A stretch of DNA of 64,000 bases, from assembly GCA_963767005.1 (NCBI GenBank), contig CAVYCN010000004.1:160001-224000 (forward strand), read 5' to 3'. The stretch comes from an uncultured Actinomycetes bacterium. Its GTDB lineage: Bacteria; Actinomycetota; Thermoleophilia; UBA2241. Numbering within the stretch: the stretch's first letter is position 1; each line of letters opens with the position of its first letter. Positions 1 to 64,000 of the stretch are shown in pieces. Made by a program: the position numbers and the translations under genes. The notes under the pieces are model-generated. The model had not been told where the DNA came from and did not search any database. It saw only the letters and a list, made by a program, of their open reading frames with translations.

Positions 1-271
1 GCAGCATGCCGCCTGAGCCGGTGTCGGGGTTGTGGTGCTTGCCGCGCTTGGCGATGATGCCGAGGCTGTGGGCCGCCATCTTCTTGACGTCGCCGCCCTC
101 GGCCTCTTCGATCTGCGTGAAGCTGGCCGCGTCGATGTTGAGCGTATCGACCTCGATCAGGATCTCGTTGTCGTAGATCTCCATCGTGTTGTCGATCTTC
201 CACGCCGGCTGCGGCAGGACGCCCTTCGGCTCTATGACGCGGTGCGCCCCGAACTTATTGCCCTCTTTCAC
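1..271 (-). CDS. kdd: L-erythro-3,5-diaminohexanoate dehydrogenase, N-terminal part (runs off the window edge; not in the ORF track)
   Basis: Manual translation from GTG at 271: MKEGNKFGAHRVIEPKGVLPQPAWKIDNTMEIYDNEILIEVDTLNIDAASFTQIEE...KRGKHHNPDTGSGGML, the characteristic Kdd N-terminus; GAGGGAG RBS upstream; lies downstream of kamDE and thiolase. Confidence 0.9.
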   Translation of the reverse strand, partial: MKEGNKFGAHRVIEPKGVLPQPAWKIDNTMEIYDNEILIEVDTLNIDAASFTQIEEAEGGDVKKMAAHSLGIIAKRGKHHNPDTGSGGML

Positions 272-310
272 GTCTCCCTCGCTTTGGTCGCTTCCTTGCT
301 GGTCCTTGTC

Positions 311-344
311 GACCTCCTCGGCGGCTTCGTCGCCCGAGGAGGTC
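311..344. other. Intergenic stem-loop between thiolase and kdd
   Basis: GACCTCCTCGG (311-321) is the exact reverse complement of CCGAGGAGGTC (334-344); inner CGGC-TTC-GTCG can also pair; no U-tract. Confidence 0.6.
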
Positions 345-374
345 CGAACTACCGTGGTGCCGTGGCCGCGGCCG

Positions 375-1571
375 TCAGGCCTCGAGCCTGATGACGCTGC
401 CGGCGCCCTGGCCGCCACCCACGCACGCGCCCGTCAGGCCGATCTCCTGGCCGCGCTTCTTGAGCTCGTGGATGAGGGTCACGATCATGCGCGTGCCCGT
501 GTTACCGAGTGGATGGCCGAGCGCCACCGCGCCGCCGTTCACGTTGACGATGTCGATGTCGAGGCCGAGCTCGCGGGTGGCGAGCGCCGCCACGCAGGCG
601 AATGCCTCGTTCAGCTCGGCGAGCTGCACGTCCTTGCTGGTGAGGCCGGCCTTCTCGAGCGCCTTCTGAGCGGCCACCGTCTCGCCGTAGCCCATGATGG
701 CCGGCTCGACCGCGGCGGTCGCGTAGCTCACGAGCTGCGCCACGGGCTTGGCGCCCAGCTCGGCGGCCTTCTTGCGCGAGGTCACGACCAGGGCGCTCGC
801 GCCGTCGGCGATCGCCGAGGCGTTGCCCGCGGTCACGACGCCGCCGTCCTTCTTGAACACCGGCTTGAGGCCGGCAAGCGCCTCGGGTGTGGTCTCGCGC
901 GGGCACTCGTCGGTGTCGACGATCTTCGGGTCGCCCTTACGCTGCGGGATCTGGACGGCGACGATCTCGTCTGTGAACCGGCCGCCCTTGATCGCGGCGG
1001 TCGCGTTCAACTGGCTACGATAGGCGACGTCGTTCTGGACGCCCTTGCTGATGTCGAAGCGCTCGCTCAGGTTCTCGGCCGTCAGGCCCATGTGGTAGCC
1101 GCCGATCGCGCACCACAGCCCGTCGAGCACCATGGCGTCGTAGATCTGGTCGGACGGCATGCCCATGCGGTAGCCGCTGCGGCCGTTCTGCAGCAGCCAC
1201 GGCGCCCGCGTCATGTTCTCGGTGCCGCCCACGAGGTAGGCCTCGCCGTCGCCGGCCTTGATGGCCGCCGCAGCCATTGCGAGGGCCGAGGCGCTCGAAA
1301 CGCACACGCGGTTGACGGTGATCGCCGGCACGTCGTCGGGGATCCCGGCCTTGAGCTCGGCCTGGCGAGCCGTGTTCTGGCCGAGCCCGGCCTGGATCAC
1401 GTTGCCGAAGATGACCTCGTCGAGCTGGTCGCCGCTCACGCCGGCCCGGCCGAGCGCCTCTTTCATGACGATCGCGCCGAGGTCGACGGCGGCGGTGCCG
1501 GCGAAGCCGCCCTGGAACCGGCCCTGAGCCGTCCGCACTGCGGACAGGATGACGATGTCGTTGTCTGCCAC
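375..1571 (-). CDS. Acetyl-CoA C-acetyltransferase (thiolase)
   Basis: NRVC nucleophile loop, [15 protein letters not shown] and C-terminal CVGGGQG motifs; 398 aa. Confidence 0.93.
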
Positions 1572-1664
1572 TACTGCCTCCTGAGATACCGGGTGCGCCC
1601 CTGCGGGTTCTGTCGCGGCTCGTCCGCGCCCTCGGGTCGCCTGATTGCAATCATGGACAACCTA

Positions 1665-2411
1665 TCACGCCTTTTCAGCGGGCGTTTTGGCCCTTCTGGC
1701 CACTTCCTGCGCCAGGAATGAGGCCACTTCGACAGGCGTCGTGCGGGGCCCGAAGCCGGCGTCGTAGCCGAGCTCCTTGGCGAAGGCGTTGTTGATGCGC
1801 GGGCCGCCCACGATGAGGACGAACCGCTCGCGCACGCCCTCGGCCTCGAGCAGCTCGATCATCTTCGTCAGGTGCTGCACATGGATGTTCTTCTGCGTCA
1901 CGATCTGCGAGATCAGGATCGCGTCGGCGGCGCGCTCGAGGGCCGTGCGCAGGAGCTGCTCGCAGGGGATCTGCGAGCCCATGTTGAGCACGGTCATCTG
2001 TGGATAGCGCTCGAGCCCGTAGTTGCCGGCGAAGCCCTTCATGTTGAGGATCGCGTCGATGCCGACCGTGTGAGCGTCGCTCTCGATCGCCGCGCCGACG
2101 ACCGACAGCTTGCGACCGAGCTGCTCCTTGATGAAGGAGTTGGTCGCGTAGTAGTCCATCGTCTCGACCTCGAGGTAGTCGCCCTTGACCTCGTCGGGGT
2201 CGATGCCGGTCTGGGTGCGACCGTAGGCCACGAAGAACGTGAAGGCCGGGTCGATCGCCTTGCACTCGGCGATGCCGACCTCGCGGAAGCCGAGCTTCTC
2301 GAGGAACTGCTTGCCGACGTCGGCCGCCTTCTGCGAGTAGGCGATGGGCAGCGTGAACGAGAACTGGATAATGCCGTCGTCGCGGGTGTCGCCGTAGGGC
2401 AGGACGATCAT
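1665..2411 (-). CDS. kamE: Lysine 5,6-aminomutase beta subunit (B12-binding)
   Basis: Starts MIVLPYGDTRDDGIIQFSFTLP at ATG 2411 (ATGA overlap with kamD stop); DAHTVG cobalamin base-off motif followed by NMKG PLP lysine; GYDAGFG. Confidence 0.93.
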   Translation of the reverse strand: MIVLPYGDTRDDGIIQFSFTLPIAYSQKAADVGKQFLEKLGFREVGIAECKAIDPAFTFFVAYGRTQTGIDPDEVKGDYLEVETMDYYATNSFIKEQLGRKLSVVGAAIESDAHTVGIDAILNMKGFAGNYGLERYPQMTVLNMGSQIPCEQLLRTALERAADAILISQIVTQKNIHVQHLTKMIELLEAEGVRERFVLIVGGPRINNAFAKELGYDAGFGPRTTPVEVASFLAQEVARRAKTPAEKA

Positions 2412-4036
2412 GACTGCCTCCCTTCGGCCAGCGGTGCGGCTTCGACCTGGAACACGCGGCGCGGTGGCGCCGGCGGGCCGCTCGGGCGGCCTTCGCGGAG
2501 GGCGTCGTAGAAGGGGTTGAAGTAGTCGGTGGCCTTGACGACGACGCCCTCGAAGCCACGGCCGCCTTCGGGCTCGCGCTTCACATCGGCGAACTCGCCG
2601 TTCTCGAGCGCCTGGAACAGGCCGATCTCGCGGACGTGCTCGAGCTGCTCGACCGCCTTGGCGAGGACCAGCGCGGCGCGCTCCTCGACAAGGCTGCCGC
2701 CGCGGATCTGCACGCACTCGGCGAGGTGGCGGTTGGCCTCGAAGACGTACTTCGCGTTCTTGATCGACACGTAGCGGTCCTGCAACAGCGGCGTGTGGAG
2801 GGCCTCGGTGAGCATGCCGAGCAGCATGATGTCCTGGCCGGTGAAGATCCCGGTGAAGTTGAACATGCCGTCGATGATGTGACCCTGGAAGACGTCGCCC
2901 GGCATGTACTTGGTCGGCGGCATGTACTTGATCGGGTAGTCGGGGAAGCACTCGCGGATGAGCAGCGCGTCGGCGACCTGGTAGACGACCTGGTCGGGCG
3001 TCGCCGGGTTGATCTCGAAGGCGTGCCCCAGGCCGATCTGCCAGGGCTCGAGGTTGGCGCGCAGCGCGAACTCCTCGTTGATGAAGTCCGAGGAGAGCAC
3101 CGTGTGGGCCTGCTCGTAGGCGTCGGCCGTGGTCAGGTAGTTGTCCTCGCCGGTGTTGATGATGATGCCGGCGCGCGCGTTGATCATGCGCGACAGGTAC
3201 TGGTCGACGAATGTGCGCTTCATGTTGATGTTGCGGAAGATGATGCCGTACATGGAGTCGTTCAGCATCATGTCGAGGCGCTCGAGCGCGCCCATCGTGG
3301 CGATCTCGGGCATGCACAGGCCGCTTGCGTAGTTGCACAGGCGGACATAGCGGCCGAGCTCGGCGCCGACCTCGTCGAGCGCCGCCCGCATGTAGCGGAA
3401 GTTCTCCTGGGTGGCGTAGGTGCCGCCGAAGCCCTCGGTGGTGATGCCGTACGGCACGTAGTCGAGCAGGCTCTGGGCGGTGGTGCGGATGACGGCGACG
3501 ACGTCGGCCCCCGCGCGGGCGGCCGCCTGCGCCTGGACCGCGTCCTCCTTGATGTTGCCGGTGGCGACGATCACGTAGACGTAGGGCCGCTGGGCCTCGC
3601 CGGTGGCCGCGACGAGCTCGGCGCGGCGGGCGCGCACGGCGTCGATGCGGGCGACGCCCTCGCCGGCAAGCTCGCTGGCGCGCGCCTCGACCGCCGCGCG
3701 CCGCGCGGCCGGCACGGGGCCGAGCTCGAGCGCGCCGGCGGCGACCGCCTCGGCGACCTGCTGTGCGGTCTTGCCCGTCTGCAGCATGGCGTCGACGAAC
3801 GGCGTGATCACGCCGCCGGGCAGCAGTGCGCGGGCGTGCTCGACCACGACGTTCACGAGCGGCACGTCGATGTCGTTCACGCCCTCGATGCCCAGCAGAC
3901 GCAGCGTGGTGCGCTCGACCGTGTCGGTCGTGTGCGCCGCGATGTGCTGCCAGACGTCGTCGGCGATGGCCCGCGCGGCCTCGCGCGCGCGACCCACCAT
4001 CGACTCGTCGAGCGAGAGCATGTGATCCACGTTCAC
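2408..4036 (-). CDS. kamD: Lysine 5,6-aminomutase alpha subunit
   Basis: TTDTVERT, YVIVATGNI, AVIRTTAQSLLDYVPYG, GGTYATQENFR, NYASGLCMPEIA, IIINTGEDNYLTTADA, KYMPPTKYM motifs. Confidence 0.95.
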   Translation of the reverse strand: MNVDHMLSLDESMVGRAREAARAIADDVWQHIAAHTTDTVERTTLRLLGIEGVNDIDVPLVNVVVEHARALLPGGVITPFVDAMLQTGKTAQQVAEAVAAGALELGPVPAARRAAVEARASELAGEGVARIDAVRARRAELVAATGEAQRPYVYVIVATGNIKEDAVQAQAAARAGADVVAVIRTTAQSLLDYVPYGITTEGFGGTYATQENFRYMRAALDEVGAELGRYVRLCNYASGLCMPEIATMGALERLDMMLNDSMYGIIFRNINMKRTFVDQYLSRMINARAGIIINTGEDNYLTTADAYEQAHTVLSSDFINEEFALRANLEPWQIGLGHAFEINPATPDQVVYQVADALLIRECFPDYPIKYMPPTKYMPGDVFQGHIIDGMFNFTGIFTGQDIMLLGMLTEALHTPLLQDRYVSIKNAKYVFEANRHLAECVQIRGGSLVEERAALVLAKAVEQLEHVREIGLFQALENGEFADVKREPEGGRGFEGVVVKATDYFNPFYDALREGRPSGPPAPPRRVFQVEAAPLAEGRQS

Positions 4037-5226
4037 ACCTTCTTTCGGACTGCGTCGCTCCGGGCCCCCGGCGGCTCGTGGCCGCCGGGCCGGCCGGCTG
4101 TTGTCGCGTCGACGCCGGCCGGCAGGCTGGCCAGGCCGTGCACGACGTCGAAGACGGGGGCGCGATCGCCGACGGCGTCGGCGATCGCGCCGAAGAAGAC
4201 CTTGGGGTTGTAGGGCTGCGGAAAGCGGTACGGGTTCGTCGTGACGGCCAGCACGCGCAGCTCGGTGAGCACGCGCACGTCGACGCTGCGGCGGCGGCAG
4301 CGCGCCACCGTGGCCGGCGCCAGGATGAGCACGGTGGCGTCGCGCACGACGAGCGTGACGGCGCGCCGCGGCGGCAGCGTGCGCAGGAAGTCGTCGGCGA
4401 ACTCCTGGGTGACGGCGCCACCGATGTACAGCGTCCGGGCCTCGCGGCGCTCGACCTCGCGGGCCACCCGCACGCCTTCGCCGACCGCGGTGTGCAGGTC
4501 GAGCGGCGTGGGTCGGCCCCGGCGGTCGATCGTGACCGCGCGGGCCCCGTCGAGCGCGTCGCCGTCGAGGAGGTCCCGGGTCGTCTCGTCGACGGCCGAC
4601 AGCGTCAGCATGGCGAGCGTGGCCTGCGTGATCTCGACGGTCTCGGCGAGCGTGTCGGCCACGAGGCCACCGGTCGCCATGATCACCGCGTCGCTCACCC
4701 GCGGCGAGGCGCTGCCGAGCCGGTTGATGGCGCCGTCGACCAGCACCAGGCCGGCGCCCAGGGCGTGCAGGCGGCCCGCCGTGGCGGCGACCTCGGCGAG
4801 GGTGGTAGGACCGCTGACCTCGACGGCGCGGTCGCCCACGGCGCGGCCGATCACGACGCCGCCGAGCGACGTGTGGAAGGGCAGGCGCTCGAGGTGCTCC
4901 ATGGTGTAGTGCGAGCGGTCGAGCGATCCGACGGTCGTCGCGATGAGGGTGTCGCGCGGTGGCACGATGCGCGGCTTGTCGAGCCCCGTCAGGTGGTCGG
5001 TGCGCTCGCCGTCGAGGCCCAGCGAGGTCAGGCCGAACCGCTGCGGCACGTTGTCCATGAGGGCGTTGACCACGGTGGTCTTGCCCGCGTTCTTGACGAG
5101 GCCGATCACGGCGATCGTGCGGGCGCCGCTCGCCGCGACCACGTCGAACAGGGTGGGCGCCGCGGCCGGGCGCGGCGCGCCGGCCGCCGCTCGCGGGTCG
5201 CGCGCCGGTGTGCCCGGCGAGCTCAC
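4033..5226 (-). CDS. kamB: KamB-like P-loop protein (lysine 5,6-aminomutase accessory/reactivase subunit)
   Basis: IGLVKNAGKTT, GLTSLGLDGE...DKPRI, LVDGAINR motifs; overlaps kamD start. Confidence 0.75.
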   Translation of the reverse strand: MSSPGTPARDPRAAAGAPRPAAAPTLFDVVAASGARTIAVIGLVKNAGKTTVVNALMDNVPQRFGLTSLGLDGERTDHLTGLDKPRIVPPRDTLIATTVGSLDRSHYTMEHLERLPFHTSLGGVVIGRAVGDRAVEVSGPTTLAEVAATAGRLHALGAGLVLVDGAINRLGSASPRVSDAVIMATGGLVADTLAETVEITQATLAMLTLSAVDETTRDLLDGDALDGARAVTIDRRGRPTPLDLHTAVGEGVRVAREVERREARTLYIGGAVTQEFADDFLRTLPPRRAVTLVVRDATVLILAPATVARCRRRSVDVRVLTELRVLAVTTNPYRFPQPYNPKVFFGAIADAVGDRAPVFDVVHGLASLPAGVDATTAGRPGGHEPPGARSDAVRKKV

Positions 5227-5915
5227 CGGCCGGCCTCGGCGGTGTCGCGAGCCGCGCTGTGGCGGCGGATCTCCTTGAGGTAGCTGAAGACGGTGAAGCG
5301 CGACAGGTCGAGAGCCTCGGCCACCTGCTCGGCCGAGCGCTTGACGAGGAACGCGCCGCGTTCTTCGAGCCGCGCCACGACCTCCATCTTCTCGTCGCGG
5401 GTCATGGTGGCCGGCGTCCTGCGCATGTCGGCGAGGGTGCCGGCGATCATGCCCGCGAGGACGTCGCGGATGTCGCCGCCGAAGAGCTCCTCGGTGTCGG
5501 GCGCGCCCTCGCCGCCGTCCGTGTCACCGGCGCCCGTGAGCGCCGCGAGAGCACGCTCGGCGCGCACGACGTCGGAGACGTCGAGATTGACGCCGAGCAC
5601 ACCGATGGGGCGGCCCTCGTCGTCGCGCAGGGTCACGGCCAGCGACCGCAGGATGCGGCCGTCGGCCGAGGTGGTGTAGAGACGCACGTCGGGGGTGTCG
5701 TCGGCGTTGCGCAGCGAGTGCAGCATCTGGTCGGTGGGGGCGTCTCCCTCGCGCCGCCCGGTCACGTGACCGTTCTCGATGGCGACGATCGAGTGGGGCA
5801 TGGCGCCGAGGTCGTGGAGCACGACCTCGCAGTCGGGCCCGAGCATCGCGGCCAGGCCTCGCGCGACGGCGACGTACGACCTGAGATACGGGTGTGTGAC
5901 GTGGACGAGCCCCAC
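5223..5915 (-). CDS. YheO-type PAS + HTH transcriptional regulator
   Basis: GPDCEVVLHDL...SIVAIENGHVTGRREG (YheO PAS) and C-terminal EKMEVVARLEERGAFLVKRSAEQVAEALDLSRFTVFSYL HTH. Confidence 0.88.
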   Translation of the reverse strand: MGLVHVTHPYLRSYVAVARGLAAMLGPDCEVVLHDLGAMPHSIVAIENGHVTGRREGDAPTDQMLHSLRNADDTPDVRLYTTSADGRILRSLAVTLRDDEGRPIGVLGVNLDVSDVVRAERALAALTGAGDTDGGEGAPDTEELFGGDIRDVLAGMIAGTLADMRRTPATMTRDEKMEVVARLEERGAFLVKRSAEQVAEALDLSRFTVFSYLKEIRRHSAARDTAEAGR

Positions 5916-5978
5916 GCGGACCCTCCGTTCGAGCGAGCCCCTTGCGGCGGCGCGGATCCCTTCCGCGAAGCACGTACG

Positions 5979-6008
5979 ACTCTATCGGTCCCTGTCGAAA
6001 AAAGTCAA
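5979..6008 (-). promoter_or_regulatory. Putative housekeeping-sigma promoter of the lysine operon
   Basis: Minus strand TTGACT (6008-6003), 18-nt spacer, TAGAGT (5984-5979), in an AT-richer patch upstream of the regulator. Confidence 0.55.
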
Positions 6009-6168
6009 CCCACGTACCCGAATCAGTTGCAGCACGCCGCCGTTCAGGGGCTCTCGCTGCCGACTCGGCAAGCGCACCGGGTGCGCCGCGCAGGATTCGG
6101 CAAGACCAGGCAAGACCAGGGGCGCCGTCCGGCGCAGCCGGCGGAGTCGTTCGGGAGGCGGCCTCGCG

Positions 6169-8010
6169 TCAGCCTTGGACGCGCGGCATCCGCATCGTGA
6201 AGGTGGCGCCGTGACCGCGGCGCGAGGCGACCGTGAGCGAGCCCCCCATGAGCTCGACCATGTCCTTGGCGATCGAGAGGCCAAGGCCGGTGCCCGACTT
6301 GTGGGCGCCGCCGTTGCCGCGGAAGAAGCGCTCGAAGACGCGATCGAGCTCGTCGTGGGGGATGCCGGGGCCCTGGTCCTTCACCGTGATCACGACGTCG
6401 TCGAGGCCGTCTTCGGTGTGGCCGGCCACACCCACGCTCACCGTGCCGCCCTCGGGCGAGAACTTCACGGCGTTGTCGAGCAGCGCGCGCAACACCTGGC
6501 TCACGCGGCGCTGGTCGCAGGCGGCCGGCAGCTCCGCCGGCGCCGCCACGTCGATGCTCACGCCGCGGCTGTCGGCGCCGGCCCGGAACTCGGCGGCCAC
6601 GGCGCGCGCGAGGCTCGTGACGTCGGTGTCGGCCGGTTCGAGACGGACCGCCCCCGAGTCGACCTGCGACAGGTCGAGGAGGCTGAGCGACAGGTCGGTC
6701 AGCCGGTCGACCTGCTGGCGCATGAGCAGGAGGAACTCCCGCTCGGTCGCCGGGTCGAGCTCGCCTTCGTCGATCAGCTCCATGAAGCCCGACAGCGAGA
6801 AGAGCGGCGTCTTCAGCTCGTGCGACGCCGTGGCGATGAAGTCGCGTCGGGCGGCGTCGAGGCGCGCCTGCTCGGTGATGTCGCGCAGCACCACGATGTC
6901 ACGCACCTCGGATTCGTGGCCGACACGATAGGCCGAGGCCTCGAGCGAGAGGCCGCCGTATTCGACGACGACCGTGTGGTTCTCGCCGTCGGCCTGCGTC
7001 TCGGCGAGCGCCTGGGCGACGTCGGGCGGCAGCAGCTCGGCGAGCGGCACGCCCGTGGGCAGCGCGCGGCGCAGCAGCGTCGCGGCGGCCGGGTTGGCGA
7101 TCGCGAGCTCGCCCTCGACGGTCACGCCGATGACGCCCTCCTCGAGGTCGTAGAGCAGGACCTCGACGTTCTCTTTCTCGCGCTCGATCTGCGAGAAGGC
7201 CTCGCGTAGGCGGGCGCCCATCATGTTGAACGTCTCGGCGAGCTGGCCGATCTCGTCGGGCGGCCCGGGCTCGACCGGGCGGGACAGGTCGCCCGAGGCG
7301 ATCGACAGCGCACCGCGTTCGATCCGCTTGAGGCGCCGCGCGATGAAGTACGAGGCGAGGTAGCCGGCCAGGAGAGTCACCATGAGGGCGAGGCCGCCGG
7401 CCAGCAGGATCTCGTGCTGCACCGAGCGCACGGCGCGCTGCAGGTCGGTGAGCGGCGCGGCCAGGAGCACGATGCCGCGGAAGCCGGTCGCGTCGGCCTT
7501 CGCCGGGACCGCGGCGGTGGCGTACTGCGTTTCGCCGATCGTCGTGAGCCCTACCGCGAGATCACCGCTGCGCTCGGCGTCGGCCACCACCGGGTAGTTG
7601 GCGAGCTTGAACGCGCCGGGCCGGGAGTCGGCCACCACCTGGCCGGTGGCGCGGACGATCACGATGACGCGGGCGTTGGCGCTGGCGTCGCCGACGCGGG
7701 CGGACAGCCCGAGGTCGTTGGGATCGGGGTTGACGTTGGCGACGTTGGCGATGTTCGTCGCGACCAGCACCGTGCTGCCCGACAGATCGGTCAGCTTCTG
7801 GTGGACGAGGCGGTTCTGCAGGCTCGGCACGACGTAGATGTAGGACAGGCCGACGCCCAGCAACGTGACGCCGAGGAAGAGCACCGTGAGCCAGTTCTTG
7901 ACCGAGGCCGGCACCGGGCTCACGGCCCACGCGATCGCGTCGTCGGCCGTGCGCAGCGCGGACACGACAAACGAGCGGACCCGGTGCACGAACGGACGCT
8001 GCACGGCCAC
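6169..8010 (-). CDS. Membrane sensor histidine kinase (HAMP, PAS-like, HisKA, HATPase)
   Basis: Two TM segments, DEIGQLAETFN HAMP, ASHELKTPL H-box, LLDNAVKF N-box, DQGPGI, GTGLGLSI. Confidence 0.93.
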   Translation of the reverse strand: MAVQRPFVHRVRSFVVSALRTADDAIAWAVSPVPASVKNWLTVLFLGVTLLGVGLSYIYVVPSLQNRLVHQKLTDLSGSTVLVATNIANVANVNPDPNDLGLSARVGDASANARVIVIVRATGQVVADSRPGAFKLANYPVVADAERSGDLAVGLTTIGETQYATAAVPAKADATGFRGIVLLAAPLTDLQRAVRSVQHEILLAGGLALMVTLLAGYLASYFIARRLKRIERGALSIASGDLSRPVEPGPPDEIGQLAETFNMMGARLREAFSQIEREKENVEVLLYDLEEGVIGVTVEGELAIANPAAATLLRRALPTGVPLAELLPPDVAQALAETQADGENHTVVVEYGGLSLEASAYRVGHESEVRDIVVLRDITEQARLDAARRDFIATASHELKTPLFSLSGFMELIDEGELDPATEREFLLLMRQQVDRLTDLSLSLLDLSQVDSGAVRLEPADTDVTSLARAVAAEFRAGADSRGVSIDVAAPAELPAACDQRRVSQVLRALLDNAVKFSPEGGTVSVGVAGHTEDGLDDVVITVKDQGPGIPHDELDRVFERFFRGNGGAHKSGTGLGLSIAKDMVELMGGSLTVASRRGHGATFTMRMPRVQG

Positions 8011-8030
8011 CTCCGAGGACGTGTGCTTCC

Positions 8031-8744
8031 TCAGAACTCCCTGAACTTGTAGCCGATGTTGCGGACCGTGAAGACGAACTCGGGGTTGCGGGCGTCGCGC
8101 TCGATCTTCTCGCGCAGGTGGCGGATGTGCACGTCGACCGTGCGCGCGTCGCGAAACTCGGAGTCGCCCCAGACGAGCTGCAGGAGGATCTGCCGCGAGT
8201 ACACGCGGCCGGGGTGCGAGATGAGCGTCTTGAGCAGCTCGAACTCGATGTAGGTGAGGTCGACCCGCCTGCCGCGCACGTCGACGCTGCGCTTGGGCAG
8301 GTCGACCTCGAGGCCGTCGACCGAGATCTGGTCGGTGCGCGTGCCGGCCGCCTGCCGGGCCATGTCGGCGCGGCGCAACTGGGCGCGCACGCGACTGCGG
8401 AACTCGCGCAGGCTGAAGCGGTCCTTGGTGATGTAGTCGTCGGCTCCGATCTCGAGGCCGAGCACCTTGTCGAACTCGTCAGCCTTGGCGGTCAGCATGA
8501 TGATCGGCACCGTGCTCACCGCACGCAGGCGGCGGCACACCTCGGTGCCGTCGATGCGCGGCATCATGAGGTCGAGGATGACGAGGTCGAAGGGCTCGCG
8601 AGCGAAGGCGTCGAGCGCCTCCTGGCCGTCGCGGGCCTGGACGACCTGGTAGCCCTCCTTCTCGAGGGGGAACCTGAGGAGCTTCTGGATGGCCTCCTCG
8701 TCGTCGACGAGGAGGATCTTGGCGCCCGGATCGGTCATCGTCAC
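8031..8744 (-). CDS. OmpR/PhoB-family response regulator
   Basis: ILLVDDE, LDLMMP, PIIMLTAK, GADDYITK, RTVDVHIRHLREKIE, TVRNIGYKF. Confidence 0.95.
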   Translation of the reverse strand: MTMTDPGAKILLVDDEEAIQKLLRFPLEKEGYQVVQARDGQEALDAFAREPFDLVILDLMMPRIDGTEVCRRLRAVSTVPIIMLTAKADEFDKVLGLEIGADDYITKDRFSLREFRSRVRAQLRRADMARQAAGTRTDQISVDGLEVDLPKRSVDVRGRRVDLTYIEFELLKTLISHPGRVYSRQILLQLVWGDSEFRDARTVDVHIRHLREKIERDARNPEFVFTVRNIGYKFREF

Positions 8745-8795
8745 CTCATCGTATCATCGCCGCGCGAGCCCGGGTTCGCGGCGCCCGCATCGCGG

Positions 8796-9410
8796 CTACC
8801 CGGTCGCGGGCGGCACCCAGGCGCGCAGCCGGAACGAGGCGCCCATGGCCGCGGCGATGGCGCGGCAGCCCTCGACGTCGGCGTCGGGCACGTCGACCGC
8901 GGTGAGCGTCGTGGCGAGGCCGGCGGCGATGCAGGAGCGCGCGAAGCCGAGCACCTCGCGGAACGCCTTGGTGAAGGTCGGCCGGCACAGCCGGTCGTAG
9001 GTCTCGGGGTCGGCGGCGTTCAGGCTGATCGCGATCTCGTCGAGCCCGACCGCGGCCAGGCTCCCGGCCACGTCGACGTCGGGGTTGAGCAGCCGCCCGT
9101 GGCCGTTCGTGACGAGGCGCGAGCGCAGGCGCCGTGTGGTGAGCCACTCGGTGACGGCCAGCACCACGTCGAGCCGCATGGTCGGCTCGCCCATGCCGAC
9201 GAAGGCCACCTCGTCGGCGGGGCCGTCGAGGAACGCGAGCTCGATCTCGCGGGTGAGGTCCTCGATCGCGGGCTCGCTTGCGAGGCGCAGGTCGCTGCCG
9301 TAGACGCCGTCGGCGAACGAGCGAAAGCAGAACTCGCAGTCGCAGGAGCAGCGGTTGGTGATGTTGAGGTAGATGTTGCCTTTGCCGCGGTAGACGATCG
9401 TGTCGGGCAT
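8796..9410 (-). CDS. Radical SAM protein, TatD-associated type
   Basis: YLNITNRCSCDCEFC (CxxxCxxC), EVAFVGMGEPT, TNGHG, SLNAAD; 204 aa. Confidence 0.8.
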   Translation of the reverse strand: MPDTIVYRGKGNIYLNITNRCSCDCEFCFRSFADGVYGSDLRLASEPAIEDLTREIELAFLDGPADEVAFVGMGEPTMRLDVVLAVTEWLTTRRLRSRLVTNGHGRLLNPDVDVAGSLAAVGLDEIAISLNAADPETYDRLCRPTFTKAFREVLGFARSCIAAGLATTLTAVDVPDADVEGCRAIAAAMGASFRLRAWVPPATG

Positions 9411-9466
9411 GGGGCGGCTCGCTGGTCGGCGCCCCGGGCCGGGCGGCGGGGCTCACGCTGTCGGCC

Positions 9467-9570
9467 ATTATAGCGCGCCGGGCGCCGGGCAGGCGCCCGG
9501 CGCGGGGCGCCGACCCGGCCCGCCGGGCGCACCGTCGCCGGCCGGCCGTCGCGCCGCACGAGGGTACAAT
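9467..9570. promoter_or_regulatory. Divergent -10 boxes
   Basis: TATAAT on minus strand (9472-9467) facing the radical SAM gene and TACAAT on plus strand (9565-9570) facing the IMPase gene, in otherwise extremely GC-rich DNA. Confidence 0.55.
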
Positions 9571-9629
9571 GGCGGGCGTGCGCCGCGCGGCGCACGCCCG
9601 CCCCTCGCCCGCACGCCCGAAGGAGGGCC

Positions 9630-10604
9630 GTGACCGACGTGACGACAGAGCTCATCGACCTCTGCGCCGGCCTGCGCGAGGTCGTGCTGCCGTACCTGGG
9701 GCGCCACACGGCGCGCGCCCACGCCGGCCAGGCGGTGGGCGGCGACGTCACCTTCGCGATCGACGAGGTCGCCGAGCGCTACCTCGAGCGCTACCTGGCC
9801 GAGCGCCTGCCGCGCTGGGCGGCCTACTCCGAGGATCGTGGCCTGCGGGGCGCCGCCGACCCCGAGATCGTCCTGATCGTCGACCCGATCGACGGCACGC
9901 GGCCGGCGGCGGCCGGCTTCGAGTCGGCCTGCGTGAGCATCGCCGCCGCGCGGCCGGCCGCCGCCCCCGTCATGGACGGCGTCGTCGCCGGCGTGGTCCA
10001 GGAGATCAAGAGCGGGGACCTGTTCGCCGCCGAGCGCGGCGCCGGCGTTGTCGCCCGCCGCCGCGACGGCGCGCCTCTGCCCCTCGCGCCCTCGCCGAGC
10101 ACGAGCCTCGAGGGCCTCTTCTGGAACACGGGGCTGCGCGGCCGGCCGCTCGGCCTGCTGTCGCGGGCCATCGAGGAGCTGGTCGACGCCTCGAGTGTGG
10201 GCGGCGCCGTCTTCGAGCTCGGCTCGGCGACGTACGCGATCACCAGGGTGCTGACCGGGCAGCTCGACGCCTACGTCGACATCGGTCCCGCCATCATCGC
10301 CGCCTGGCCGGCGACCGAGGCCGAGTTCCGCCGCGTCGGACGCGGCCACGTGCTCTGTAACTCGCCCTACGACCTGGCGGCTGGCTGGCTGCTCTGTCGC
10401 GAGGCCGGCGTACCGATGACCGACGCCGACGGCTCGTCGCTCGGCGCCCGGCCGCTGCTCGGCAGCGACGCCGGCTATCAGCTCGCCTGCATCGCGGCGG
10501 GCAACGAGACGCTGCACGCCGCGCTCACGGCGGCCGTGCGGCGTGGCATCGGGCGTCTCGCCGGGTATGCAGGGGAGCGGACGCGGAGCGAGGGGGATCC
10601 ATGA
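9630..10604 (+). CDS. Inositol monophosphatase/FBPase-family protein
   Basis: GDVTFAIDEVAE, SED, IVDPIDGT and YDLAAG motifs. Confidence 0.88.
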   Translation: MTDVTTELIDLCAGLREVVLPYLGRHTARAHAGQAVGGDVTFAIDEVAERYLERYLAERLPRWAAYSEDRGLRGAADPEIVLIVDPIDGTRPAAAGFESACVSIAAARPAAAPVMDGVVAGVVQEIKSGDLFAAERGAGVVARRRDGAPLPLAPSPSTSLEGLFWNTGLRGRPLGLLSRAIEELVDASSVGGAVFELGSATYAITRVLTGQLDAYVDIGPAIIAAWPATEAEFRRVGRGHVLCNSPYDLAAGWLLCREAGVPMTDADGSSLGARPLLGSDAGYQLACIAAGNETLHAALTAAVRRGIGRLAGYAGERTRSEGDP

Positions 10605-11656
10605 GCGACGAGGCGGTCCACGAGGCCATCCTCTACGAACGGCGCGACGGCGGCGTGGTGCAATGCCACGTGTGCCCGCGGCTCTGCGTCGTCGCGCCGG
10701 GCCGGCGCGGCACCTGCCGGGCTCGCGAGAACCGCGACGGCACGCTCTACAGCCTCGTCTACGATCGCGTCTGCAGCGTCGCGGCCGACCCGATCGAGAA
10801 GAAGCCTCTCTACCACTTCTTCCCGGCTACGACCGTGCTGTCGCTCGGCACCCTGGGCTGCAACTTCACCTGCGCCCACTGCCAGAACTGGCAGCTCGCG
10901 CGCGCCGACGTGGCCGGCGGGCTGCGCGACCTGCGCCCACTGCCGGTCGACAAGCTGCCGCTGCTCGCGGCCAACAACGACTGCGCCGGCGTGGCCTGGA
11001 CCTACAACGAGCCCACCATCTGGATCGAGTACGTGATCGCGGGCGCGCGGGTCGCGCACGAGCACGGCCTGTATACGGTGATGGTGACGAACGGCTACAT
11101 CACGCGCGAGGGCCTCGACGCCGTCGCGCCGCATCTCGATGCGTACCGCGTCGACGTGAAGGGCTTCGACGACGACCTCTACCGGCGACTGTGCAAGGTG
11201 CCGCACGTCGAGCCGGTGCTGGCCGCCGCCGAGCGCGCGCTGCACGAGCACGGCTGCCACGTCGAGATCGTGACCAACATCATCCCGACGATGAACGACG
11301 ACGACGCGACGCTGCGCGGCATCGCCACGTGGATCGTCGAACGGCTGGGCGCCACGACGCCCTGGCATGTGACCCGCTTTCATCCGGAGCTCGAGCTGTC
11401 GCACCTGCCGGCGACTCCCATCCGCACACTCGAGCATGCCGCGACGCTCGGACGCGAGGCCGGGCTCGAGTTCGTCTACGTCGGCAACGTGCCGGGGCAC
11501 GAGGGCGAGAACACGGTCTGCCCGAACTGTCACCGGCTCGTCGTGCGGCGTACGGGGCCGGCCGTCGAGGATGTCGCGCTGCGCCGCGGCCACTGCGACA
11601 TGTGCGGCGAGGATTTGAACATCCGCGAGACGGTAAGACTCCCACCGGACGCTTGA
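10601..11656 (+). CDS. amrS: AmmeMemoRadiSam-system radical SAM enzyme (PflA-like)
   Basis: CHVCPRLC...GTCRAREN, DPIEKKPLYHF, GCNFTCAHCQNW, WTYNEP, FVYVGNV, C-terminal CPNC/CDMC. Confidence 0.88.
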   Translation: MSDEAVHEAILYERRDGGVVQCHVCPRLCVVAPGRRGTCRARENRDGTLYSLVYDRVCSVAADPIEKKPLYHFFPATTVLSLGTLGCNFTCAHCQNWQLARADVAGGLRDLRPLPVDKLPLLAANNDCAGVAWTYNEPTIWIEYVIAGARVAHEHGLYTVMVTNGYITREGLDAVAPHLDAYRVDVKGFDDDLYRRLCKVPHVEPVLAAAERALHEHGCHVEIVTNIIPTMNDDDATLRGIATWIVERLGATTPWHVTRFHPELELSHLPATPIRTLEHAATLGREAGLEFVYVGNVPGHEGENTVCPNCHRLVVRRTGPAVEDVALRRGHCDMCGEDLNIRETVRLPPDA

Positions 11657-11705
11657 ACCGGGGGTCTTTGTCCATGCTGCGCTTCTCCTATACGATGGCT
11701 CTCCT

Positions 11706-12125
11706 ATGAACGAGCTCGTCACGCTCGAGATCCCGGCCAAGGCCGAGTACGTCGTGCTCGGCCGTCTCGCGCTGGCCGGTCTCGTACGCGAGCGGCCCTT
11801 CTCGGCCGACGCCGTCGCCGACCTGAAGCTCGCGCTCACCGAGGCTTGCTCGAACTCCATCCGCCACGCCTACGACCACGTGAACGGCCAGGTCCACCTG
11901 TCGTTCGAAGCGGGCGCCGATCGCGTGACGCTGACGGTGCGCGACGAGGGTGGCGGCTTTCACGAAGACGACGCCGACTGCCCCGAGTGCGCCGCCGTGG
12001 GGGTCGCGCTCTCCGAGGGCGGCATGGGCATCTCGATCATCCGGGCCGTCGTCGACGAGTTCCGCCTCGACCATCCCGCCGAGGGCGGCACCGTCCTCAC
12101 GCTGACCAAGCTCTGCGACGCCTGA
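11706..12125 (+). CDS. RsbW-like anti-sigma factor/Ser kinase (HATPase_c_2)
   Basis: LEIPAKAEYV, DLKLALTEACSNSIRHAY, VRDEGGGF, EGGMGISIIRAVVDE. Confidence 0.85.
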   Translation: MNELVTLEIPAKAEYVVLGRLALAGLVRERPFSADAVADLKLALTEACSNSIRHAYDHVNGQVHLSFEAGADRVTLTVRDEGGGFHEDDADCPECAAVGVALSEGGMGISIIRAVVDEFRLDHPAEGGTVLTLTKLCDA

Positions 12126-12159
12126 CGGGCCGCCGGCACGCCTCGCTCGACCGGCTGGT

Positions 12160-12816
12160 CTGAGCCTCTACATCGGCCTTCTCGCCGGCTATGGCGCGGC
12201 CAACGTCAGCGGCGCGCGCGGCGCGCCCGACAAGGCGGCGGCGCTCGCCGACGACGCCCTCGCCCTGCTCGACGTGGCCGAGCTCCTCGACCCGCCGGTC
12301 GCCGGTCCGTGGGCCGACCTCGGCAGCGGCGGCGGCCTGCCCGGCATCCCGCTGGCGCTGGCTCTGGCCGACGTCCGGCTCACGCTGATCGAGGCCGTCG
12401 GCAAGAAGTGCACCTTCCTGCGCGAGGCGGCTGCCACGCTTGGTCTGACCGACCGTGTCGAGGTCGTCTGCGCCCGCAGCGAAGATCTCACCGTCCCCGG
12501 CGCGCCGGCTCGCGAGGCCTTCGCCGTGGTGCTCGCCAAGGCCGTCGGGTCGCTCGCCGTCGTGGCCGAGCTGGCCGCCCCGGCCCTGCGCCAGGGCGGG
12601 CTGCTGCTGGTGAGCAAGACGGCCGTCGCGGCCGCGCGCGAGGCGGCGGGCGGCGAGGCCGCAGGCCGTGCCTGCGGCCTCGCCGCCCGCCGCACGACGC
12701 CGCTCGCGCGCTCGCCCCTGCCGGGGTCGGTGTGCGTCGTCTACGAGAAGATCGCGCCCACGCCGGTGCGCTTTCCGCGCCGTCCCGGCATGGCCGCCAA
12801 GCGGCCGCTCGCCTGA
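12160..12816 (+). CDS. rsmG: 16S rRNA m7G527 methyltransferase (start uncertain)
   Basis: ADLGSGGGLPGIPLA, LIEAVGKKCTFL, FPRRPGMAAKRPL; RsmG-like N-terminal helix (LSLYIGLL...NVS) continues in frame upstream of GTG 12274; position before parA-parB. Confidence 0.85.
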   Translation: MSLYIGLLAGYGAANVSGARGAPDKAAALADDALALLDVAELLDPPVAGPWADLGSGGGLPGIPLALALADVRLTLIEAVGKKCTFLREAAATLGLTDRVEVVCARSEDLTVPGAPAREAFAVVLAKAVGSLAVVAELAAPALRQGGLLLVSKTAVAAAREAAGGEAAGRACGLAARRTTPLARSPLPGSVCVVYEKIAPTPVRFPRRPGMAAKRPLA

Positions 12817-12944
12817 CGAGCCGGGCCGGCAGCCCGCCGTTTCTGGCAGGGTCGGCGGGCGGTCGGTAAGATGGCGGACGAGATGCCGAGCGCCCTCGCC
12901 AGATCCAGCGCCCCCTCCACGCCCGCCCGCGGCCGGGCCGCGTC

Positions 12945-13826
12945 GTGACGCGCATCGTCGCCGTCGCCAACCAGAAGGGCGGCGTGGGCAAGACGACCAC
13001 CGCCGTCAACGTCGCCGCCTGCCTGGCCGAGGCCGGATTTCCCACCCTGCTCGTCGACCTCGACCCGCAATGCAACGCGAGCAGCGGGCTGGGCGTCGCC
13101 GCCGACTCGGCCACGCGCTCGGTGTACGGCGTGCTGGGCGGGCGCGTGGCGCTGGACGAGGTAGTGCTGCCGACCGCGGTCGACGAGCTCCGCGTGGCGC
13201 CCGCCTGCCCCGACCTGGCCGGGGCCGAGGTCGAGCTCGCGGCGGCGGCCGAGCGCGAGACCGTCCTGCGCGACGCTCTCGCCGGCGCGCTCGCCGGCTA
13301 CGAGTTCGTGTTCGTCGACTGCCCACCGTCGCTCGGGCTGCTCACGGTGAACGGCCTGGCCGCGGCCGGTGAGGCGCTGGTGCCGGTCCAGGCCGAGTAC
13401 TACGCGCTCGAAGGCCTCGCGCAGCTGCTCGGGACCATCGACCTCGTGAGCGAGCGCCTCAACCCGGGCCTGCGCCTGCTGGGCATCGTGATCACCATGC
13501 TCGACGCGCGCACGCGTCTCGGCCGAGAGGTCGTGGCCGAGGTGCGCGCGCACCTCGGCCACGACCTCTTCGCTACGCTCGTGCCGCGCAACGTGCGGCT
13601 CGGCGAGGCGCCCAGCCACGGCCTGCCCATCTCGCGCTACGACCCCACCTGCGCGGGCTCCGACGCCTACTTCGACCTCGCCAAGGAGATCGTCTCGCGC
13701 GCCCCCGGGGGCGCCGGCCGCGACGCGCCGACGGGCTCACAGAGCGGGGCGGCAGCGGCCGCGGTCGACGGCACGTCCGCCGACGTCCCGCCGCGGCCGC
13801 CCTACGGCGCCCATCCGGGAGTGTGA
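12945..13826 (+). CDS. parA: ParA/Soj chromosome partitioning ATPase
   Basis: ANQKGGVGKTTT, DLDPQCN, DCPPSLGLLT, PVQAEYYALEG, PRNVRLGEAPSHG. Confidence 0.95.
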   Translation: MTRIVAVANQKGGVGKTTTAVNVAACLAEAGFPTLLVDLDPQCNASSGLGVAADSATRSVYGVLGGRVALDEVVLPTAVDELRVAPACPDLAGAEVELAAAAERETVLRDALAGALAGYEFVFVDCPPSLGLLTVNGLAAAGEALVPVQAEYYALEGLAQLLGTIDLVSERLNPGLRLLGIVITMLDARTRLGREVVAEVRAHLGHDLFATLVPRNVRLGEAPSHGLPISRYDPTCAGSDAYFDLAKEIVSRAPGGAGRDAPTGSQSGAAAAAVDGTSADVPPRPPYGAHPGV

Positions 13827-14782
13827 CCATGGTCCCACCGACCGACGACGAGACCCGGCCGGAGCGCTCGTCCGGACCGCCCGCGCCGGCCCACGGCTCG
13901 CGCGCCCGCCTGGGGCGCGGCCTGTCGGCTCTGATCGGCGAGCGGGCGGCGGCGTCGGGCGCGGCCGACGCCGCGCCCGACGCCGCCCGCCTGCGCGAGC
14001 TGGCGGTCGACGACATCGTGGCGTCGACGAGGCAGCCGCGGCGCACGTTCGACCCCGACGAGCTCGCCGAGCTTGCCGCCTCGATTGCGAGCCTCGGCGT
14101 GGTGCAGCCGGTCGTCGTGCGGCCGGCGGGCCCCGACGCCGCGGCACCGTGGGAGCTGATCGCCGGCGAGCGCCGCCTGCGGGCCGCCCGTCTGGCCGGT
14201 CTCGCCGCGGTGCCGGCGCTCGTGCGGCCGGCCGGCGAGGCCGCCGCGCTCGAGATCGCCCTCGCCGAGAACGTGGCCCGCGAGGACCTGAACGCGATCG
14301 AGGAGGCGCTCGCCTATGCCGCCCTCGCCGACGAGTTCGGCCTCACGCACGAGCGCATCGCCGATCTCGTGGGCAAGAGCCGGGTGGCGGTCACCAACGT
14401 GCTGCGCCTGCTCGACCTGCCCGACGAGGTGCGCGAGCTGATCGAGGAAGGCCGCCTGTCGGAGGGGCACGGCCGCGCCCTCCTGGGGCTCGCCGACCAC
14501 GGCGAACGGCGCCGCGTGGCGCGCGCCGTCGTCGAGCGCGGCCTGACGGTGCGCCAGACCGAGGACCTGGTGCGCTCGCTCGCCGAGCCGGCGCCGGCCC
14601 GCGGGGCGCCGCGCCGCGCCGCTCGCGACGATGCCTGGGACGACCTGGTCGAGGAGCTGTACGGCGTGCTCGAGGTGCCGGTCCGCATCCATGCCGGCAA
14701 GCGCGGCGGGCGGGTCGAGCTGCGGTTCCGCGACCGCGCCGAGCTCGAGCGCCTGGTCGAACGCCTGCGCTCGCTCGGCTGA
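13823..14782 (+). CDS. parB: ParB/Spo0J partition protein
   Basis: LGRGLSALI, QPRRTF, LIAGERRLRAA, ENVAREDLNAIEEA, GKSRVAVTNVLRLL. Confidence 0.95.
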   Translation: MTMVPPTDDETRPERSSGPPAPAHGSRARLGRGLSALIGERAAASGAADAAPDAARLRELAVDDIVASTRQPRRTFDPDELAELAASIASLGVVQPVVVRPAGPDAAAPWELIAGERRLRAARLAGLAAVPALVRPAGEAAALEIALAENVAREDLNAIEEALAYAALADEFGLTHERIADLVGKSRVAVTNVLRLLDLPDEVRELIEEGRLSEGHGRALLGLADHGERRRVARAVVERGLTVRQTEDLVRSLAEPAPARGAPRRAARDDAWDDLVEELYGVLEVPVRIHAGKRGGRVELRFRDRAELERLVERLRSLG

Positions 14783-14862
14783 GCGGGCCACGCCGGCGGG
14801 CCGCCGGCTTCTCGCGCCCGCGTTCGCCGTGCCCGGGTGAAGACCGGGCCCGCCGGCGCGGG

Positions 14863-15438
14863 CTACTGGCCGGTCGCGCCGGTCGTGGCCGTGGGGGCGG
14901 GCGTCACGGTGCCGGGCGCGCCGGTCGGCGGCGAGCCCGGCGTCGGCGAGATCACGACGCCGGCCGGGGTGGGCGTCACGCTGACGCCCGGCGTGGTCGT
15001 GCCCGACGTGCCCGAGGTCGCACCGCTCGTACCGCCCGAGGGGACGTAGACCGTGGTGCCGTCGGGCAGCCGGTAGAACTGCCCGATCAGCGTGCCGACG
15101 CCCGAGACCTGCTGGCCCGCCTTGAGGTCGAGCCGGGTGATCTGCTCGCCCTTCTTGGTGATGACCTGCATGTCGGACTGCCCGGGGTTGGTGACGATCG
15201 TCACGTTCTTCGAGGTGAGGATCCCCGACAGGCCGATGCCGGTGAGGGCCGCGAGCAGAAAGGCGACGGCGAGCACGATGGCGACGTCGAAGAGATTGAC
15301 GACGCCGTCGAGCGGGTCGCCGTTGCGGTCGGTGCGGTCGATGCGGCGGCGCCCCATGTAGCGCAGCCGGCGCCCGTCGCCGGGCTCACGGTCGAGCGGC
15401 GCGCTCGCGTGCGGAGGGGTCTCGACGGTCGTGCTCAC
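14863..15438 (-). CDS. DUF2149-family single-TM protein with Thr/Pro-rich tail (start 15438 or 15358)
   Basis: DPLDGVVNLFDVAIVLAVAFL TM motif, NPGQSDMQVITKKG, YRLPDGTTVYVP; directly follows an ExbB/MotA gene. Confidence 0.8.
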   Translation of the reverse strand: MSTTVETPPHASAPLDREPGDGRRLRYMGRRRIDRTDRNGDPLDGVVNLFDVAIVLAVAFLLAALTGIGLSGILTSKNVTIVTNPGQSDMQVITKKGEQITRLDLKAGQQVSGVGTLIGQFYRLPDGTTVYVPSGGTSGATSGTSGTTTPGVSVTPTPAGVVISPTPGSPPTGAPGTVTPAPTATTGATGQ

Positions 15439-15454
15439 GGCGCCGGCCGCCGCC

Positions 15455-16405
15455 CTAGAAGAGCTCGCCGTCGGACGGCGTCGCCTCGTCGCGACCCGCT
15501 GCACGGGTCCCGTCGGACGGGGCGCCGCCGGCGGTGAGCGGCTGCAACGAGATCACCTCGGTCGGCTCGTCGGACTGGTCTGCCGGCGCGCCGTCGCGGC
15601 CCGCCGCGAGCGCCGGCTCGCCGGTCGCCTCGTCGAAGGCGTCCTGCGATCGGCTCTCGCCGTCGGCGCTCGCCGCCAGCGTGAGGTCGGGGAGGTCGTC
15701 GTCGCCGTCGTCGAGGTCGCCGCGCCGCCGGCGCGGCGGGCCGATGCGCAGGCGCCCGCCGCCGCCCTCGAGCAGCTCGAGCAGGTACTCGAGGTCGGAG
15801 ATGTCCTGCTGGTAGAAGCGGTCGCGGACGATGCTCACGATGAATCCCAGCCCGCCGATCAGCAGGCCGATGACCGTGACCGAGAAGGCGATCTTCAAGT
15901 TGTCGGTGAGCTGCTTTGTATTGCCCTGGGCGAGGCCGGTGAGGGCCGGAGCGAGCGGGATCAGGGTGCCCATCAGGCCGAGCATGGGGCCGACGCGCAC
16001 CAGGATGCGCGTCTTCTCGAGCCGCTTGACCGTGTAGAACTCGTACTCCTGCAGGAGCTTGAGCGGCTTCTCGGCGATGCGCTCGGTCTGGTAGTTGCGG
16101 ATCAGGTCGAAGATGAAGCGCGCGACGACCGTGGAGTAGGTGTTCTCCTGGAGGTACTTGTAGGCGCGTCGCGGCTGGCCCTTGGCGAAGGCGTCGCGCG
16201 CCTTGAGCGCCCTGATCTCGAGGGCCTCGAGGTCGCGATAGCGCACGCGCAGGTACAGCTCGTAGAGGAACCACCCGACCTCGACGACGGCCCAGCCGAG
16301 GCAGAAGAGGGCGGCGAGGAGCACCGGGTAGAGCAGGATCCGCGAGACGTCGTAGATCGCCTGCTGGATGCTGTGGGCCACGGTCGCGGCGATGACTGGC
16401 TGCAC
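15455..16405 (-). CDS. MotA/TolQ/ExbB proton channel family protein
   Basis: N-terminal TM, then RVGPMLGLMGTLIPL...LTDNLKIAFSVTVIGLLIG (PxxGLxGT TM2-TM3); acidic low-complexity tail. Confidence 0.88.
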   Translation of the reverse strand: MQPVIAATVAHSIQQAIYDVSRILLYPVLLAALFCLGWAVVEVGWFLYELYLRVRYRDLEALEIRALKARDAFAKGQPRRAYKYLQENTYSTVVARFIFDLIRNYQTERIAEKPLKLLQEYEFYTVKRLEKTRILVRVGPMLGLMGTLIPLAPALTGLAQGNTKQLTDNLKIAFSVTVIGLLIGGLGFIVSIVRDRFYQQDISDLEYLLELLEGGGGRLRIGPPRRRRGDLDDGDDDLPDLTLAASADGESRSQDAFDEATGEPALAAGRDGAPADQSDEPTEVISLQPLTAGGAPSDGTRAAGRDEATPSDGELF

Positions 16406-16414
16406 GATCTTTCG

Positions 16415-18214
16415 TCACTCCTCGCCGGCCGGTGGCGGCCCGCTCGCTCGCTGGTGGGACCGCCAGAACGAGGCGTCCTGGGGCAGGGTCTGGCCGCGCG
16501 CCGCTCCTCCGAGGACGCCCAGCAGGCGCCGGCGCACGAGCCACGATCCGACGAACCCCAGGGGCACGAGCGCCGCCAGAGCCGTGCCGACCGCGATGGC
16601 CGCGTGATTGCCGCCGCCCGAACCGCCGCCGCCGCCACCCGCGACCTGGCCCGTGACCGACGCGCTCGCCGAGGGGGTGGTCGAGCCGGTCGGGAAGGGG
16701 CTGGCCGTCGGCGTGTACCCGGAGCTCGGCGAGAGCGTGGCGCTGGGCGTCGCCGTGGGCGTCGACGTGTGGTGTGTGGCGGTGCCGGACCCGCTGCCCG
16801 TGCCGCTCGACCCCGAGCCGGTGCCGCCGGTCGAGCCGCCGCCGGCGTGAGTGCCGCCGCCCGTCGCGACCGGCACCGCCACGGTGAAGGTGCGCTCGAT
16901 GGTCGCGCGGTTGCCGGCGCGGTCCACCGCCGTCACGGACCAGGTGTGGCGGCCGTCGGTGAGCTTGGTGAGGTCGAGCCTCAGGCGCGAGGTCGTGACG
17001 TGGGCATGGCCGGTGCGGTTGACGCCGTCGACCGTCACCCGGACCGCGTGCGCGGCGATGCCGGTGCCGCCGGCGTTGTCGAAGTAGCGCGCCGTGATCT
17101 CGACCGCGCGGCCCGCGAAGCGGGCGCCGGCCTTGGGCAGGACGTGCGACGTCGCGAAGCTCGGCGCGAAATGGGTCAGCTTGTTCGGCCCGTGCGGAAC
17201 GGGGAGCGTGTGGCCGCTCAGGGCGACCGCGACCTGCATCGTCGCCCCCATCACGTTGCCGAGGTCGCCCGGGAACTCGTGGTACGAGCCGTTCGCCTGG
17301 AGCAGCCTGGCCAGGAAGGTATAGGGCGTGTGGCCGCTCTGCGCGAGGCCGTGCGGGTCGACGCCGGCCGCGTTGAGGCCTTCGATCGCCATGGCCGTCG
17401 AGAAGGCGTTGACGTAGCCGCCCTGCGTGTCGACGAAACCGCCGGCCCACGAGCCGCTGCTGCTCTCGGTGGCTTGGCGCTCCTCGATGAAGGCGGCCGC
17501 GTCCTTCACCACCTGGTCCTGGCGCGCCACTCCGGCGGCGACGAGCGCCTGCACCGCGAGCGCGGTGTCGGTCGTATCGGAGGTCGTGAGCGGCTGCGAG
17601 CCGTAGCCACCGTCGCCGTTCGGCCCGCCACCGCTGCCGTCGCTTGCGGCCGCGGCCTGCAGCCAGGCCACGGCCTCGCTCACGGGGGGCCCGCTCTCGT
17701 GCGCGCCGACCAGGGCGAGCACGGCCCAGGCGGTCGTCGTGGTCGACAGGGCGGTGCCGCTGCCCGGCGCGTAGAAGCCGTCGGTCAGCGACTGATACGA
17801 CTCGAGCTTGCCGACCAGGTCGATCTGGGTGCTGCCGGCGCTTGCCAGGAGGTCGGTCCGGTTCGCCGCCTTGTAGGCAAGGATGCACAGGGCGTAGTAG
17901 GCGGCCGCGTTGCCGCTGTTGGTGGCCGCCGTGACGAGGTTGGTGTCCTGCAGGAAGCCCACCGGGCTGCGCCCGTCCGACTTCCAGAGCCCCGGGCTGT
18001 TGGCGCCGGCCGCGATCGCGAGCGTGGCCCAGGGCGTGGTGACGGCGCTGCCGCTCGCGCCGGTGTACGAGAAACCGCCGTCGGTCCGCTGGTGGGCGCG
18101 CAGGTAGTCGAGCGCCTTGGTGACGCCGGCCGGCGCCGCCGCCGCCGGCGCGGCCGGCACGAACAGGACGCCGACCAGGGCGAGCAGCAGGACCCCCCTG
18201 TATGTCTTGGTCAC
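16415..18214 (-). CDS. Secreted, C-terminally membrane-anchored protein with prenyltransferase/squalene-cyclase-type (QxxDGGF) repeats
   Basis: GTG 18214 with GGAGG RBS; signal peptide ending PAAAAP; repeats LDYLRAHQRTDGGF, LESYQSLTDGFY, VAWLQ...DGGYG, AAFIEERQ...GGF, FLARLLQANGSY; beta-rich domain; Ser/Thr/Gly linker; TM followed by RRR. Confidence 0.8.
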   Translation of the reverse strand: MTKTYRGVLLLALVGVLFVPAAPAAAAPAGVTKALDYLRAHQRTDGGFSYTGASGSAVTTPWATLAIAAGANSPGLWKSDGRSPVGFLQDTNLVTAATNSGNAAAYYALCILAYKAANRTDLLASAGSTQIDLVGKLESYQSLTDGFYAPGSGTALSTTTTAWAVLALVGAHESGPPVSEAVAWLQAAAASDGSGGGPNGDGGYGSQPLTTSDTTDTALAVQALVAAGVARQDQVVKDAAAFIEERQATESSSGSWAGGFVDTQGGYVNAFSTAMAIEGLNAAGVDPHGLAQSGHTPYTFLARLLQANGSYHEFPGDLGNVMGATMQVAVALSGHTLPVPHGPNKLTHFAPSFATSHVLPKAGARFAGRAVEITARYFDNAGGTGIAAHAVRVTVDGVNRTGHAHVTTSRLRLDLTKLTDGRHTWSVTAVDRAGNRATIERTFTVAVPVATGGGTHAGGGSTGGTGSGSSGTGSGSGTATHHTSTPTATPSATLSPSSGYTPTASPFPTGSTTPSASASVTGQVAGGGGGGSGGGNHAAIAVGTALAALVPLGFVGSWLVRRRLLGVLGGAARGQTLPQDASFWRSHQRASGPPPAGEE

Positions 18215-18265
18215 GGTGCCTCCCGAGGTCCGCCGGCTCCCGCGGGTCGGACCACAGACGGCGCT

Positions 18266-18274
18266 ATTGTACCA
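18266..18274 (-). promoter_or_regulatory. Extended -10 promoter of the surface protein/ExbB/DUF2149 operon
   Basis: Minus strand TGGTACAAT (TGn-TACAAT) about 50 nt upstream of the GTG start. Confidence 0.5.
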
Positions 18275-18418
18275 GCACACAGAAACGGGCGAGCGGGCGT
18301 GGGCCGGGCGCGGGCGTGCGGGAGCGCCGGGAGCGGATGGCCCGGCGACCGAGACCGACGCACCGTCCACTTCGCGGGCGGCGGGCCTGTGGGCGGAAGT
18401 TGTATCCTTTGGGGCGCC

Positions 18419-19471
18419 ATGCCCGCGCTGCTTTCCATCGTCGTGCCGGTCTTCAACGAGGCCGGCAGCCTCGAGCCGCTCTACCAGGAGATCGTCGCCG
18501 CGCTCGCCGAGCGCGGCGCGTTCGAGGTCGTCTTCGTCGACGACGGGTCGACCGACGGCTCGCTCGTCGCGATGGAGCGGCTCGCCGCCGAGCACGACGG
18601 CGTGCGCGTCGTGCGGCTGCGGCGCAACTTCGGCAAGGCGGCGGCGCTCACGCATGGCTTCGCCGAGTCGCGCGGCGAGCTCGTCGTCACCATCGACGGC
18701 GACCGCCAGGACGATCCGGCCGAGATCCCCAAGCTGCTCGCCAAGCTCGACGAGGGCTACGACCTCGTGTCGGGCTGGAAGCAGAGCCGGAAGGACCCGT
18801 TCTCCAAGACCGTGCCGTCGAAGCTCTTCAACTGGACCGTGCGCACGTCGACCGGCGTGGCCCTGCACGACTTCAACTGCGGCCTCAAGGCCTACCGGCG
18901 GCCCGTGATCGAGCACGTCAAGGTGTACGGCGAGCTCCACCGCTACATCCCGGTGCTCGCGAGCGACCTGGGCTTCCGGGTGACCGAGGTCAGGGTCGGC
19001 CACCGACGTCGCACGAGCGGCCGCTCGAAGTACGGCTGGCGCCGCTACGGGCGCGGCTACCTCGACCTGCTCACGGTCCTGTTCCTGGGCCGCTACCGCC
19101 AGCGGCCCCAGCACCTGTTCGGCGGCATCGGCACCTTCCTGGTGTTCGTCGGCGTGCTGATCGACCTGTACCTCACGATCGACAAACTGCGCGGCCACGC
19201 CATCGGGCAGCGGCCGCTGCTCGTGCTCGGCACGCTGCTCATCATCGTCGGGATCCAGCTCCTGTCGCTCGGCCTTATCGGCGAGCTCATCACCCAGGCG
19301 CGGGCGCGCGACAAGCGCGACGACTACGAGGTCGAGCGGGTGATCGACGGCGCGGCGGCGCGCGCGGTGCGCGCCGCCGCCGACGTCCCGGCGCCCGGCC
19401 CGGACGGCGCCGCCGCGCCAGTCGGCGACCCGGCGCGCCCGCCGGCCGCCGGCCGCCCGGCGGCGTCGTGA
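18419..19471 (+). CDS. GT2 polyprenol-phosphate glycosyltransferase (ArnC/DPM-like)
   Basis: MPALLSIVVPVFNE, FVDDGSTDGS, RNFGKAAA, IDGDRQDDP, HDFNCGLKAY, two C-terminal TMs. Confidence 0.9.
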   Translation: MPALLSIVVPVFNEAGSLEPLYQEIVAALAERGAFEVVFVDDGSTDGSLVAMERLAAEHDGVRVVRLRRNFGKAAALTHGFAESRGELVVTIDGDRQDDPAEIPKLLAKLDEGYDLVSGWKQSRKDPFSKTVPSKLFNWTVRTSTGVALHDFNCGLKAYRRPVIEHVKVYGELHRYIPVLASDLGFRVTEVRVGHRRRTSGRSKYGWRRYGRGYLDLLTVLFLGRYRQRPQHLFGGIGTFLVFVGVLIDLYLTIDKLRGHAIGQRPLLVLGTLLIIVGIQLLSLGLIGELITQARARDKRDDYEVERVIDGAAARAVRAAADVPAPGPDGAAAPVGDPARPPAAGRPAAS

Positions 19472-19505
19472 GCGCCCGCCGCCGACCCGGCGGCCGCCTC
19501 GCCGC

Positions 19506-20630
19506 ATGACGCTGCGGATCGCCTATCTGGGCACGTACGACCCGTCCTACGCGCGCAACCGCGTGCTGATCGACGGCCTGCGCGCGGCGGGCGCCGAGGT
19601 GATCGAGTACGCGGCCCCGCTCGACTCGTCGCTCACGGCGGCGCGGCTCGCGACGCCCGCCGGCATGCGGCGGCTGGCCGCCGAGCTCGCTCGCGTCCAC
19701 CTGGCGCTGCTCGCCCGCCACCGCGCTGGCGTCACGTTCGACGTCGTTACGGTCGGCTACCCGGGGCATCTGATCGTGCCCTTCGCCTGGGCGGTGGCCC
19801 GCGTCCGGCGCGCTCTGCTCGTGTTCGACCCGCTCGTGTCGCTGTTCGACACGTTCGCCGGCGACCGCGGTCTGCTGGCCGGCGACAGCGCCGCAGGCAT
19901 GGCCGCCGGCGCAGTCGACCGCGTGGCGTTCGCGCTGCCCGACGTCGTGCTCGCCGACACGCAGGCCCACGCCGACTACTACGTCGCCGCTGTCGGCGTG
20001 CCCGCGGCGAAGCTCACCGTCGTGCCGGTCGGCGCCCTGCCCCTGGCGGGCGCGACGGGCGCGGCACGGACGCCCGCGCCCGGCGCGCCGCTGCGCGTGG
20101 TGCAGTACGGCCGCTGGAGCCCTCTGCACGGCCTCTCAGCGGTGCTCGACGCGGCCGAGGATCTGTGCGACGAGCCCTGGGTCTTCGAGCTCATCGGCGA
20201 CGGCCAGCTCGCCGACTGGCTCGCCGCCGAAGTGAAGCGCCGCGGCCTGGGGTCGGTCGACGTGCAGGGCCCGCTGCCGCCCTGGCGCCTGCGTGGCCGG
20301 CTCGTCGCCGCCGACGTCTGCCTGGGCGTGTTCGGCACCTCGGAGAAGGCGGCCAGGGTCGTGCCCAACAAGGTCTACGACGCGCTCGCCGCCGGCCGGC
20401 CCCTGGTGACCGCCGACTCGCCGGCGGCGCGCGAGCTGCTCGAGGACGGCCACGACGCGCTGCTCGTGCCGGCCGGCGACGGCGACGCGCTCGCCGCCGC
20501 CCTGCGCCGGCTCGGCAAGCCCGACGAACGCGCCCGTCTGGGCGCCGCCGCGCTCGATCTGTACCGGCGGCGCTGCACGCCCGAGGCGGTGGCGGCCACG
20601 CTGCTCGCGGCGCTCGAGGACCGCCTGTGA
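19506..20630 (+). CDS. GT4 (GT-B) glycosyltransferase
   Basis: YARNRVL, YGRWSPLHG, DVCLGVFG...VPNKVYDALAAGRPLVT. Confidence 0.85.
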   Translation: MTLRIAYLGTYDPSYARNRVLIDGLRAAGAEVIEYAAPLDSSLTAARLATPAGMRRLAAELARVHLALLARHRAGVTFDVVTVGYPGHLIVPFAWAVARVRRALLVFDPLVSLFDTFAGDRGLLAGDSAAGMAAGAVDRVAFALPDVVLADTQAHADYYVAAVGVPAAKLTVVPVGALPLAGATGAARTPAPGAPLRVVQYGRWSPLHGLSAVLDAAEDLCDEPWVFELIGDGQLADWLAAEVKRRGLGSVDVQGPLPPWRLRGRLVAADVCLGVFGTSEKAARVVPNKVYDALAAGRPLVTADSPAARELLEDGHDALLVPAGDGDALAAALRRLGKPDERARLGAAALDLYRRRCTPEAVAATLLAALEDRL

Positions 20631-21619
20631 GCGACGCCCGGGCCCCGGCCCGACGCCGCCGCGCGACCGCGCTGCGCGTCGCCCAGGCGGCGTTCGTCGT
20701 GCTCGTGGTGCTCTTCATTGCGCGCTACCTGCGCCACGCCTGGCCGGCCGTCGACGCCTACCGCTGGCGCCTGCGGCCCGGCCTGCTCGTCGCGTCGGCC
20801 GTCCTCGTGCTGCTCTACTACCTGGGCAACGCGCTCGTCTGGTGGCTCATCCTGTTCCACTCCGGCCTGCGGGCCCCGCGCACGCCGGTCGTGGCGACCT
20901 GGGGCAAGTCGATCCTCGCGCGCTACGTCCCGGGCAACGTCTTCCAGTTCGTGAGCCGCGCCTGGATGAGCCACCGCCAGGGTCTCGACGTCGACCGCGT
21001 CAGCGCCGGCATGGTGTACGAGCAGGTGCTGAACATCGCCGGCGCGCTCGCCGTGACGGCGGCGCTGTTCCCCCTCTGGCACTTCGAGCGCAGCGACACG
21101 ACCTGGGCGCTGCTCGCCCTCCCCGTGATCGTCGTCGCCTTGCACCCGCGCGTGTTCGCCCGCCTCGCCGCCGTCGCCCTGCGGATGGTGCGGCGGCCGC
21201 CGCTCACGCAGGTGCTGCCGTTTGGCACGGTGCTCGGCCTGCTCCTCGCCTTCGCCGGCCTGTGGCTCGTCGCCGGCCTCGCCATGTGGACGCTGGCCGC
21301 GGCCGTCACGAGCGTCAGCGGCTCCGCCTATCCCGAGATCACTGCCGGCTTCGCCATGGCCTTCGTCGCCGGCATGGTCGTGTTCTTCGTGCCGAGCGGT
21401 ATCGGCGTGCGCGAGGGCGTGCTCGCCGCCGCCACGGCGACGGTCTTCGCCGGCGGCGGGGTCGCCCTCGCGTGGGCATTGCTCGCCCGACTGTGGCAGA
21501 CTGCGCTGGAGCTTGCGTTCGTGGGCGCTGTGACCCTCGTCGACCGCCGCCGGTCGACCGGCGACCGCCCCGGCGGCGGGCCGCCCCCCGCCCCTCGCCC
21601 GCAAAGAGACGACGCGTGA
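20627..21619 (+). CDS. Lysylphosphatidylglycerol-synthase-TM/flippase-like membrane protein
   Basis: GTG overlapping the GT4 stop; multi-TM; ARYVPGNV and VPSGIGVREG motifs. Confidence 0.8.
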   Translation: MSDARAPARRRRATALRVAQAAFVVLVVLFIARYLRHAWPAVDAYRWRLRPGLLVASAVLVLLYYLGNALVWWLILFHSGLRAPRTPVVATWGKSILARYVPGNVFQFVSRAWMSHRQGLDVDRVSAGMVYEQVLNIAGALAVTAALFPLWHFERSDTTWALLALPVIVVALHPRVFARLAAVALRMVRRPPLTQVLPFGTVLGLLLAFAGLWLVAGLAMWTLAAAVTSVSGSAYPEITAGFAMAFVAGMVVFFVPSGIGVREGVLAAATATVFAGGGVALAWALLARLWQTALELAFVGAVTLVDRRRSTGDRPGGGPPPAPRPQRDDA

Positions 21620-21638
21620 CCCGGAGGTCTGCCCACCG

Positions 21639-23297
21639 GTGAGCAACCGCCGCACGAAGTCGAGGAAGCGTCCGCCGCGGCCCGCGCCGAAGCCGGCGCG
21701 CGCTGCGACTGTCGCGACGCCTCCGGCTGACCCCGCCGCGCTCGCCCGGCGCTACTTCGGCTACGTGATCGTCGCCATGGTCGTGGCCGCCGTCATCCTC
21801 ACCCTCCTCTCGATCCAGCGCTACCGGAACTTTTACGGCGGCCGCTTCGACCTGGGCAACATGGTCCAAGCCGTCTACAACACGGCCCACGGCCACTTCC
21901 TGCAGGTCACGAGCGCCGACGGCAACGGCCGCCAGATGTCGCGCCTGGGCGCTCACGTCGACCCCATCCTGGCCGCCTTCGCCGTGCCCTGGCTGGTCTG
22001 GCCGAGCCCGATGATGCTGCTGGTCGCGCAGGCCGTGATCGTGTCGCTGTCGGCCTGGCCGGCCTACCGCCTGGGCCTGCGCGTGCTGGGCGACGCCCGC
22101 GCCGCCTTCCTGCTGTCGGTCGCGCTCCTGCTGTACCCTCCGCTCGAGTACGCGGTGCTGAACGAGTTCCACCCCGTCACGCTGGCCATCCCGCTCCTGC
22201 TCTTCGGCTTCGTGTTCGCCGACGAGGGCCGCTGGTGGCGTGCCGCTCCGTTCCTCGTGCTGGCCGCCCTGTGCAAAGAGGACATCCCGCTCGTGATCGC
22301 CATGATGGGCCTGTGGCTCGCCTTGCGCCGCCGGTCGTGGCGGCCGCTCCTGATCACCGCCGCCGCGGCCGCCTATTTCGTGGTCGCCGTCAAGGTCGTG
22401 CTGCCCCACTACTCGCCCGGTGGCAGCCCCTTCCTCGATCGCTACGCCGACCTCGGCTCGAGCGTGAGCGGCGTTGGCCTGAACCTCGTGCTCAAGCCGG
22501 GCGTCACCCTGGGCCACCTCTTCTCGGGATCGGACCTGCGCTACCTGCTGCAGCTCCTCTGGCCGTTCGGTCTGAGCTCGCTCGCGAGCCCCCTGACGAC
22601 CCTGATCGCGGCGCCCGAGCTCGCCCTGAACGCGCTCGCCAGCAACCCGCTGCAGCGCTCATACGAGTTCCACTACACGGCCGGCGAGGTGCCTTTCGTG
22701 TTCGCCGGCGCCGTGCTGGGCGTGGCCCGCGTGCGGCGCTGGCTCGCCGGGCGCGCCGGCGGCACCTGGCGCCGCCGTGCCGAGCTCGCGACGGTCGGCA
22801 CCCTCGCCACCGCCGTGCTCACCATGACGGTCGTCGCGAACTTCGTGCTCGGACCGCTGCCGTTCTCGCTGCCGGGCGCCCACTACTCGGGCAAGAACTA
22901 CGCGGTGAGCGGCCACGCCAAGGTGCTCGACATGGCGATCCGCACGATCCCGAGCGCCGGCGGCGTCACAGTGAGCACCGAGAACAACGCCGGCTCGCAT
23001 CTGTCGGCGCGCCGCGTCGTCTACACGTTCCCGTACATCGGCAACGCCCAGTACGTCATCGTCGACGACAAGAACGGCTTCGTCTACGACCACGCGGACA
23101 CCGTCGGGCATTCGCAGGCCCTCGGCGCGCTCGTGCTCAACCAGGCCTACCAGTCGACCTTCGCGCGCGACGGCGTGTACGTGTTCCGGCGCGTCGGCGC
23201 GGGCACGGGGGCGACGGGCACGGGGGCGACGGGCACGGGCTCGACGCCGGCGGCGAGCACCTCGCCGTCGCCGGGGTCGACTGCGTCCACGCCCTGA
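21639..23297 (+). CDS. DUF2079-family membrane protein (putative GT-C)
   Basis: FDLGNMVQAVYN, LGAHVDPIL, NEFHPVTLA, CKED, FHY motifs; Gly/Thr/Ser tail. Confidence 0.8.
   Translation: MSNRRTKSRKRPPRPAPKPARAATVATPPADPAALARRYFGYVIVAMVVAAVILTLLSIQRYRNFYGGRFDLGNMVQAVYNTAHGHFLQVTSADGNGRQMSRLGAHVDPILAAFAVPWLVWPSPMMLLVAQAVIVSLSAWPAYRLGLRVLGDARAAFLLSVALLLYPPLEYAVLNEFHPVTLAIPLLLFGFVFADEGRWWRAAPFLVLAALCKEDIPLVIAMMGLWLALRRRSWRPLLITAAAAAYFVVAVKVVLPHYSPGGSPFLDRYADLGSSVSGVGLNLVLKPGVTLGHLFSGSDLRYLLQLLWPFGLSSLASPLTTLIAAPELALNALASNPLQRSYEFHYTAGEVPFVFAGAVLGVARVRRWLAGRAGGTWRRRAELATVGTLATAVLTMTVVANFVLGPLPFSLPGAHYSGKNYAVSGHAKVLDMAIRTIPSAGGVTVSTENNAGSHLSARRVVYTFPYIGNAQYVIVDDKNGFVYDHADTVGHSQALGALVLNQAYQSTFARDGVYVFRRVGAGTGATGTGATGTGSTPAASTSPSPGSTASTP
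23201..23245 (+). repeat. 15-bp coding tandem repeat (about 3 copies) encoding GTGAT
   Basis: GGGCACGGGGGCGAC x2 plus GGGCACGGGCTCGAC. Confidence 0.8.
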
Positions 23298-23314
23298 AGC
23301 GGACACGCCTCGCC

Positions 23315-24994
23315 GTGGACGCCGAGCTCGAGGGCCGCAGCGCGACCCAGGTCCGCGACCGGACGCCGGCCGTCCTTGCGGTGGCGTCGCTTGCCGCCGT
23401 CGCCCTCGCCCTGGGCCTCATGCACCTTGCCGGTCTGCCCGGCGTCGACGCGGCGGCGCACGCCTACAAGACCGGCCTCGTGGCGCGGCACCAGTCGCTG
23501 CTCTGGGACGATCTGTGGTACTGCGGGTCCTACGGCGTCGTCGTCTACGGGATCGTGTACTACCTGCTCGCGGCCCTGGTCGGCGCCGTGCCGGTCGTGC
23601 TGGTGTCGGCCGGTCTGCTGCCGGTGCTGTTCCATCTCTACCTGCGGCGCTCATGGGGCGTGCGCAGCCCGCTGCCGGCCGCAAGCCTCGCCGTCCTCAC
23701 CGTCGCCTACCTGCTGAACGGCCAGGCGCCGTTCCTGCTGGCCATGGCGCTCACCCTGCTGGGCCTCGTCCTGCTGGCCGGCGGGCGACCGCTCTGGGCG
23801 GCGCTGCCGATCGGCCTCGCGGCGTTCACCAACCCGGTCGCCGTGGTCGCCGGGGCCGTGTTCCTGGTCGCCGAGGCGATCGCCCGGCCGCCGGCGCGCC
23901 GCCCGCTCGCCGTGCTCGTGGCCGGCCTCGTTCCCTTCGCGCTGCTGTGGGCCGGCGTGCAGCTCGCCTTCCGGGCGCGCGCCTGGTACCTGGCCCAGCC
24001 GCTCGAGCTGCTCAAGTGGACGGCGGTCGCGGCCGCCGGCGTGGCGCTCGCGCACTTTTCGAACGACCCGCAGCGACGGGCGCCACGGGCCGTGTTCGTG
24101 GTCGCCGGCGCCGTCTGTCTCGCGGCCCTCGCCGTGCCCGATGAGCTCGGCAACAACGCGGCTCGCTTCCTCGCGCTGTTCGCCCTGCCGGTCGCGCTCA
24201 CCGTGCGCGCCCCGCGCCTGCCGAAGGCGGCGACGGCGGCGCTGCTCGCCGCCGTCGCCGCCGTCCAGCTCGCCGCGCCGCTCACCGACCTCGCGCGGGC
24301 CGGCGACCGCACCCAGACGTCGAAGGCCTTCTTCGCGCCGGCTCTCGCCTTCGCGACCGCTCACGAGTCGCCCGATTTTCGCTGCCACGTCGTCGCCCTG
24401 CGCCTGCACTGGGAGGCCGCATACTTCCCCGATGCGGGCATCCCGCTCACGCGCGGCTGGTTCCGCCAGGACGACTGGCTGCACAACGAGGTGCTGTATC
24501 GGCGGCCGACGCCCGCCCGGTACGTCGCCTGGCTGCGCGTGTGCGGCGTGCGCGACGTCTTCGTGCCGCACGCCGCCCTCGACATGAGCAGCGCCGGCGA
24601 GCCCGGCCTCATCGCCCGTTCGGGCGCCTTCGTGCGCGTCTTCGAGTCGGCCGGCTGGACCGTGTACCGGCTGCGCCTGCCGTCGCCCCTGGTCGTCGAC
24701 GCCCGGCGGGGGGCGGCGGACACGGCGGCGACGCTGCCGCCGGCCTCGGTCGGAGCCGAGGTCGTCGCGATGGGTCAGGCAGCCACGACGATCGCCGTAT
24801 CGCGTCCGGGCACGTACCTGCTGAAGGTGAGCTGGACGCCCTACTGGCGTCTCGGTGCCCCGCCCGGGTCGGGCACGCCGGCCGGCCTGGCGCGCGGCCC
24901 CGGCGGCTGGACGCTGCTGCGCGCCCCGCGCACGGGCCGCTACGTGCTGCGCATGCACTTCGACCTGCACACGGCGCTCGACCAGATCTTCTGA
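23315..24994 (+). CDS. Polytopic membrane protein, possibly GT-C fold
   Basis: GVDAAAH...WDDLWYCG, about 11-12 hydrophobic segments, HWEAAY, LTRGWFRQDD, C-terminal soluble domain; lies in a glycosylation cluster. Confidence 0.6.
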   Translation: MDAELEGRSATQVRDRTPAVLAVASLAAVALALGLMHLAGLPGVDAAAHAYKTGLVARHQSLLWDDLWYCGSYGVVVYGIVYYLLAALVGAVPVVLVSAGLLPVLFHLYLRRSWGVRSPLPAASLAVLTVAYLLNGQAPFLLAMALTLLGLVLLAGGRPLWAALPIGLAAFTNPVAVVAGAVFLVAEAIARPPARRPLAVLVAGLVPFALLWAGVQLAFRARAWYLAQPLELLKWTAVAAAGVALAHFSNDPQRRAPRAVFVVAGAVCLAALAVPDELGNNAARFLALFALPVALTVRAPRLPKAATAALLAAVAAVQLAAPLTDLARAGDRTQTSKAFFAPALAFATAHESPDFRCHVVALRLHWEAAYFPDAGIPLTRGWFRQDDWLHNEVLYRRPTPARYVAWLRVCGVRDVFVPHAALDMSSAGEPGLIARSGAFVRVFESAGWTVYRLRLPSPLVVDARRGAADTAATLPPASVGAEVVAMGQAATTIAVSRPGTYLLKVSWTPYWRLGAPPGSGTPAGLARGPGGWTLLRAPRTGRYVLRMHFDLHTALDQIF

Positions 24995-25053
24995 GGAGTC
25001 GCGCGGGCGCCGGCACGGCAGCGCCCGTCGGTGAACCGGGCCGCTCGCGAGAC

Positions 25054-26238
25054 TCAGGCCACCCAGCTGAACATCGCGAACTTCGCGGTGAGCGCGACGC
25101 AGCAGGCGATGAGGACGCCGGCGATGATGCGGTGCGCTCGCGGTCGCCGCTCGGTGAAGAGCGCGGCGCTCATGAAGATGGGGAAGGCGGCCAGCACGAA
25201 GCGCGGCATCGACATGAGCGGCATCGAGGTGGCTGGGAACAGCAGCGGGTAGCCGATGGTCACGATGGCGTAGAGCGAGAGGGCGAGCGGCAGTCGTCGC
25301 AGCCCGTAGACGATGGGCAGCACGCCGATCGCGAGCGACCCGAGGTTGATGATGTTGGCGGCCGCGAGCGGCATGACGGCGCCGGGCTGCGAGGCGGGCC
25401 AGTAGAGGTGGCTGGTCTGTCCCGAGAGGATCTGGCGGGTGCCCTGGAAGGCGGCCTCGAGCGACTTCCACAGGGCGAACGTCGGCACCGCGAGGTAGCG
25501 GCGCCACTGGTCCTGGACCTGAGCGAACAGCAGCGGCTTGCCGAACCGCAGGCTGAGGTAGGCCATCCAGACCATGAGGCCCTCGGGGATCATGAGCAGC
25601 GAGGCGGCGGCCGCGTCGGTGCGGCGCAGCTTCCAGTCGCGCTGCTCGGCGTAGCAGACCGCCATCGGCACGATCAGCAGGAAACCGGCGCTGCGAGTGA
25701 GCGCCGCGAGCAGGCCGGCCAGGCCGGCGAGCTTCCAGCGGCCCTGCGTCGACCAGAGGATGCAGACGATCGACAGCAGCAGGAACAGCGACTCGCTGTA
25801 GACGGCCTGCCAGTAGAAGGCCGTCGGGAAGATCGAGAGGTACAGGCAGGTGCGGTAGGCGACGAGGCTGCCGTACTTGGGCGCGACCAGCCGGTAGAGG
25901 CAGTAGATCGCCCCGAAATAGCAGGCCAGCGAGAGGACGATGCCGGCGACCACGAGGTTGTTGTCGAAGACGATGCCGAGCCAGCGCACCATCAACGGGT
26001 AGAGCGGGAAGAACGCGACCGTGCCGTCGTTGCTGGCGTAGCCGTCGGCGGCGACCTTCACGAACCACACGCCGTCCCACACCGCCCAGGGGTTGAAGAC
26101 GTGGGCGAGGAGGCCGTGGAAGGGCTCGGCCAGGCGCGGCAGGCGCTGCGCCCAGGGGGCCGGCTTGACGCCGATCAGCCAGGTGGCCAGGCCGGCGACC
26201 ACGCCGGTGAGGACCCGCGAGACGACCGCCATGACCAT
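25054..26238 (-). CDS. PIG-V-like mannosyltransferase family protein (GT-C); start uncertain, frame open to 26487
   Basis: WDGVWFVKVAADGY, AFFPLYP, YSESLFLLL, LTRSAG, SMPRFVL. Confidence 0.85.
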   Translation of the reverse strand: MVMAVVSRVLTGVVAGLATWLIGVKPAPWAQRLPRLAEPFHGLLAHVFNPWAVWDGVWFVKVAADGYASNDGTVAFFPLYPLMVRWLGIVFDNNLVVAGIVLSLACYFGAIYCLYRLVAPKYGSLVAYRTCLYLSIFPTAFYWQAVYSESLFLLLSIVCILWSTQGRWKLAGLAGLLAALTRSAGFLLIVPMAVCYAEQRDWKLRRTDAAAASLLMIPEGLMVWMAYLSLRFGKPLLFAQVQDQWRRYLAVPTFALWKSLEAAFQGTRQILSGQTSHLYWPASQPGAVMPLAAANIINLGSLAIGVLPIVYGLRRLPLALSLYAIVTIGYPLLFPATSMPLMSMPRFVLAAFPIFMSAALFTERRPRAHRIIAGVLIACCVALTAKFAMFSWVA

Positions 26239-26401
26239 CGTGCGGCGCAGCAGATCGGGCGGGGCCGTGGCGGCCTGCCCGGCTGGGCCGGCGTCTGTGG
26301 TCGGCTCCTCGAGCGCGTGCTCGATGTCGGTCTCTGGGGACGGTGTGGCCGTGCGTGCTCCTGCGGGGAGGCTGTCGCTTGCGTCCGACCGGGCAAGTAT
26401 C

Positions 26402-27226
26402 TCACGAGGCCGGCGGTGGTGCGCCGGCGGCGGCGCCCAGCCCGGCCAGGCGCTCCTGCAGCGCGAAGCGCAGACCGGCGGCCGCACGATCCGCGTCGGC
26501 TTTGGTCTCCTGCCAGATGGTGAGGCGCAGCTTGACGGCGTCGGCGCCGAGCTCGGTCACGGCGAGCGAGGGCTCCCGGTCGGGGGGGCGGCCGCGGCTG
26601 AAGGCCGCGGCCGCGTCGAGCGCCGCGCGGCGCACGTCGGCGAGCGCGACGGCCGCCGGCACGACGAACTCGACGGCCGCCGCGCTCGCCTCGTCGACGA
26701 TCGTGAAATTGCGGATCACCTTGCTGGCGAGCTGCTCGTTGGGGATCACGATGCGGCTGTTGTCGGCCGCGCGGATGTAGGAGTAGGTCAGCCGCACCTC
26801 CTCGACGACGCCCTCGAGGTCGTCAATCGCCACGTGGTCGCCGATGCGCACCGGCTGGGCGAGCGCGACGATCACGCCCGACACGAGGTTGGCCAGGGCC
26901 GAGCGCGCGGCGAAGCCGACGACGAGAGCGGTGATGCCGGCCGAGGCGAGCAGGCCGCGAGCCAGCGGGCCGACCTCGGGCAGCACCACGAGCGCGGCCA
27001 TGACCCCGACGAACACGATCACCGCCACGATCAGCCGCCGCGCGACGCGCAGGCGCGTCTCGTCGGCGACCGGCAGGGTGCGCGAGATGGCGCGCGAGAT
27101 GCCGCCGCCGTGGTCGCGTAGCAGGCGATCGACGACGACGGCGACGACGACGGTGATGGCGAGATACGCCAGAGAGTGCGCGATCTGGCTCACGCTGGCC
27201 GCGACGGGGGCTGGCACGGTCGGCAC
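26402..27226 (-). CDS. MscS-family mechanosensitive channel
   Basis: GFAARSALANLVSG...PVRIGDHV...GVVEEVRLTYS...IVIPN. Confidence 0.88.
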   Translation of the reverse strand: MPTVPAPVAASVSQIAHSLAYLAITVVVAVVVDRLLRDHGGGISRAISRTLPVADETRLRVARRLIVAVIVFVGVMAALVVLPEVGPLARGLLASAGITALVVGFAARSALANLVSGVIVALAQPVRIGDHVAIDDLEGVVEEVRLTYSYIRAADNSRIVIPNEQLASKVIRNFTIVDEASAAAVEFVVPAAVALADVRRAALDAAAAFSRGRPPDREPSLAVTELGADAVKLRLTIWQETKADADRAAAGLRFALQERLAGLGAAAGAPPPAS

Positions 27227-27228
27227 CC

Positions 27229-27804
27229 TCAGGGCGAGGCGCTCGCCGACGGCGTCGCGCCGCTCGCCGGCTCGGTCGCCCCCGGCGTGGGCAGGTCGCG
27301 CCGCACGTCGTACAGCCAGCGGCCGCTGCGGTAGTCGAGCATCGCCACGATCGTGTCGGGACCGGCCACTCCGTCGATGTGGCCGCTGACCTGCCAGACG
27401 AACCGGTAGGGCGGACGGATGGTCGTGGTCAGCGTGCGGCCGCCGACCCGGTGGCTGAACGTGTAGGGCCGCCGGGCCGGCAGGAACAGCAGGCGCACCT
27501 CGTGGGGGTCGACGGCCGAGCCGCGAAAGACCGAGTCGGCGCGCCGCAGGGCGATGCCCGAGGTCTTCAGACGCGAGTCGCCCGGCACGGTCAGCGCAGT
27601 CGCGACGAACGACCAGCTGCGCCAGGGATGGGTCAGGAAGCTCGTGTTCTGGGGCGCTGCCGTGTAGCGGAAGGCGACGAGCGACGGCAGGTAGAAGACG
27701 AGCAGCGCGGCGATTGCGACGAGCGCCAGCCAGAACCGCCGGTTGCGGTTGCGAAACAGCGGCGCGCGCGGGACCTGGGTCGAGTGCGTCTGCACGATGG
27801 ACAA
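27229..27804 (-). CDS. Hypothetical protein with N-terminal TM/signal
   Basis: RRFWLALVAIAALLVFYLP; fills the gap between two same-strand genes. Confidence 0.6.
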   Translation of the reverse strand: MSIVQTHSTQVPRAPLFRNRNRRFWLALVAIAALLVFYLPSLVAFRYTAAPQNTSFLTHPWRSWSFVATALTVPGDSRLKTSGIALRRADSVFRGSAVDPHEVRLLFLPARRPYTFSHRVGGRTLTTTIRPPYRFVWQVSGHIDGVAGPDTIVAMLDYRSGRWLYDVRRDLPTPGATEPASGATPSASASP

Positions 27805-27840
27805 GAGTATCAGAGCCGGACGCCGGCGGCGGGACCGGCG

Positions 27841-28641
27841 TCAGCCGCCGAGCTCACGCTGATGGAGGTCGGGGTAGATCGAGCTCGGCGCGAAGATCTC
27901 GCGTGCCGCGGCCTGCATCTGAGCGTAGTAGGCCTCGTCGCGCAGCGGGTTCAGGTGCATGATGACGAGCTCCTCGACCCCGGCCTGCGCGGCCAGGCCG
28001 GCGGCCTGACGGGCCGAGCTGTGCGAGCGGTACGTCGTTCGCACCATCTCCTGCTCGGCGGGGTCCTCCTCCTCGACGCCGTCGATCCAGGACTCGTGGA
28101 GCAGCACCTCGGCGCCGCGCGCGAAGTCGGCGGTGGCCGGGTCGGCCGACGTGTCGGTGGCGAGCACGAAGCGGTCGTCGAGCCGGTAGGCGACGCTGGT
28201 GTCCGGGTGACACTGAGCCCGCAGCCTGACCTCGTGGCCGGCGACCTCGTTCACGCCCTCATGCAGCGTGGTGAGCACGAAGCCGCCGAGCTCGCTCCAA
28301 TCGGTCGGGTTGTAGGGCTTGCGCATGAGGTCGGGGACGCCGCGCTGCGGGTCGACGCCGTTCAGCGCGGCGTCGGGCACGTGCACCATCAGGGGGCGGC
28401 CCGCGAAGATAGCCGGCAGGTAGGCGAGGCCGCACACGTGGTCGAGGTGATAGTGGGTGAGCAGCAGGTGGATCTCGCGGGCGCCGGCGAGCAGATCGGA
28501 GGCCGGCGGCTGCAGCAGCCGGCCGAGGCCGGTGCCGGCGTCGAAGATCAGCAGGAGCGGGCCGTCGTCGATCGCGACGCAGGTCGTCTCGCGCGCCGGC
28601 GTGGGCACCCAGCCCTGCGTGCCGAGCAGCGTCAACCGCAC
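27841..28641 (-). CDS. MBL-fold metallo-hydrolase (RNase Z-like)
   Basis: LLGTQG, DAGTG, THYHLDH, ATDT, LLHES, HSSA, IMHL. Confidence 0.85.
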   Translation of the reverse strand: MRLTLLGTQGWVPTPARETTCVAIDDGPLLLIFDAGTGLGRLLQPPASDLLAGAREIHLLLTHYHLDHVCGLAYLPAIFAGRPLMVHVPDAALNGVDPQRGVPDLMRKPYNPTDWSELGGFVLTTLHEGVNEVAGHEVRLRAQCHPDTSVAYRLDDRFVLATDTSADPATADFARGAEVLLHESWIDGVEEEDPAEQEMVRTTYRSHSSARQAAGLAAQAGVEELVIMHLNPLRDEAYYAQMQAAAREIFAPSSIYPDLHQRELGG

Positions 28642-28726
28642 GTCACACCGGCCTGGGGAGCTGTGCCGCGTCCGTTCATCGGATATATGCTACCCCGTAG
28701 CGGCATCCACAGGAGAGCGGGCGTTC

Positions 28727-29569
28727 ATGCAATCGGTCTTGATGGCAGCCGCTCAGGCGGTCTCGCTGGACACTCCGTACGACTCAGTGTTCGTGCCGCT
28801 GGTCGACGACCTGGTCGACGCCCTCGCCGACGACGAGCCGGCCGCCTTCCTCAGGGCGGTCGAGGGCCGCTCCCGCCTGCTGGCCACCGAACGCTCCGTG
28901 CGCATGGCCGACGTCTTCGTCGCTCTGCAGCTCGGGCTCGGTGCGTTCCGCGGGGCGCTGTCGGGCGATTCGCCCGACGAGACGCTCGCCATGCGGCGGC
29001 TCGCGGCCATCGAGAGCGAGGTGCTGCTCCGCGCCGGGGTCGGCTTCTCGGAGGGGCTCGAGGCGACCGTCGACCACCTGAGTCGGGCGGTGACGACGCT
29101 GGCGCCGACCGACCCGGCTACCGGGCTCAGCAACGCGGCCGAGCTCGCCCGCCGCCTCGCCGTCGAGATCGAGCGCTGCCGCCGGACCGACGTTGGTCTG
29201 GGGGCCGTCCTCGTGGCCGTCGCGGCCGGCGCCGAGGCTCGCAGCCCGGGCGCCGACGACCTCGTCGCGCTCGTCGCCGACTCGGGCCGGCTGCTCGCCG
29301 CGGGGCTGCGACGCTACGACGTCGCGGGCCGCCTGGGCGATCTCGAGTTCCTCGCCGTGCTGCCCGACGTGAGCCGGCGCGGCGTGCAGGCAGTCGTCGA
29401 GCGCCTGCGGCGCGAGCTGCCGCGGGGATGCTCGTCGCGGCAGAGGGTCGCGTTCCGCTTCGTGGCCACGCACCTCGACGTGGTCGACGTGAACGCCGAC
29501 GACCTGCTCGCCCAGCTCGCTACGGCCCCGGCGGCGGATCCGGGCCGAGACGGGGTCGTCTGGCTCTGA
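28727..29569 (+). CDS. Degenerate GGDEF-domain protein
   Basis: TDPATGLSN and DVAGRLGDLEFLAVLP (GDLEF in place of GGDEF); AGGAG upstream. Confidence 0.75.
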   Translation: MQSVLMAAAQAVSLDTPYDSVFVPLVDDLVDALADDEPAAFLRAVEGRSRLLATERSVRMADVFVALQLGLGAFRGALSGDSPDETLAMRRLAAIESEVLLRAGVGFSEGLEATVDHLSRAVTTLAPTDPATGLSNAAELARRLAVEIERCRRTDVGLGAVLVAVAAGAEARSPGADDLVALVADSGRLLAAGLRRYDVAGRLGDLEFLAVLPDVSRRGVQAVVERLRRELPRGCSSRQRVAFRFVATHLDVVDVNADDLLAQLATAPAADPGRDGVVWL

Positions 29570-29590
29570 CCGCCTTCGGCGGCCGGCAGG

Positions 29591-30031
29591 TCAGCCCGGC
29601 TCGGCGGTCCCCGCGGCGCGTAGCGTGAGCGCCTTGCGTACCATCTCGCGCTCGTTCGGATAGGTCATGCGGTCGAGTGCGCGGTCGACGTCGAACCAGG
29701 CTGCCTCGGCCACCTCGTGGTCGTGCTGCGACGTGTCGCCGCCGACGAAGCGCACCAGGAAGAAGTGGACGACCTTGTGGATGCGCACGTGGTCGTCGCG
29801 CGAGAAGAACCAGTACTCGATGCTGCCGAGGTCGTCGTCGATCACGCCGTCGAGGCCGGTCTCCTCGCGGATCTCGCGCAGGGCGGCCACCTCGTGGGTC
29901 TCGCCGGGCTCGACCCAGCCCTTGGGCAGGGTCCAGACGTTGCGCGCCGCGGGGCGGATCAGGCAGAGCTCCAGCGGGTCGCCGGGACGCGTGACGATGC
30001 CCCCCGCCGACACCTGCTGCCTGACCTCCAT
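29591..30031 (-). CDS. NUDIX hydrolase
   Basis: LPKGWVEPGETHEVAALREIREETG Nudix box. Confidence 0.92.
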   Translation of the reverse strand: MEVRQQVSAGGIVTRPGDPLELCLIRPAARNVWTLPKGWVEPGETHEVAALREIREETGLDGVIDDDLGSIEYWFFSRDDHVRIHKVVHFFLVRFVGGDTSQHDHEVAEAAWFDVDRALDRMTYPNEREMVRKALTLRAAGTAEPG

Positions 30032-30052
30032 GCGCTCCCCCCGCCCACGAAC

Positions 30053-30248
30053 GCCACTCCGTTGCGCACCTAGTCCGTCGAGCGACTTCGTCGTCGCCGC
30101 TCAGGCTGGCGCCACTCCGTTGCGCGCCTAGTCCGTCGAGCGACTTCGTCGTCGCCGCTCAGGCTGGCGCCACTCCGTTGCGCGCCTAGTCCGTCGAGCG
30201 ACTTCGTCGTCGCCGCTCAGGCTGGCGCCACTCCGTTGCGCGCCTAGT
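30053..30248. repeat. 58-bp tandem repeat, about 3.4 copies
   Basis: Unit GCCACTCCGTTGCGCGCCTAGTCCGTCGAGCGACTTCGTCGTCGCCGCTCAGGCTGGC starting at 30053, 30111 and 30169, partial copy at 30227-30248; one mismatch in copy 1. Confidence 0.95.
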
Positions 30249-30292
30249 ATATCCTTGGGCGCCCGGAAAGCCGTGGCCCGACGTCGGGGGAG

Positions 30293-32602
30293 GTGCGTCC
30301 GTTGTTTGCCGCGATCGGCAGGTTCTCGTACCGGTTCCGCTGGGCGGTGATCGCCGTCTGGGTCGCGGCGTTCCTGCTCGGGCTGGTGGCGGTGCCGCAC
30401 CTGCACGGCGAGCTCAAGGGCGGCGGCTTCTCGAACGCCCGAGCGCCCGCCCAGCGCGCCCTCGACCTCATGCACGCGCGGCTCCACACCGGGCTCGCCA
30501 GCGTCCAGATCGTCTTCACCAGCCCGACGCTCGACGCCGCCGGGGCGCGCTTCCAGGCGGCCGAAGCCCGGACGCTCGCCGGCGTGACACCGGCGGCGGT
30601 GCCCGGCCTGCAGACGATCGACACGTACGCCTCGAGCGGCGACCGCACGCTCCTGTCGAGCGACCGCCGGGCGTCGCTTGCCACCCTGGTCTTCTCGACG
30701 CAGATCGAGCAGGCTCAGCAGCAGGTCGATCGCATCCGGTCACTGCTGCGGCCGGCCGGCCTGCGCGCCTACGTCACCGGCGACCCCGCCGTCTACCAGG
30801 CGCTCGAGACGGTCTCGGCGAGCGACCTGCGGCGCGCCGAGACCTACGCGCTGCCGTTCGCCCTGGTCGTGCTCGTGATCGTGTTCGGCAGCGTGGTGGC
30901 GGCCGCCCTTCCGGTGATCGGCGGCGGCTTTGCCGTCACTGTGACGCTCGGCCTGCTGTACGTGCTCGCGGGGCGCTTCAGCCTGTCGATCTTCACGATG
31001 AACACGGCGTCGCTGCTGGGGCTCGCCGTGGGCATCGACTACGCCCTGTTCATCGTCGGGCGCTTTCGCGAGGAGCTCGGCCGCGGCCGGAGCGTCGGCA
31101 CCGCCGTCGAGATCACCGTGACCAGCGCCGGCCGTGCCATCTTCTTCAGCGGCATCGCCGTCATGGTCGGGCTCTCCGGCCTCCTGCTGTTCTCGTACAT
31201 GTCGCTGCGCTCGATCGGCGTGGGCGGCGCCATCGTCGTGGCCTTCTCAGTGCTGTCGGCCCTCACGCTGCTGCCGGCCGTGCTCGGCGTGCTGGGCCGA
31301 CGCGTCGACGCGCTGCGCCTCTTCGGCCGCCGCGGCGGTGAGAGCCGGTTCTGGCACGCCTGGGCGGGCTGGGTGATGGACCATCCCGTCGTGGTGCTGA
31401 TCGGGACCATCGCTGTGATCGCCGTCTTCGCCGGGCCCCTCCTGCGCATCCGCACGAACGTGCCGACGGCCACCTCGCTGCCCACTTCCCAGGAGGCCCG
31501 TCAGGGCTACGACCTCATCCAGAGCCGCTTCGACCGTGGCGCGCTCAACCCCGTCGAGGTGCTCGTCACCTGGGACGGCGCGGGTCCGGCCGACCCCACC
31601 GCGGCGCGCAACCTGGCCGTGCTGTACGACCTCGGGCAACGGCTCGCGCGGCTGTCCGACGTCGAGGGCGTGACAAGCATCGTCAACCGGCCGGGGATCG
31701 GTTCGGCTGCGGCCGCGCGGGCGTTCTGGGTCACCGTGGCGCGGTCGGACCTGACCGCGCCGGGCGCAGGCACGCAGGCGGCGGCGACCGGCGCCGCGGG
31801 CGCCGCGCCCTCGACTCGGGCGCTCGCCGCCGCCCGCGGGCAGCTCGCCGCGACGACGGCGCGCGACACCGTGCTGTTCCAGGTGGCGCCGCGCAGCGAC
31901 CCGAGCGGCGGCTCCGCCCAGGCGCTGTCGCAGACGATCAAGACGCTGACCTTGCCGCCCGGCTACACCGTGCACGTCGCCGGGCTGTCGGCCGGGACGC
32001 GCGACTTCCTGTCCGCCCTCTACGGCCGTTTTCCGTGGGTGATCCTGTTCGTGGTGTGCGTCACCTACGTCGTGCTCTTGCTGCTGCTGCGCAGCGCCTG
32101 GCTGCCGCTCAAGGCGGTGCTCGTGAACAGCCTCTCGATCATGGCGAGCTTCGGGGCCCTCGTCTTCGTCTTCCAGCAGGGCCACCTCTCCGGCGTGCTT
32201 TCGTTCGTGCCCGAGGGCTACGTCGACGCCACGCTGCCGGTGATCATGTTCTGTACGCTCTTCGGCGTGTCGATGGACTACGAGGTGTTCCTGCTCACGC
32301 GCATGCGCGAGGCCTGGCTCGAGACGCACGACAATCGTCGGGCGGTCGCATTCGGCCTCGAGCGGACCGGCCGCATCATCACGAGCGCCGCCCTGATCAT
32401 CGTGATCGTGGCCGGCTCGTTCGCCACGACCAGCATCCTCATCACCAAGGCGATCGGCGTCGGCCTCGCTGTGGCCATCGCCCTCGACGCGACCATCATC
32501 CGTATCCTGCTCGTGCCGGCCACCATGCGCCTCGTGGGCGGGATCAACTGGTGGCTGCCCTCATCCCTCGACCGCGCGCTGCCGAAAATAGGAGAAGGGT
32601 AG
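30293..32602 (+). CDS. MMPL/RND-family transporter
   Basis: GLAVGIDYALFIVGRFREE and FGVSMDYEVFLLTRMRE, TGRIITSAALI, DATIIRILLVPATM. Confidence 0.92.
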   Translation: MRPLFAAIGRFSYRFRWAVIAVWVAAFLLGLVAVPHLHGELKGGGFSNARAPAQRALDLMHARLHTGLASVQIVFTSPTLDAAGARFQAAEARTLAGVTPAAVPGLQTIDTYASSGDRTLLSSDRRASLATLVFSTQIEQAQQQVDRIRSLLRPAGLRAYVTGDPAVYQALETVSASDLRRAETYALPFALVVLVIVFGSVVAAALPVIGGGFAVTVTLGLLYVLAGRFSLSIFTMNTASLLGLAVGIDYALFIVGRFREELGRGRSVGTAVEITVTSAGRAIFFSGIAVMVGLSGLLLFSYMSLRSIGVGGAIVVAFSVLSALTLLPAVLGVLGRRVDALRLFGRRGGESRFWHAWAGWVMDHPVVVLIGTIAVIAVFAGPLLRIRTNVPTATSLPTSQEARQGYDLIQSRFDRGALNPVEVLVTWDGAGPADPTAARNLAVLYDLGQRLARLSDVEGVTSIVNRPGIGSAAAARAFWVTVARSDLTAPGAGTQAAATGAAGAAPSTRALAAARGQLAATTARDTVLFQVAPRSDPSGGSAQALSQTIKTLTLPPGYTVHVAGLSAGTRDFLSALYGRFPWVILFVVCVTYVVLLLLLRSAWLPLKAVLVNSLSIMASFGALVFVFQQGHLSGVLSFVPEGYVDATLPVIMFCTLFGVSMDYEVFLLTRMREAWLETHDNRRAVAFGLERTGRIITSAALIIVIVAGSFATTSILITKAIGVGLAVAIALDATIIRILLVPATMRLVGGINWWLPSSLDRALPKIGEG

Positions 32603-32666
32603 CGGCGCTGCCAGCGGCGCCGTGCGGGCTCGAGGGAGGATCGTCGTAGGCGCGTCACGGACGGAG

Positions 32667-34064
32667 ATGTTCGAAGCCCTGCGCGAGCGGGACTTTCGCC
32701 TGCTGTTCACCGGCCAGGCGGTCTCGCTGATCGGCAGCGCGATCACGACGGTCGCGCTCGCCTTCGCGGTGCTCGACATCAGCCACCACTACAACGTCGA
32801 CTATGGCCTTGTGATGGCCGCGGGGCTCGTGCCGCTGCTCGCGTTCCTGCTGGTGGGCGGGGTATGGGCCGACCGCCTGCCGCGCCAGTGGGTCATGCTC
32901 GTCTCCGACGTCGTGCGCTTCGTCTGCCAGGCGATCATGGCCTGGCTGCTCATCACGCATCGGGCGACCATCTGGGAGCTCGTCGTGCTGCAGTTCGTGC
33001 GTGGCTCCGCCGAGGCCTTCTTCCGCCCTGCCCAGACCGGCCTCGTGCCGCAGACCGTGAGCCCCGGCCGCCTCCAGCAGGCCAACGCGCTGCGCGGCCT
33101 CACCGACAGCATGGGCGTGACGCTCGGCGCCGCCCTGGGCGGCGTGCTCGTCGCGGCCATCGGATCGGGCTGGGCGATCGGTCTCGACAGCGCGTCCTAC
33201 CTGGTGAGCGCCGCCTTCCTGTGGGGCCTGCGCGGCCTCGCACCGGTCGGCCGCGGCCAGACGGCCGCGACGCCGGCCGTCGGGGCCGCCGACTTCGCCG
33301 AGGCCACGTTCGAGAGCGCCGGGAGCGCCGCGGCCGCGTTCGCCGCGCAGAAGCCGGCCGCGACGCCGGCGGGTGGTTTCCTGGGCGAGCTGCTCGACGG
33401 CTGGCAGGAGTTCCGCTCACGGACCTGGCTGTGGGTCATGGTCTCCGAGGCCGCCGTGTTCCACATGCTGATCATCGCCCCCCTCATGGTGCTCGGCCCG
33501 TCGATCGCCAAGCACGCCCTGGGCGGCGCGATGGCGTGGGGCGCCATCCTTGCGGCCTTCGGCGTCGGGCAGATCGCCGGCGGGGCGGCGGGCCTGCGGC
33601 TGCGCCCCGCCCGCCCGCTGCTGCTCTGCGGCTGGCTCACCCTGCTCGAAGCGCCGTTCTTCGCCTTCTTCGCCCTCGGCTACGGCCTCAGGCCGCTCGT
33701 CGTCGCGGGCGCCGTCTGCGGCGTCTCCGCCGCCCTGGTCAACGTGCTCTGGGAGACGACACTGCAGGAGCAGATCCCGCCCGAGGTGCTGTCGCGGGTC
33801 TCGGCCTTCGACCTGATGGGCTCGCTCGCCTTCTACCCGCTCGGCACGCTGATCGTGGCGCCGATCGCCTTCGTCATCGGCGTCGGCGGATCGTTTGCGG
33901 TGGCCTGCGGGACGACTATCGGCTCGGGCTTGCTGCAGATCGCGCTGCCCGACATCAGGGGTGTGCGCTGCTGGCCGCACCCACCTGTGCACCGCGCGCC
34001 GCGCGCCGCCGCGCAGCCCGCTCCCGGCACCGCCGCCGGCTCCTCGGGCGCGCCGCTCGCCTGA
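32667..34064 (+). CDS. MFS transporter (DHA3/macrolide-efflux-like)
   Basis: RDFRLLFTGQAVS, GGVWADRLPRQWVM, about 12 TMs. Confidence 0.88.
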   Translation: MFEALRERDFRLLFTGQAVSLIGSAITTVALAFAVLDISHHYNVDYGLVMAAGLVPLLAFLLVGGVWADRLPRQWVMLVSDVVRFVCQAIMAWLLITHRATIWELVVLQFVRGSAEAFFRPAQTGLVPQTVSPGRLQQANALRGLTDSMGVTLGAALGGVLVAAIGSGWAIGLDSASYLVSAAFLWGLRGLAPVGRGQTAATPAVGAADFAEATFESAGSAAAAFAAQKPAATPAGGFLGELLDGWQEFRSRTWLWVMVSEAAVFHMLIIAPLMVLGPSIAKHALGGAMAWGAILAAFGVGQIAGGAAGLRLRPARPLLLCGWLTLLEAPFFAFFALGYGLRPLVVAGAVCGVSAALVNVLWETTLQEQIPPEVLSRVSAFDLMGSLAFYPLGTLIVAPIAFVIGVGGSFAVACGTTIGSGLLQIALPDIRGVRCWPHPPVHRAPRAAAQPAPGTAAGSSGAPLA

Positions 34065-34068
34065 CGGC

Positions 34069-35892
34069 CTATACCGGCCGGCCGGTCTCCTCCCACTCGC
34101 GATACAGCGCCGAGTAGCGCCCCCCGGCGAGCACGAGCTCGTCGTGACTGCCGCGCTCGACGATGCGCCCGTCCTCGATCACCAGGATCTGGTCGGCGTA
34201 GCGCACGGTGCTCAGGCGGTGCGCGACGACAACCGATGTGCGCCCGCTGAAGAGCACGTCCATGGCTCGCGCGATGCGCTGCTCGCTCTCGGCGTCGACG
34301 CTCGAGGTCGCCTCGTCCAGGATCAGCACGCGTGGGTCGGCGAGCAGGGCGCGCGCGAACGAAAGGAGCTGGCGCTGTCCGGTCGAGAGTGCGCTGCCGC
34401 CCTCCTGGACGTCGGTGTCGTAGCCGTCGGGCAGGCTCTCGACGAAGTCGTGCACGCCGACGATGCGAGCGATGCGCTGCACCTCTTCGAGGCTCGCGCT
34501 GGGGCGCCCGAAGCGGATGTTGTCGAGGATCGAGCCGGTGAACAGGAACGCTTCCTGGGGCACCACCGCGAGCTGCTCGCGCAGCGAGCGGGTCGTCACC
34601 TTGCGCAGGTCGTGGCCGTCGATGCGCACGGCGCCCCGGCCGGGGTCGTAAAAGCGCGCCAGCAGCTTGATGATGGTCGACTTGCCGGCGCCGGTCGTGC
34701 CGACCAGGGCGACGGTGCCGCCCGGCGCGATCTCGAAGTCGATGTCGTGCAGCACGTCGCCGGCGCCGTAGCCGAAGCTCACGTGATCGAACTCGACGCG
34801 GCCGTGGACGTCGGGCAGCGGCCGCGCGTCGGGCGCGTCGGAGAGGTCGGGCTCGGTGTCGAGCACGGCGTAGATCTTCTGCACGGCCGCCATCGACGAC
34901 TGGAACGTGTTGTAGAGCTGCGAGAGCTGCTGGACCGGGTCGAAGAAGCTCGCCAGATAGCCGATGAAGGCGACCAGCACGCCCACCTGGATGGCACCCC
35001 CGGTGACCAGGGTGCCGCCGTACCAGAGCACGATCACGATGCCCACCGCCGACATGAGCTCGACGAACGGGAAGTAGAGGCCGCTCTGCACCACCGTCTG
35101 CATGTTGGCGTCGCGGTAGGCGGCGTTCACGGCGACCTGGGTCGTGGTGTCGCGCCCCTCGGCGCGGAAAGCCTTGAGCACGCGCATGCCCGAGATCGAT
35201 TCCTGCAGGTGGGCCGAGACGTCGCCGATGCGGTTGCGCACGAGGGCGTACGACCGTGCCGACCGGGTGCGGAACATGAGCGTGGCGACCAGCAACAGCG
35301 GCATGATGGCGAGGGTGGCGAGCGCCAGGCGCCAGTCGAGCACGAACAGCAGGACGGCGGCCCCCACGATCGTCAGGCCGTTGGTGACGAGCGAGGTGAC
35401 GCCGTCGGTGACGAGCTGGTCGAGGGCGTCGATGTCGTTGGTCATGCGCGAGACGATCCAGCCGGTGCGCTGCCGGCTGAAGAAGTCGAGCGAGAGCTTC
35501 TGGATGTGGGCGAAGACGCTGCGCCGCAGATCGAGGATCAGGCGCTCGCCGACCCAGCTCACCAGGTAGGTCTGCACGTAGCTGGCTCCCAGGTTGACAA
35601 GGTTGACGGCGAGAAAGGCGACGATCACGAGGTCGAGGACGTGCAGGTCGTGCTTCGAGATGCCGGAGTCGATGGCGATCGCGACGAGATAGGGCGTCGC
35701 CAGGCCGGTGACCGTGACTACGATCATGGCAACGATCGACAGCGCCGCCCGCCAGCGGTAGGGGTAGGCGAGGCGCGCGAGGCGGGCGAGCTTGAGCTCG
35801 CGCGCCAGGTGCACGAACGCCCTCCAGCCACGGAACTCGTGCAGGTCCGCGCCGCTGCCGTGAGGACCCGACTGTCGCGACGTCCAGGCCAT
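34069..35892 (-). CDS. ABC exporter TMD-NBD half transporter (subunit 2)
   Basis: GTTGAGKST, LSTGQRQ, ILDEATS, AHRLST; ATG 35892 with upstream GGGGTGAG. Confidence 0.9.
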   Translation of the reverse strand: MAWTSRQSGPHGSGADLHEFRGWRAFVHLARELKLARLARLAYPYRWRAALSIVAMIVVTVTGLATPYLVAIAIDSGISKHDLHVLDLVIVAFLAVNLVNLGASYVQTYLVSWVGERLILDLRRSVFAHIQKLSLDFFSRQRTGWIVSRMTNDIDALDQLVTDGVTSLVTNGLTIVGAAVLLFVLDWRLALATLAIMPLLLVATLMFRTRSARSYALVRNRIGDVSAHLQESISGMRVLKAFRAEGRDTTTQVAVNAAYRDANMQTVVQSGLYFPFVELMSAVGIVIVLWYGGTLVTGGAIQVGVLVAFIGYLASFFDPVQQLSQLYNTFQSSMAAVQKIYAVLDTEPDLSDAPDARPLPDVHGRVEFDHVSFGYGAGDVLHDIDFEIAPGGTVALVGTTGAGKSTIIKLLARFYDPGRGAVRIDGHDLRKVTTRSLREQLAVVPQEAFLFTGSILDNIRFGRPSASLEEVQRIARIVGVHDFVESLPDGYDTDVQEGGSALSTGQRQLLSFARALLADPRVLILDEATSSVDAESEQRIARAMDVLFSGRTSVVVAHRLSTVRYADQILVIEDGRIVERGSHDELVLAGGRYSALYREWEETGRPV

Positions 35893-35894
35893 GG

Positions 35895-37730
35895 TCAGCT
35901 CACCCCGTCGGGTCGCGTCGTCGAGGCGCCGCGACGGCGGTCGGCGGGGGCGGGCCGGCGGAGCTCCGCCGGCCCGCCCCCGCCGACCGCCTCGACGTCG
36001 TCCAGGGTGGTGCCCTCGAGCTCGGCGGCGCCGAACATGCGCCGGTAGAGCGTGTCGGCGGCGATCAGCTCGCGATGCACGCCGCGCTCGACGATGCGCC
36101 CGTCGGCCAGCACCACGATCTCCTCGGCCAGCGAGATGGTCGAGGGGCGATGAGCGATGATGAACGTGGTGCGGCCCTTCATGACTTCCACGAGCGCCCG
36201 CCTGATCTTGAACTCCGTCTCCGAGTCGACGCTCGAGGTGGCGTCGTCGAGGATCAGGATCTGAGGGTCGACGACCAGCGCCCGGGCGATCGCGATGCGC
36301 TGGCGCTGCCCGCCCGACAGGGTCAGGCCGCGCTCGCCGACGACGGTCTCGTAGCCTTCGGGCAGGGCCTCGATGAACGAGGCGGCCTGGGCCCGCTCGG
36401 CCGCGTCGCGGACCCGCTCGTCGCTCGCGCCGGGGCGGCCGAAGCGGATGTTGTCGGCGACCGTGGTCGAGAACAGGAACGGATCCTGCGTGACGACCCC
36501 GATGTGACCGCGCAGGTCGGCCAGGCGCACGTCGCGCACGTCGTGGCCGTCGATCAGCACGCGGCCGGAGCCGGCGTCGTAGAAGCGCGGCACGAGATTG
36601 GTGAGCGTGGTCTTGCCGCAGCCGGTGTGGCCCACGAGGGCGACGGTGCGGCCGGCGGGCACCTCGAGGTCGATGTGCTCGAGCACCGGCCGGTCGACGT
36701 ACGAGAACGACACGTCCTCGAAACGCACCTCGCCCTTTGCGCTCGGCAGGGGCGCCGCGTCGGGGCGCTCGGTCATCTCGATCGGGGCATCGAGGATCTC
36801 GTAGACACGGGCGCCCGAGGCGATGGCCCGCTGCGCCAGGCCGGTGAGCCAGCCGATCACCTGGGCCGGGTAGATCAGCAGGATCAGATAGCTGTAGAAG
36901 GCGACGAGCGAACCGAGGCTGAGGCTGCCGTCGATCACTTGGCGGCCGCCGACGTAGAGCAGCACGACGATCGCCAGGCTGGGCAGGAAGCCGATCAGCG
37001 GGATGTAGAGCGCCCTGATGCGGGCGGCGCTCACCTCGGCCTCGAAGACGCGCGTGCTGCGGTCGGAGAACTTGGCGAGCTCGTCGTCTTCGCGGGCGAA
37101 GATGCGCACGATGCGCGAGCCCGTGACGTTCTCCTCGGCGGTCTCTGTGACGTCGGCGATCTTCTGCTGCACGTCGCGCAGGATGGGCTGCAGGCGCCGG
37201 CTGAAGCGCACGGTCGCGATCAGCAGCAGGGGCAGGAACGCGAGGCTGATCAGGGCGAGCTGCCAGTTCAGCACGAACATCAGCACCGTCACCGCCGCCA
37301 TCGAGAAGATGTTGGTGGTGAAGAAGATGAGGCCGTAGCCCAGGAACATGCGCACGTTCTGGATGTCGGCCATGGCGCGCGACATGAGCTGACCGGTGGG
37401 CCAGCGGTCGAAGTAGCCGAAGGGCTGCCGCAACAGGTGCGCCCACATCCGGTTGCGCAGCTCGTACTCGATGTCGAGGCTGATCTTGCCGGTCGAGAGG
37501 CGGCGCGCGACGGCGAAGCCGAAGCGCACGGCGCCTACGCCGAGCAGGGCGAGGCCGTACCACACGAGCAGGCCGGTCTTGCCGGGGACGATCGCCTTGT
37601 TGATGACGCCGCGCGTGAGCCAGGGGATGGTGAGCGTCGCGAGCGTCTGCAGCAGCGCCGTGGCGAAGCCCACGAACACGAGCCAGGGGTAGTCGGCGAG
37701 CAGCCGCGAGATGCGCCAGAAGGTCTTCAT
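35895..37730 (-). CDS. ABC exporter TMD-NBD half transporter (subunit 1, degenerate Walker B)
   Basis: GHTGCGKTT, LSGGQRQR, ILDDATS; with its neighbour forms a typical heterodimeric exporter. Confidence 0.9.
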   Translation of the reverse strand: MKTFWRISRLLADYPWLVFVGFATALLQTLATLTIPWLTRGVINKAIVPGKTGLLVWYGLALLGVGAVRFGFAVARRLSTGKISLDIEYELRNRMWAHLLRQPFGYFDRWPTGQLMSRAMADIQNVRMFLGYGLIFFTTNIFSMAAVTVLMFVLNWQLALISLAFLPLLLIATVRFSRRLQPILRDVQQKIADVTETAEENVTGSRIVRIFAREDDELAKFSDRSTRVFEAEVSAARIRALYIPLIGFLPSLAIVVLLYVGGRQVIDGSLSLGSLVAFYSYLILLIYPAQVIGWLTGLAQRAIASGARVYEILDAPIEMTERPDAAPLPSAKGEVRFEDVSFSYVDRPVLEHIDLEVPAGRTVALVGHTGCGKTTLTNLVPRFYDAGSGRVLIDGHDVRDVRLADLRGHIGVVTQDPFLFSTTVADNIRFGRPGASDERVRDAAERAQAASFIEALPEGYETVVGERGLTLSGGQRQRIAIARALVVDPQILILDDATSSVDSETEFKIRRALVEVMKGRTTFIIAHRPSTISLAEEIVVLADGRIVERGVHRELIAADTLYRRMFGAAELEGTTLDDVEAVGGGGPAELRRPAPADRRRGASTTRPDGVS

Positions 37731-37978
37731 CGGTAGGGGAAGCATACCCGGCGACAAACCGGGCCTGGGGGCGGGGCGGCTGCTCGAGTGCGGCCGGACG
37801 GGGCTCCGGCGGTGCGCTCCGCCGGTCGCCGGCCCCGGGTCTGGAGCGGAGCGGCGAGGCCATGGCTCTTGCCATCCGCCCTCTCGTCACGATCGAGCAG
37901 CTCGGGGCGCTCGGCATCGGCGTAACGCTTTGCCGGCGCTCGCCGTCAAGGGCTGATTAGGCCGCGTCTGGGAGGCAG

Positions 37979-38015
37979 TTGCAATCGATTCGCGCTTGCG
38001 ATAGCGTCGCGCTAT
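37979..38015 (+). promoter_or_regulatory. Promoter for a probably leaderless fur-family transcript, with overlapping inverted repeat
   Basis: TTGCAA (37979-84), 17 nt, TAGCGT (38002-07), ATG at 38014; ATAGCG-TCG-CGCTAT inverted repeat at 38001-38015. Confidence 0.6.
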
Positions 38016-38448
38016 GCACCACGCCCGCGAGACCCTTCGCAACGCCGGCTATCGCCTGACGCCGCAACGTGTGGCCGTCTGGGAGGCCGTGCGCCGCGGC
38101 GGTCGGCACCGCACCGCCGAAGAGATCGCCGCCGAGATCCAGCAGACCCTGCCCGAGGTCAACGTCTCCACCGTGTATCGCACGCTCGAGCTGCTCGTCG
38201 GTCTCGATCTCGTGCAGGAGACCCGCCTCGCGGGCCTGGCCACCTACTACGAGGTCGCCCCCGAGCCGGTGCATCACCACTACGTGTGCACGCGCTGCGG
38301 CAAGGTGGGCCACTTCGCCGATGCTCTGCTCGAGCCGGTGAGAAGGGAGCTGCTCGAAGCGGCCGACTTCAGCGTCAGCGAGGTCCGTCTCACTGTCTTC
38401 GGGCTGTGCCGTGAGTGTCAGGAGCAGGTCTCGGCGCCGCTCAACTAG
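38014..38448 (+). CDS. Fur-family metalloregulator
   Basis: GYRLTPQR, STVYRTLELL, HHHYVCTRCG, GLCREC. Confidence 0.92.
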   Translation: MHHARETLRNAGYRLTPQRVAVWEAVRRGGRHRTAEEIAAEIQQTLPEVNVSTVYRTLELLVGLDLVQETRLAGLATYYEVAPEPVHHHYVCTRCGKVGHFADALLEPVRRELLEAADFSVSEVRLTVFGLCRECQEQVSAPLN

Positions 38449-38463
38449 GAGGAGAGAGGATCT

Positions 38464-39519
38464 GTGCACATCCCCGACGGCTACCTGGGTCCGGAGACGC
38501 TGGCCGCCGGCTGGGCGGTCACTCTGCCAGTCTGGTACCGCGCCAATCGGGCCACGAAGAAGCTCCTTTCGCAGCCCAAGATGATCCCCGTGCTGGCCTT
38601 CGGCGCCGCCTTTTCGTTTCTGGTCATGATGCTCAACGTGCCGGTCGCCGGGGGCACCACGGCGCACGCCGTGGGGGCGGTCCTGATAGCGGTGATCGCG
38701 GGACCCGAGATCGCCTGTCTCGCGGTCAGTGCGGCCCTCGTCATCCAGGCGTTCTTCTTCGGCGACGGCGGCATTCTCACGCTGGGTATCAACGTCTTCA
38801 ACATGGCGATCGTCATGCCCTACGTGGGGTATGCGATCTACTCCCTGGTGAGCGCTCGGTCCGACCTGCAGTCCCCGCGGCGTCTCTACGCGGCCGCCAT
38901 CGGCGCCTACTGTGGCCTCGTGGTGGCGGCCTTCTGCAACTCCATCGAGCTCGGCATCCAGCCCCTGCTGCACACCGTGAATGGTGTTGCCCAGTACGCT
39001 CCCTACGGCCTGAAAGTGACGATCCCGGCAATGGTCGGCTCGCACGCCCTCGTCGTCGGCCCCATCGAGGCCGCCTTCACCGTCGGTGTCTTCGCCGTCC
39101 TGCGTCGCCAGAACCCGGAGCTCTTCACTGCCGGCGGGACTGCCGCGGCGCCGGTGCGACGCCGTTGGCTTATCGGCCTGCTGGCCGTATTCGTCGCCGC
39201 CGTGCCGCTGGGCCTGCTGGCAAGCGGCGGCGCCTTCGGCGAGTGGGACGCCGGCGAGATCGCCACGCGCATCGGCTACGTGCCCCACGGCCTGGCTTAT
39301 CTGGGAGGCCACTGGGGCGGCCTGCTGCCCGACTATGGCTGGAGCGGAGCCAGCGGCATCTGGCTGGTCGTCTCCTACGTCGTGAGCGCCCTGGTCGGCG
39401 TGGCCGTGCTCACCGCGATCGTCTGGCTCGTGGTCAGGCTGCGGCGGCGCGCGGCGCGCGCGCCGGTCGCAACGACCGGGCAGGACGGCGGGCCGGCTGC
39501 GCAGAGCGGCCCCTCCTGA
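38464..39519 (+). CDS. cbiM: Ni/Co ECF transporter substrate component CbiM/NikM fused to a C-terminal N/PDGLE-like domain
   Basis: N-terminal MHIPDGYL, GGTTAH, QAFFFGDGG, C-terminal GEW...LLPDYG. Confidence 0.88.
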   Translation: MHIPDGYLGPETLAAGWAVTLPVWYRANRATKKLLSQPKMIPVLAFGAAFSFLVMMLNVPVAGGTTAHAVGAVLIAVIAGPEIACLAVSAALVIQAFFFGDGGILTLGINVFNMAIVMPYVGYAIYSLVSARSDLQSPRRLYAAAIGAYCGLVVAAFCNSIELGIQPLLHTVNGVAQYAPYGLKVTIPAMVGSHALVVGPIEAAFTVGVFAVLRRQNPELFTAGGTAAAPVRRRWLIGLLAVFVAAVPLGLLASGGAFGEWDAGEIATRIGYVPHGLAYLGGHWGGLLPDYGWSGASGIWLVVSYVVSALVGVAVLTAIVWLVVRLRRRAARAPVATTGQDGGPAAQSGPS

Positions 39520-39537
39520 GCCTGCTGAGAGCCGCCG

Positions 39538-40527
39538 GTGCCCGACGCCCCGCGACCTTCGACGCCGCCTGCTCAGCCCCCTGAGGGGATCGGTCGTCCG
39601 CCTGCGTGGCTGCTCGCGGTGCCGGTCGCGGCCCAGCCCCCGGGGGCGAGTGGATCCCACCGCTCGCGGAGGGCCTTCAGCGATCGCCTGCTGAGATCGC
39701 TGGCCGCCTGGCTCGAGCGGGCGATGAGCGCCGACGAGCTGGCTCGCCGGCGCGGCCTGCTGCAGCGCCTCGATCCGCGCGTCAAGCTCGTCACCCTGCT
39801 GGCGCTCATCGTCACTGCGGCCGTGGCCACGAGGACAACGGTGCTCGCTGTGCTGTTTGTCGTCGCAGTCGCCCTGGTGCTGGCCTCGCGGATCGACCTG
39901 GGCCGCTTCGCCCTGAGGGCCTGGACGTTCATCCCCTTCTTCACCGCGCTGATCATGCTCCCGGCGGTATTCGACGTCGTCACTCCCGGGCGACCCCTGT
40001 TCACGTTGTGGTCCCATGGCACGCCGTTCTGGCCGCTGCCCGGCCGGCTGGCTGTCACGGCGGCCGGTGTGTTCGAGTTCGCGCGCCTCGTCCTGCGGGT
40101 GACGGTCGTCGTCTCCTACGGCGTGCTGCTCACCGTCACGACCCCCTGGTCCGACCTGCTCAGAGCCCTGCGGGCGGTCGGCGTGCCGCGCAGCCTGGTC
40201 TTCGTGCTCGCCGTCGCCTATCGCTACATCTTCACGCTCGTGCGGCTCGTGCAGGACATGGCCGTCGCGCGCACGAGCCGCCTGGTCGGGCCCGTCTCAG
40301 CCGCCGAGGATCGCCGCTTCCTGGGTGGTGCTGTAGCCGCGCTGTTCGGCAAGTCGCAGGCGGTCAGCGAGCAGGTCTACCAGGCCATGGTCGCGCGCGG
40401 CTACACTGGCGAGGTGCACACGCTCGATACGTGGAGCTTTCGTCGGCGCGACGTGGTGTGGGTCGTCGCGGTGACCGCCGGCTTGGCCGCGCTGCTGATC
40501 GGCGCGCCCCTCCTGGGAGCACGTTGA
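39538..40527 (+). CDS. cbiQ: ECF transporter T component CbiQ/NikQ
   Basis: LQRLDPRVKL, TTPWSDLLRAL, AYRYIF, VYQAMVARGY. Confidence 0.88.
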   Translation: MPDAPRPSTPPAQPPEGIGRPPAWLLAVPVAAQPPGASGSHRSRRAFSDRLLRSLAAWLERAMSADELARRRGLLQRLDPRVKLVTLLALIVTAAVATRTTVLAVLFVVAVALVLASRIDLGRFALRAWTFIPFFTALIMLPAVFDVVTPGRPLFTLWSHGTPFWPLPGRLAVTAAGVFEFARLVLRVTVVVSYGVLLTVTTPWSDLLRALRAVGVPRSLVFVLAVAYRYIFTLVRLVQDMAVARTSRLVGPVSAAEDRRFLGGAVAALFGKSQAVSEQVYQAMVARGYTGEVHTLDTWSFRRRDVVWVVAVTAGLAALLIGAPLLGAR

Positions 40528-41462
40528 TGGTGCCGTCCGAGTCGGGCTCCGGTGGCGCCGTGTTCCTCCTGGCCGGCGTGGGCTACGCCTACGCGGCCGG
40601 GGTCGAGGCGCTCGCCGCGGTCGACCTGCAGGTCGACCGCGGCGAGCGCCTCGCCGTCCTCGGCGCCAACGGCTCGGGCAAGTCGACCCTCCTCAAGGTA
40701 CTGGCTGGCCTCGTCGAGCCGACCGGCGGCACGGTCGAGGCCTTCGGGGCGCGCATCGACGGCGGCGCCCTCGGCGACGAGGCGGTCGCCCAGGGCTTCC
40801 GGCGACGCGTGGGCATGGTGTTCCAGAGCGCCGACGCCCAGCTCTTCAGCCCCACCGTGCGCGACGAGGTCGCCTTCGGGCCGCTGCACCTCGGCCTGCC
40901 GCGCGACGAGGTAGCCGGGCGGGTCGACGACACGCTGGGCATGCTCGGCCTGCGCGACCTCGCCGAACGGCCGCCCTACAACCTGAGCGGCGGCGAGAAG
41001 AAGAAGGTGGCGCTCGCCTGCGTGCTGTCGATCAACCCCGAGGTCCTGCTGCTCGACGAGCCCACGAACGGGCTCGACCCGCGCACGCAGGAGTGGCTGA
41101 TCGAGCTGCTCGGACAGCTTCACCTCGCCGGCAAGACCATCGTCCTCGCGACCCATCAGCTCGACGTCCTCGGCCGCCTCGCCGACCGCGCCCTCGTCCT
41201 CGGCGAGGACCACCGGCCGGCCGCCGACGGCCCCCTCGCCGCCGTGCTGGCCGATCGCGAGCTGCTGCTCTCGGTCAATCTGATCCACGAGCATGCCCAC
41301 CATCACGGCGCACTGCTGCACTCGCATCCACACGCCCACCCGCCCGGCCACGAGCATCACGACGGCGCGGCCCCCGAGCATCGCCATCGGCACGGCGCCG
41401 GGACCGCGGCCGACGTCCTGCCCGACGCCGGCGCGGCCGACCACGAGCACCCGCATGGCTGA
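40527..41462 (+). CDS. cbiO: ECF transporter ATPase CbiO/NikO with His-rich C-terminus
   Basis: GANGSGKST, FQSADAQLF, LSGGEKKK, LLDEPT; tail HEHAHHHGALLHSHPHAH...HEHPHG. Confidence 0.9.
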   Translation: MVPSESGSGGAVFLLAGVGYAYAAGVEALAAVDLQVDRGERLAVLGANGSGKSTLLKVLAGLVEPTGGTVEAFGARIDGGALGDEAVAQGFRRRVGMVFQSADAQLFSPTVRDEVAFGPLHLGLPRDEVAGRVDDTLGMLGLRDLAERPPYNLSGGEKKKVALACVLSINPEVLLLDEPTNGLDPRTQEWLIELLGQLHLAGKTIVLATHQLDVLGRLADRALVLGEDHRPAADGPLAAVLADRELLLSVNLIHEHAHHHGALLHSHPHAHPPGHEHHDGAAPEHRHRHGAGTAADVLPDAGAADHEHPHG

Positions 41463-41940
41463 GACGCCGGTCGCCGTCCGAGAGGCTCGCGCCGGCGACG
41501 CGGCGGCGCTCGCCGGGCTCATGACCGAGCTCGGCTACCCGACCGCCAAGCCGCGCGCGGCCGAGCGGCTCGCGGCGCTCTTCGCGAGCGCCGACGACGT
41601 CGTGTTCGTGGCGGTGGCCGCCGACGGGGCCGTGGTGGGCTTCGTGCACGCCGCCGAGCGGCGGCTGCTGGTGAGCGAACGCTTCGTCGAGATGGAGGCG
41701 CTGATCGTCACGGCGGCGGCACGGCGTCACGGCGTCGCCGCCGGCCTGGTCGACGCGGTCGAGGCCTGGACACGCGCCCGCGGCGTCGCCGAGCTGCGCG
41801 TGCGAGCGCGCATCGAGCGAGACGCGGCCCACCGCTTCTACCAGGAGCGCGGCTTCGCGCTCGCCAAGCAGCAGCGCCTGTTCGTCAAGGCGCTGGGCGA
41901 GCCGGGCGGCGGTCGCGGTCCGACGGACCGGCCGGACTGA
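41455..41940 (+). CDS. GNAT-family N-acetyltransferase
   Basis: ARRHGVAAGLV, AHRFYQERGF. Confidence 0.85.
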   Translation: MAETPVAVREARAGDAAALAGLMTELGYPTAKPRAAERLAALFASADDVVFVAVAADGAVVGFVHAAERRLLVSERFVEMEALIVTAAARRHGVAAGLVDAVEAWTRARGVAELRVRARIERDAAHRFYQERGFALAKQQRLFVKALGEPGGGRGPTDRPD

Positions 41941-42119
41941 AGACGAGCCGGCCCGGCGTGCTCGCGCTCGCCGGCCGCGGCTCGGAAGGGCGGAGCGGCA
42001 AACGCCACGCGGCGTCGGCGGTCGCGGCGCGGTGTACACTCAGGCCCCGCCTCGCGGCGCGCCGCACGAACGGACTCGATCGCCGCGGGGACGTCTGAAC
42101 GACCATCCGGGGGCAGCCC

Positions 42120-42182
42120 TGCAACCTTTTGCCGCCTGCAGCCGTCTAACGTGCAACCTTCTCGCTCATGACACCGTCTAAC
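42120..42182 (+). promoter_or_regulatory. Two tandem ECF-sigma promoter motifs
   Basis: TGCAAC-N17-CGTCTAA at 42120-42149 and again at 42152-42181 (32-bp period). Confidence 0.75.
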
Positions 42183-42746
42183 CTCGCGGACCATACCGAT
42201 CTGCCCGAGCCTAGCCCTCACGACGTGGCGGCTGCGGCGGCGGGCGATCGTGATGCGTTCCGCAGGATCGTCGAAAGGTATCAGGGCATGGTCTACACGA
42301 TGGCCTACAACCTGCTCGGCAACCACACCGACGCCGAGGACGCCTCGCAGGAGGCGTTCCTGCGGCTGCACCAGAAGCTGAGCGGGTTCCGCGGCTACTC
42401 CACGTTCACGACGTGGTTCTTCCGGCTCGCCCTGAACGCGATCATCGACTACCAGCGCCGCGACCGGAAGTACGGCGCCCTGCCCGACGTGCCCGAGCCG
42501 GTCGTCGACCCCGAGGCCGACGTCCTGCGGCGCGACGGCTACGCGAGGGTCATGCGCGCCCTCGGCGACCTGCCGCCCGACTACCGCCTGCCGCTCGTCC
42601 TGCGTGACCTGTACGGGCTGCGCTACGGCGAGATCTCCGACGCCCTCGACCGGCCGCTCGGCACGATCAAGGCCTGCGTGCATCGCGGCCGCACGTCGCT
42701 GCGCCTGCGGCTGCGGGCGAGCGGCGCGCTCGACGGAGACGACTGA
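42168..42746 (+). CDS. ECF (sigma-70 group 4) sigma factor; start may be GTG 42225
   Basis: GDRDAFRRIV, DAEDASQEAF, FTTWFFRLALN, YGEISDALDRPLGTIKACVHRGR. Confidence 0.92.
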   Translation: MTPSNLADHTDLPEPSPHDVAAAAAGDRDAFRRIVERYQGMVYTMAYNLLGNHTDAEDASQEAFLRLHQKLSGFRGYSTFTTWFFRLALNAIIDYQRRDRKYGALPDVPEPVVDPEADVLRRDGYARVMRALGDLPPDYRLPLVLRDLYGLRYGEISDALDRPLGTIKACVHRGRTSLRLRLRASGALDGDD

Positions 42747-42807
42747 TGGACCGCGCCGCACGAGCCGATCAGGTCGACCGCGTCGCGGATCGTCCCGTGG
42801 AGGATCG

Positions 42808-43206
42808 ATGGACTGCGTAGCCTGTCGCGAGGTGGTGCAGCGCTTCATAGACGGCGAGCTCGGCGACGAGCAGGTCGTCGAGTTCCAGCGCCACCTGAGC
42901 TTCTGTCCCGAGTGCGCGGCCGAGCTGCGCGGCGTGTCGGCCGCGCGCGCCGTGCTGCAGGCCACCCGCGAGGTCACGGTCGAGGTGCCGGCGGGCTTTG
43001 CCGAGCGCGTCATGACCGCCCTCGACGAGCAGCCCGAGCCCACGTCGTTCGAGCGGCTCCTGTCGGCCGCGACCGGCGGCGTGCTGCCCGGACGGCTGCC
43101 CCGTCGCCTGCGGCTCTACACCTACTACGGCCTCGCCGCGACCGCCGCGATCGTCGGCCTGCAGTACGCGCTCGGCCGCAAGCCCGAGGGCGAGGCCAAG
43201 ATATGA
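42808..43206 (+). CDS. Zinc-binding (zf-HC2) anti-sigma factor with C-terminal TM
   Basis: MDCVAC...FIDGEL...HLSFCPEC (HxxxCxxC); GGAGG RBS. Confidence 0.85.
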   Translation: MDCVACREVVQRFIDGELGDEQVVEFQRHLSFCPECAAELRGVSAARAVLQATREVTVEVPAGFAERVMTALDEQPEPTSFERLLSAATGGVLPGRLPRRLRLYTYYGLAATAAIVGLQYALGRKPEGEAKI

Positions 43207-43691
43207 GCGGCCTCACGCGCGAGCAGATCGAGGAGCTCATCCCCCATCGTCCGCCGTTCCTGCTGCTCGACGAGGTGGTCGAGCTCGAGCCCGGCGAGCG
43301 CTGCCACGCCCGCCGCCTGGTGCGCCCCGACGACTGGTGGTTCGCCGGGCACTTCCCCGACAACCCGGTCATGCCCGGCGTGCTGATCGTCGAGGCGCTC
43401 GCCCAGGCGGGTGTCGTCACGGCACTCTCGCACCCCGCCAACCGCGGCAAGCTGATCCTCTTCGCCGGCATCGACAAGGTGCGCTTCAAGCGGGTGGTCG
43501 TGCCGGGCGACACGCTCGACCTCAGGGTCGAGGTCACCATGGCGCGCAGCGCGGTCGGCCGCGGCAAGGTGAGCGCCAGCGTGCAGGGCGAGACGGCGTG
43601 TCGCGGCGAGCTCATGTTCGCGATGGCCGACGCCGCCGAGACGGCAGCCGGCCACGCCCGCCTGAGCCCGGGCGCCGGAGAGGACCGGTGA
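43203..43691 (+). CDS. fabZ: 3-hydroxyacyl-ACP dehydratase
   Basis: IPHRPPFLLLD, FAGHFPDNPVMPGVLIVEALAQ; ATGA overlap with the anti-sigma stop. Confidence 0.93.
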   Translation: MSGLTREQIEELIPHRPPFLLLDEVVELEPGERCHARRLVRPDDWWFAGHFPDNPVMPGVLIVEALAQAGVVTALSHPANRGKLILFAGIDKVRFKRVVVPGDTLDLRVEVTMARSAVGRGKVSASVQGETACRGELMFAMADAAETAAGHARLSPGAGEDR

Positions 43692-44695
43692 TCGGGCTCC
43701 GTCGCGGACTCGTTCACGGGGCCAAGATCGCGGCGCTCGGCGTGTCGGTGCCCGAGCGGGTCCTCACCAACGACGAGCTGTCGCTCACCATCGACACCTC
43801 CGACGAGTGGATCTCGTCGCGCACCGGCATCCGCGAACGCCGCGTGTGCCGGGCCGACCAGGCCACGTCGGACCTCGCCGTCGAGGCGGCGACCGACCTG
43901 CTGGCGAGCAACGGCCACCGGGCCGAGGACATCGACCTCGTGATCAGCACCTCGCTCGTGCCCGACATGGTGTTCCCGGCGACGGCCTCGGTCGTGGCCG
44001 AGCGCATCGGCGCGGTCAACGCCGGGGCTTTCGATGTGCAGTCGGGCTGCACCGGCTTCGTGTACGGCCTGGCGACCGCCACGGCCTTCGTGTCGGCCGG
44101 CATCTACGACAACGTGCTGGTCACGGGGGCCGAGGCCGTGTCCAAGGCGCTCGACTGGCAGGACCGCGAGACGTGCGTGCTGTTCGGCGACGGCGCCGGC
44201 GCGGTGCTCGTGCGACCCAGCGACAACGGCTCGATCTTCGCGTTCGACCTCGGCAACGACGGCACCGGCGCGCCGTTCCTGAACATGCCGGCCGGGGGCA
44301 CGGCGCAGCCGGCGACGCACCAGACGGTCGACGAGCGCCAGCACTTCCTGCGCATGAACGGCCGCGAGGTCTACCGCTTTGCCACCCGCCGTGTGGTCGA
44401 GTCGTGCCGCAAGACCTTGGACGACGCCGGCGTGACCCCCGCCGAGGTCGACCTGTTCGTGCCGCACCAGGCCAACCTGCGCATCATCGAGAAGGTGGCG
44501 GCGCAGCTCGGCTTCGCCGAGGAGCAGGTGTTCTCGAACCTCGAGCGCTTCGGCAACACCTCGTGCGCGTCGATCCCCCTCTGCCTGCACGACGCCATGG
44601 CCCAGGGTCGTTTGAAGAAGGGCGACCGGCTGCTGATCGTGGGCTTCGGCGCCGGCCTCACCTGGGGCTCGTGCCTGACCAGGTGGGAGCTGTGA
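43688..44695 (+). CDS. fabH: Beta-ketoacyl-ACP synthase III
   Basis: DTSDEWISSRTGIRERR, SGCTGF, FGDGAGA, PHQANLRI, GNTSCASIP, GFGAGLTWG. Confidence 0.94.
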   Translation: MIGLRRGLVHGAKIAALGVSVPERVLTNDELSLTIDTSDEWISSRTGIRERRVCRADQATSDLAVEAATDLLASNGHRAEDIDLVISTSLVPDMVFPATASVVAERIGAVNAGAFDVQSGCTGFVYGLATATAFVSAGIYDNVLVTGAEAVSKALDWQDRETCVLFGDGAGAVLVRPSDNGSIFAFDLGNDGTGAPFLNMPAGGTAQPATHQTVDERQHFLRMNGREVYRFATRRVVESCRKTLDDAGVTPAEVDLFVPHQANLRIIEKVAAQLGFAEEQVFSNLERFGNTSCASIPLCLHDAMAQGRLKKGDRLLIVGFGAGLTWGSCLTRWEL

Positions 44696-44720
44696 GCCCG
44701 ATCGGGAGCGCTGCGGGCCT

Positions 44721-45647
44721 GTGATCGCGCTGCTGTTCCCCGGCCAGGGTTCGCAGGCCGCCGGCATGGGCTGCGACCTCTACGACTCCTACCCGGTCGC
44801 CCGCGACGCCTTCGACGAGGCGAGCGAGGTGCTGGGCTACGACCTCACGGGCGTCTGCCGCATCGGCGATCCAGACCGCCTCGGACAGACCGAGATCACC
44901 CAGCCCGCCCTGCTGGCCCACTCGGTGGCCGCGCTGCGCGTCCTGCGCGAGGGCGGCCTGTCGTTCGACGCCGCGCTCGGCCACAGCCTCGGTGAGTACA
45001 GCGCGCTCGTCGCCACCGGGGCGCTCGGCTTTCGCCAGGCCGTCGCGCTCGTCAAGGCGCGTGGCGAGGCCATGGCCGCGGCGGCTGCGCGCAACCCCGG
45101 CGCCATGCTGGCCGTGATCGGCCTCGACGCCGGCGTCGTCGACGAGCTCTGCGCGGGCCTCGCCGAGACCTGGCCGGCGAACTACAACTGCCCTGGGCAG
45201 GTCGTCGTGAGCTGCGCCGAGGGCGCCGCGGCGAGGTTCGAGGAGGCGTCCCGGGCGGCCGGCGCACGGCGCGTCGTGCGCCTGGCGGTGAGCGGCGCCT
45301 TCCATTCGCCGCTCGTGGCGCCGGCCGCGGCCGCGCTGCGCGAGCGGCTTTCGGCGGCCTCCTGGGCGGCCCCGGACCCCGCCTTCTTCTCCACCTGTAG
45401 CGCGGCGTTCGAGACCGGCGGCTTCGCCGCGCTCCTCGAACGTCAGCTCGTGTCGCCCGTGCGCTTCGAGCAGTCGGTCCGCGGCCTGTCCGCGGCGGGA
45501 TACAATGCGTATCTCGAGGTCGGCCCGGGGGCCGTGCTCACCGGCCTCGTGAAGCGTATCGACGGAGCGGCCGTCACGGCGACCGCGGGCGACGTGGGTT
45601 CGCTCGTGCGCGTGCTCGAGGGCGGCCTCGCCAGCCAGGGAGGCTGA
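44721..45647 (+). CDS. fabD: Malonyl-CoA:ACP transacylase
   Basis: FPGQGSQ, GHSLGEY, SGAFHS. Confidence 0.94.
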   Translation: MIALLFPGQGSQAAGMGCDLYDSYPVARDAFDEASEVLGYDLTGVCRIGDPDRLGQTEITQPALLAHSVAALRVLREGGLSFDAALGHSLGEYSALVATGALGFRQAVALVKARGEAMAAAAARNPGAMLAVIGLDAGVVDELCAGLAETWPANYNCPGQVVVSCAEGAAARFEEASRAAGARRVVRLAVSGAFHSPLVAPAAAALRERLSAASWAAPDPAFFSTCSAAFETGGFAALLERQLVSPVRFEQSVRGLSAAGYNAYLEVGPGAVLTGLVKRIDGAAVTATAGDVGSLVRVLEGGLASQGG

Positions 45648-45650
45648 CCG

Positions 45651-46406
45651 ATGACGACGACCATCGACCTGAGCGGCAGCGTGGCGCTCGTGACCGGCGC
45701 CGGCCGCGGGATCGGCCGTGAGATCGCCCTGACGCTGGCCGCGGCCGGCGCCGCCGTCGCCGTCAACGACTTCGCCGGCGAGGACGCCTGCCGGGCGGCC
45801 GTCGCCGACATCGAGGCGCTCGGCGCGGCGGCGATGTACGTCATGGGCGACGTCGGCGACGACGAGGCGGTGTACGCGATGGTCGAGCGCGTCGAGGCCG
45901 AGCTCGGGCCGCTCGGCGTGGTCGTCAACAACGCCGGCATCACGCGCGACAACGTCGTGATGCTGATGAGCCCCGACGACTTCGACGCCGTCCTGCGCAC
46001 GCACCTGCGCGGCACCTTCCTCGTGTCCAAGGCGGCGTCGCGCAAGATGCTGCGCCGGCGCGACGGCGTGATCGTCAACGTTTCGAGCGTGGTCGGCCGG
46101 CGCGGCAACGCCGGCCAGGCCAACTACGCGGCCGCCAAGGCCGGCATCATCGGCCTGACCAAGTCGCTCGCCAAGGAGCTCGGCGCGCGCAACATCCGGG
46201 TGAACGCGGTGGCGCCCGGCTACATCGACACGCCCATGACCCAGGCCCTGTCCGACGACGTACGCGCGGCGATCGTGGCGGCCACGCCGCTCAAGGGCAT
46301 CGGCGCGGCCTCCGACGTCGCCAACGCCGTGCTGTTTCTCGCCTCGCCGCTCGCGCGTTACATTACCGGGTGCACACTCCCGGTCGACGGCGGCCTCGGC
46401 ACTTGA
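45651..46406 (+). CDS. fabG: 3-oxoacyl-ACP reductase
   Basis: TGAGRGIG, NNAGITRD, GQANYAAAK, VAPGYIDT. Confidence 0.93.
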   Translation: MTTTIDLSGSVALVTGAGRGIGREIALTLAAAGAAVAVNDFAGEDACRAAVADIEALGAAAMYVMGDVGDDEAVYAMVERVEAELGPLGVVVNNAGITRDNVVMLMSPDDFDAVLRTHLRGTFLVSKAASRKMLRRRDGVIVNVSSVVGRRGNAGQANYAAAKAGIIGLTKSLAKELGARNIRVNAVAPGYIDTPMTQALSDDVRAAIVAATPLKGIGAASDVANAVLFLASPLARYITGCTLPVDGGLGT

Positions 46407-46459
46407 CGGTGAGCCCGCGAAAGGCCGCCGCCCGGCCGAGCCCGAAGGAGCGATCCCAC

Positions 46460-47707
<1,248 letters not shown>

Positions 47708-47741
47708 TGGGCGCGCCGGTCGACAGGCGCCGGGGCGAGCG

Positions 47742-48734
47742 ATGAGCGTCACGGTCGAGATCGAGCGTCGCGCGAACGGCCCTCAGGACCGCCGCTGGAT
47801 CTGCCCGGCCTGCCGCGCCGATCACGACCACGCCGAGGTGCGCCGCAACCTGTGGGTGTGTCCGGCGTGCGGCCATCACCAGCGCCTGGGCGCGCGTGAC
47901 CGGATCGCCCAGCTCGCCGACGAGGGCACCTTCGTCGAGTACTGGGCCCATCTGCGCACGCTCGACCCCCTCGAGTTCGTCGACCTCGAGCCGTACCCTG
48001 AGCGCGTCCGCGAGGCGCAGGCCTCGAGCGGCTCGACCGAGGCGATCGTGGCGGGCACGGCGGCGATCGACGGCACGCCCTGCGTGCTCGCCGTCCTCGA
48101 CTTCAGCTTCATGGGCGGCAGCATGGGCAGCGTCGTCGGCGAGAAGCTCTGGCGCGCCGCCACGTCGGCGGCCGACGAGGGCCGGCCGCTCGTCGCTGTG
48201 GCGAGCTCGGGTGGGGCCCGCATGCAGGAGGGCGCGATCTCGCTCATGCAGATGGCCAAGACGACCTGCGCGGTCGACGTGTTGAACGACGCCCGCGTCC
48301 CGTTCGTCGCCGTGATGGCCGACCCGTGCACGGGCGGCGTCGTGGCGAGCTTCGTGAGCCTGGCCGACATCTGCCTGGCCGAACCCGGCGCCCTGCTCTA
48401 CTTCTCGGGCCCGCGGGTGATCGCCCAGACCACGCGCGAGCGGCTGCCGGCCGACTTCGGCACCGCCGAGCGCAACCTCGAGCTCGGTCACCTCGACGCC
48501 GTCGTGCCGCGTGCCGAGCTCAAAGGCAAGGTCGGCAACTACCTTCGTCTGTTGAGAGGAGGTGGTCAGCATGACGGACCCGGGCGACGAGAATCGCGAC
48601 GCCGAGGAGGCCGCACGCGACGGCTGGCTCGTGCAGCGTCTGCAAGAGTTGCGGCGGCTTTCAAGGATTCCGGGAGTGAACCTGTCGGAGGAGGCGGAGA
48701 GGCTCCAGGACCTGCTGAAGAGCCGCCGGCATGA
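47742..48734 (+). CDS. accD: Acetyl-CoA carboxylase carboxyltransferase beta subunit
   Basis: CPAC...CPAC zinc finger, FMGGSMG, SGGARMQEG, TGGVVAS, GPRVI. Confidence 0.92.
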   Translation: MSVTVEIERRANGPQDRRWICPACRADHDHAEVRRNLWVCPACGHHQRLGARDRIAQLADEGTFVEYWAHLRTLDPLEFVDLEPYPERVREAQASSGSTEAIVAGTAAIDGTPCVLAVLDFSFMGGSMGSVVGEKLWRAATSAADEGRPLVAVASSGGARMQEGAISLMQMAKTTCAVDVLNDARVPFVAVMADPCTGGVVASFVSLADICLAEPGALLYFSGPRVIAQTTRERLPADFGTAERNLELGHLDAVVPRAELKGKVGNYLRLLRGGGQHDGPGRRESRRRGGRTRRLARAASARVAAAFKDSGSEPVGGGGEAPGPAEEPPA

Positions 48735-49554
48735 ACGGCGGCGCCACGACACCTGGCTCACCGTCCAGATCGCGCGCAACAAGGACCGGCCCCGCACCAG
48801 CGACTACATCGGCTACCTGATCGAGGGGTTCGAGGAGCTCAAGGGCGACCGCCTGAGAGCCGACGACCGCGCCGTAGTCGGCGGCCTCGGCTGGTTCGAC
48901 GGCCGCGCCGTCGTCGTGGTCGGCCACCAGAAGGGCCGCACCCTCGACGAGCAGACGCGCCACAGCTTCGGCATGGCGCGACCCGAGGGCTACCGCAAGG
49001 CGCAACGGCTGTTCGCTCTGGCCGAGCGCCATCGCCTCGCCGTGCTGACCTTTGTCGACACGCCGGGCGCGTTCCCCGGCGTGGACGCCGAGGAGGGCGG
49101 ACAGGCGCGGGCCATCGCCGAGACGATGCTCACCATGGCGCGCCTGAGCGTGCCGGTGGTGGCCACATTGATCGGCGAAGGCGGCTCGGGCGGAGCGCTC
49201 GCCTTTGCCGTCGCCGACCGTGTCCTCATGCAGGAGAACGCGACCTACTCGGTCATCTCGCCCGAGGGCTGCGCCGCCATCCTGTGGCGCGACGCCGAGT
49301 TCGCCCCCCAGGCGGCCGAGGCGATGCGCCCCACCGCCTCGCAGCTCCTGCCACTCGGCGTCATCGACCGCGTCGTCGAGGAGCCCCGCGGCGGCGCCCA
49401 TCAGAACCCCGAGGCCGCCGCGCGGCGCGTGCACGAGGCGATCGGCGAGGCCCTGACCGAGCTCGAGGAGCTCACGCCGCGCGAGCGTCGCCTGCTGCGC
49501 CGCGAGCGCTTCCGCAAGCTCGGCGTGTGGGGCGGCGAGGGCGCGCCGGCCTGA
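48571..49554 (+). CDS. accA: Acetyl-CoA carboxylase carboxyltransferase alpha subunit
   Basis: GHQKGR, PEGYRKA, DTPGAFPG, GEGGSGGA, YSVISPEGCAAILW; GGAGGTGG RBS before ATG 48571. Confidence 0.93.
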   Translation: MTDPGDENRDAEEAARDGWLVQRLQELRRLSRIPGVNLSEEAERLQDLLKSRRHERRRHDTWLTVQIARNKDRPRTSDYIGYLIEGFEELKGDRLRADDRAVVGGLGWFDGRAVVVVGHQKGRTLDEQTRHSFGMARPEGYRKAQRLFALAERHRLAVLTFVDTPGAFPGVDAEEGGQARAIAETMLTMARLSVPVVATLIGEGGSGGALAFAVADRVLMQENATYSVISPEGCAAILWRDAEFAPQAAEAMRPTASQLLPLGVIDRVVEEPRGGAHQNPEAAARRVHEAIGEALTELEELTPRERRLLRRERFRKLGVWGGEGAPA

Positions 49555-49597
49555 GCGAGCGGCCCCAGGCCGGCCTCGTGCTACCATGGCGGGCGGT

Positions 49598-50539
49598 ATG
49601 GACGCCGTTCCCGATCCCGCCGGCCCGGACGGCCGCGAGGCCGTCATCGTCGTCTCCCACCTGCGCAAGGACTACGCCGGCTTCACAGCGGTCGGCGACG
49701 CCTCGTTCGCGGTGGCGCGCGGCGAGATCTTCGGCCTGCTCGGCCCCAACGGCGCCGGCAAGACGACCACCGTCGAGTGCCTGCAGGGCCTGCGCGAGGC
49801 GAGCGGCGGCGCTATCTCCGTGCTCGGCCTCGACCCCATGCGCCAGGCGCGCGAGCTGCGACGGCGCATCGGCTGCCAGCTCCAGGAGGCCGCCCTGCCC
49901 GACCACATCCGGGTGTGGGAGGCGCTCGAGCTGTTCGCCTCGCTCACGCCGGGTGGCCGCGACTGGCGCGATGTGATGGCCGAATGGGGCCTCGCCGACA
50001 AGGCCAGGTCCGCCTTTCATACGCTCTCGGGTGGCCAGCGCCAGCGCCTCTTCGTGGCCCTGGCCGTGGTCAACGGCCCCGAGGTCGTGTTCCTCGACGA
50101 GATGACGACCGGGCTCGACCCCGCCGCCCGGCGCGTCGCCTGGAGCCTCATCCGCGAGATCCGCGAGCACGGCACGACCGTCGTGCTCGTGACTCACTTC
50201 ATGGAGGAGGCCGAGCGCCTGTGCGACCGCATCGCGGTCATGGACCGCGGCCGCGTCGTGGCGCTCGACAGCCCGCGCGGGCTCATCGCCGCCCATGCGG
50301 CGACCCTGCGCGTCGTGTTCACGACCGACGCCGACGTCGCCTTTCTGGCAGACGTGCCCGCGGTGCAGGCGGTGCGGCGTGAGGGGCCGCGGGTCACGGT
50401 CGAAGGTCGCGACGCCGTCCTCGCCCACGTGGCCGCCGCGCTCGTCGAGCGCGGCCTCGCGCCGCCCGACCTGCACCTCGAGGCGCCGACGCTCGAGGAC
50501 GTCTTCCTGGCGCTCACCGGACACGAGATGGCCGAATGA
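49598..50539 (+). CDS. ABC-2-type transporter ATP-binding protein
   Basis: GPNGAGKTT, LSGGQRQR, FLDEMTTGLD, THFMEEA. Confidence 0.9.
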   Translation: MDAVPDPAGPDGREAVIVVSHLRKDYAGFTAVGDASFAVARGEIFGLLGPNGAGKTTTVECLQGLREASGGAISVLGLDPMRQARELRRRIGCQLQEAALPDHIRVWEALELFASLTPGGRDWRDVMAEWGLADKARSAFHTLSGGQRQRLFVALAVVNGPEVVFLDEMTTGLDPAARRVAWSLIREIREHGTTVVLVTHFMEEAERLCDRIAVMDRGRVVALDSPRGLIAAHAATLRVVFTTDADVAFLADVPAVQAVRREGPRVTVEGRDAVLAHVAAALVERGLAPPDLHLEAPTLEDVFLALTGHEMAE

Positions 50540-51414
50540 ACGACGCGCCCGCACCGTCGTCGCAGCGCCCGCGCGGCCGACCCCGGCCCGCCGCCCCGGC
50601 ATCGCGGACGGCCGAGGTCGTCGCGGCGGGACCGGTCGCGGCCGGTCGCGGCCGCTGGGCGCTCGCCTCGCTCAGGGTCCTGCTGCGCATGACCTGGATC
50701 GAGACCAAGCTGCTCGTCCGCGAGCCCGTCACGCTGGTCTTCTCGTTCGCCTTCCCGGTGCTCGTCCTCGTGCTGCTCGGCGGCATCTTCGGGGGCCAGC
50801 GCATGGACGGCGGCGACTACGCCGGCCTGAAGATGATGGACTGGTACGTGCCCGGCTACATCGCCCTGGTCATCGCCGCGATCGGCACGGTCTCGATCCC
50901 GGTCCACGTGTCGACGTACCGCGAGCGCGGCGTGCTGCGCCGGTTCCGCGCCTCGGGGGTGTCGGAATGGATCCTGCTCGGCTCGCAGTTCCTGGTCGGC
51001 CTCGGCACCTGCCTGGTCGGCGGCGTGGTCATCGGCGTGCTCGGCGTGTTCGCCTACGGCGCCGCCGCGCCGGCCGACCCCGCCGGGGTCGCGCTCGGCT
51101 TCGTCGTGGCCGTGTTCGCCTTCTCGGCGATCGGCGTGCTGATCGCGTCGCTCGCGCCCACGGCGCGCGCCGCCCAGGGCGTCGGCCTGCTGATCTGGTT
51201 CATCATGATGTTCGTCTCGGGCACGAGCGCCCCGCCCGACATCCTGCCCGACTGGATGCTCGCCCTCGGCAAGTCGCTGCCGCTGTACCACACCGTGGTC
51301 GCGCTGGTCGATCCCTGGAACGGCTACGGCGTGAACTTGCTGCGCATCGTCATCGTGGGCGGCATCGGCGTGGCCACGACCCTCATGGCGGCCGGCCTCT
51401 TCCGCTGGGACTAG
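50536..51414 (+). CDS. ABC-2-type transporter permease
   Basis: YRERGVLRRF, six TMs, overlaps the ATPase stop. Confidence 0.88.
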   Translation: MNDAPAPSSQRPRGRPRPAAPASRTAEVVAAGPVAAGRGRWALASLRVLLRMTWIETKLLVREPVTLVFSFAFPVLVLVLLGGIFGGQRMDGGDYAGLKMMDWYVPGYIALVIAAIGTVSIPVHVSTYRERGVLRRFRASGVSEWILLGSQFLVGLGTCLVGGVVIGVLGVFAYGAAAPADPAGVALGFVVAVFAFSAIGVLIASLAPTARAAQGVGLLIWFIMMFVSGTSAPPDILPDWMLALGKSLPLYHTVVALVDPWNGYGVNLLRIVIVGGIGVATTLMAAGLFRWD

Positions 51415-51478
51415 CGGGCGCCGACGCCCGGGACCGGTGCCGGGCCCCCCGCATGGGCGCGGTCGGCGCCGGTCGCGC

Positions 51479-52114
51479 TCAGAGCCGCTCGAGCGCCTCG
51501 TACAGGCGTTGCGTCACCGCGCGGGTGAGCTCGCTGAGCGCGGCGTCGCCGTAGACCCAGGCCTCGGCGAAGGGCCGCGTCACGGCGATCGCGCTGCCCC
51601 CTTCGTAAGGGAACACGGCGAGCGAGAAGCTCGCCGCCGCCGGTATGGTCGGTTCGATGGCGACAGCCTGCTCGACGGCGGACGGCAGGGCCACCTGCAC
51701 GAGGACGTAGTCGTCGGGCAGGCTCTCGAGTCCGAGGTCGAAAGAGCGAGTCTCGGCCAGGATGCGAAAGTCTTCCTCGGCGAACGTGCGGCGCAACAGG
51801 TCGAGCGTCTCGTCGGGGGACTCGTCGAACCGCAGGACGACGCGGAACAGGCCGACTTCGGCGTGGTCGTCGGCGTCGTCCGGCGGCGGGTACGTCGAGC
51901 GCAGGTGCGAGATGATCGCGTCGGAGCCGACGATCGCCTTGCGGCCGTCCTTGAGGACCGGCACCGCCTCCTGACCCGACACCCCGCGCACCTGCTCGCG
52001 CCGATCACGCCGCAGGGGCACGTTCACGCAGGTGTAGGTCAGCTCGAGCTCGGTCAGCACCTGGCGCACCCGATGGCAGTAGGGGCACCACTCGGTCTGG
52101 TAGAGCGTGAGCAT
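51479..52114 (-). CDS. Glutaredoxin/GST-N domain fused to a DUF302-like C-terminal domain
   Basis: MLTLYQTEWCPYC...SGQEAVPVLKDG...SDAIISHL; C-terminal half resembles DUF302; AAGGAAG RBS. Confidence 0.7.
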   Translation of the reverse strand: MLTLYQTEWCPYCHRVRQVLTELELTYTCVNVPLRRDRREQVRGVSGQEAVPVLKDGRKAIVGSDAIISHLRSTYPPPDDADDHAEVGLFRVVLRFDESPDETLDLLRRTFAEEDFRILAETRSFDLGLESLPDDYVLVQVALPSAVEQAVAIEPTIPAAASFSLAVFPYEGGSAIAVTRPFAEAWVYGDAALSELTRAVTQRLYEALERL

Positions 52115-52256
52115 GCGGCCTTCCTTGGTCGACGCTGCCGGTCGCGCCGGCGGCGTTCGCGCGCCGCCGGCGGCGCGCACGCCGCGAACGGGCGGTCGCG
52201 ACGCGCACAGCATACCTTCCCGGCGGCAAACCCGGGAGGGCCGCGCGGGTCGTGGG

Positions 52257-54077
52257 TCAGGCGCCGCCGGACCGCTCCGCCAGGCCGGCGACGGCCGCCG
52301 GGTCGCTCGTCGGCTCCAGACAGACGCCGGCGAGGCAGACGAAGGCTGCGGCGCCTCCTGATCCGACGGCGTAGCCCGCGCGTGCGATCGCTTCGGCGTC
52401 GGCGTCGGGGTCCAGCAGCTGGACCGAGCGCAGCGGCTCGGCGACGCGCAGGCCGGCGCGGAGCAGCGCGCCGGCCTGCGCGTCGCCGCGGCGGCCTACC
52501 ACGACGATGTGCACCGGGTGATGGGCGAGGCGCAGGGCGGCGAGCGCCCAAGGCGCGGCGAGGGGCCCCGCGCCGGCGGCCTCCGGCGCGTACGCGGCGA
52601 GGGCGGTGGCCGCGGCCTCACGGTAGGCGGGGACACCGCTGAACGCGGCGAGGCGCGTGAGGCCGTCGGCCATCTCGGCGCCGCCGTCGAGCACCGGCAG
52701 CGGTCCCCCGGCCGCCGGCCCCTCGCCCGCCGAGCGCGGCCGGTCGACGAAGCGGCCGGCGCCGTCGCGCAGGTGCTCGAGCGCCCAGTCGGCGAGCAGG
52801 CGGGCGCGGGCGAGGTAGGCGCGGTCGCCGGTGGCCTCGTGGGCGTCGAGGAGCGCGGCCGTCATATGAGCCTGATCGCCCAGCAGGCCGGCGACCGGCC
52901 CGCCGAGGTAGTGCACCATGGCGCGACGCCCGTGGCCCGCGTCCCACAGCAGGTCGACCGCCGCGAGCGCTTCATCGAGGAGGTCGGGGCGGTCGAGCAG
53001 GATCGCGGCTCGCGTAAGCGCCCGTGCCGCGAGGGCGTTGGCGTCGACGTATACGGTGCGGTCGACCCCCGGGCGCGGCTCGACGGCTCGTCCGGCCGCG
53101 TCCAGGACGGCGTAGCCCTCGTCGGCGTCCTCGCTGCCGAAGAAGACCGGCCGTCCCGGATCGCGCAGCACGGCGGCGAGGTAGGCGAGCGTGCCGCCGG
53201 CGACCTTGGCGTACGCGGGGCGACCGCTGAGCGCGAACGCGTCGAGGTAGGCGAGCGTCAGGCGAGCGTTGTCGTCGAGCAGCTTCTCGTAGTGCGGCGC
53301 CGTCCAGTCGCGTTGTGTGGCGTAGCGGTAGAAGCCCTGCTCGATGGGGTCGCGCAGCCCGTCGGCCACGGCGTCGAGGGAGTGCAGGGCCATCGCGACG
53401 AGGTCGCGGTCACCGCCCTGCCCGCCGGCGACGAGCAGCAGGCGCACGGCGTCGGGCTGAGGGAACTTGGGCGCCGTGCCGAAGCCGCCGCAGCGCGGGT
53501 CGTAGAGATCGGCGACAGTCCGGCAGACGGCGCCTGCACGCGCTCCGAGGTCGTCGTCGGTGGGCGGGGCGGCGGGCAGCGGCGCGGTCGCGCCGCTGCC
53601 CGCCGCCCCGCCGCCCCCGGTCTGGGCGGCGAGCTCGCCGCCGTGGTCGGCGTGGTAGGCGCGCACGCGGGAGAGGAGGTCGAGCAGCCGGTCGGGCGGC
53701 AGGTAGGTGGCGCCGGCCAGCACGTCGCCGGCCGGCGTGAGGAAGGCGATCGTGGGCCAGCCGCCCATGTTGTAGCGCCGGTTCAGGTCGGGGCGGCGAT
53801 CGTTGTCGATGCGCACGGCGACGAAGCCGTCGGCGATCGTCGCGATCACACGGGGGTCGGAGTAGCTCGTCTCGTCCAGGACGTGGCACCAGTGGCACCA
53901 GACCGCGGAGATCGACAGCAGGATGGGCTTGGCCTCGCGCTGCGCCTGCGCGAAGGCCGCCTCGTCCCACGGCCGCCAGGCGATCTCATGGGCGCGGTTG
54001 GGCCGCGGCGAGAAGCGCAGATCGCCGCTGGGGTCTGCATCGGCGCCGCGCGGGGCGCCTCGCTCTTCCGCAGTCAT
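52257..54077 (-). CDS. YyaL/DUF255 thioredoxin-domain protein with alpha/alpha barrel
   Basis: WCHWCHV, DRRPDL, GGWP, GGFGTAPKFP, PHYEKLLDDNA. Confidence 0.88.
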   Translation of the reverse strand: MTAEERGAPRGADADPSGDLRFSPRPNRAHEIAWRPWDEAAFAQAQREAKPILLSISAVWCHWCHVLDETSYSDPRVIATIADGFVAVRIDNDRRPDLNRRYNMGGWPTIAFLTPAGDVLAGATYLPPDRLLDLLSRVRAYHADHGGELAAQTGGGGAAGSGATAPLPAAPPTDDDLGARAGAVCRTVADLYDPRCGGFGTAPKFPQPDAVRLLLVAGGQGGDRDLVAMALHSLDAVADGLRDPIEQGFYRYATQRDWTAPHYEKLLDDNARLTLAYLDAFALSGRPAYAKVAGGTLAYLAAVLRDPGRPVFFGSEDADEGYAVLDAAGRAVEPRPGVDRTVYVDANALAARALTRAAILLDRPDLLDEALAAVDLLWDAGHGRRAMVHYLGGPVAGLLGDQAHMTAALLDAHEATGDRAYLARARLLADWALEHLRDGAGRFVDRPRSAGEGPAAGGPLPVLDGGAEMADGLTRLAAFSGVPAYREAAATALAAYAPEAAGAGPLAAPWALAALRLAHHPVHIVVVGRRGDAQAGALLRAGLRVAEPLRSVQLLDPDADAEAIARAGYAVGSGGAAAFVCLAGVCLEPTSDPAAVAGLAERSGGA

Positions 54078-54098
54078 GCGGGTGCTTGTACCCGCGAT

Positions 54099-54127
54099 CG
54101 ACTTCGTCGTCGCCGCTCAGGCAGGCG
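54099..54127. repeat. Dispersed partial copy of the 58-bp repeat unit
   Basis: CGACTTCGTCGTCGCCGCTCAGGC identical over 24 nt (28/29 to 54127) to the 30053 array unit. Confidence 0.85.
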
Positions 54128-54224
54128 TAACTACGTCGCACCAACGCGGGCGGCCTTTACGCGGGGGTCCGCCGGGTGTAAGACAGGGGTTCTCGTCGGT
54201 CGGGGGAGACCGGGAGGGGGGGAC

Positions 54225-54440
54225 ATGCTGCCACCAGACGCACGAAGGGTCGTCCGCGAGACGTTCAGAGACCGTCGCTATGTGGTGCGCGAGGAGCTCA
54301 TCGCGCGCGCCAGGACGCGATGTCTCGGCGATCGGGAGCTCGCCGTGTTCCACGACCTGCCCGAGGGCAGGCTCGACGAGATCGAGGTGCTGCGCTGCCT
54401 CATGGGCGCCGACCACCGGCGCGTGGTCGCCGGCATCTAG
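54225..54440 (+). CDS. Small hypothetical protein (71 aa)
   Basis: GGGAGG RBS, ATG 54225, MLPPDARRVVRETF...LPEGRLDEIEV; fills an otherwise empty gap. Confidence 0.55.
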   Translation: MLPPDARRVVRETFRDRRYVVREELIARARTRCLGDRELAVFHDLPEGRLDEIEVLRCLMGADHRRVVAGI

Positions 54441-54494
54441 CGCCGGCGGCCTGCGCCTTCGCGACGCGACCGCCGGCCCGACCGTGACGCGGCT

Positions 54495-55091
54495 CTAGGC
54501 GAAGTCGTCGGCCAGGCTGTAGCGCAGGCGTTGCACCTCGGTGCGCACCTCGCTCGTCGAATAGACCACGATATCGGTGAGCGGCGGCGCGTAGAGGTGC
54601 ACCGTGACGAGGCCGGCGTCCGCCCCGTTGCCGAGCTGATGGATCTCGCCGCGGTCCACGGCGGCGACGCCGGAGCCCGCGAGCACCTGCTCGTCGACCA
54701 GGTCGACCGGCCCGCGGGGCAGCTCCTCCGACTCGGCGCCGCCCGCGGCGGCGACGCCCGACCCGCCGTCGCGGCGGCGGAACACTCGGCTGGTGAGCTC
54801 GCCCGAGTAGACCCGGGTCACGTTCAGGCAGCCGGCGTGGTCATGAATGGTCGATGCCTGCCCGGGCTTCCAGCACAGCACGAGCAGCTCGAAGGCAGTG
54901 GTGCGGCAGACCAGGTTGCGGGCGTAGCGCTCGTCGCAGTAGCGCACGTGGGCGCCGATCAGCGCGTCGTCCAGGTCGAGACGCAGGGCGAGCGCGGCGA
55001 ACTCCGCCTGCGCCATGGTAGCCGTGTCCGCCCGGCTCGTCTCGAGGATGAACCGCTCGAAGGAGAGCGGCGTGCTGGCGTGAGCGGTCAT
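54495..55091 (-). CDS. Cysteine dioxygenase-family cupin
   Basis: YARNLV, CWKPGQASTIHDH, IHQL, TVHLYAPP; GAGGAGG RBS. Confidence 0.85.
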   Translation of the reverse strand: MTAHASTPLSFERFILETSRADTATMAQAEFAALALRLDLDDALIGAHVRYCDERYARNLVCRTTAFELLVLCWKPGQASTIHDHAGCLNVTRVYSGELTSRVFRRRDGGSGVAAAGGAESEELPRGPVDLVDEQVLAGSGVAAVDRGEIHQLGNGADAGLVTVHLYAPPLTDIVVYSTSEVRTEVQRLRYSLADDFA

Positions 55092-55190
55092 CGGCGTCCT
55101 CCTCGCTGTCGCGTCGTCCCCGAGGCCGTCATCGTGCCCTGCTCGAGGGACCGACCGCAACGTTGGCGGTCGCCGGCGCCACGGCCCGCG

Positions 55191-55564
55191 CACGTCGAGC
55201 GCGACACCGGCATCGGCACCGTCCGCCTGCTCGATCGCGCCGGCGTCGACTTCGCCCACTTTGATGAGGAGGATCTCTGTTGCGCGACGCCCACGTCGGT
55301 CGCCGGCAAATGGGCGCAGTTGCCGAGAAGATCGCGGCGGGTGAGCTCGCCTTCCCTCAAAGCGGCAACGGGGGCGGCAAGAAGAGCGGCAAGATCGCGG
55401 CCGTGGCGGGCACCGCCGTCAAGCGACGGGCGATGATGCCCGGCATCATGGACAACCTCATGCCGCACATGGTGCGCGACGTAGTGCCGCTCGTCAGCCA
55501 GCCGCTCGTCGACTACCTGCAGGGCAGGGCGACCACCTCGGCGGCTGGCCTCCCGGCCTCGTAA
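55191..55564 (+). pseudogene. Remnant of a CCG-domain Fe-S oxidoreductase (GlpC/HdrD-like)
   Basis: HVERDTGIGTVRLLDRAGVDFAHFDEEDLCCATPTSVAGKW in one frame, then VAEKIAAGELAFP...MPGIMDNLMPHMVRDVVPLVSQPLVDYL in another; no start codon. Confidence 0.6.
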
Positions 55565-55734
55565 GCCGCCTCCGCCCCGCGGTCGTGCTGGGCAGACGAC
55601 CGGCCTTCGCCTGCGGCCGCGCTGGACAGGTGGCTGCGCGACGGTTCTTGGCGGGGCCGGCGGTTCGTGGCAGGGACCGGCGGGCACAAAGGCGAACAAG
55701 AGAGCGCATTTCACCGCTGCATCAGGAAGCGACG

Positions 55735-55762
55735 AGGGGCGGGGCCGAACGGCCCCGCCCCT
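55735..55762. terminator. GC-rich hairpin, possible terminator
   Basis: AGGGGCGGGGCCG-AA-CGGCCCCGCCCCT perfect 13-bp inverted repeat. Confidence 0.5.
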
Positions 55763-55881
55763 GCCACGCCGGCAGCCGACAGCGCTGCCGGACACACCCC
55801 GCGAACGGTCCGACCGACCGGGGACAAGACCCGGGTGGGGTCCCTTACGGCTAGCGGTTCACGACCCGAGGGAGGGCAGGA

Positions 55882-56061
55882 TCGACGACGAGCCTGTTCG
55901 CCAGCAACTCGCTGAGCCAGGGGCAGACGTTCAGCTTCACCTTTACCAAGAAGGGCACGTACTTCTACGAGTGCTCCATCCATAAGGTCCTGCCGGCCAT
56001 GCACGCGGAGATCGTCGTGAAGTGGACGCTTGACAGCGCGCGACCACCGGCTCTACAGTGA
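55882..56061 (+). pseudogene. C-terminal fragment of a cupredoxin/plastocyanin-like blue copper protein (not in the ORF track)
   Basis: Manual translation: LFASNSLSQGQTFSFTFTKKGTYFYECSIHKVLPAMHAEIVVK (Cys-His-Met copper ligands); in-frame TAG at 55852-54 and no start codon before the motif. Confidence 0.7.
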
Positions 56062-56110
56062 ACGCCGTTCACCACAGTGGACGGCGTTCTCCCGTGAGAT
56101 CGGTGTTCAC
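56030..56110 (+). promoter_or_regulatory. Promoter plus three tandem TetR-type operators
   Basis: TTGACA (56030-35), 18 nt, TACAGT (56054-59); GTGAACGCCGTTCAC (56058), GTGGACGGCGTTCTC (56077), GAGATCGGTGTTCAC (56096). Confidence 0.75.
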
Positions 56111-56158
56111 TTCAGTCAGGATTCAGTGCCGCCAGCGGCGGTCGGACGGGAGGGCCGG

Positions 56159-56857
56159 GTGAGGTCGGAGCATCATCGCGCACGCAGGCTCCGGCGCCAC
56201 GAGGCGGCGGGCGACGCCGGCGCCGGCGTTGCCGCGCCCGACCACATCGTCGAGCGGCGTGCGCGCCGTCGCCGTGAGACGCGCGACGACATCCTGCTGG
56301 CGGCGCGCGAGGTGCTGCTCGAACGGGGCGCGGCCGACCTGTCGCTGCGCGAGATCGCGCGGCGCGCGGGCTTCTCGCCGGGCGCGCTCTACAAGTACTT
56401 CGACAGCAAGGACGACCTCGTGAAGGCGCTCGCCGACCGCGCCATGGCCGCGCTGCTCGACGCCCTCGCCCACGTGCGCGCCGAGCTGCCGCCCGACGAG
56501 CGCGCCGTCGAGATCGGCCTGGCCTACCTCGAGTTCGCCCGGCACAACCCCGAGGACGTGGCCGTAATCACCATGCACGAGTCGGTCGCCGTCGGGCCGC
56601 ACTCGCCCGAGCACGACGAGCTCGAGGAGACCGTCCTCGGCGTGTTCCGCCAGGGGGCGGCGGCGGGCCTGTTCGCCATGCCCACCCCCGACGACGCCGA
56701 GTACATGACCTACGGGGCCTGGGCGCTGGCGCTGGGGCTCGCCACGCTCGAGCAGCGCCAGCGCCCCACGACGGCGGCCCGGCTGCGCGCCCAGCAGGGG
56801 CGCCTGCTTCAGGCGTTCGTCAACGGACTCAAGAGCGAGCGGCCGTCCGCTCCCTGA
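56159..56857 (+). CDS. TetR/AcrR-family regulator
   Basis: ILLAAREVL...LSLREIARRAGFSPGALYKYFDSKDDL; GTG 56159 with GGGAGGG RBS. Confidence 0.9.
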   Translation: MRSEHHRARRLRRHEAAGDAGAGVAAPDHIVERRARRRRETRDDILLAAREVLLERGAADLSLREIARRAGFSPGALYKYFDSKDDLVKALADRAMAALLDALAHVRAELPPDERAVEIGLAYLEFARHNPEDVAVITMHESVAVGPHSPEHDELEETVLGVFRQGAAAGLFAMPTPDDAEYMTYGAWALALGLATLEQRQRPTTAARLRAQQGRLLQAFVNGLKSERPSAP

Positions 56858-56891
56858 GGGGAGCGCCGCGCCCCGCCCACACGGAGGGACC

Positions 56892-58472
56892 ATGACCGAC
56901 ACCGTCCGCCGCAGACAGCGACTCACCCTCGCGTGCATGTGCTTCGCGCTGTTCATGGCGATGCTGGACAGCACCGTCGTTAACCTCGCGCTCAAGACCA
57001 TCCAGCTCAAGATGGGCGCGACGTTCTCGGAGGTGCAGTGGATCGTCGATGCCTTCGTGCTCGCGCTGGCCAGCCTGCTGCTCACGGGCGGTACGCTGGG
57101 CGACCTCTACGGCCGCCGCCGGGTGTTCATCGCCGGCCTCGCGCTGTTCACCGGCGGGTCCGTCCTGTGCGCCCTGGCGCCCTCGACCTCGTTCCTGATC
57201 GCCGCGCGCGTGGTACAGGGGATCGGCGGCGCGCTCATGATGCCGAGCACTCTCTCGATCATCACGAACACGTTCCAGGAGCCGCGTGAGCGCGCCCGGG
57301 CGATCGGCACCTGGGCCGGCGTCTCGGGCCTCGCCCTCGCCATCGGCCCGCTGATCGGCGGCACTCTGGTCGACCGCTTCGACTGGCAGAGCATCTTCTG
57401 GATCAACGTGCCGATCGGCGCCGTCGCCCTGGTCATGGCGCTCCTGTTCGTGCCCGAGTCGTCGGACCGCGCCGGCCGCAGCCTCGACTTGCCGGGCCAG
57501 GTCACCGCCGTAATCGGCCTGGTCGCTCTGACCTATGCGTTCATCGAGGCCAACACCTACGGCTGGACCTCGGCCCGCATCCTGTCGTGCTTCGCCGCCG
57601 CCGCTCTCGCGCTCTCGCTGTTCGTCGTCGTCGAGTTGCGCGGCAGGACGCCGCTGCTGCAGCTCAAGTTCTTCCGCAGCGGCATCTTCAGCGGCGCCAA
57701 CCTGGTCGGCGTGATCCTGAGCTTCGGCTTCTTCGGCGTCATCTTCTTCCTGTCGCTGTTCATGCAGGAGGTGCAGGGCTACTCGCCGACGCAGGCCGGC
57801 GCCCTGCAGCTGCCGGCCACCCTGGGGGTAGCGACCGCGGCGATAGTGTCGGGGCGCATCGTGGGCCGCATCGGGGCGCGCCTGCCGATTACGATCGGCC
57901 TGCTCCTGACGGGCACCGGCCTGCTGTTCCTGACGACGGTGCAGGCCCACAGCGGCTACCTCTCGTTCTGGTACTGGCTGCTCGTCATGGGGGTCGGCTG
58001 CGGTCTGATCATGAGCCCGATGACGACGGCGATCATGGGCACGGTGCCGGCCGCCCGCGCCGGCATGGCGTCGGCGACCTCCAACACGATGCGCCAGATC
58101 GGCAGCGTGTTCGGCATCGCCGTGCTCGGCAACCTGGTGACGCGGCGCTTCATCGACGGCATCTCGTCGGCCCTGCGTCCACTCCATCTGCCGGCAGCGC
58201 TCCAGGCCGGTCTCATCAGTACGGCGAAAGAGGGCAGGATCGGCGGTACGGGGCACCTGCCGCCGGGGGTCGACGCGGCGGCTCTGCGGCGCACCGTCGG
58301 CGCCGCCTTCCAGAACGGCTTCACCTCGGGCATGCACCTGGCCCTGTGGGTGAGCGGCATCATGCTCCTGATCGCCGCGCCGATCGCACTCGCCACGATC
58401 CGCGGCACGGCGCCGCAGCACGTCGCCGTCAGGCAGGCGCAGCTCGCCGCCGAGCCAACCGAGGTCCGCTGA
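56892..58472 (+). CDS. DHA2 (EmrB/QacA) MFS efflux transporter
   Basis: MLDSTVVNLAL, GTLGDLYGRRRVF, ARVVQGIGGA, IFWINVPIG, about 14 TMs. Confidence 0.92.
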   Translation: MTDTVRRRQRLTLACMCFALFMAMLDSTVVNLALKTIQLKMGATFSEVQWIVDAFVLALASLLLTGGTLGDLYGRRRVFIAGLALFTGGSVLCALAPSTSFLIAARVVQGIGGALMMPSTLSIITNTFQEPRERARAIGTWAGVSGLALAIGPLIGGTLVDRFDWQSIFWINVPIGAVALVMALLFVPESSDRAGRSLDLPGQVTAVIGLVALTYAFIEANTYGWTSARILSCFAAAALALSLFVVVELRGRTPLLQLKFFRSGIFSGANLVGVILSFGFFGVIFFLSLFMQEVQGYSPTQAGALQLPATLGVATAAIVSGRIVGRIGARLPITIGLLLTGTGLLFLTTVQAHSGYLSFWYWLLVMGVGCGLIMSPMTTAIMGTVPAARAGMASATSNTMRQIGSVFGIAVLGNLVTRRFIDGISSALRPLHLPAALQAGLISTAKEGRIGGTGHLPPGVDAAALRRTVGAAFQNGFTSGMHLALWVSGIMLLIAAPIALATIRGTAPQHVAVRQAQLAAEPTEVR

Positions 58473-59080
58473 TGGCCGGGCCCGACGCGGCGGAGCGACC
58501 ACCGGAGTCACTCGCGCCCGGCGCCGAACCGGGCGGCGGGCGGCTCTGCTCGGCCGAGCACGCCGGATTCCTCGCGACGCCGCTGCGCCGGCTCGTCCAC
58601 GACCCGCGCCGCGTGCTGGCCGGCCTCGCCGGGCCCGGCGACACCGTGATCGACGTCGGCTGCGGACCGGGCTACTTCACCTTGCCGCTGGCCGAGATGG
58701 TGGGTCCCGCCGGCCGCGTGATCGCGGTCGACCTGCAGCCGGCGATGCTCGAGCGGGTCCGGCGGCGGGCCGTGCGGGCGGGTCTCGTCGACCGCATCGA
58801 GTTGTGCCCCTGCTCGGCCGGCGGGTTGGGCGAACTGCCGATCGCCGACGCCGTGCTCGCCTTCGCCGTGGTCCACGAGCTGCCCGACGTCGCCCGGTTC
58901 TGCTCCGAGGTGGCCGCGGCACTGCGTCCCGGCGGCCGCCTCCTGCTCGTCGAGCCGCGCGGCCACGTGTCGGTCGTCGCTTTCCAAGCGACCGTCGACC
59001 TGGCCGCGGCGGCCGGGTTGCGCCGGGTGGCCACGCCCCGGGTGAGGCTCAGCCGGGCGGCGCTGCTCGACCGCGCCTGA
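58472..59080 (+). CDS. Class I SAM-dependent methyltransferase
   Basis: VIDVGCGPGYF, VDLQPAML, LRPGGRLLLVEP; TGATG coupling to the MFS gene. Confidence 0.88.
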   Translation: MAGPDAAERPPESLAPGAEPGGGRLCSAEHAGFLATPLRRLVHDPRRVLAGLAGPGDTVIDVGCGPGYFTLPLAEMVGPAGRVIAVDLQPAMLERVRRRAVRAGLVDRIELCPCSAGGLGELPIADAVLAFAVVHELPDVARFCSEVAAALRPGGRLLLVEPRGHVSVVAFQATVDLAAAAGLRRVATPRVRLSRAALLDRA

Positions 59081-59207
59081 GGCGCGCGCGGTCGCGCCGC
59101 CCGGCGCGGATGGGCGGCGTCGCCGGGCCGACGACGGCGTCCGCCCGCACGTTGTTCGGGCTGGGAGCGGCCGGGTACAACCCCCTCATGGATCCTGGCG
59201 GCGTGCC

Positions 59208-60155
59208 ATGAGCGCAGCGCTCAGCGACCGCGTCCTGGTGACCGGCGCCGCAGGCACCGTCGGTCGCGAGCTCGTCGGCATGCTCGTCGCGGCCGGCGCG
59301 CTCGTGCGGGCCGGCCACCATCGCCGTGACGACCTGGTCCCGGAAGAGGACCTCGAGGTCGATCGCGTGTTCCTCGACTTCGACGATCCCGACAGCCTGC
59401 GCGCGGCCATGCGCGACGTCGAGGTCGTCTACCTGCTCACGCCGCAGGTGCCCCAGATGGTGGCGCAGGTGCGAGCCGCCGCGGCGGCGGCCGGCGCCTG
59501 CGGCGTGCGGCGCATCGTGCGCCAGTCCATGGAGCCCGCCGCTACCGGGACCGACCGGCTCAGCCGCTGGCACCGCGAGGCCGAGGCGGTCATCGCCGCG
59601 TCGGGGCTCGCGACTACGACGCTGCGTCCCACCTCGTTCATGCAGAACTTCGTCACGATCTACGGGCCCTCGATCCGCGCCGACGACCGCTTTCACCTGC
59701 CGCTCGATCACGCCGCCCAGAGCAGCGTCGACGCCCGCGACGTGGCCGCCGCCGCGACCGCCGTGCTTATGGACGAGGTCGACGAGGCGGTCTACACGTT
59801 GACGGGGCCCGCCGCCCTCACCGGCGCGGAAATGGCGGTCGTGCTGAGCGGGGCAGCGGGTCGAGCCATCGCCTGGGTCGACGAACCGGAGGACGCCGGG
59901 CGGCCGCCGCGCGACGACATCGAGCGGGAGGTCGACCTCGCCCTGCGGGAGTTCGCCGGTGAGATGCGGTGCGGGCGGCTCGCCCTGGTCACGGGCGACG
60001 TCGAGCGGCTCACCGGCAGACCGGCCACCACGTTCGCGCAGTTCGCGTGCGACCACGCCTGGGCCTTCGCCCGGCGCGACCGGCAGGGCCGACCGCGGTC
60101 GGCCCTGCCGGTCGCGCCGGGCCACCGCCGGCGACGACACGAAAAGGACGGCTGA
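59208..60155 (+). CDS. NmrA-like NAD(P)H-binding SDR
   Basis: VLVTGAAGTVG, LRPTSFMQN, VDARDVA, YTLTGP, LTGRPATTFAQF. Confidence 0.85.
   Translation: MSAALSDRVLVTGAAGTVGRELVGMLVAAGALVRAGHHRRDDLVPEEDLEVDRVFLDFDDPDSLRAAMRDVEVVYLLTPQVPQMVAQVRAAAAAAGACGVRRIVRQSMEPAATGTDRLSRWHREAEAVIAASGLATTTLRPTSFMQNFVTIYGPSIRADDRFHLPLDHAAQSSVDARDVAAAATAVLMDEVDEAVYTLTGPAALTGAEMAVVLSGAAGRAIAWVDEPEDAGRPPRDDIEREVDLALREFAGEMRCGRLALVTGDVERLTGRPATTFAQFACDHAWAFARRDRQGRPRSALPVAPGHRRRRHEKDG
60069..60122. repeat. Perfect 54-bp palindrome without spacer
   Basis: GCCCGGCGCGACCGGCAGGGCCGACCG|CGGTCGGCCCTGCCGGTCGCGCCGGGC, checked base by base. Confidence 0.95.
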
Positions 60156-60156
60156 C

Positions 60157-61020
60157 ATGACGGAGCTCGCCAAGGCCGCCGGGACGATCCGGATCGGCGG
60201 CAACCTCAGCGTGACGCGTCTCGGCTTCGGCGCGATGCGCATCACCGGACCGGGGATCCTGGGTGACCCGCCCGATCGCGCCGAGGCGCGGCGCGTGCTG
60301 CGCCGCGCCGTCGGGCTCGGCATCGACTTCATCGACACCGCCGACAGCTACGGCCCGCGGGTGAGCGAGGAGCTGATCGCCGAGGCCCTCTACCCCTATC
60401 CAGCCGGCCTCGTGATCGCGACCAAGGGTGGCCTGCTGCGCCCGGGCGCGGGGGAATGGCCGCCCGACGGCCGCCCGGAGCACCTGCGGGCCGCCCTCGA
60501 GGGCAGCCTGCGTACGCTGCGCCTCGAGCGCATCGATCTCTACCAGCTCCATCGCCCCGACCCGCGCGTCCCCTACGAGGAGTCCGTCGGCGCGCTCGCC
60601 GAGCTGCAGCGCGAGGGCAAGATCCGGCACATCGGCGTGTCCAACGTCGGCCGCGACGAGCTGGAGCGCGCCCGGCGAGTGGCGACGATCGTGTCGGTAC
60701 AGAACCGCTACAACCCGCTCGAGCGGGGCGACGACGCGCTGATCGACCTCTGCGAGCGTGAGGGCATCGCGTACCTGCCGTGGGCACCGGTCGGACAGGG
60801 ACGGGTGGCCGACCGCGTGCTCGACGCGGTCGCCCGTCGCAACGGCGTCACGCCCTACCAGGTCGTGATCGCCTGGCTGCTGGCTCGCTCGCCGGCGGTG
60901 CTGCCGATCCCCGGTACCGGCTCGATCGCTCACCTCGAGCAGAACGTGGCCGCGGCGCGCGTGCGGCTCACCCCGACCGACGTGGCCGCGATCGACGACC
61001 TTGAGGCAAAGGCCGCCTAA
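60157..61020 (+). CDS. Aldo/keto reductase
   Basis: LGFGAMR, IDTADSYG, IATKGG, IDLYQLH, IGVSN, PIPGT. Confidence 0.92.
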   Translation: MTELAKAAGTIRIGGNLSVTRLGFGAMRITGPGILGDPPDRAEARRVLRRAVGLGIDFIDTADSYGPRVSEELIAEALYPYPAGLVIATKGGLLRPGAGEWPPDGRPEHLRAALEGSLRTLRLERIDLYQLHRPDPRVPYEESVGALAELQREGKIRHIGVSNVGRDELERARRVATIVSVQNRYNPLERGDDALIDLCEREGIAYLPWAPVGQGRVADRVLDAVARRNGVTPYQVVIAWLLARSPAVLPIPGTGSIAHLEQNVAAARVRLTPTDVAAIDDLEAKAA

Positions 61021-62504
61021 CGCGTGTGGGCGACGGCCGGCCGTCGCGCGACGGCCGGGTCAGAGAGATGATGGGCGGCGTAGGCGCGCCACGGCCGCCA
61101 GCCCTCGGCCCGGCGGAGCGCCGCGAACCGGTCGTCGGGCAGGCCGCGCGCGGCGAGGGCGCGGCGCACGCCGAGGTCGGTCGCGGGGAACGCGTCGCAG
61201 TCGCCGAGCCGCATGAGGAGCGTCTCGACCGTCCACTCGCCGATGCCCGGCAGCGCGCGCAGCCGAACGCGCAGCTCCTCGTGGTCCGCGCCGGCGTCGA
61301 CTACGACCCGGCGCTCGGCGATCGCGCAGGCCAGCGCCTGGAGCGCGCGGCGGCGGGCATCGGGCAGCGGCAGCAGAGCCGCGCCGGCCGCGCCGACCGT
61401 CGCGGCGTCGGGGAACGTCGTGGTGAGGCCGCCGTCGGGCTCGGTCAGTGGGCGGCCGAGGGCGGCCGCGATGCGAGCCACGAGCCGGCGCGCCCCGGCG
61501 ACCGACACCTGCTGGCCGACGACCGTGCGCAGGGCGACCTCGGCGCCGTCGACCGTCCCCGGCACGCGCCGTCCCGGAGCGGCCGTGACCAGGGGCCCGA
61601 GCAGCGGGTCGCGTCCGAGGGCGGCGTCGACGGCGCCCGGGTCGGCGTCGAGGTCGCAGAGCGCGCGGCAGCGTCCGACCGCGGCCGCGAGGTCGGCGAG
61701 GTCGGCCAGCGCCAGGCGGCACTCGACGTGGTCGAGCCGCGGCGTGAGCTCGACCACGGCCGTGCCGCGCGGCAGCGCGAGGGTGCGCCGGTAAGTGTCC
61801 CCGTCGAGTTCCTCGACGCCGGGTGCGGCACGGGCCGCAAGAAAGCGCAGCAGCGCGCCGCCGTCGAAGGGCTCGCGACAGGGCAGGCGCAGCGCGAGGC
61901 GGCCGGCCTGGGGGGCGGCGGGCGCGCCGGCGCCGCGGCGCCGGCGCGCCCGCCGCCGGATCTCCGTCGGAGCGAGGGCGTAGACGCGGCGCACGGTGTC
62001 GTTGAACTGGCGCACGCTCGAGAAGCCGGCCGCGAAGGCGACCTCGGCGAGTGGCACCGTCGTGGTCTCGATCAGCAGACGCGCGGTCTGGGCGCGCTGC
62101 GCCCGCGCCAGCTCGAGCGGTCCGGCGCCGAGCTGGTCGACGAGCACCCGGCGCAGGTGGCGGGGGCTGTAGGCGAGCTGCCGGGCGAGCCCGTCGACGC
62201 CGTCACGGTCGACGACACCGTCGGCGATCAGCCGCATCGCCCTGCCGGCAAGGTCGGCGGCCTGGTTCCAGCGTGGCGAGCCCGGCACCGCGTCGGGGCG
62301 ACAGCGCAGGCAGGCGCGAAAGCCCGCCGCCTGGGCGGCCGCGGCGGTGGGATAGAAGCGCACGTGCTCGCGGCGCGGGGTCATGGCCGGGCAGCTCGGC
62401 CGGCAGTAGACGCCGGTCGAGGTCACGGCGACGAAGAACCAGCCGTCGAAACGCGCGTCGCGGCTCTGCAGGGCGCGGTAGGCGATCTCGGCATCGGGCA
62501 GCAC
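61017..62504 (-). CDS. alkA: Ada (Zn-finger/AraC) - AlkA DNA-3-methyladenine glycosylase fusion
   Basis: RDARFDG, TGVYCRPSC, GFRACLRC, AGFSSVRQFN, VGQQVS, LPGIGEWT, DLG, WRPWRAYA. Confidence 0.9.
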   Translation of the reverse strand: MLPDAEIAYRALQSRDARFDGWFFVAVTSTGVYCRPSCPAMTPRREHVRFYPTAAAAQAAGFRACLRCRPDAVPGSPRWNQAADLAGRAMRLIADGVVDRDGVDGLARQLAYSPRHLRRVLVDQLGAGPLELARAQRAQTARLLIETTTVPLAEVAFAAGFSSVRQFNDTVRRVYALAPTEIRRRARRRRGAGAPAAPQAGRLALRLPCREPFDGGALLRFLAARAAPGVEELDGDTYRRTLALPRGTAVVELTPRLDHVECRLALADLADLAAAVGRCRALCDLDADPGAVDAALGRDPLLGPLVTAAPGRRVPGTVDGAEVALRTVVGQQVSVAGARRLVARIAAALGRPLTEPDGGLTTTFPDAATVGAAGAALLPLPDARRRALQALACAIAERRVVVDAGADHEELRVRLRALPGIGEWTVETLLMRLGDCDAFPATDLGVRRALAARGLPDDRFAALRRAEGWRPWRAYAAHHLSDPAVARRPAVAHTR

Positions 62505-62672
62505 GACCTCACTGTACCCTCTCGCCAAGGCTGGGCCAGCGGGAATCGGCCGGCCACTTGCCGGACCGGCCCGCCGCGGCCGAAACCCGCCGGGCCGCGG
62601 CCGGCGGCGTGGCATCATGACGGCAGCGGATGCACGGCGGCCCGCCGGAGGGGCAGCCGGAAAGGAGGCGAC

Positions 62673-63191
62673 ATGCACGCGATGGTCAGTGATACGCCGA
62701 TCGGCCGCCTGGAGCTCATCGCCGGCGATGGTGCCCTGCGCGAGATCCGTCTGCTGGACACGGCCGGCGACCCCGCCGGGGCGCACGGCGCGGAAGCGGC
62801 GGCGCCTGCCGCCGGCAGGTCGTCGGGCGCCGGCCTCGCCGGCGGCGACCAGGTTGTTCTGGACAGGGCGTACCGGCAGCTCGCGGAGTACTTCGCCGGC
62901 GCCAGACGCACGTTCGATCTGCCGCTGGCCCCCGTGGGCACGGCCTTCCAACTGCGCGTCTGGGAGTGTCTGCGGGCGGTCGGGTACGGCGAGACGGTGA
63001 GCTACGGCGCGCTCGCGGCCGCGCTCGGCGCGCCGCGCGCGGCGCGTGCCGTCGGCGCGGCGCTCGGTCGCAACCCCCTGCCCGTCGTCGTGCCGTGTCA
63101 CCGGGTGATCGGCGTGGCCGGGGACCTGCGCGGCTTCGGTCTGGGGATCGACGTCAAGCGGCGGCTGCTCGACCTCGAGGCGCGGGCCTGA
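62673..63191 (+). CDS. ogt: Methylated-DNA-protein-cysteine methyltransferase
   Basis: GTAFQLRVW, YGETVSYG, ARAVG, NPLPVVVPCHRVIG; AAGGAGG RBS. Confidence 0.93.
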   Translation: MHAMVSDTPIGRLELIAGDGALREIRLLDTAGDPAGAHGAEAAAPAAGRSSGAGLAGGDQVVLDRAYRQLAEYFAGARRTFDLPLAPVGTAFQLRVWECLRAVGYGETVSYGALAAALGAPRAARAVGAALGRNPLPVVVPCHRVIGVAGDLRGFGLGIDVKRRLLDLEARA

Positions 63192-63276
63192 GCGGCTCCT
63201 CGCTCGCGCGGCCAGCCGGCGATGGCCGGGCGGCAAACGGGAGAGAGCCGGGTACGCCGCCGGGAATGGTGCCGGC

Positions 63277-64000
63277 ATGTCCTCACACTCCACCGACCGC
63301 CCGGCCGGACGTTCGCCGGCGGGCTCCGTACCGGGGCGCGCCGAGGACGACACCGGCGACCTCGAGGAGGCCCGCCGGCGGTCGGCCCTGACCGCGCTTG
63401 TCGTCCACGAGGCCATCCGTCTCGAGGGCCAGGAAGAGCTCGCGCGTCCGCTCGAGGCCGTCGCCTTCTCGGCTCTCGCGGCAGGCCTGTCGATGGGTTT
63501 CTCGTTCGTCGCCGAGGGGCTGCTGAACGCCTATCTGCCGGACGCGGCCTGGGCGCCGCTCGTCATCAAGCTCGGCTATCCGATCGGCTTCCTCATCGTG
63601 ATCCTGGGGCGGCAGCAGCTCTTCACCGAGACTACGGTCACCGTCGTGCTGCCGCTGCTGTCCCGGCGCACGTGGGCGACACTGGTGCGCGTGCTCGAGT
63701 TCTGGGCGGTCGTGCTCGGCTCGAACCTGCTCGGGACGCTCGCCATCGCCGGCATCCTCGGGGCCACCAACGCGTACGGGCCCGTCGTGAAGGGGCAGTT
63801 CGCGCAACTCGGCTACGCCGCGCTCAGCCCGGATTTCGGTGGTACGGTGGTGCGCGCCGTTTTCGCCGGCTGGATCGTGGCGACCGTGGTGTGGCTGCAG
63901 CCGGCCGCCTCCGGCGGCGGACGAGTCGCCGTGATCGTGGCGCTGACGTACCTGGTCGGCCTGGCCAACCTGAGCCACATCATCGCCGGATCCGTCGAGA
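63277..64000 (+). CDS. Formate/nitrite transporter family protein (YfdC-like), truncated by the window edge; not in the ORF track
   Basis: Manual translation: ...ALVVHEAIRLEGQEELARP...AAGLSMGFS...GYPIGFLIVILGRQQLFTET...FAGWIVA...SHIIAGS. Confidence 0.85.
   Translation, partial: MSSHSTDRPAGRSPAGSVPGRAEDDTGDLEEARRRSALTALVVHEAIRLEGQEELARPLEAVAFSALAAGLSMGFSFVAEGLLNAYLPDAAWAPLVIKLGYPIGFLIVILGRQQLFTETTVTVVLPLLSRRTWATLVRVLEFWAVVLGSNLLGTLAIAGILGATNAYGPVVKGQFAQLGYAALSPDFGGTVVRAVFAGWIVATVVWLQPAASGGGRVAVIVALTYLVGLANLSHIIAGSVE

Follow-up and report, generated by a model that had tools for sequence, protein, structure and literature searches.

What could a putative three-gene operon that joins an ExbB-type channel protein and a DUF2149 protein to an exported surface protein be doing in a bacterium that appears to have no outer membrane? 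The locus lies within a 64-kb stretch of DNA that was analysed as a whole (hereafter the window), and a literature search found no paper on this trio of genes. Our results suggest that the trio is a conserved unit, likely an ExbBD-like motor together with a stalked barrel that is predicted to catch B12 and to be pulled for its release to an importer; we assign this reading a probability of roughly 0.55.

A putative three-gene operon behind an extended -10 element

All three genes are on the minus strand, separated by gaps of 9 nt (genes 1 and 2) and 16 nt (genes 2 and 3) and preceded by an extended -10 element, an arrangement that had been given in a preliminary description of this DNA and that the sequence bears out. 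The promoter element, TGGTACAAT at 18274-18266, is the sole TGnTAnAAT in the 64-kb window when both strands are searched, and TGnTAnnnT is found at the equivalent position in 17 of 17 relatives in which the trio stands alone. A sigma-70 scan, which requires a -35 element, found no site. The features of the locus are as follows.

18266..18274, minus strand: extended -10 promoter element (TGn TACAAT), unique in the window and kept in relatives
18219..18224, minus strand: ribosome-binding site GGGAGG, 4 nt upstream of the gene 1 GTG, read from the sequence
16415..18214, minus strand: gene 1, 599-aa tail-anchored surface protein with a GTG start (Pfam, AlphaFold2 model); its parts in order are signal peptide, alpha/alpha toroid, Ig-like domain, stalk, TM helix and cytoplasmic tail
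17180..18136, minus strand: alpha/alpha toroid of gene 1, residues 27-345, five QW-like repeats and no conserved DxDD (model, alignments)
16868..17179, minus strand: Ig-like beta domain of gene 1, residues 346-449 (Pfam Big_13; model strands 364-445)
16604..16867, minus strand: Ser/Thr/Gly/Pro stalk of gene 1, residues 450-537, predicted disordered (pLDDT <50 for 458-541)
16418..16603, minus strand: C-terminal TM helix of gene 1, residues 538-560 (L-x-P-L-G-F), and conserved cytoplasmic tail, a candidate motor-docking element
15455..16405, minus strand: gene 2, ExbB/TolQ/MotA-family channel subunit (HmuU-like), 316 aa (Pfam, PDB profile match)
14863..15438, minus strand: gene 3, DUF2149 (HmuV-like), 191 aa from the GTG at 15438 (Pfam, alignment, model)

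Within the stand-alone clade genes 2 and 3 are under strong purifying selection (dN/dS 0.03-0.20 and 0.06-0.28, respectively), and the values for gene 1 are 0.34-0.58 in the barrel and 0.38-0.86 in the Ig domain. In view of these ratios and the conserved promoter, a decaying relic was rejected.

An ExbB-family channel subunit and its DUF2149 partner

Gene 2 is, as had been proposed, a channel of the MotA/TolQ/ExbB family: it matches PF01618 (MotA_ExbB) with an E value of 1.5e-7 (31.7 bits, cut-off 22.9), and its best PDB profile match is E. coli ExbB (E 0.0025), which only the profile search recovered, a single-sequence search against the PDB returning nothing. At least 90% of 63 sequences share its T147 and T177, which align with T148 and T181, the residues given as the pore threonines of ExbB in the available text of PMC12905483. 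Beyond residue 215 the protein has an acidic low-complexity tail. A flagellar stator of the MotAB type was rejected, as the MotA model scores 11.7 bits against a cut-off of 340 and gene 3 is DUF2149, not MotB.

DUF2149 (E 4.7e-23) is the sole Pfam family matched by gene 3. The single TM helix of this protein carries D51 in the word NLFD (codon 15286-15288), the Asp that had been likened to the essential one of ExbD and MotB, and an alignment of 75 DUF2149 proteins shows this residue in at least 90% of them. The outer domain is small and all-beta, and is followed by a Pro/Thr-rich tail. Profile and Foldseek comparisons of DUF2149 with the PDB gave nothing significant and no ExbD structure; the two families may nonetheless be kin. 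An ExbB-like ORF lies directly upstream of DUF2149 in 76 of 80 distant loci. A complex prediction with four ExbB and DUF2149, and with the tail helix of gene 1 as partner, scored under the mark and counts neither way.

A stalked barrel protein with a C-terminal anchor

The product of gene 1 matches SQHop_cyclase_C (E 1.6e-7) and Big_13 (E 6e-6). Its AlphaFold2 model (mean pLDDT 81.6) has a helical barrel at about residues 27-345, an all-beta domain at 364-445, a low-confidence stalk at 458-541 and a C-terminal helix, and thereby supports the beta-rich domain, long stalk and single C-terminal TM helix that had been read from the sequence. The five QxxDGGF repeats reported earlier are less regular: the first (Q42-F48) is exact, but the other four (at about 141, 200, 257 and 307) are degenerate. 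The C-terminal helix, predicted N-out/C-in, carries G553-F554, and it has no SHLS motif and no His within it.

The barrel had been said to resemble cobalamin carriers. Its toroid fold does match them (intrinsic factor, Z 20.8, rmsd 3.0, 235 aligned; haptocorrin, Z 20.0; transcobalamin, Z 19.5), but no better than many other barrels, the carriers tying with glycosidases and epimerases and the nearest fold being squalene-hopene cyclase (Z 26.6). As judged from the model, an alpha/alpha toroid is present, yet this fold is not diagnostic of B12 carriers. An ESM Atlas search returned only unnamed or prenyltransferase-repeat clusters, and SCO2321_fam was rejected (score 57, cut-off 300; the one paper listing SCO2321 is unrelated, to judge from its title and the opening of its abstract). 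The barrel clade of the window evolves faster and sits on a long branch, and it has lost acidic residues at two helix starts that are kept in ECF-linked barrels.

Relatives carry the trio in a B12 operon

A neighbourhood survey of family genomes and metagenome loci found the three-gene linkage to be conserved. The order barrel-ExbB-DUF2149 occurs in 29 of 31 DUF2149-bearing family genomes; among 36 fetched loci, 29 have this order, five do not and two are at contig ends, where the linkage was resolved as present on other contigs; and ExbB follows the barrel in 25 of the 27 metagenome loci (of 36) that could be evaluated.

In 12 genomes the trio lies directly downstream of a CbrT-like S component, which matches ECF-CbrT (PDB 6FNP, E 4e-13), and forms the last part of an ECF-joined operon whose upstream genes are two DUF4430 genes, EcfT and a double ATPase. 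A cobalamin riboswitch heads all nine ECF-joined loci with upstream DNA available. The DUF4430 lipoprotein has no match among PDB sequences. A distant barrel with ExbB and DUF2149 also lies downstream of a cobalamin riboswitch in another family (L067), and in two archaeal loci (L143 and L147) a barrel-bearing tail-anchored protein precedes ExbB and DUF2149, with a DUF4430 gene upstream. Among the ligands suggested in the preliminary description, namely corrinoid, heme or isoprenoid, the riboswitch, CbrT-like ECF transporter and DUF4430 of the relatives thus point to B12; heme and isoprenoid found no support.

Barrels in ECF loci that have no motor end right after the barrel in 8 of 8 cases, without Ig domain, stalk or tail helix; since the eight belong to one clade, they represent one event rather than eight. 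ECF and barrel therefore exist without the motor, and the short form of these barrels points to the tail helix as the probable link between barrel and motor, in an orientation opposite to that of TonB. Only one of these eight cassettes (L194) is directly headed by a riboswitch; for three others the match lies on the opposite strand at the far side, two have none and two are incomplete. A DUF2149 match is absent from all three genomes of one genus (g7). Two family genomes (G015 and G018) keep ExbB and DUF2149 with no barrel match, and five stand-alone genomes have a second, short barrel with its own ECF. In the barrel phylogeny, stand-alone trios emerge on two occasions from inside the group with the B12 operon, and each time the operon split, the motor remained with the stalked barrel rather than the ECF.

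The tail helix in distant DUF2149 loci

The gene before ExbB varies (CobN-like, PKD, CARDB, propeller or barrel proteins, spanning 300 to 2,500 residues) and ends in a tail helix in 23 of the 31 cases called. A multi-pass HmuT-like gene lies immediately next to the ExbB/DUF2149 pair in 39 of 80 distant loci. A Gly-aromatic motif, picked after seeing the data and compared between taxonomically clustered groups, is present at the end of the tail helix in 8 of 8 CobN-like proteins directly before ExbB and in 0 of 26 that are separated from ExbB by an HmuT-like gene, the intervening HmuT-like proteins having it in their own last helix in 27 of 39 cases. Other barrel clades have Gly-Ala in its place. 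Tested against the host's own C-terminal helices, the motif gave a noisy difference (17 of 21 versus 23 of 47, p 0.017) with a control that contained non-anchors and the query, so the within-family contrast is preferred. The host's other tail-anchored proteins have plain Val/Ile anchors without the motif. One further locus (L063) combines HtaA with an ABC transporter in a heme-type context, and a Mo/W riboswitch lies near one motor locus.

Envelope and B12 economy of the host

The 100%-complete host genome, whose homologs carry the name Thermoleophilia, contains no match to Omp85 (PF01103), TonB_C (PF03544) or the TonB-dependent receptor (PF00593), and CobN has no match there or in any of the 38 genomes overall; MotA_ExbB and DUF2149 have one match each in the host. 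The absence of Omp85 is in line with the monoderm-type host that had been assumed, and a diderm host is rejected as the complete genome has no outer-membrane genes. A cognate cobN or tonB locus elsewhere, as an explanation of the pair, is likewise rejected by the genome-wide search.

The host must scavenge corrinoids, because its genome encodes 23 B12-binding domains and has no match to CbiC, CbiD or CobN. Neither DUF4430, CbrT nor the lipoprotein is matched in this genome, and a cobalamin riboswitch is absent at the trio here and in 10 of 10 other stand-alone loci; the B12 link in the host is therefore inherited context only. A BtuFCD-like ABC importer is encoded away from the trio, and its BtuC-like permease has a close ortholog (E <1e-80) in 16 of 19 stand-alone genomes versus 2 of 12 ECF-joined ones. 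The KamDE genes, earlier taken to fit B12 scavenging, are present 10.8 kb from the trio (KamD at 2408-4036, B12-binding domain at 1728-2105), but unrelated genes lie between, and their nearness adds little because the genome encodes 23 B12-binding domains, theirs among them. We thus rejected this proximity as evidence for a B12 role.

A proposed mechanism and its known counterparts

With both pore threonines in its sequence, gene 2 supplies the ExbB-family component. DUF2149 would be the ExbD-like axle of a 5:2 complex, with D51 as the ion-carrying Asp. The tail helix of the barrel protein, as its co-occurrence with the motor suggests, may dock outside the ExbB ring, and the 90-residue stalk would be reeled in, resembling TonB action with inverted topology. 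The surface protein's TM helix had been cast in the role of TonB itself; with its predicted N-out/C-in orientation and no SHLS motif, it can only be an analog. In the relatives, the barrel and the separate DUF4430 domain would clamp B12 like the two domains of transcobalamin and pass it to ECF-CbrT, the genomic context being observed and the binding predicted. In the host, where the trio has its own promoter, the BtuFCD-like importer encoded elsewhere might be the receiver; this is the weakest step. We infer both B12 binding and force transfer by the trio.

The hmuYRSTUV operon of Bacteroidota also encodes these two families in this order, ExbB-type then DUF2149, beside a tetrapyrrole-handling protein (available text of PMC10434189). 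HmuUV is described as uncharacterized (PMC13227078) and is drawn as powering the outer-membrane receptor HmuR (available part of PMC12583661). Unlike hmu, the trio is found in a host with no outer-membrane gene, TonB, receptor, HmuS/CobN or HmuT neighbour, and the partner is the stalked barrel. Like Ton (ExbB5-ExbD2-TonB) and Tol (TolQRA), the trio has an ExbB-family subunit in which both pore threonines are present, a partner that crosses the membrane once and has a conserved Asp in its TM helix, and a third protein, likewise single-pass, whose linker is long and flexible, as the wrap-and-pull model needs (PMC12905483). It differs from them in having no ExbD or TonB family match, an all-beta outer domain in DUF2149 and no outer membrane to cross, and in a third protein that is tail-anchored (N-out), itself bears the ligand domain and lacks the SHLS motif of the N-terminal TM helix in TonB/TolA-type transducers (PMC12905483).

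Bacterial transcobalamin-like SLBB (DUF4430) and toroid proteins with CbiO/CbiQ-like transporters were described by Burroughs et al. 2007 and predicted to scavenge B12 in organisms without B12 synthesis (PMC1796856, as far as its text was available). The relatives' operon likewise brings together a toroid, paralogous SLBB genes and an ECF-type transporter, but with toroid and SLBB in separate genes and a toroid that has a stalk and tail helix; the available part of that paper does not mention a motor pair after the toroid. Unlike the transcobalamin-like B12 binders, the window's genome has the toroid without SLBB/DUF4430. ECF-CbrT of Lactobacillus delbrueckii (PDB 6FNP), matched by the relatives' S component and absent from the window's genome, is characterized as running on ATP alone, without a surface barrel or ion motor (available text of PMC5997447).

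Alternative explanations

The same motor-coupled receptor may have changed its ligand or partner in the stand-alone clade and no longer serve B12, as the host has lost the riboswitch, ECF and DUF4430 and gained a conserved promoter of constitutive type, and the barrel has lost its acidic residues and evolves faster. The second short barrel with its own ECF in five stand-alone genomes could free the stalked copy, and elsewhere the motor is paired with many other surface proteins. We nevertheless consider such a change unlikely, given that stand-alone loci descend, through two separate events, from the B12 operon group, that the BtuFCD-like importer accompanies them in 16 of 19 genomes, and that the host's corrinoid demand is high. 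It is improbable that the motor works in the biogenesis of tail-anchored surface proteins, be it their folding, their display through the wall or their shedding, rather than in ligand release: the varied genes before ExbB, mostly with a tail helix (23 of 31 called), and their wide size range would suit this role, but the host's other tail-anchored proteins lack the motif in their Val/Ile anchors, and the readable contexts concern cofactor uptake, namely B12, HtaA with ABC (L063), hmu (available text of PMC10434189) and the nearby Mo/W riboswitch.

Still less probable is a role of the ExbB/DUF2149 pair as a gated ion channel, or in acting on a membrane transporter, with no tie to the barrel beyond shared regulation. 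The barrel-less G015 and G018 and the frequent HmuT-like neighbour (39 of 80 distant loci) speak for it; against it, at two operon splits it was the stalked barrel, and not the ECF, that kept the motor, and stalk and tail helix co-occur with the motor. As for the barrel itself, squalene-hopene cyclases and their relatives are its best matches in both sequence and structure, and a DxDD-like word is retained in several ECF-linked barrels; both would suit a class II terpene cyclase, or an enzyme transferring prenyl groups, that is exported and works on envelope lipids. The DxDD acid motif defines class II terpene cyclases, but it is not conserved among the 51 sequences of this family (7, 6 and 12 of which have Asp at the three positions), and gene 1 reads D-T-T-D at the site when aligned to SHC. 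NCBIfam scores are far under the cut-off and the context is B12 uptake, which makes such an enzyme very improbable.

Significance

We thus favour a motor that would pull on a stalked barrel predicted to catch B12. More tentatively, and with some doubt, ExbB-like/DUF2149 pairs might be general 5:2 motors that work without an outer membrane, grip the C-terminal helix of a tail-anchored surface receptor, which would amount to an inverted TonB within the receptor, and use mechanical force to free it of tightly bound cofactors; the trio would then be the B12 version, with a split bacterial transcobalamin that the motor pries open, and such a docking helix would also account for the role of HmuUV in Bacteroidota and archaea. 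Ton-type motors are described as Gram-negative machines that reach the outer membrane (available text of PMC12905483). If our reading of the trio is true, a lineage that has no outer-membrane genes would be using ion-driven force to capture a nutrient at a single membrane. A testable role would also follow for DUF2149/HmuV, which is conserved in methanogens and still uncharacterized in the Bacteroidota of the gut (PMC13227078, PMC9425974), with the trio as a minimal system.

A conserved three-gene unit

The trio and its promoter element are laid out in the window as follows:

18274-18266, minus strand: extended -10, single occurrence within the window
18214-16415, minus strand: gene 1, open frame
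16405-15455, minus strand: gene 2, open frame
15438-14863, minus strand: gene 3, open frame

Genes 1 and 2 are separated by 9 nt and genes 2 and 3 by 16 nt, and the extended -10 is kept in 17 of 17 stand-alone relatives (trios without ECF genes), confirming the preliminary description of three tight genes behind this element. Pfam assigns a cyclase-type barrel and an Ig-like domain to gene 1 (the stalked surface protein), MotA_ExbB to gene 2 and DUF2149 to gene 3. A structure model of gene 1, for which 51 of 73 homologs were used, has high confidence in the barrel and Ig domain and a disordered stalk. Five QxxDGGF-type repeats had been described in this protein; five are present, but the exact word occurs in one alone. 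In fold the barrel is an alpha/alpha toroid whose nearest match is squalene-hopene cyclase (Z 26.6, rmsd 2.9, 272 aligned). Its proposed likeness to cobalamin-carrier folds holds insofar as intrinsic factor, haptocorrin and transcobalamin match at Z 19.5-20.8, but they are not singled out, standing amid many unrelated barrels and behind the cyclase.

Of the 36 genomes of the host's family, 31 gave a DUF2149 match; so did 4 of 24 others of the class and, across the phylum, 17 of 401. The barrel lies directly upstream of ExbB in 29 of 36 fetched loci and is absent there in five; two loci ended at a contig edge, and for these the barrel followed by ExbB was seen on another contig. Counting the family only, the linkage is 29/31. 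Of 36 metagenome loci, nine were too short to judge, and 25 of the other 27 have ExbB next after the barrel. The genomes and loci are kin rather than independent draws. The linkage, whose loss would have spoken against a functional unit, is thus kept, and the three genes do form a real unit that is conserved and under selection.

An ancestral B12 operon and its stand-alone derivative

Twelve genomes have the trio immediately downstream of an ECF S component, in the order DUF4430 surface protein, DUF4430 lipoprotein, EcfT, double ATPase, S component, barrel, ExbB and DUF2149. The S component of these relatives matches ECF-CbrT, a cobalamin importer (6FNP, E 4e-13), and a cobalamin riboswitch heads all nine ECF-joined loci that have upstream DNA, the three others ending too early. 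Burroughs et al. predicted that toroid and SLBB (DUF4430) proteins with CbiO/CbiQ-like genes are B12 scavengers (PMC1796856). Outside the family, the barrel-motor link recurs behind a cobalamin riboswitch at one locus (L067); two archaeal loci also show it, each downstream of a DUF4430 gene. A B12 role has good support in the ancestral operon and is no more than likely for the trio in the host genome.

The trio stands alone in 19 genomes including the host, at the same site, with parB on one side and a glycosyltransferase cluster on the other (the copy in one relative, G005, is on a short contig). In a tree of 40 barrels the stand-alone state needs two origins from within the ECF-joined group. 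The cluster, at 18419-26487 in the window, is divergent from the trio and lies beside it in most stand-alone loci; the Ser/Thr stalk of gene 1 could be glycosylated.

The main alternative is that the ligand changed in the window's stand-alone clade, which we consider unlikely. Bearing on it are the riboswitch, which scans found neither in the window nor in any of 10 other stand-alone loci, and the window barrel, which is without acidic residues retained by ECF-linked barrels. By a simple counting method at high GC, comparing the window with seven relatives, dN/dS is 0.34-0.58 for the barrel, looser than for the motor genes (ExbB 0.03-0.20, DUF2149 0.06-0.28), which are under strong selection in the stand-alone form. 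A close ortholog of a BtuC-like permease is present in 16/19 stand-alone versus 2/12 ECF-joined genomes, which fits a possible change of importer.

Corrinoid supply in the host genome

The host genome (3.4 Mb, 100% complete, 4.9% contaminated) has a single match each to DUF2149 and MotA_ExbB, both within the trio operon; two homologs bear NCBI names from Thermoleophilia. CobN, TonB_C, Omp85 and TonB-dependent receptors gave no match in it, with control genomes behaving as expected. A cognate cobN/tonB locus elsewhere, once offered as another explanation of the pair, was therefore not found in this complete genome, and the apparent monoderm nature of the host agrees with the lack of Omp85 and TonB-dependent receptor matches. 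B12-binding domains number 23 in this genome, and many lie in frames of 215-300 aa, which may encode corrinoid methyl-carrier proteins. CbiC and CbiD gave no match, so the host relies on corrinoid salvage; judged by gene content, it is a heavily corrinoid-dependent scavenger. One host contig (C12) carries the following locus:

L071:2296-12132, one strand: cobalamin riboswitch, cobT-containing frame, cobS, unknown gene, Fur-like gene (by eye), BtuFCD-like ABC importer

Another cobalamin riboswitch (contig C7, 53073-53257; locus L070:3074-4996) directly precedes an amino-acid-permease-family gene (AA_permease_2, E 5e-13), possibly a further corrinoid or lower-ligand transporter. Lysine fermentation genes (kdd, thiolase, kamE-like, kamD and kamB) occupy 2-5226 of the window.

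Partners of the proposed motor

Eight barrels beside ECF genes without the motor stop right after the barrel, with no Ig domain, stalk or tail helix; they count as one event because all belong to one clade. G005 has two extra tail-bearing copies (L198, L200) without an adjoining motor. For these, as for the extra tail-anchored barrel paralogs at L204 and L212, the genome has the motor elsewhere; several clients possibly share one motor. Barrel homologs P0065, P0067 and P0074-P0076 are fused to an ECF S component; several retain a DxDD-like word, and P0065 and P0067 also have the Ig domain, stalk and tail helix.

Among the best 80 of at least 578 confirmed distant loci, an ExbB-like frame lies directly upstream of DUF2149 in 76, and ExbB is preceded by a multi-pass HmuT-like gene or by a tail-anchored protein of very diverse kinds. 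In CobN-like proteins, the tail helix closes with a Gly-aromatic motif in 8/8 that adjoin ExbB versus 0/26 with HmuT intervening, and the last HmuT helix carries it in 27/39; this contrast is a lead, because the motif was chosen after the data were seen and the groups follow taxonomy. The window's tail helix has G553-F554 within a conserved L-x-P-L-G word.

Planctomycetota loci (L109, L114, L132, L164, L186) place ExbB and DUF2149 after DUF1559 prepilin-like genes, with or without an HmuT-like gene and without CobN. At L090/L113, L115 and L121 the genes before them encode a propeller-like protein with a tail anchor and a CWB2 wall protein; a Mo/W riboswitch is found just downstream at L115 and L121. 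Genome G332 has five DUF2149 copies (L095, L097, L098, L101, L102), and those read follow differing tail-anchored surface proteins (PKD, others). In another Thermoleophilia family (L063:298-5470), HtaA-domain genes and an iron/heme ABC importer lie upstream of a PKD protein, ExbB and DUF2149.

A proposed motor for corrinoid capture

HmuU/HmuV of the Bacteroidota hmu operon are the same pair of families as genes 2 and 3 (PMC10434189); they have been called uncharacterized (PMC13227078) and drawn as powering HmuR (PMC12583661). In methanogens DUF2149 is listed as a conserved protein with a link to TolQ (PMC9425974), so the pair is already known in archaea without an outer membrane. A MotAB/ExbBD phylogeny points out numerous generic homologs that have no known function (PMC12505986). 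A search of the open-access literature gave no description of the trio or of such a motor linked to an ECF transporter for B12; supplementary regulon tables may list the genes.

In the Ton motor, Asp25, Thr148 and Thr181 are named essential, the TonB helix is placed at the outer edge of the ExbB ring, and a wrap-and-pull model has the linker winding round the ExbD dimer (PMC12905483). Gene 2 retains the threonines matching ExbB T148/T181 and gene 3 its transmembrane Asp. By analogy, the gene 1 tail helix would dock on the ExbB ring, and reeling in of the 90-residue stalk would open the ligand site of the barrel. Unlike TonB, however, the tail helix runs the opposite way and is without SHLS, and the outer domain of DUF2149 is all-beta with no ExbD match. 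Motor assembly, ion flux, ligand binding and force transfer in the trio are inferred throughout. With a probability of roughly 0.55, we propose that the trio couples an ExbBD-like motor with a tail-anchored protein for corrinoid capture, in a bacterium that has a single membrane.
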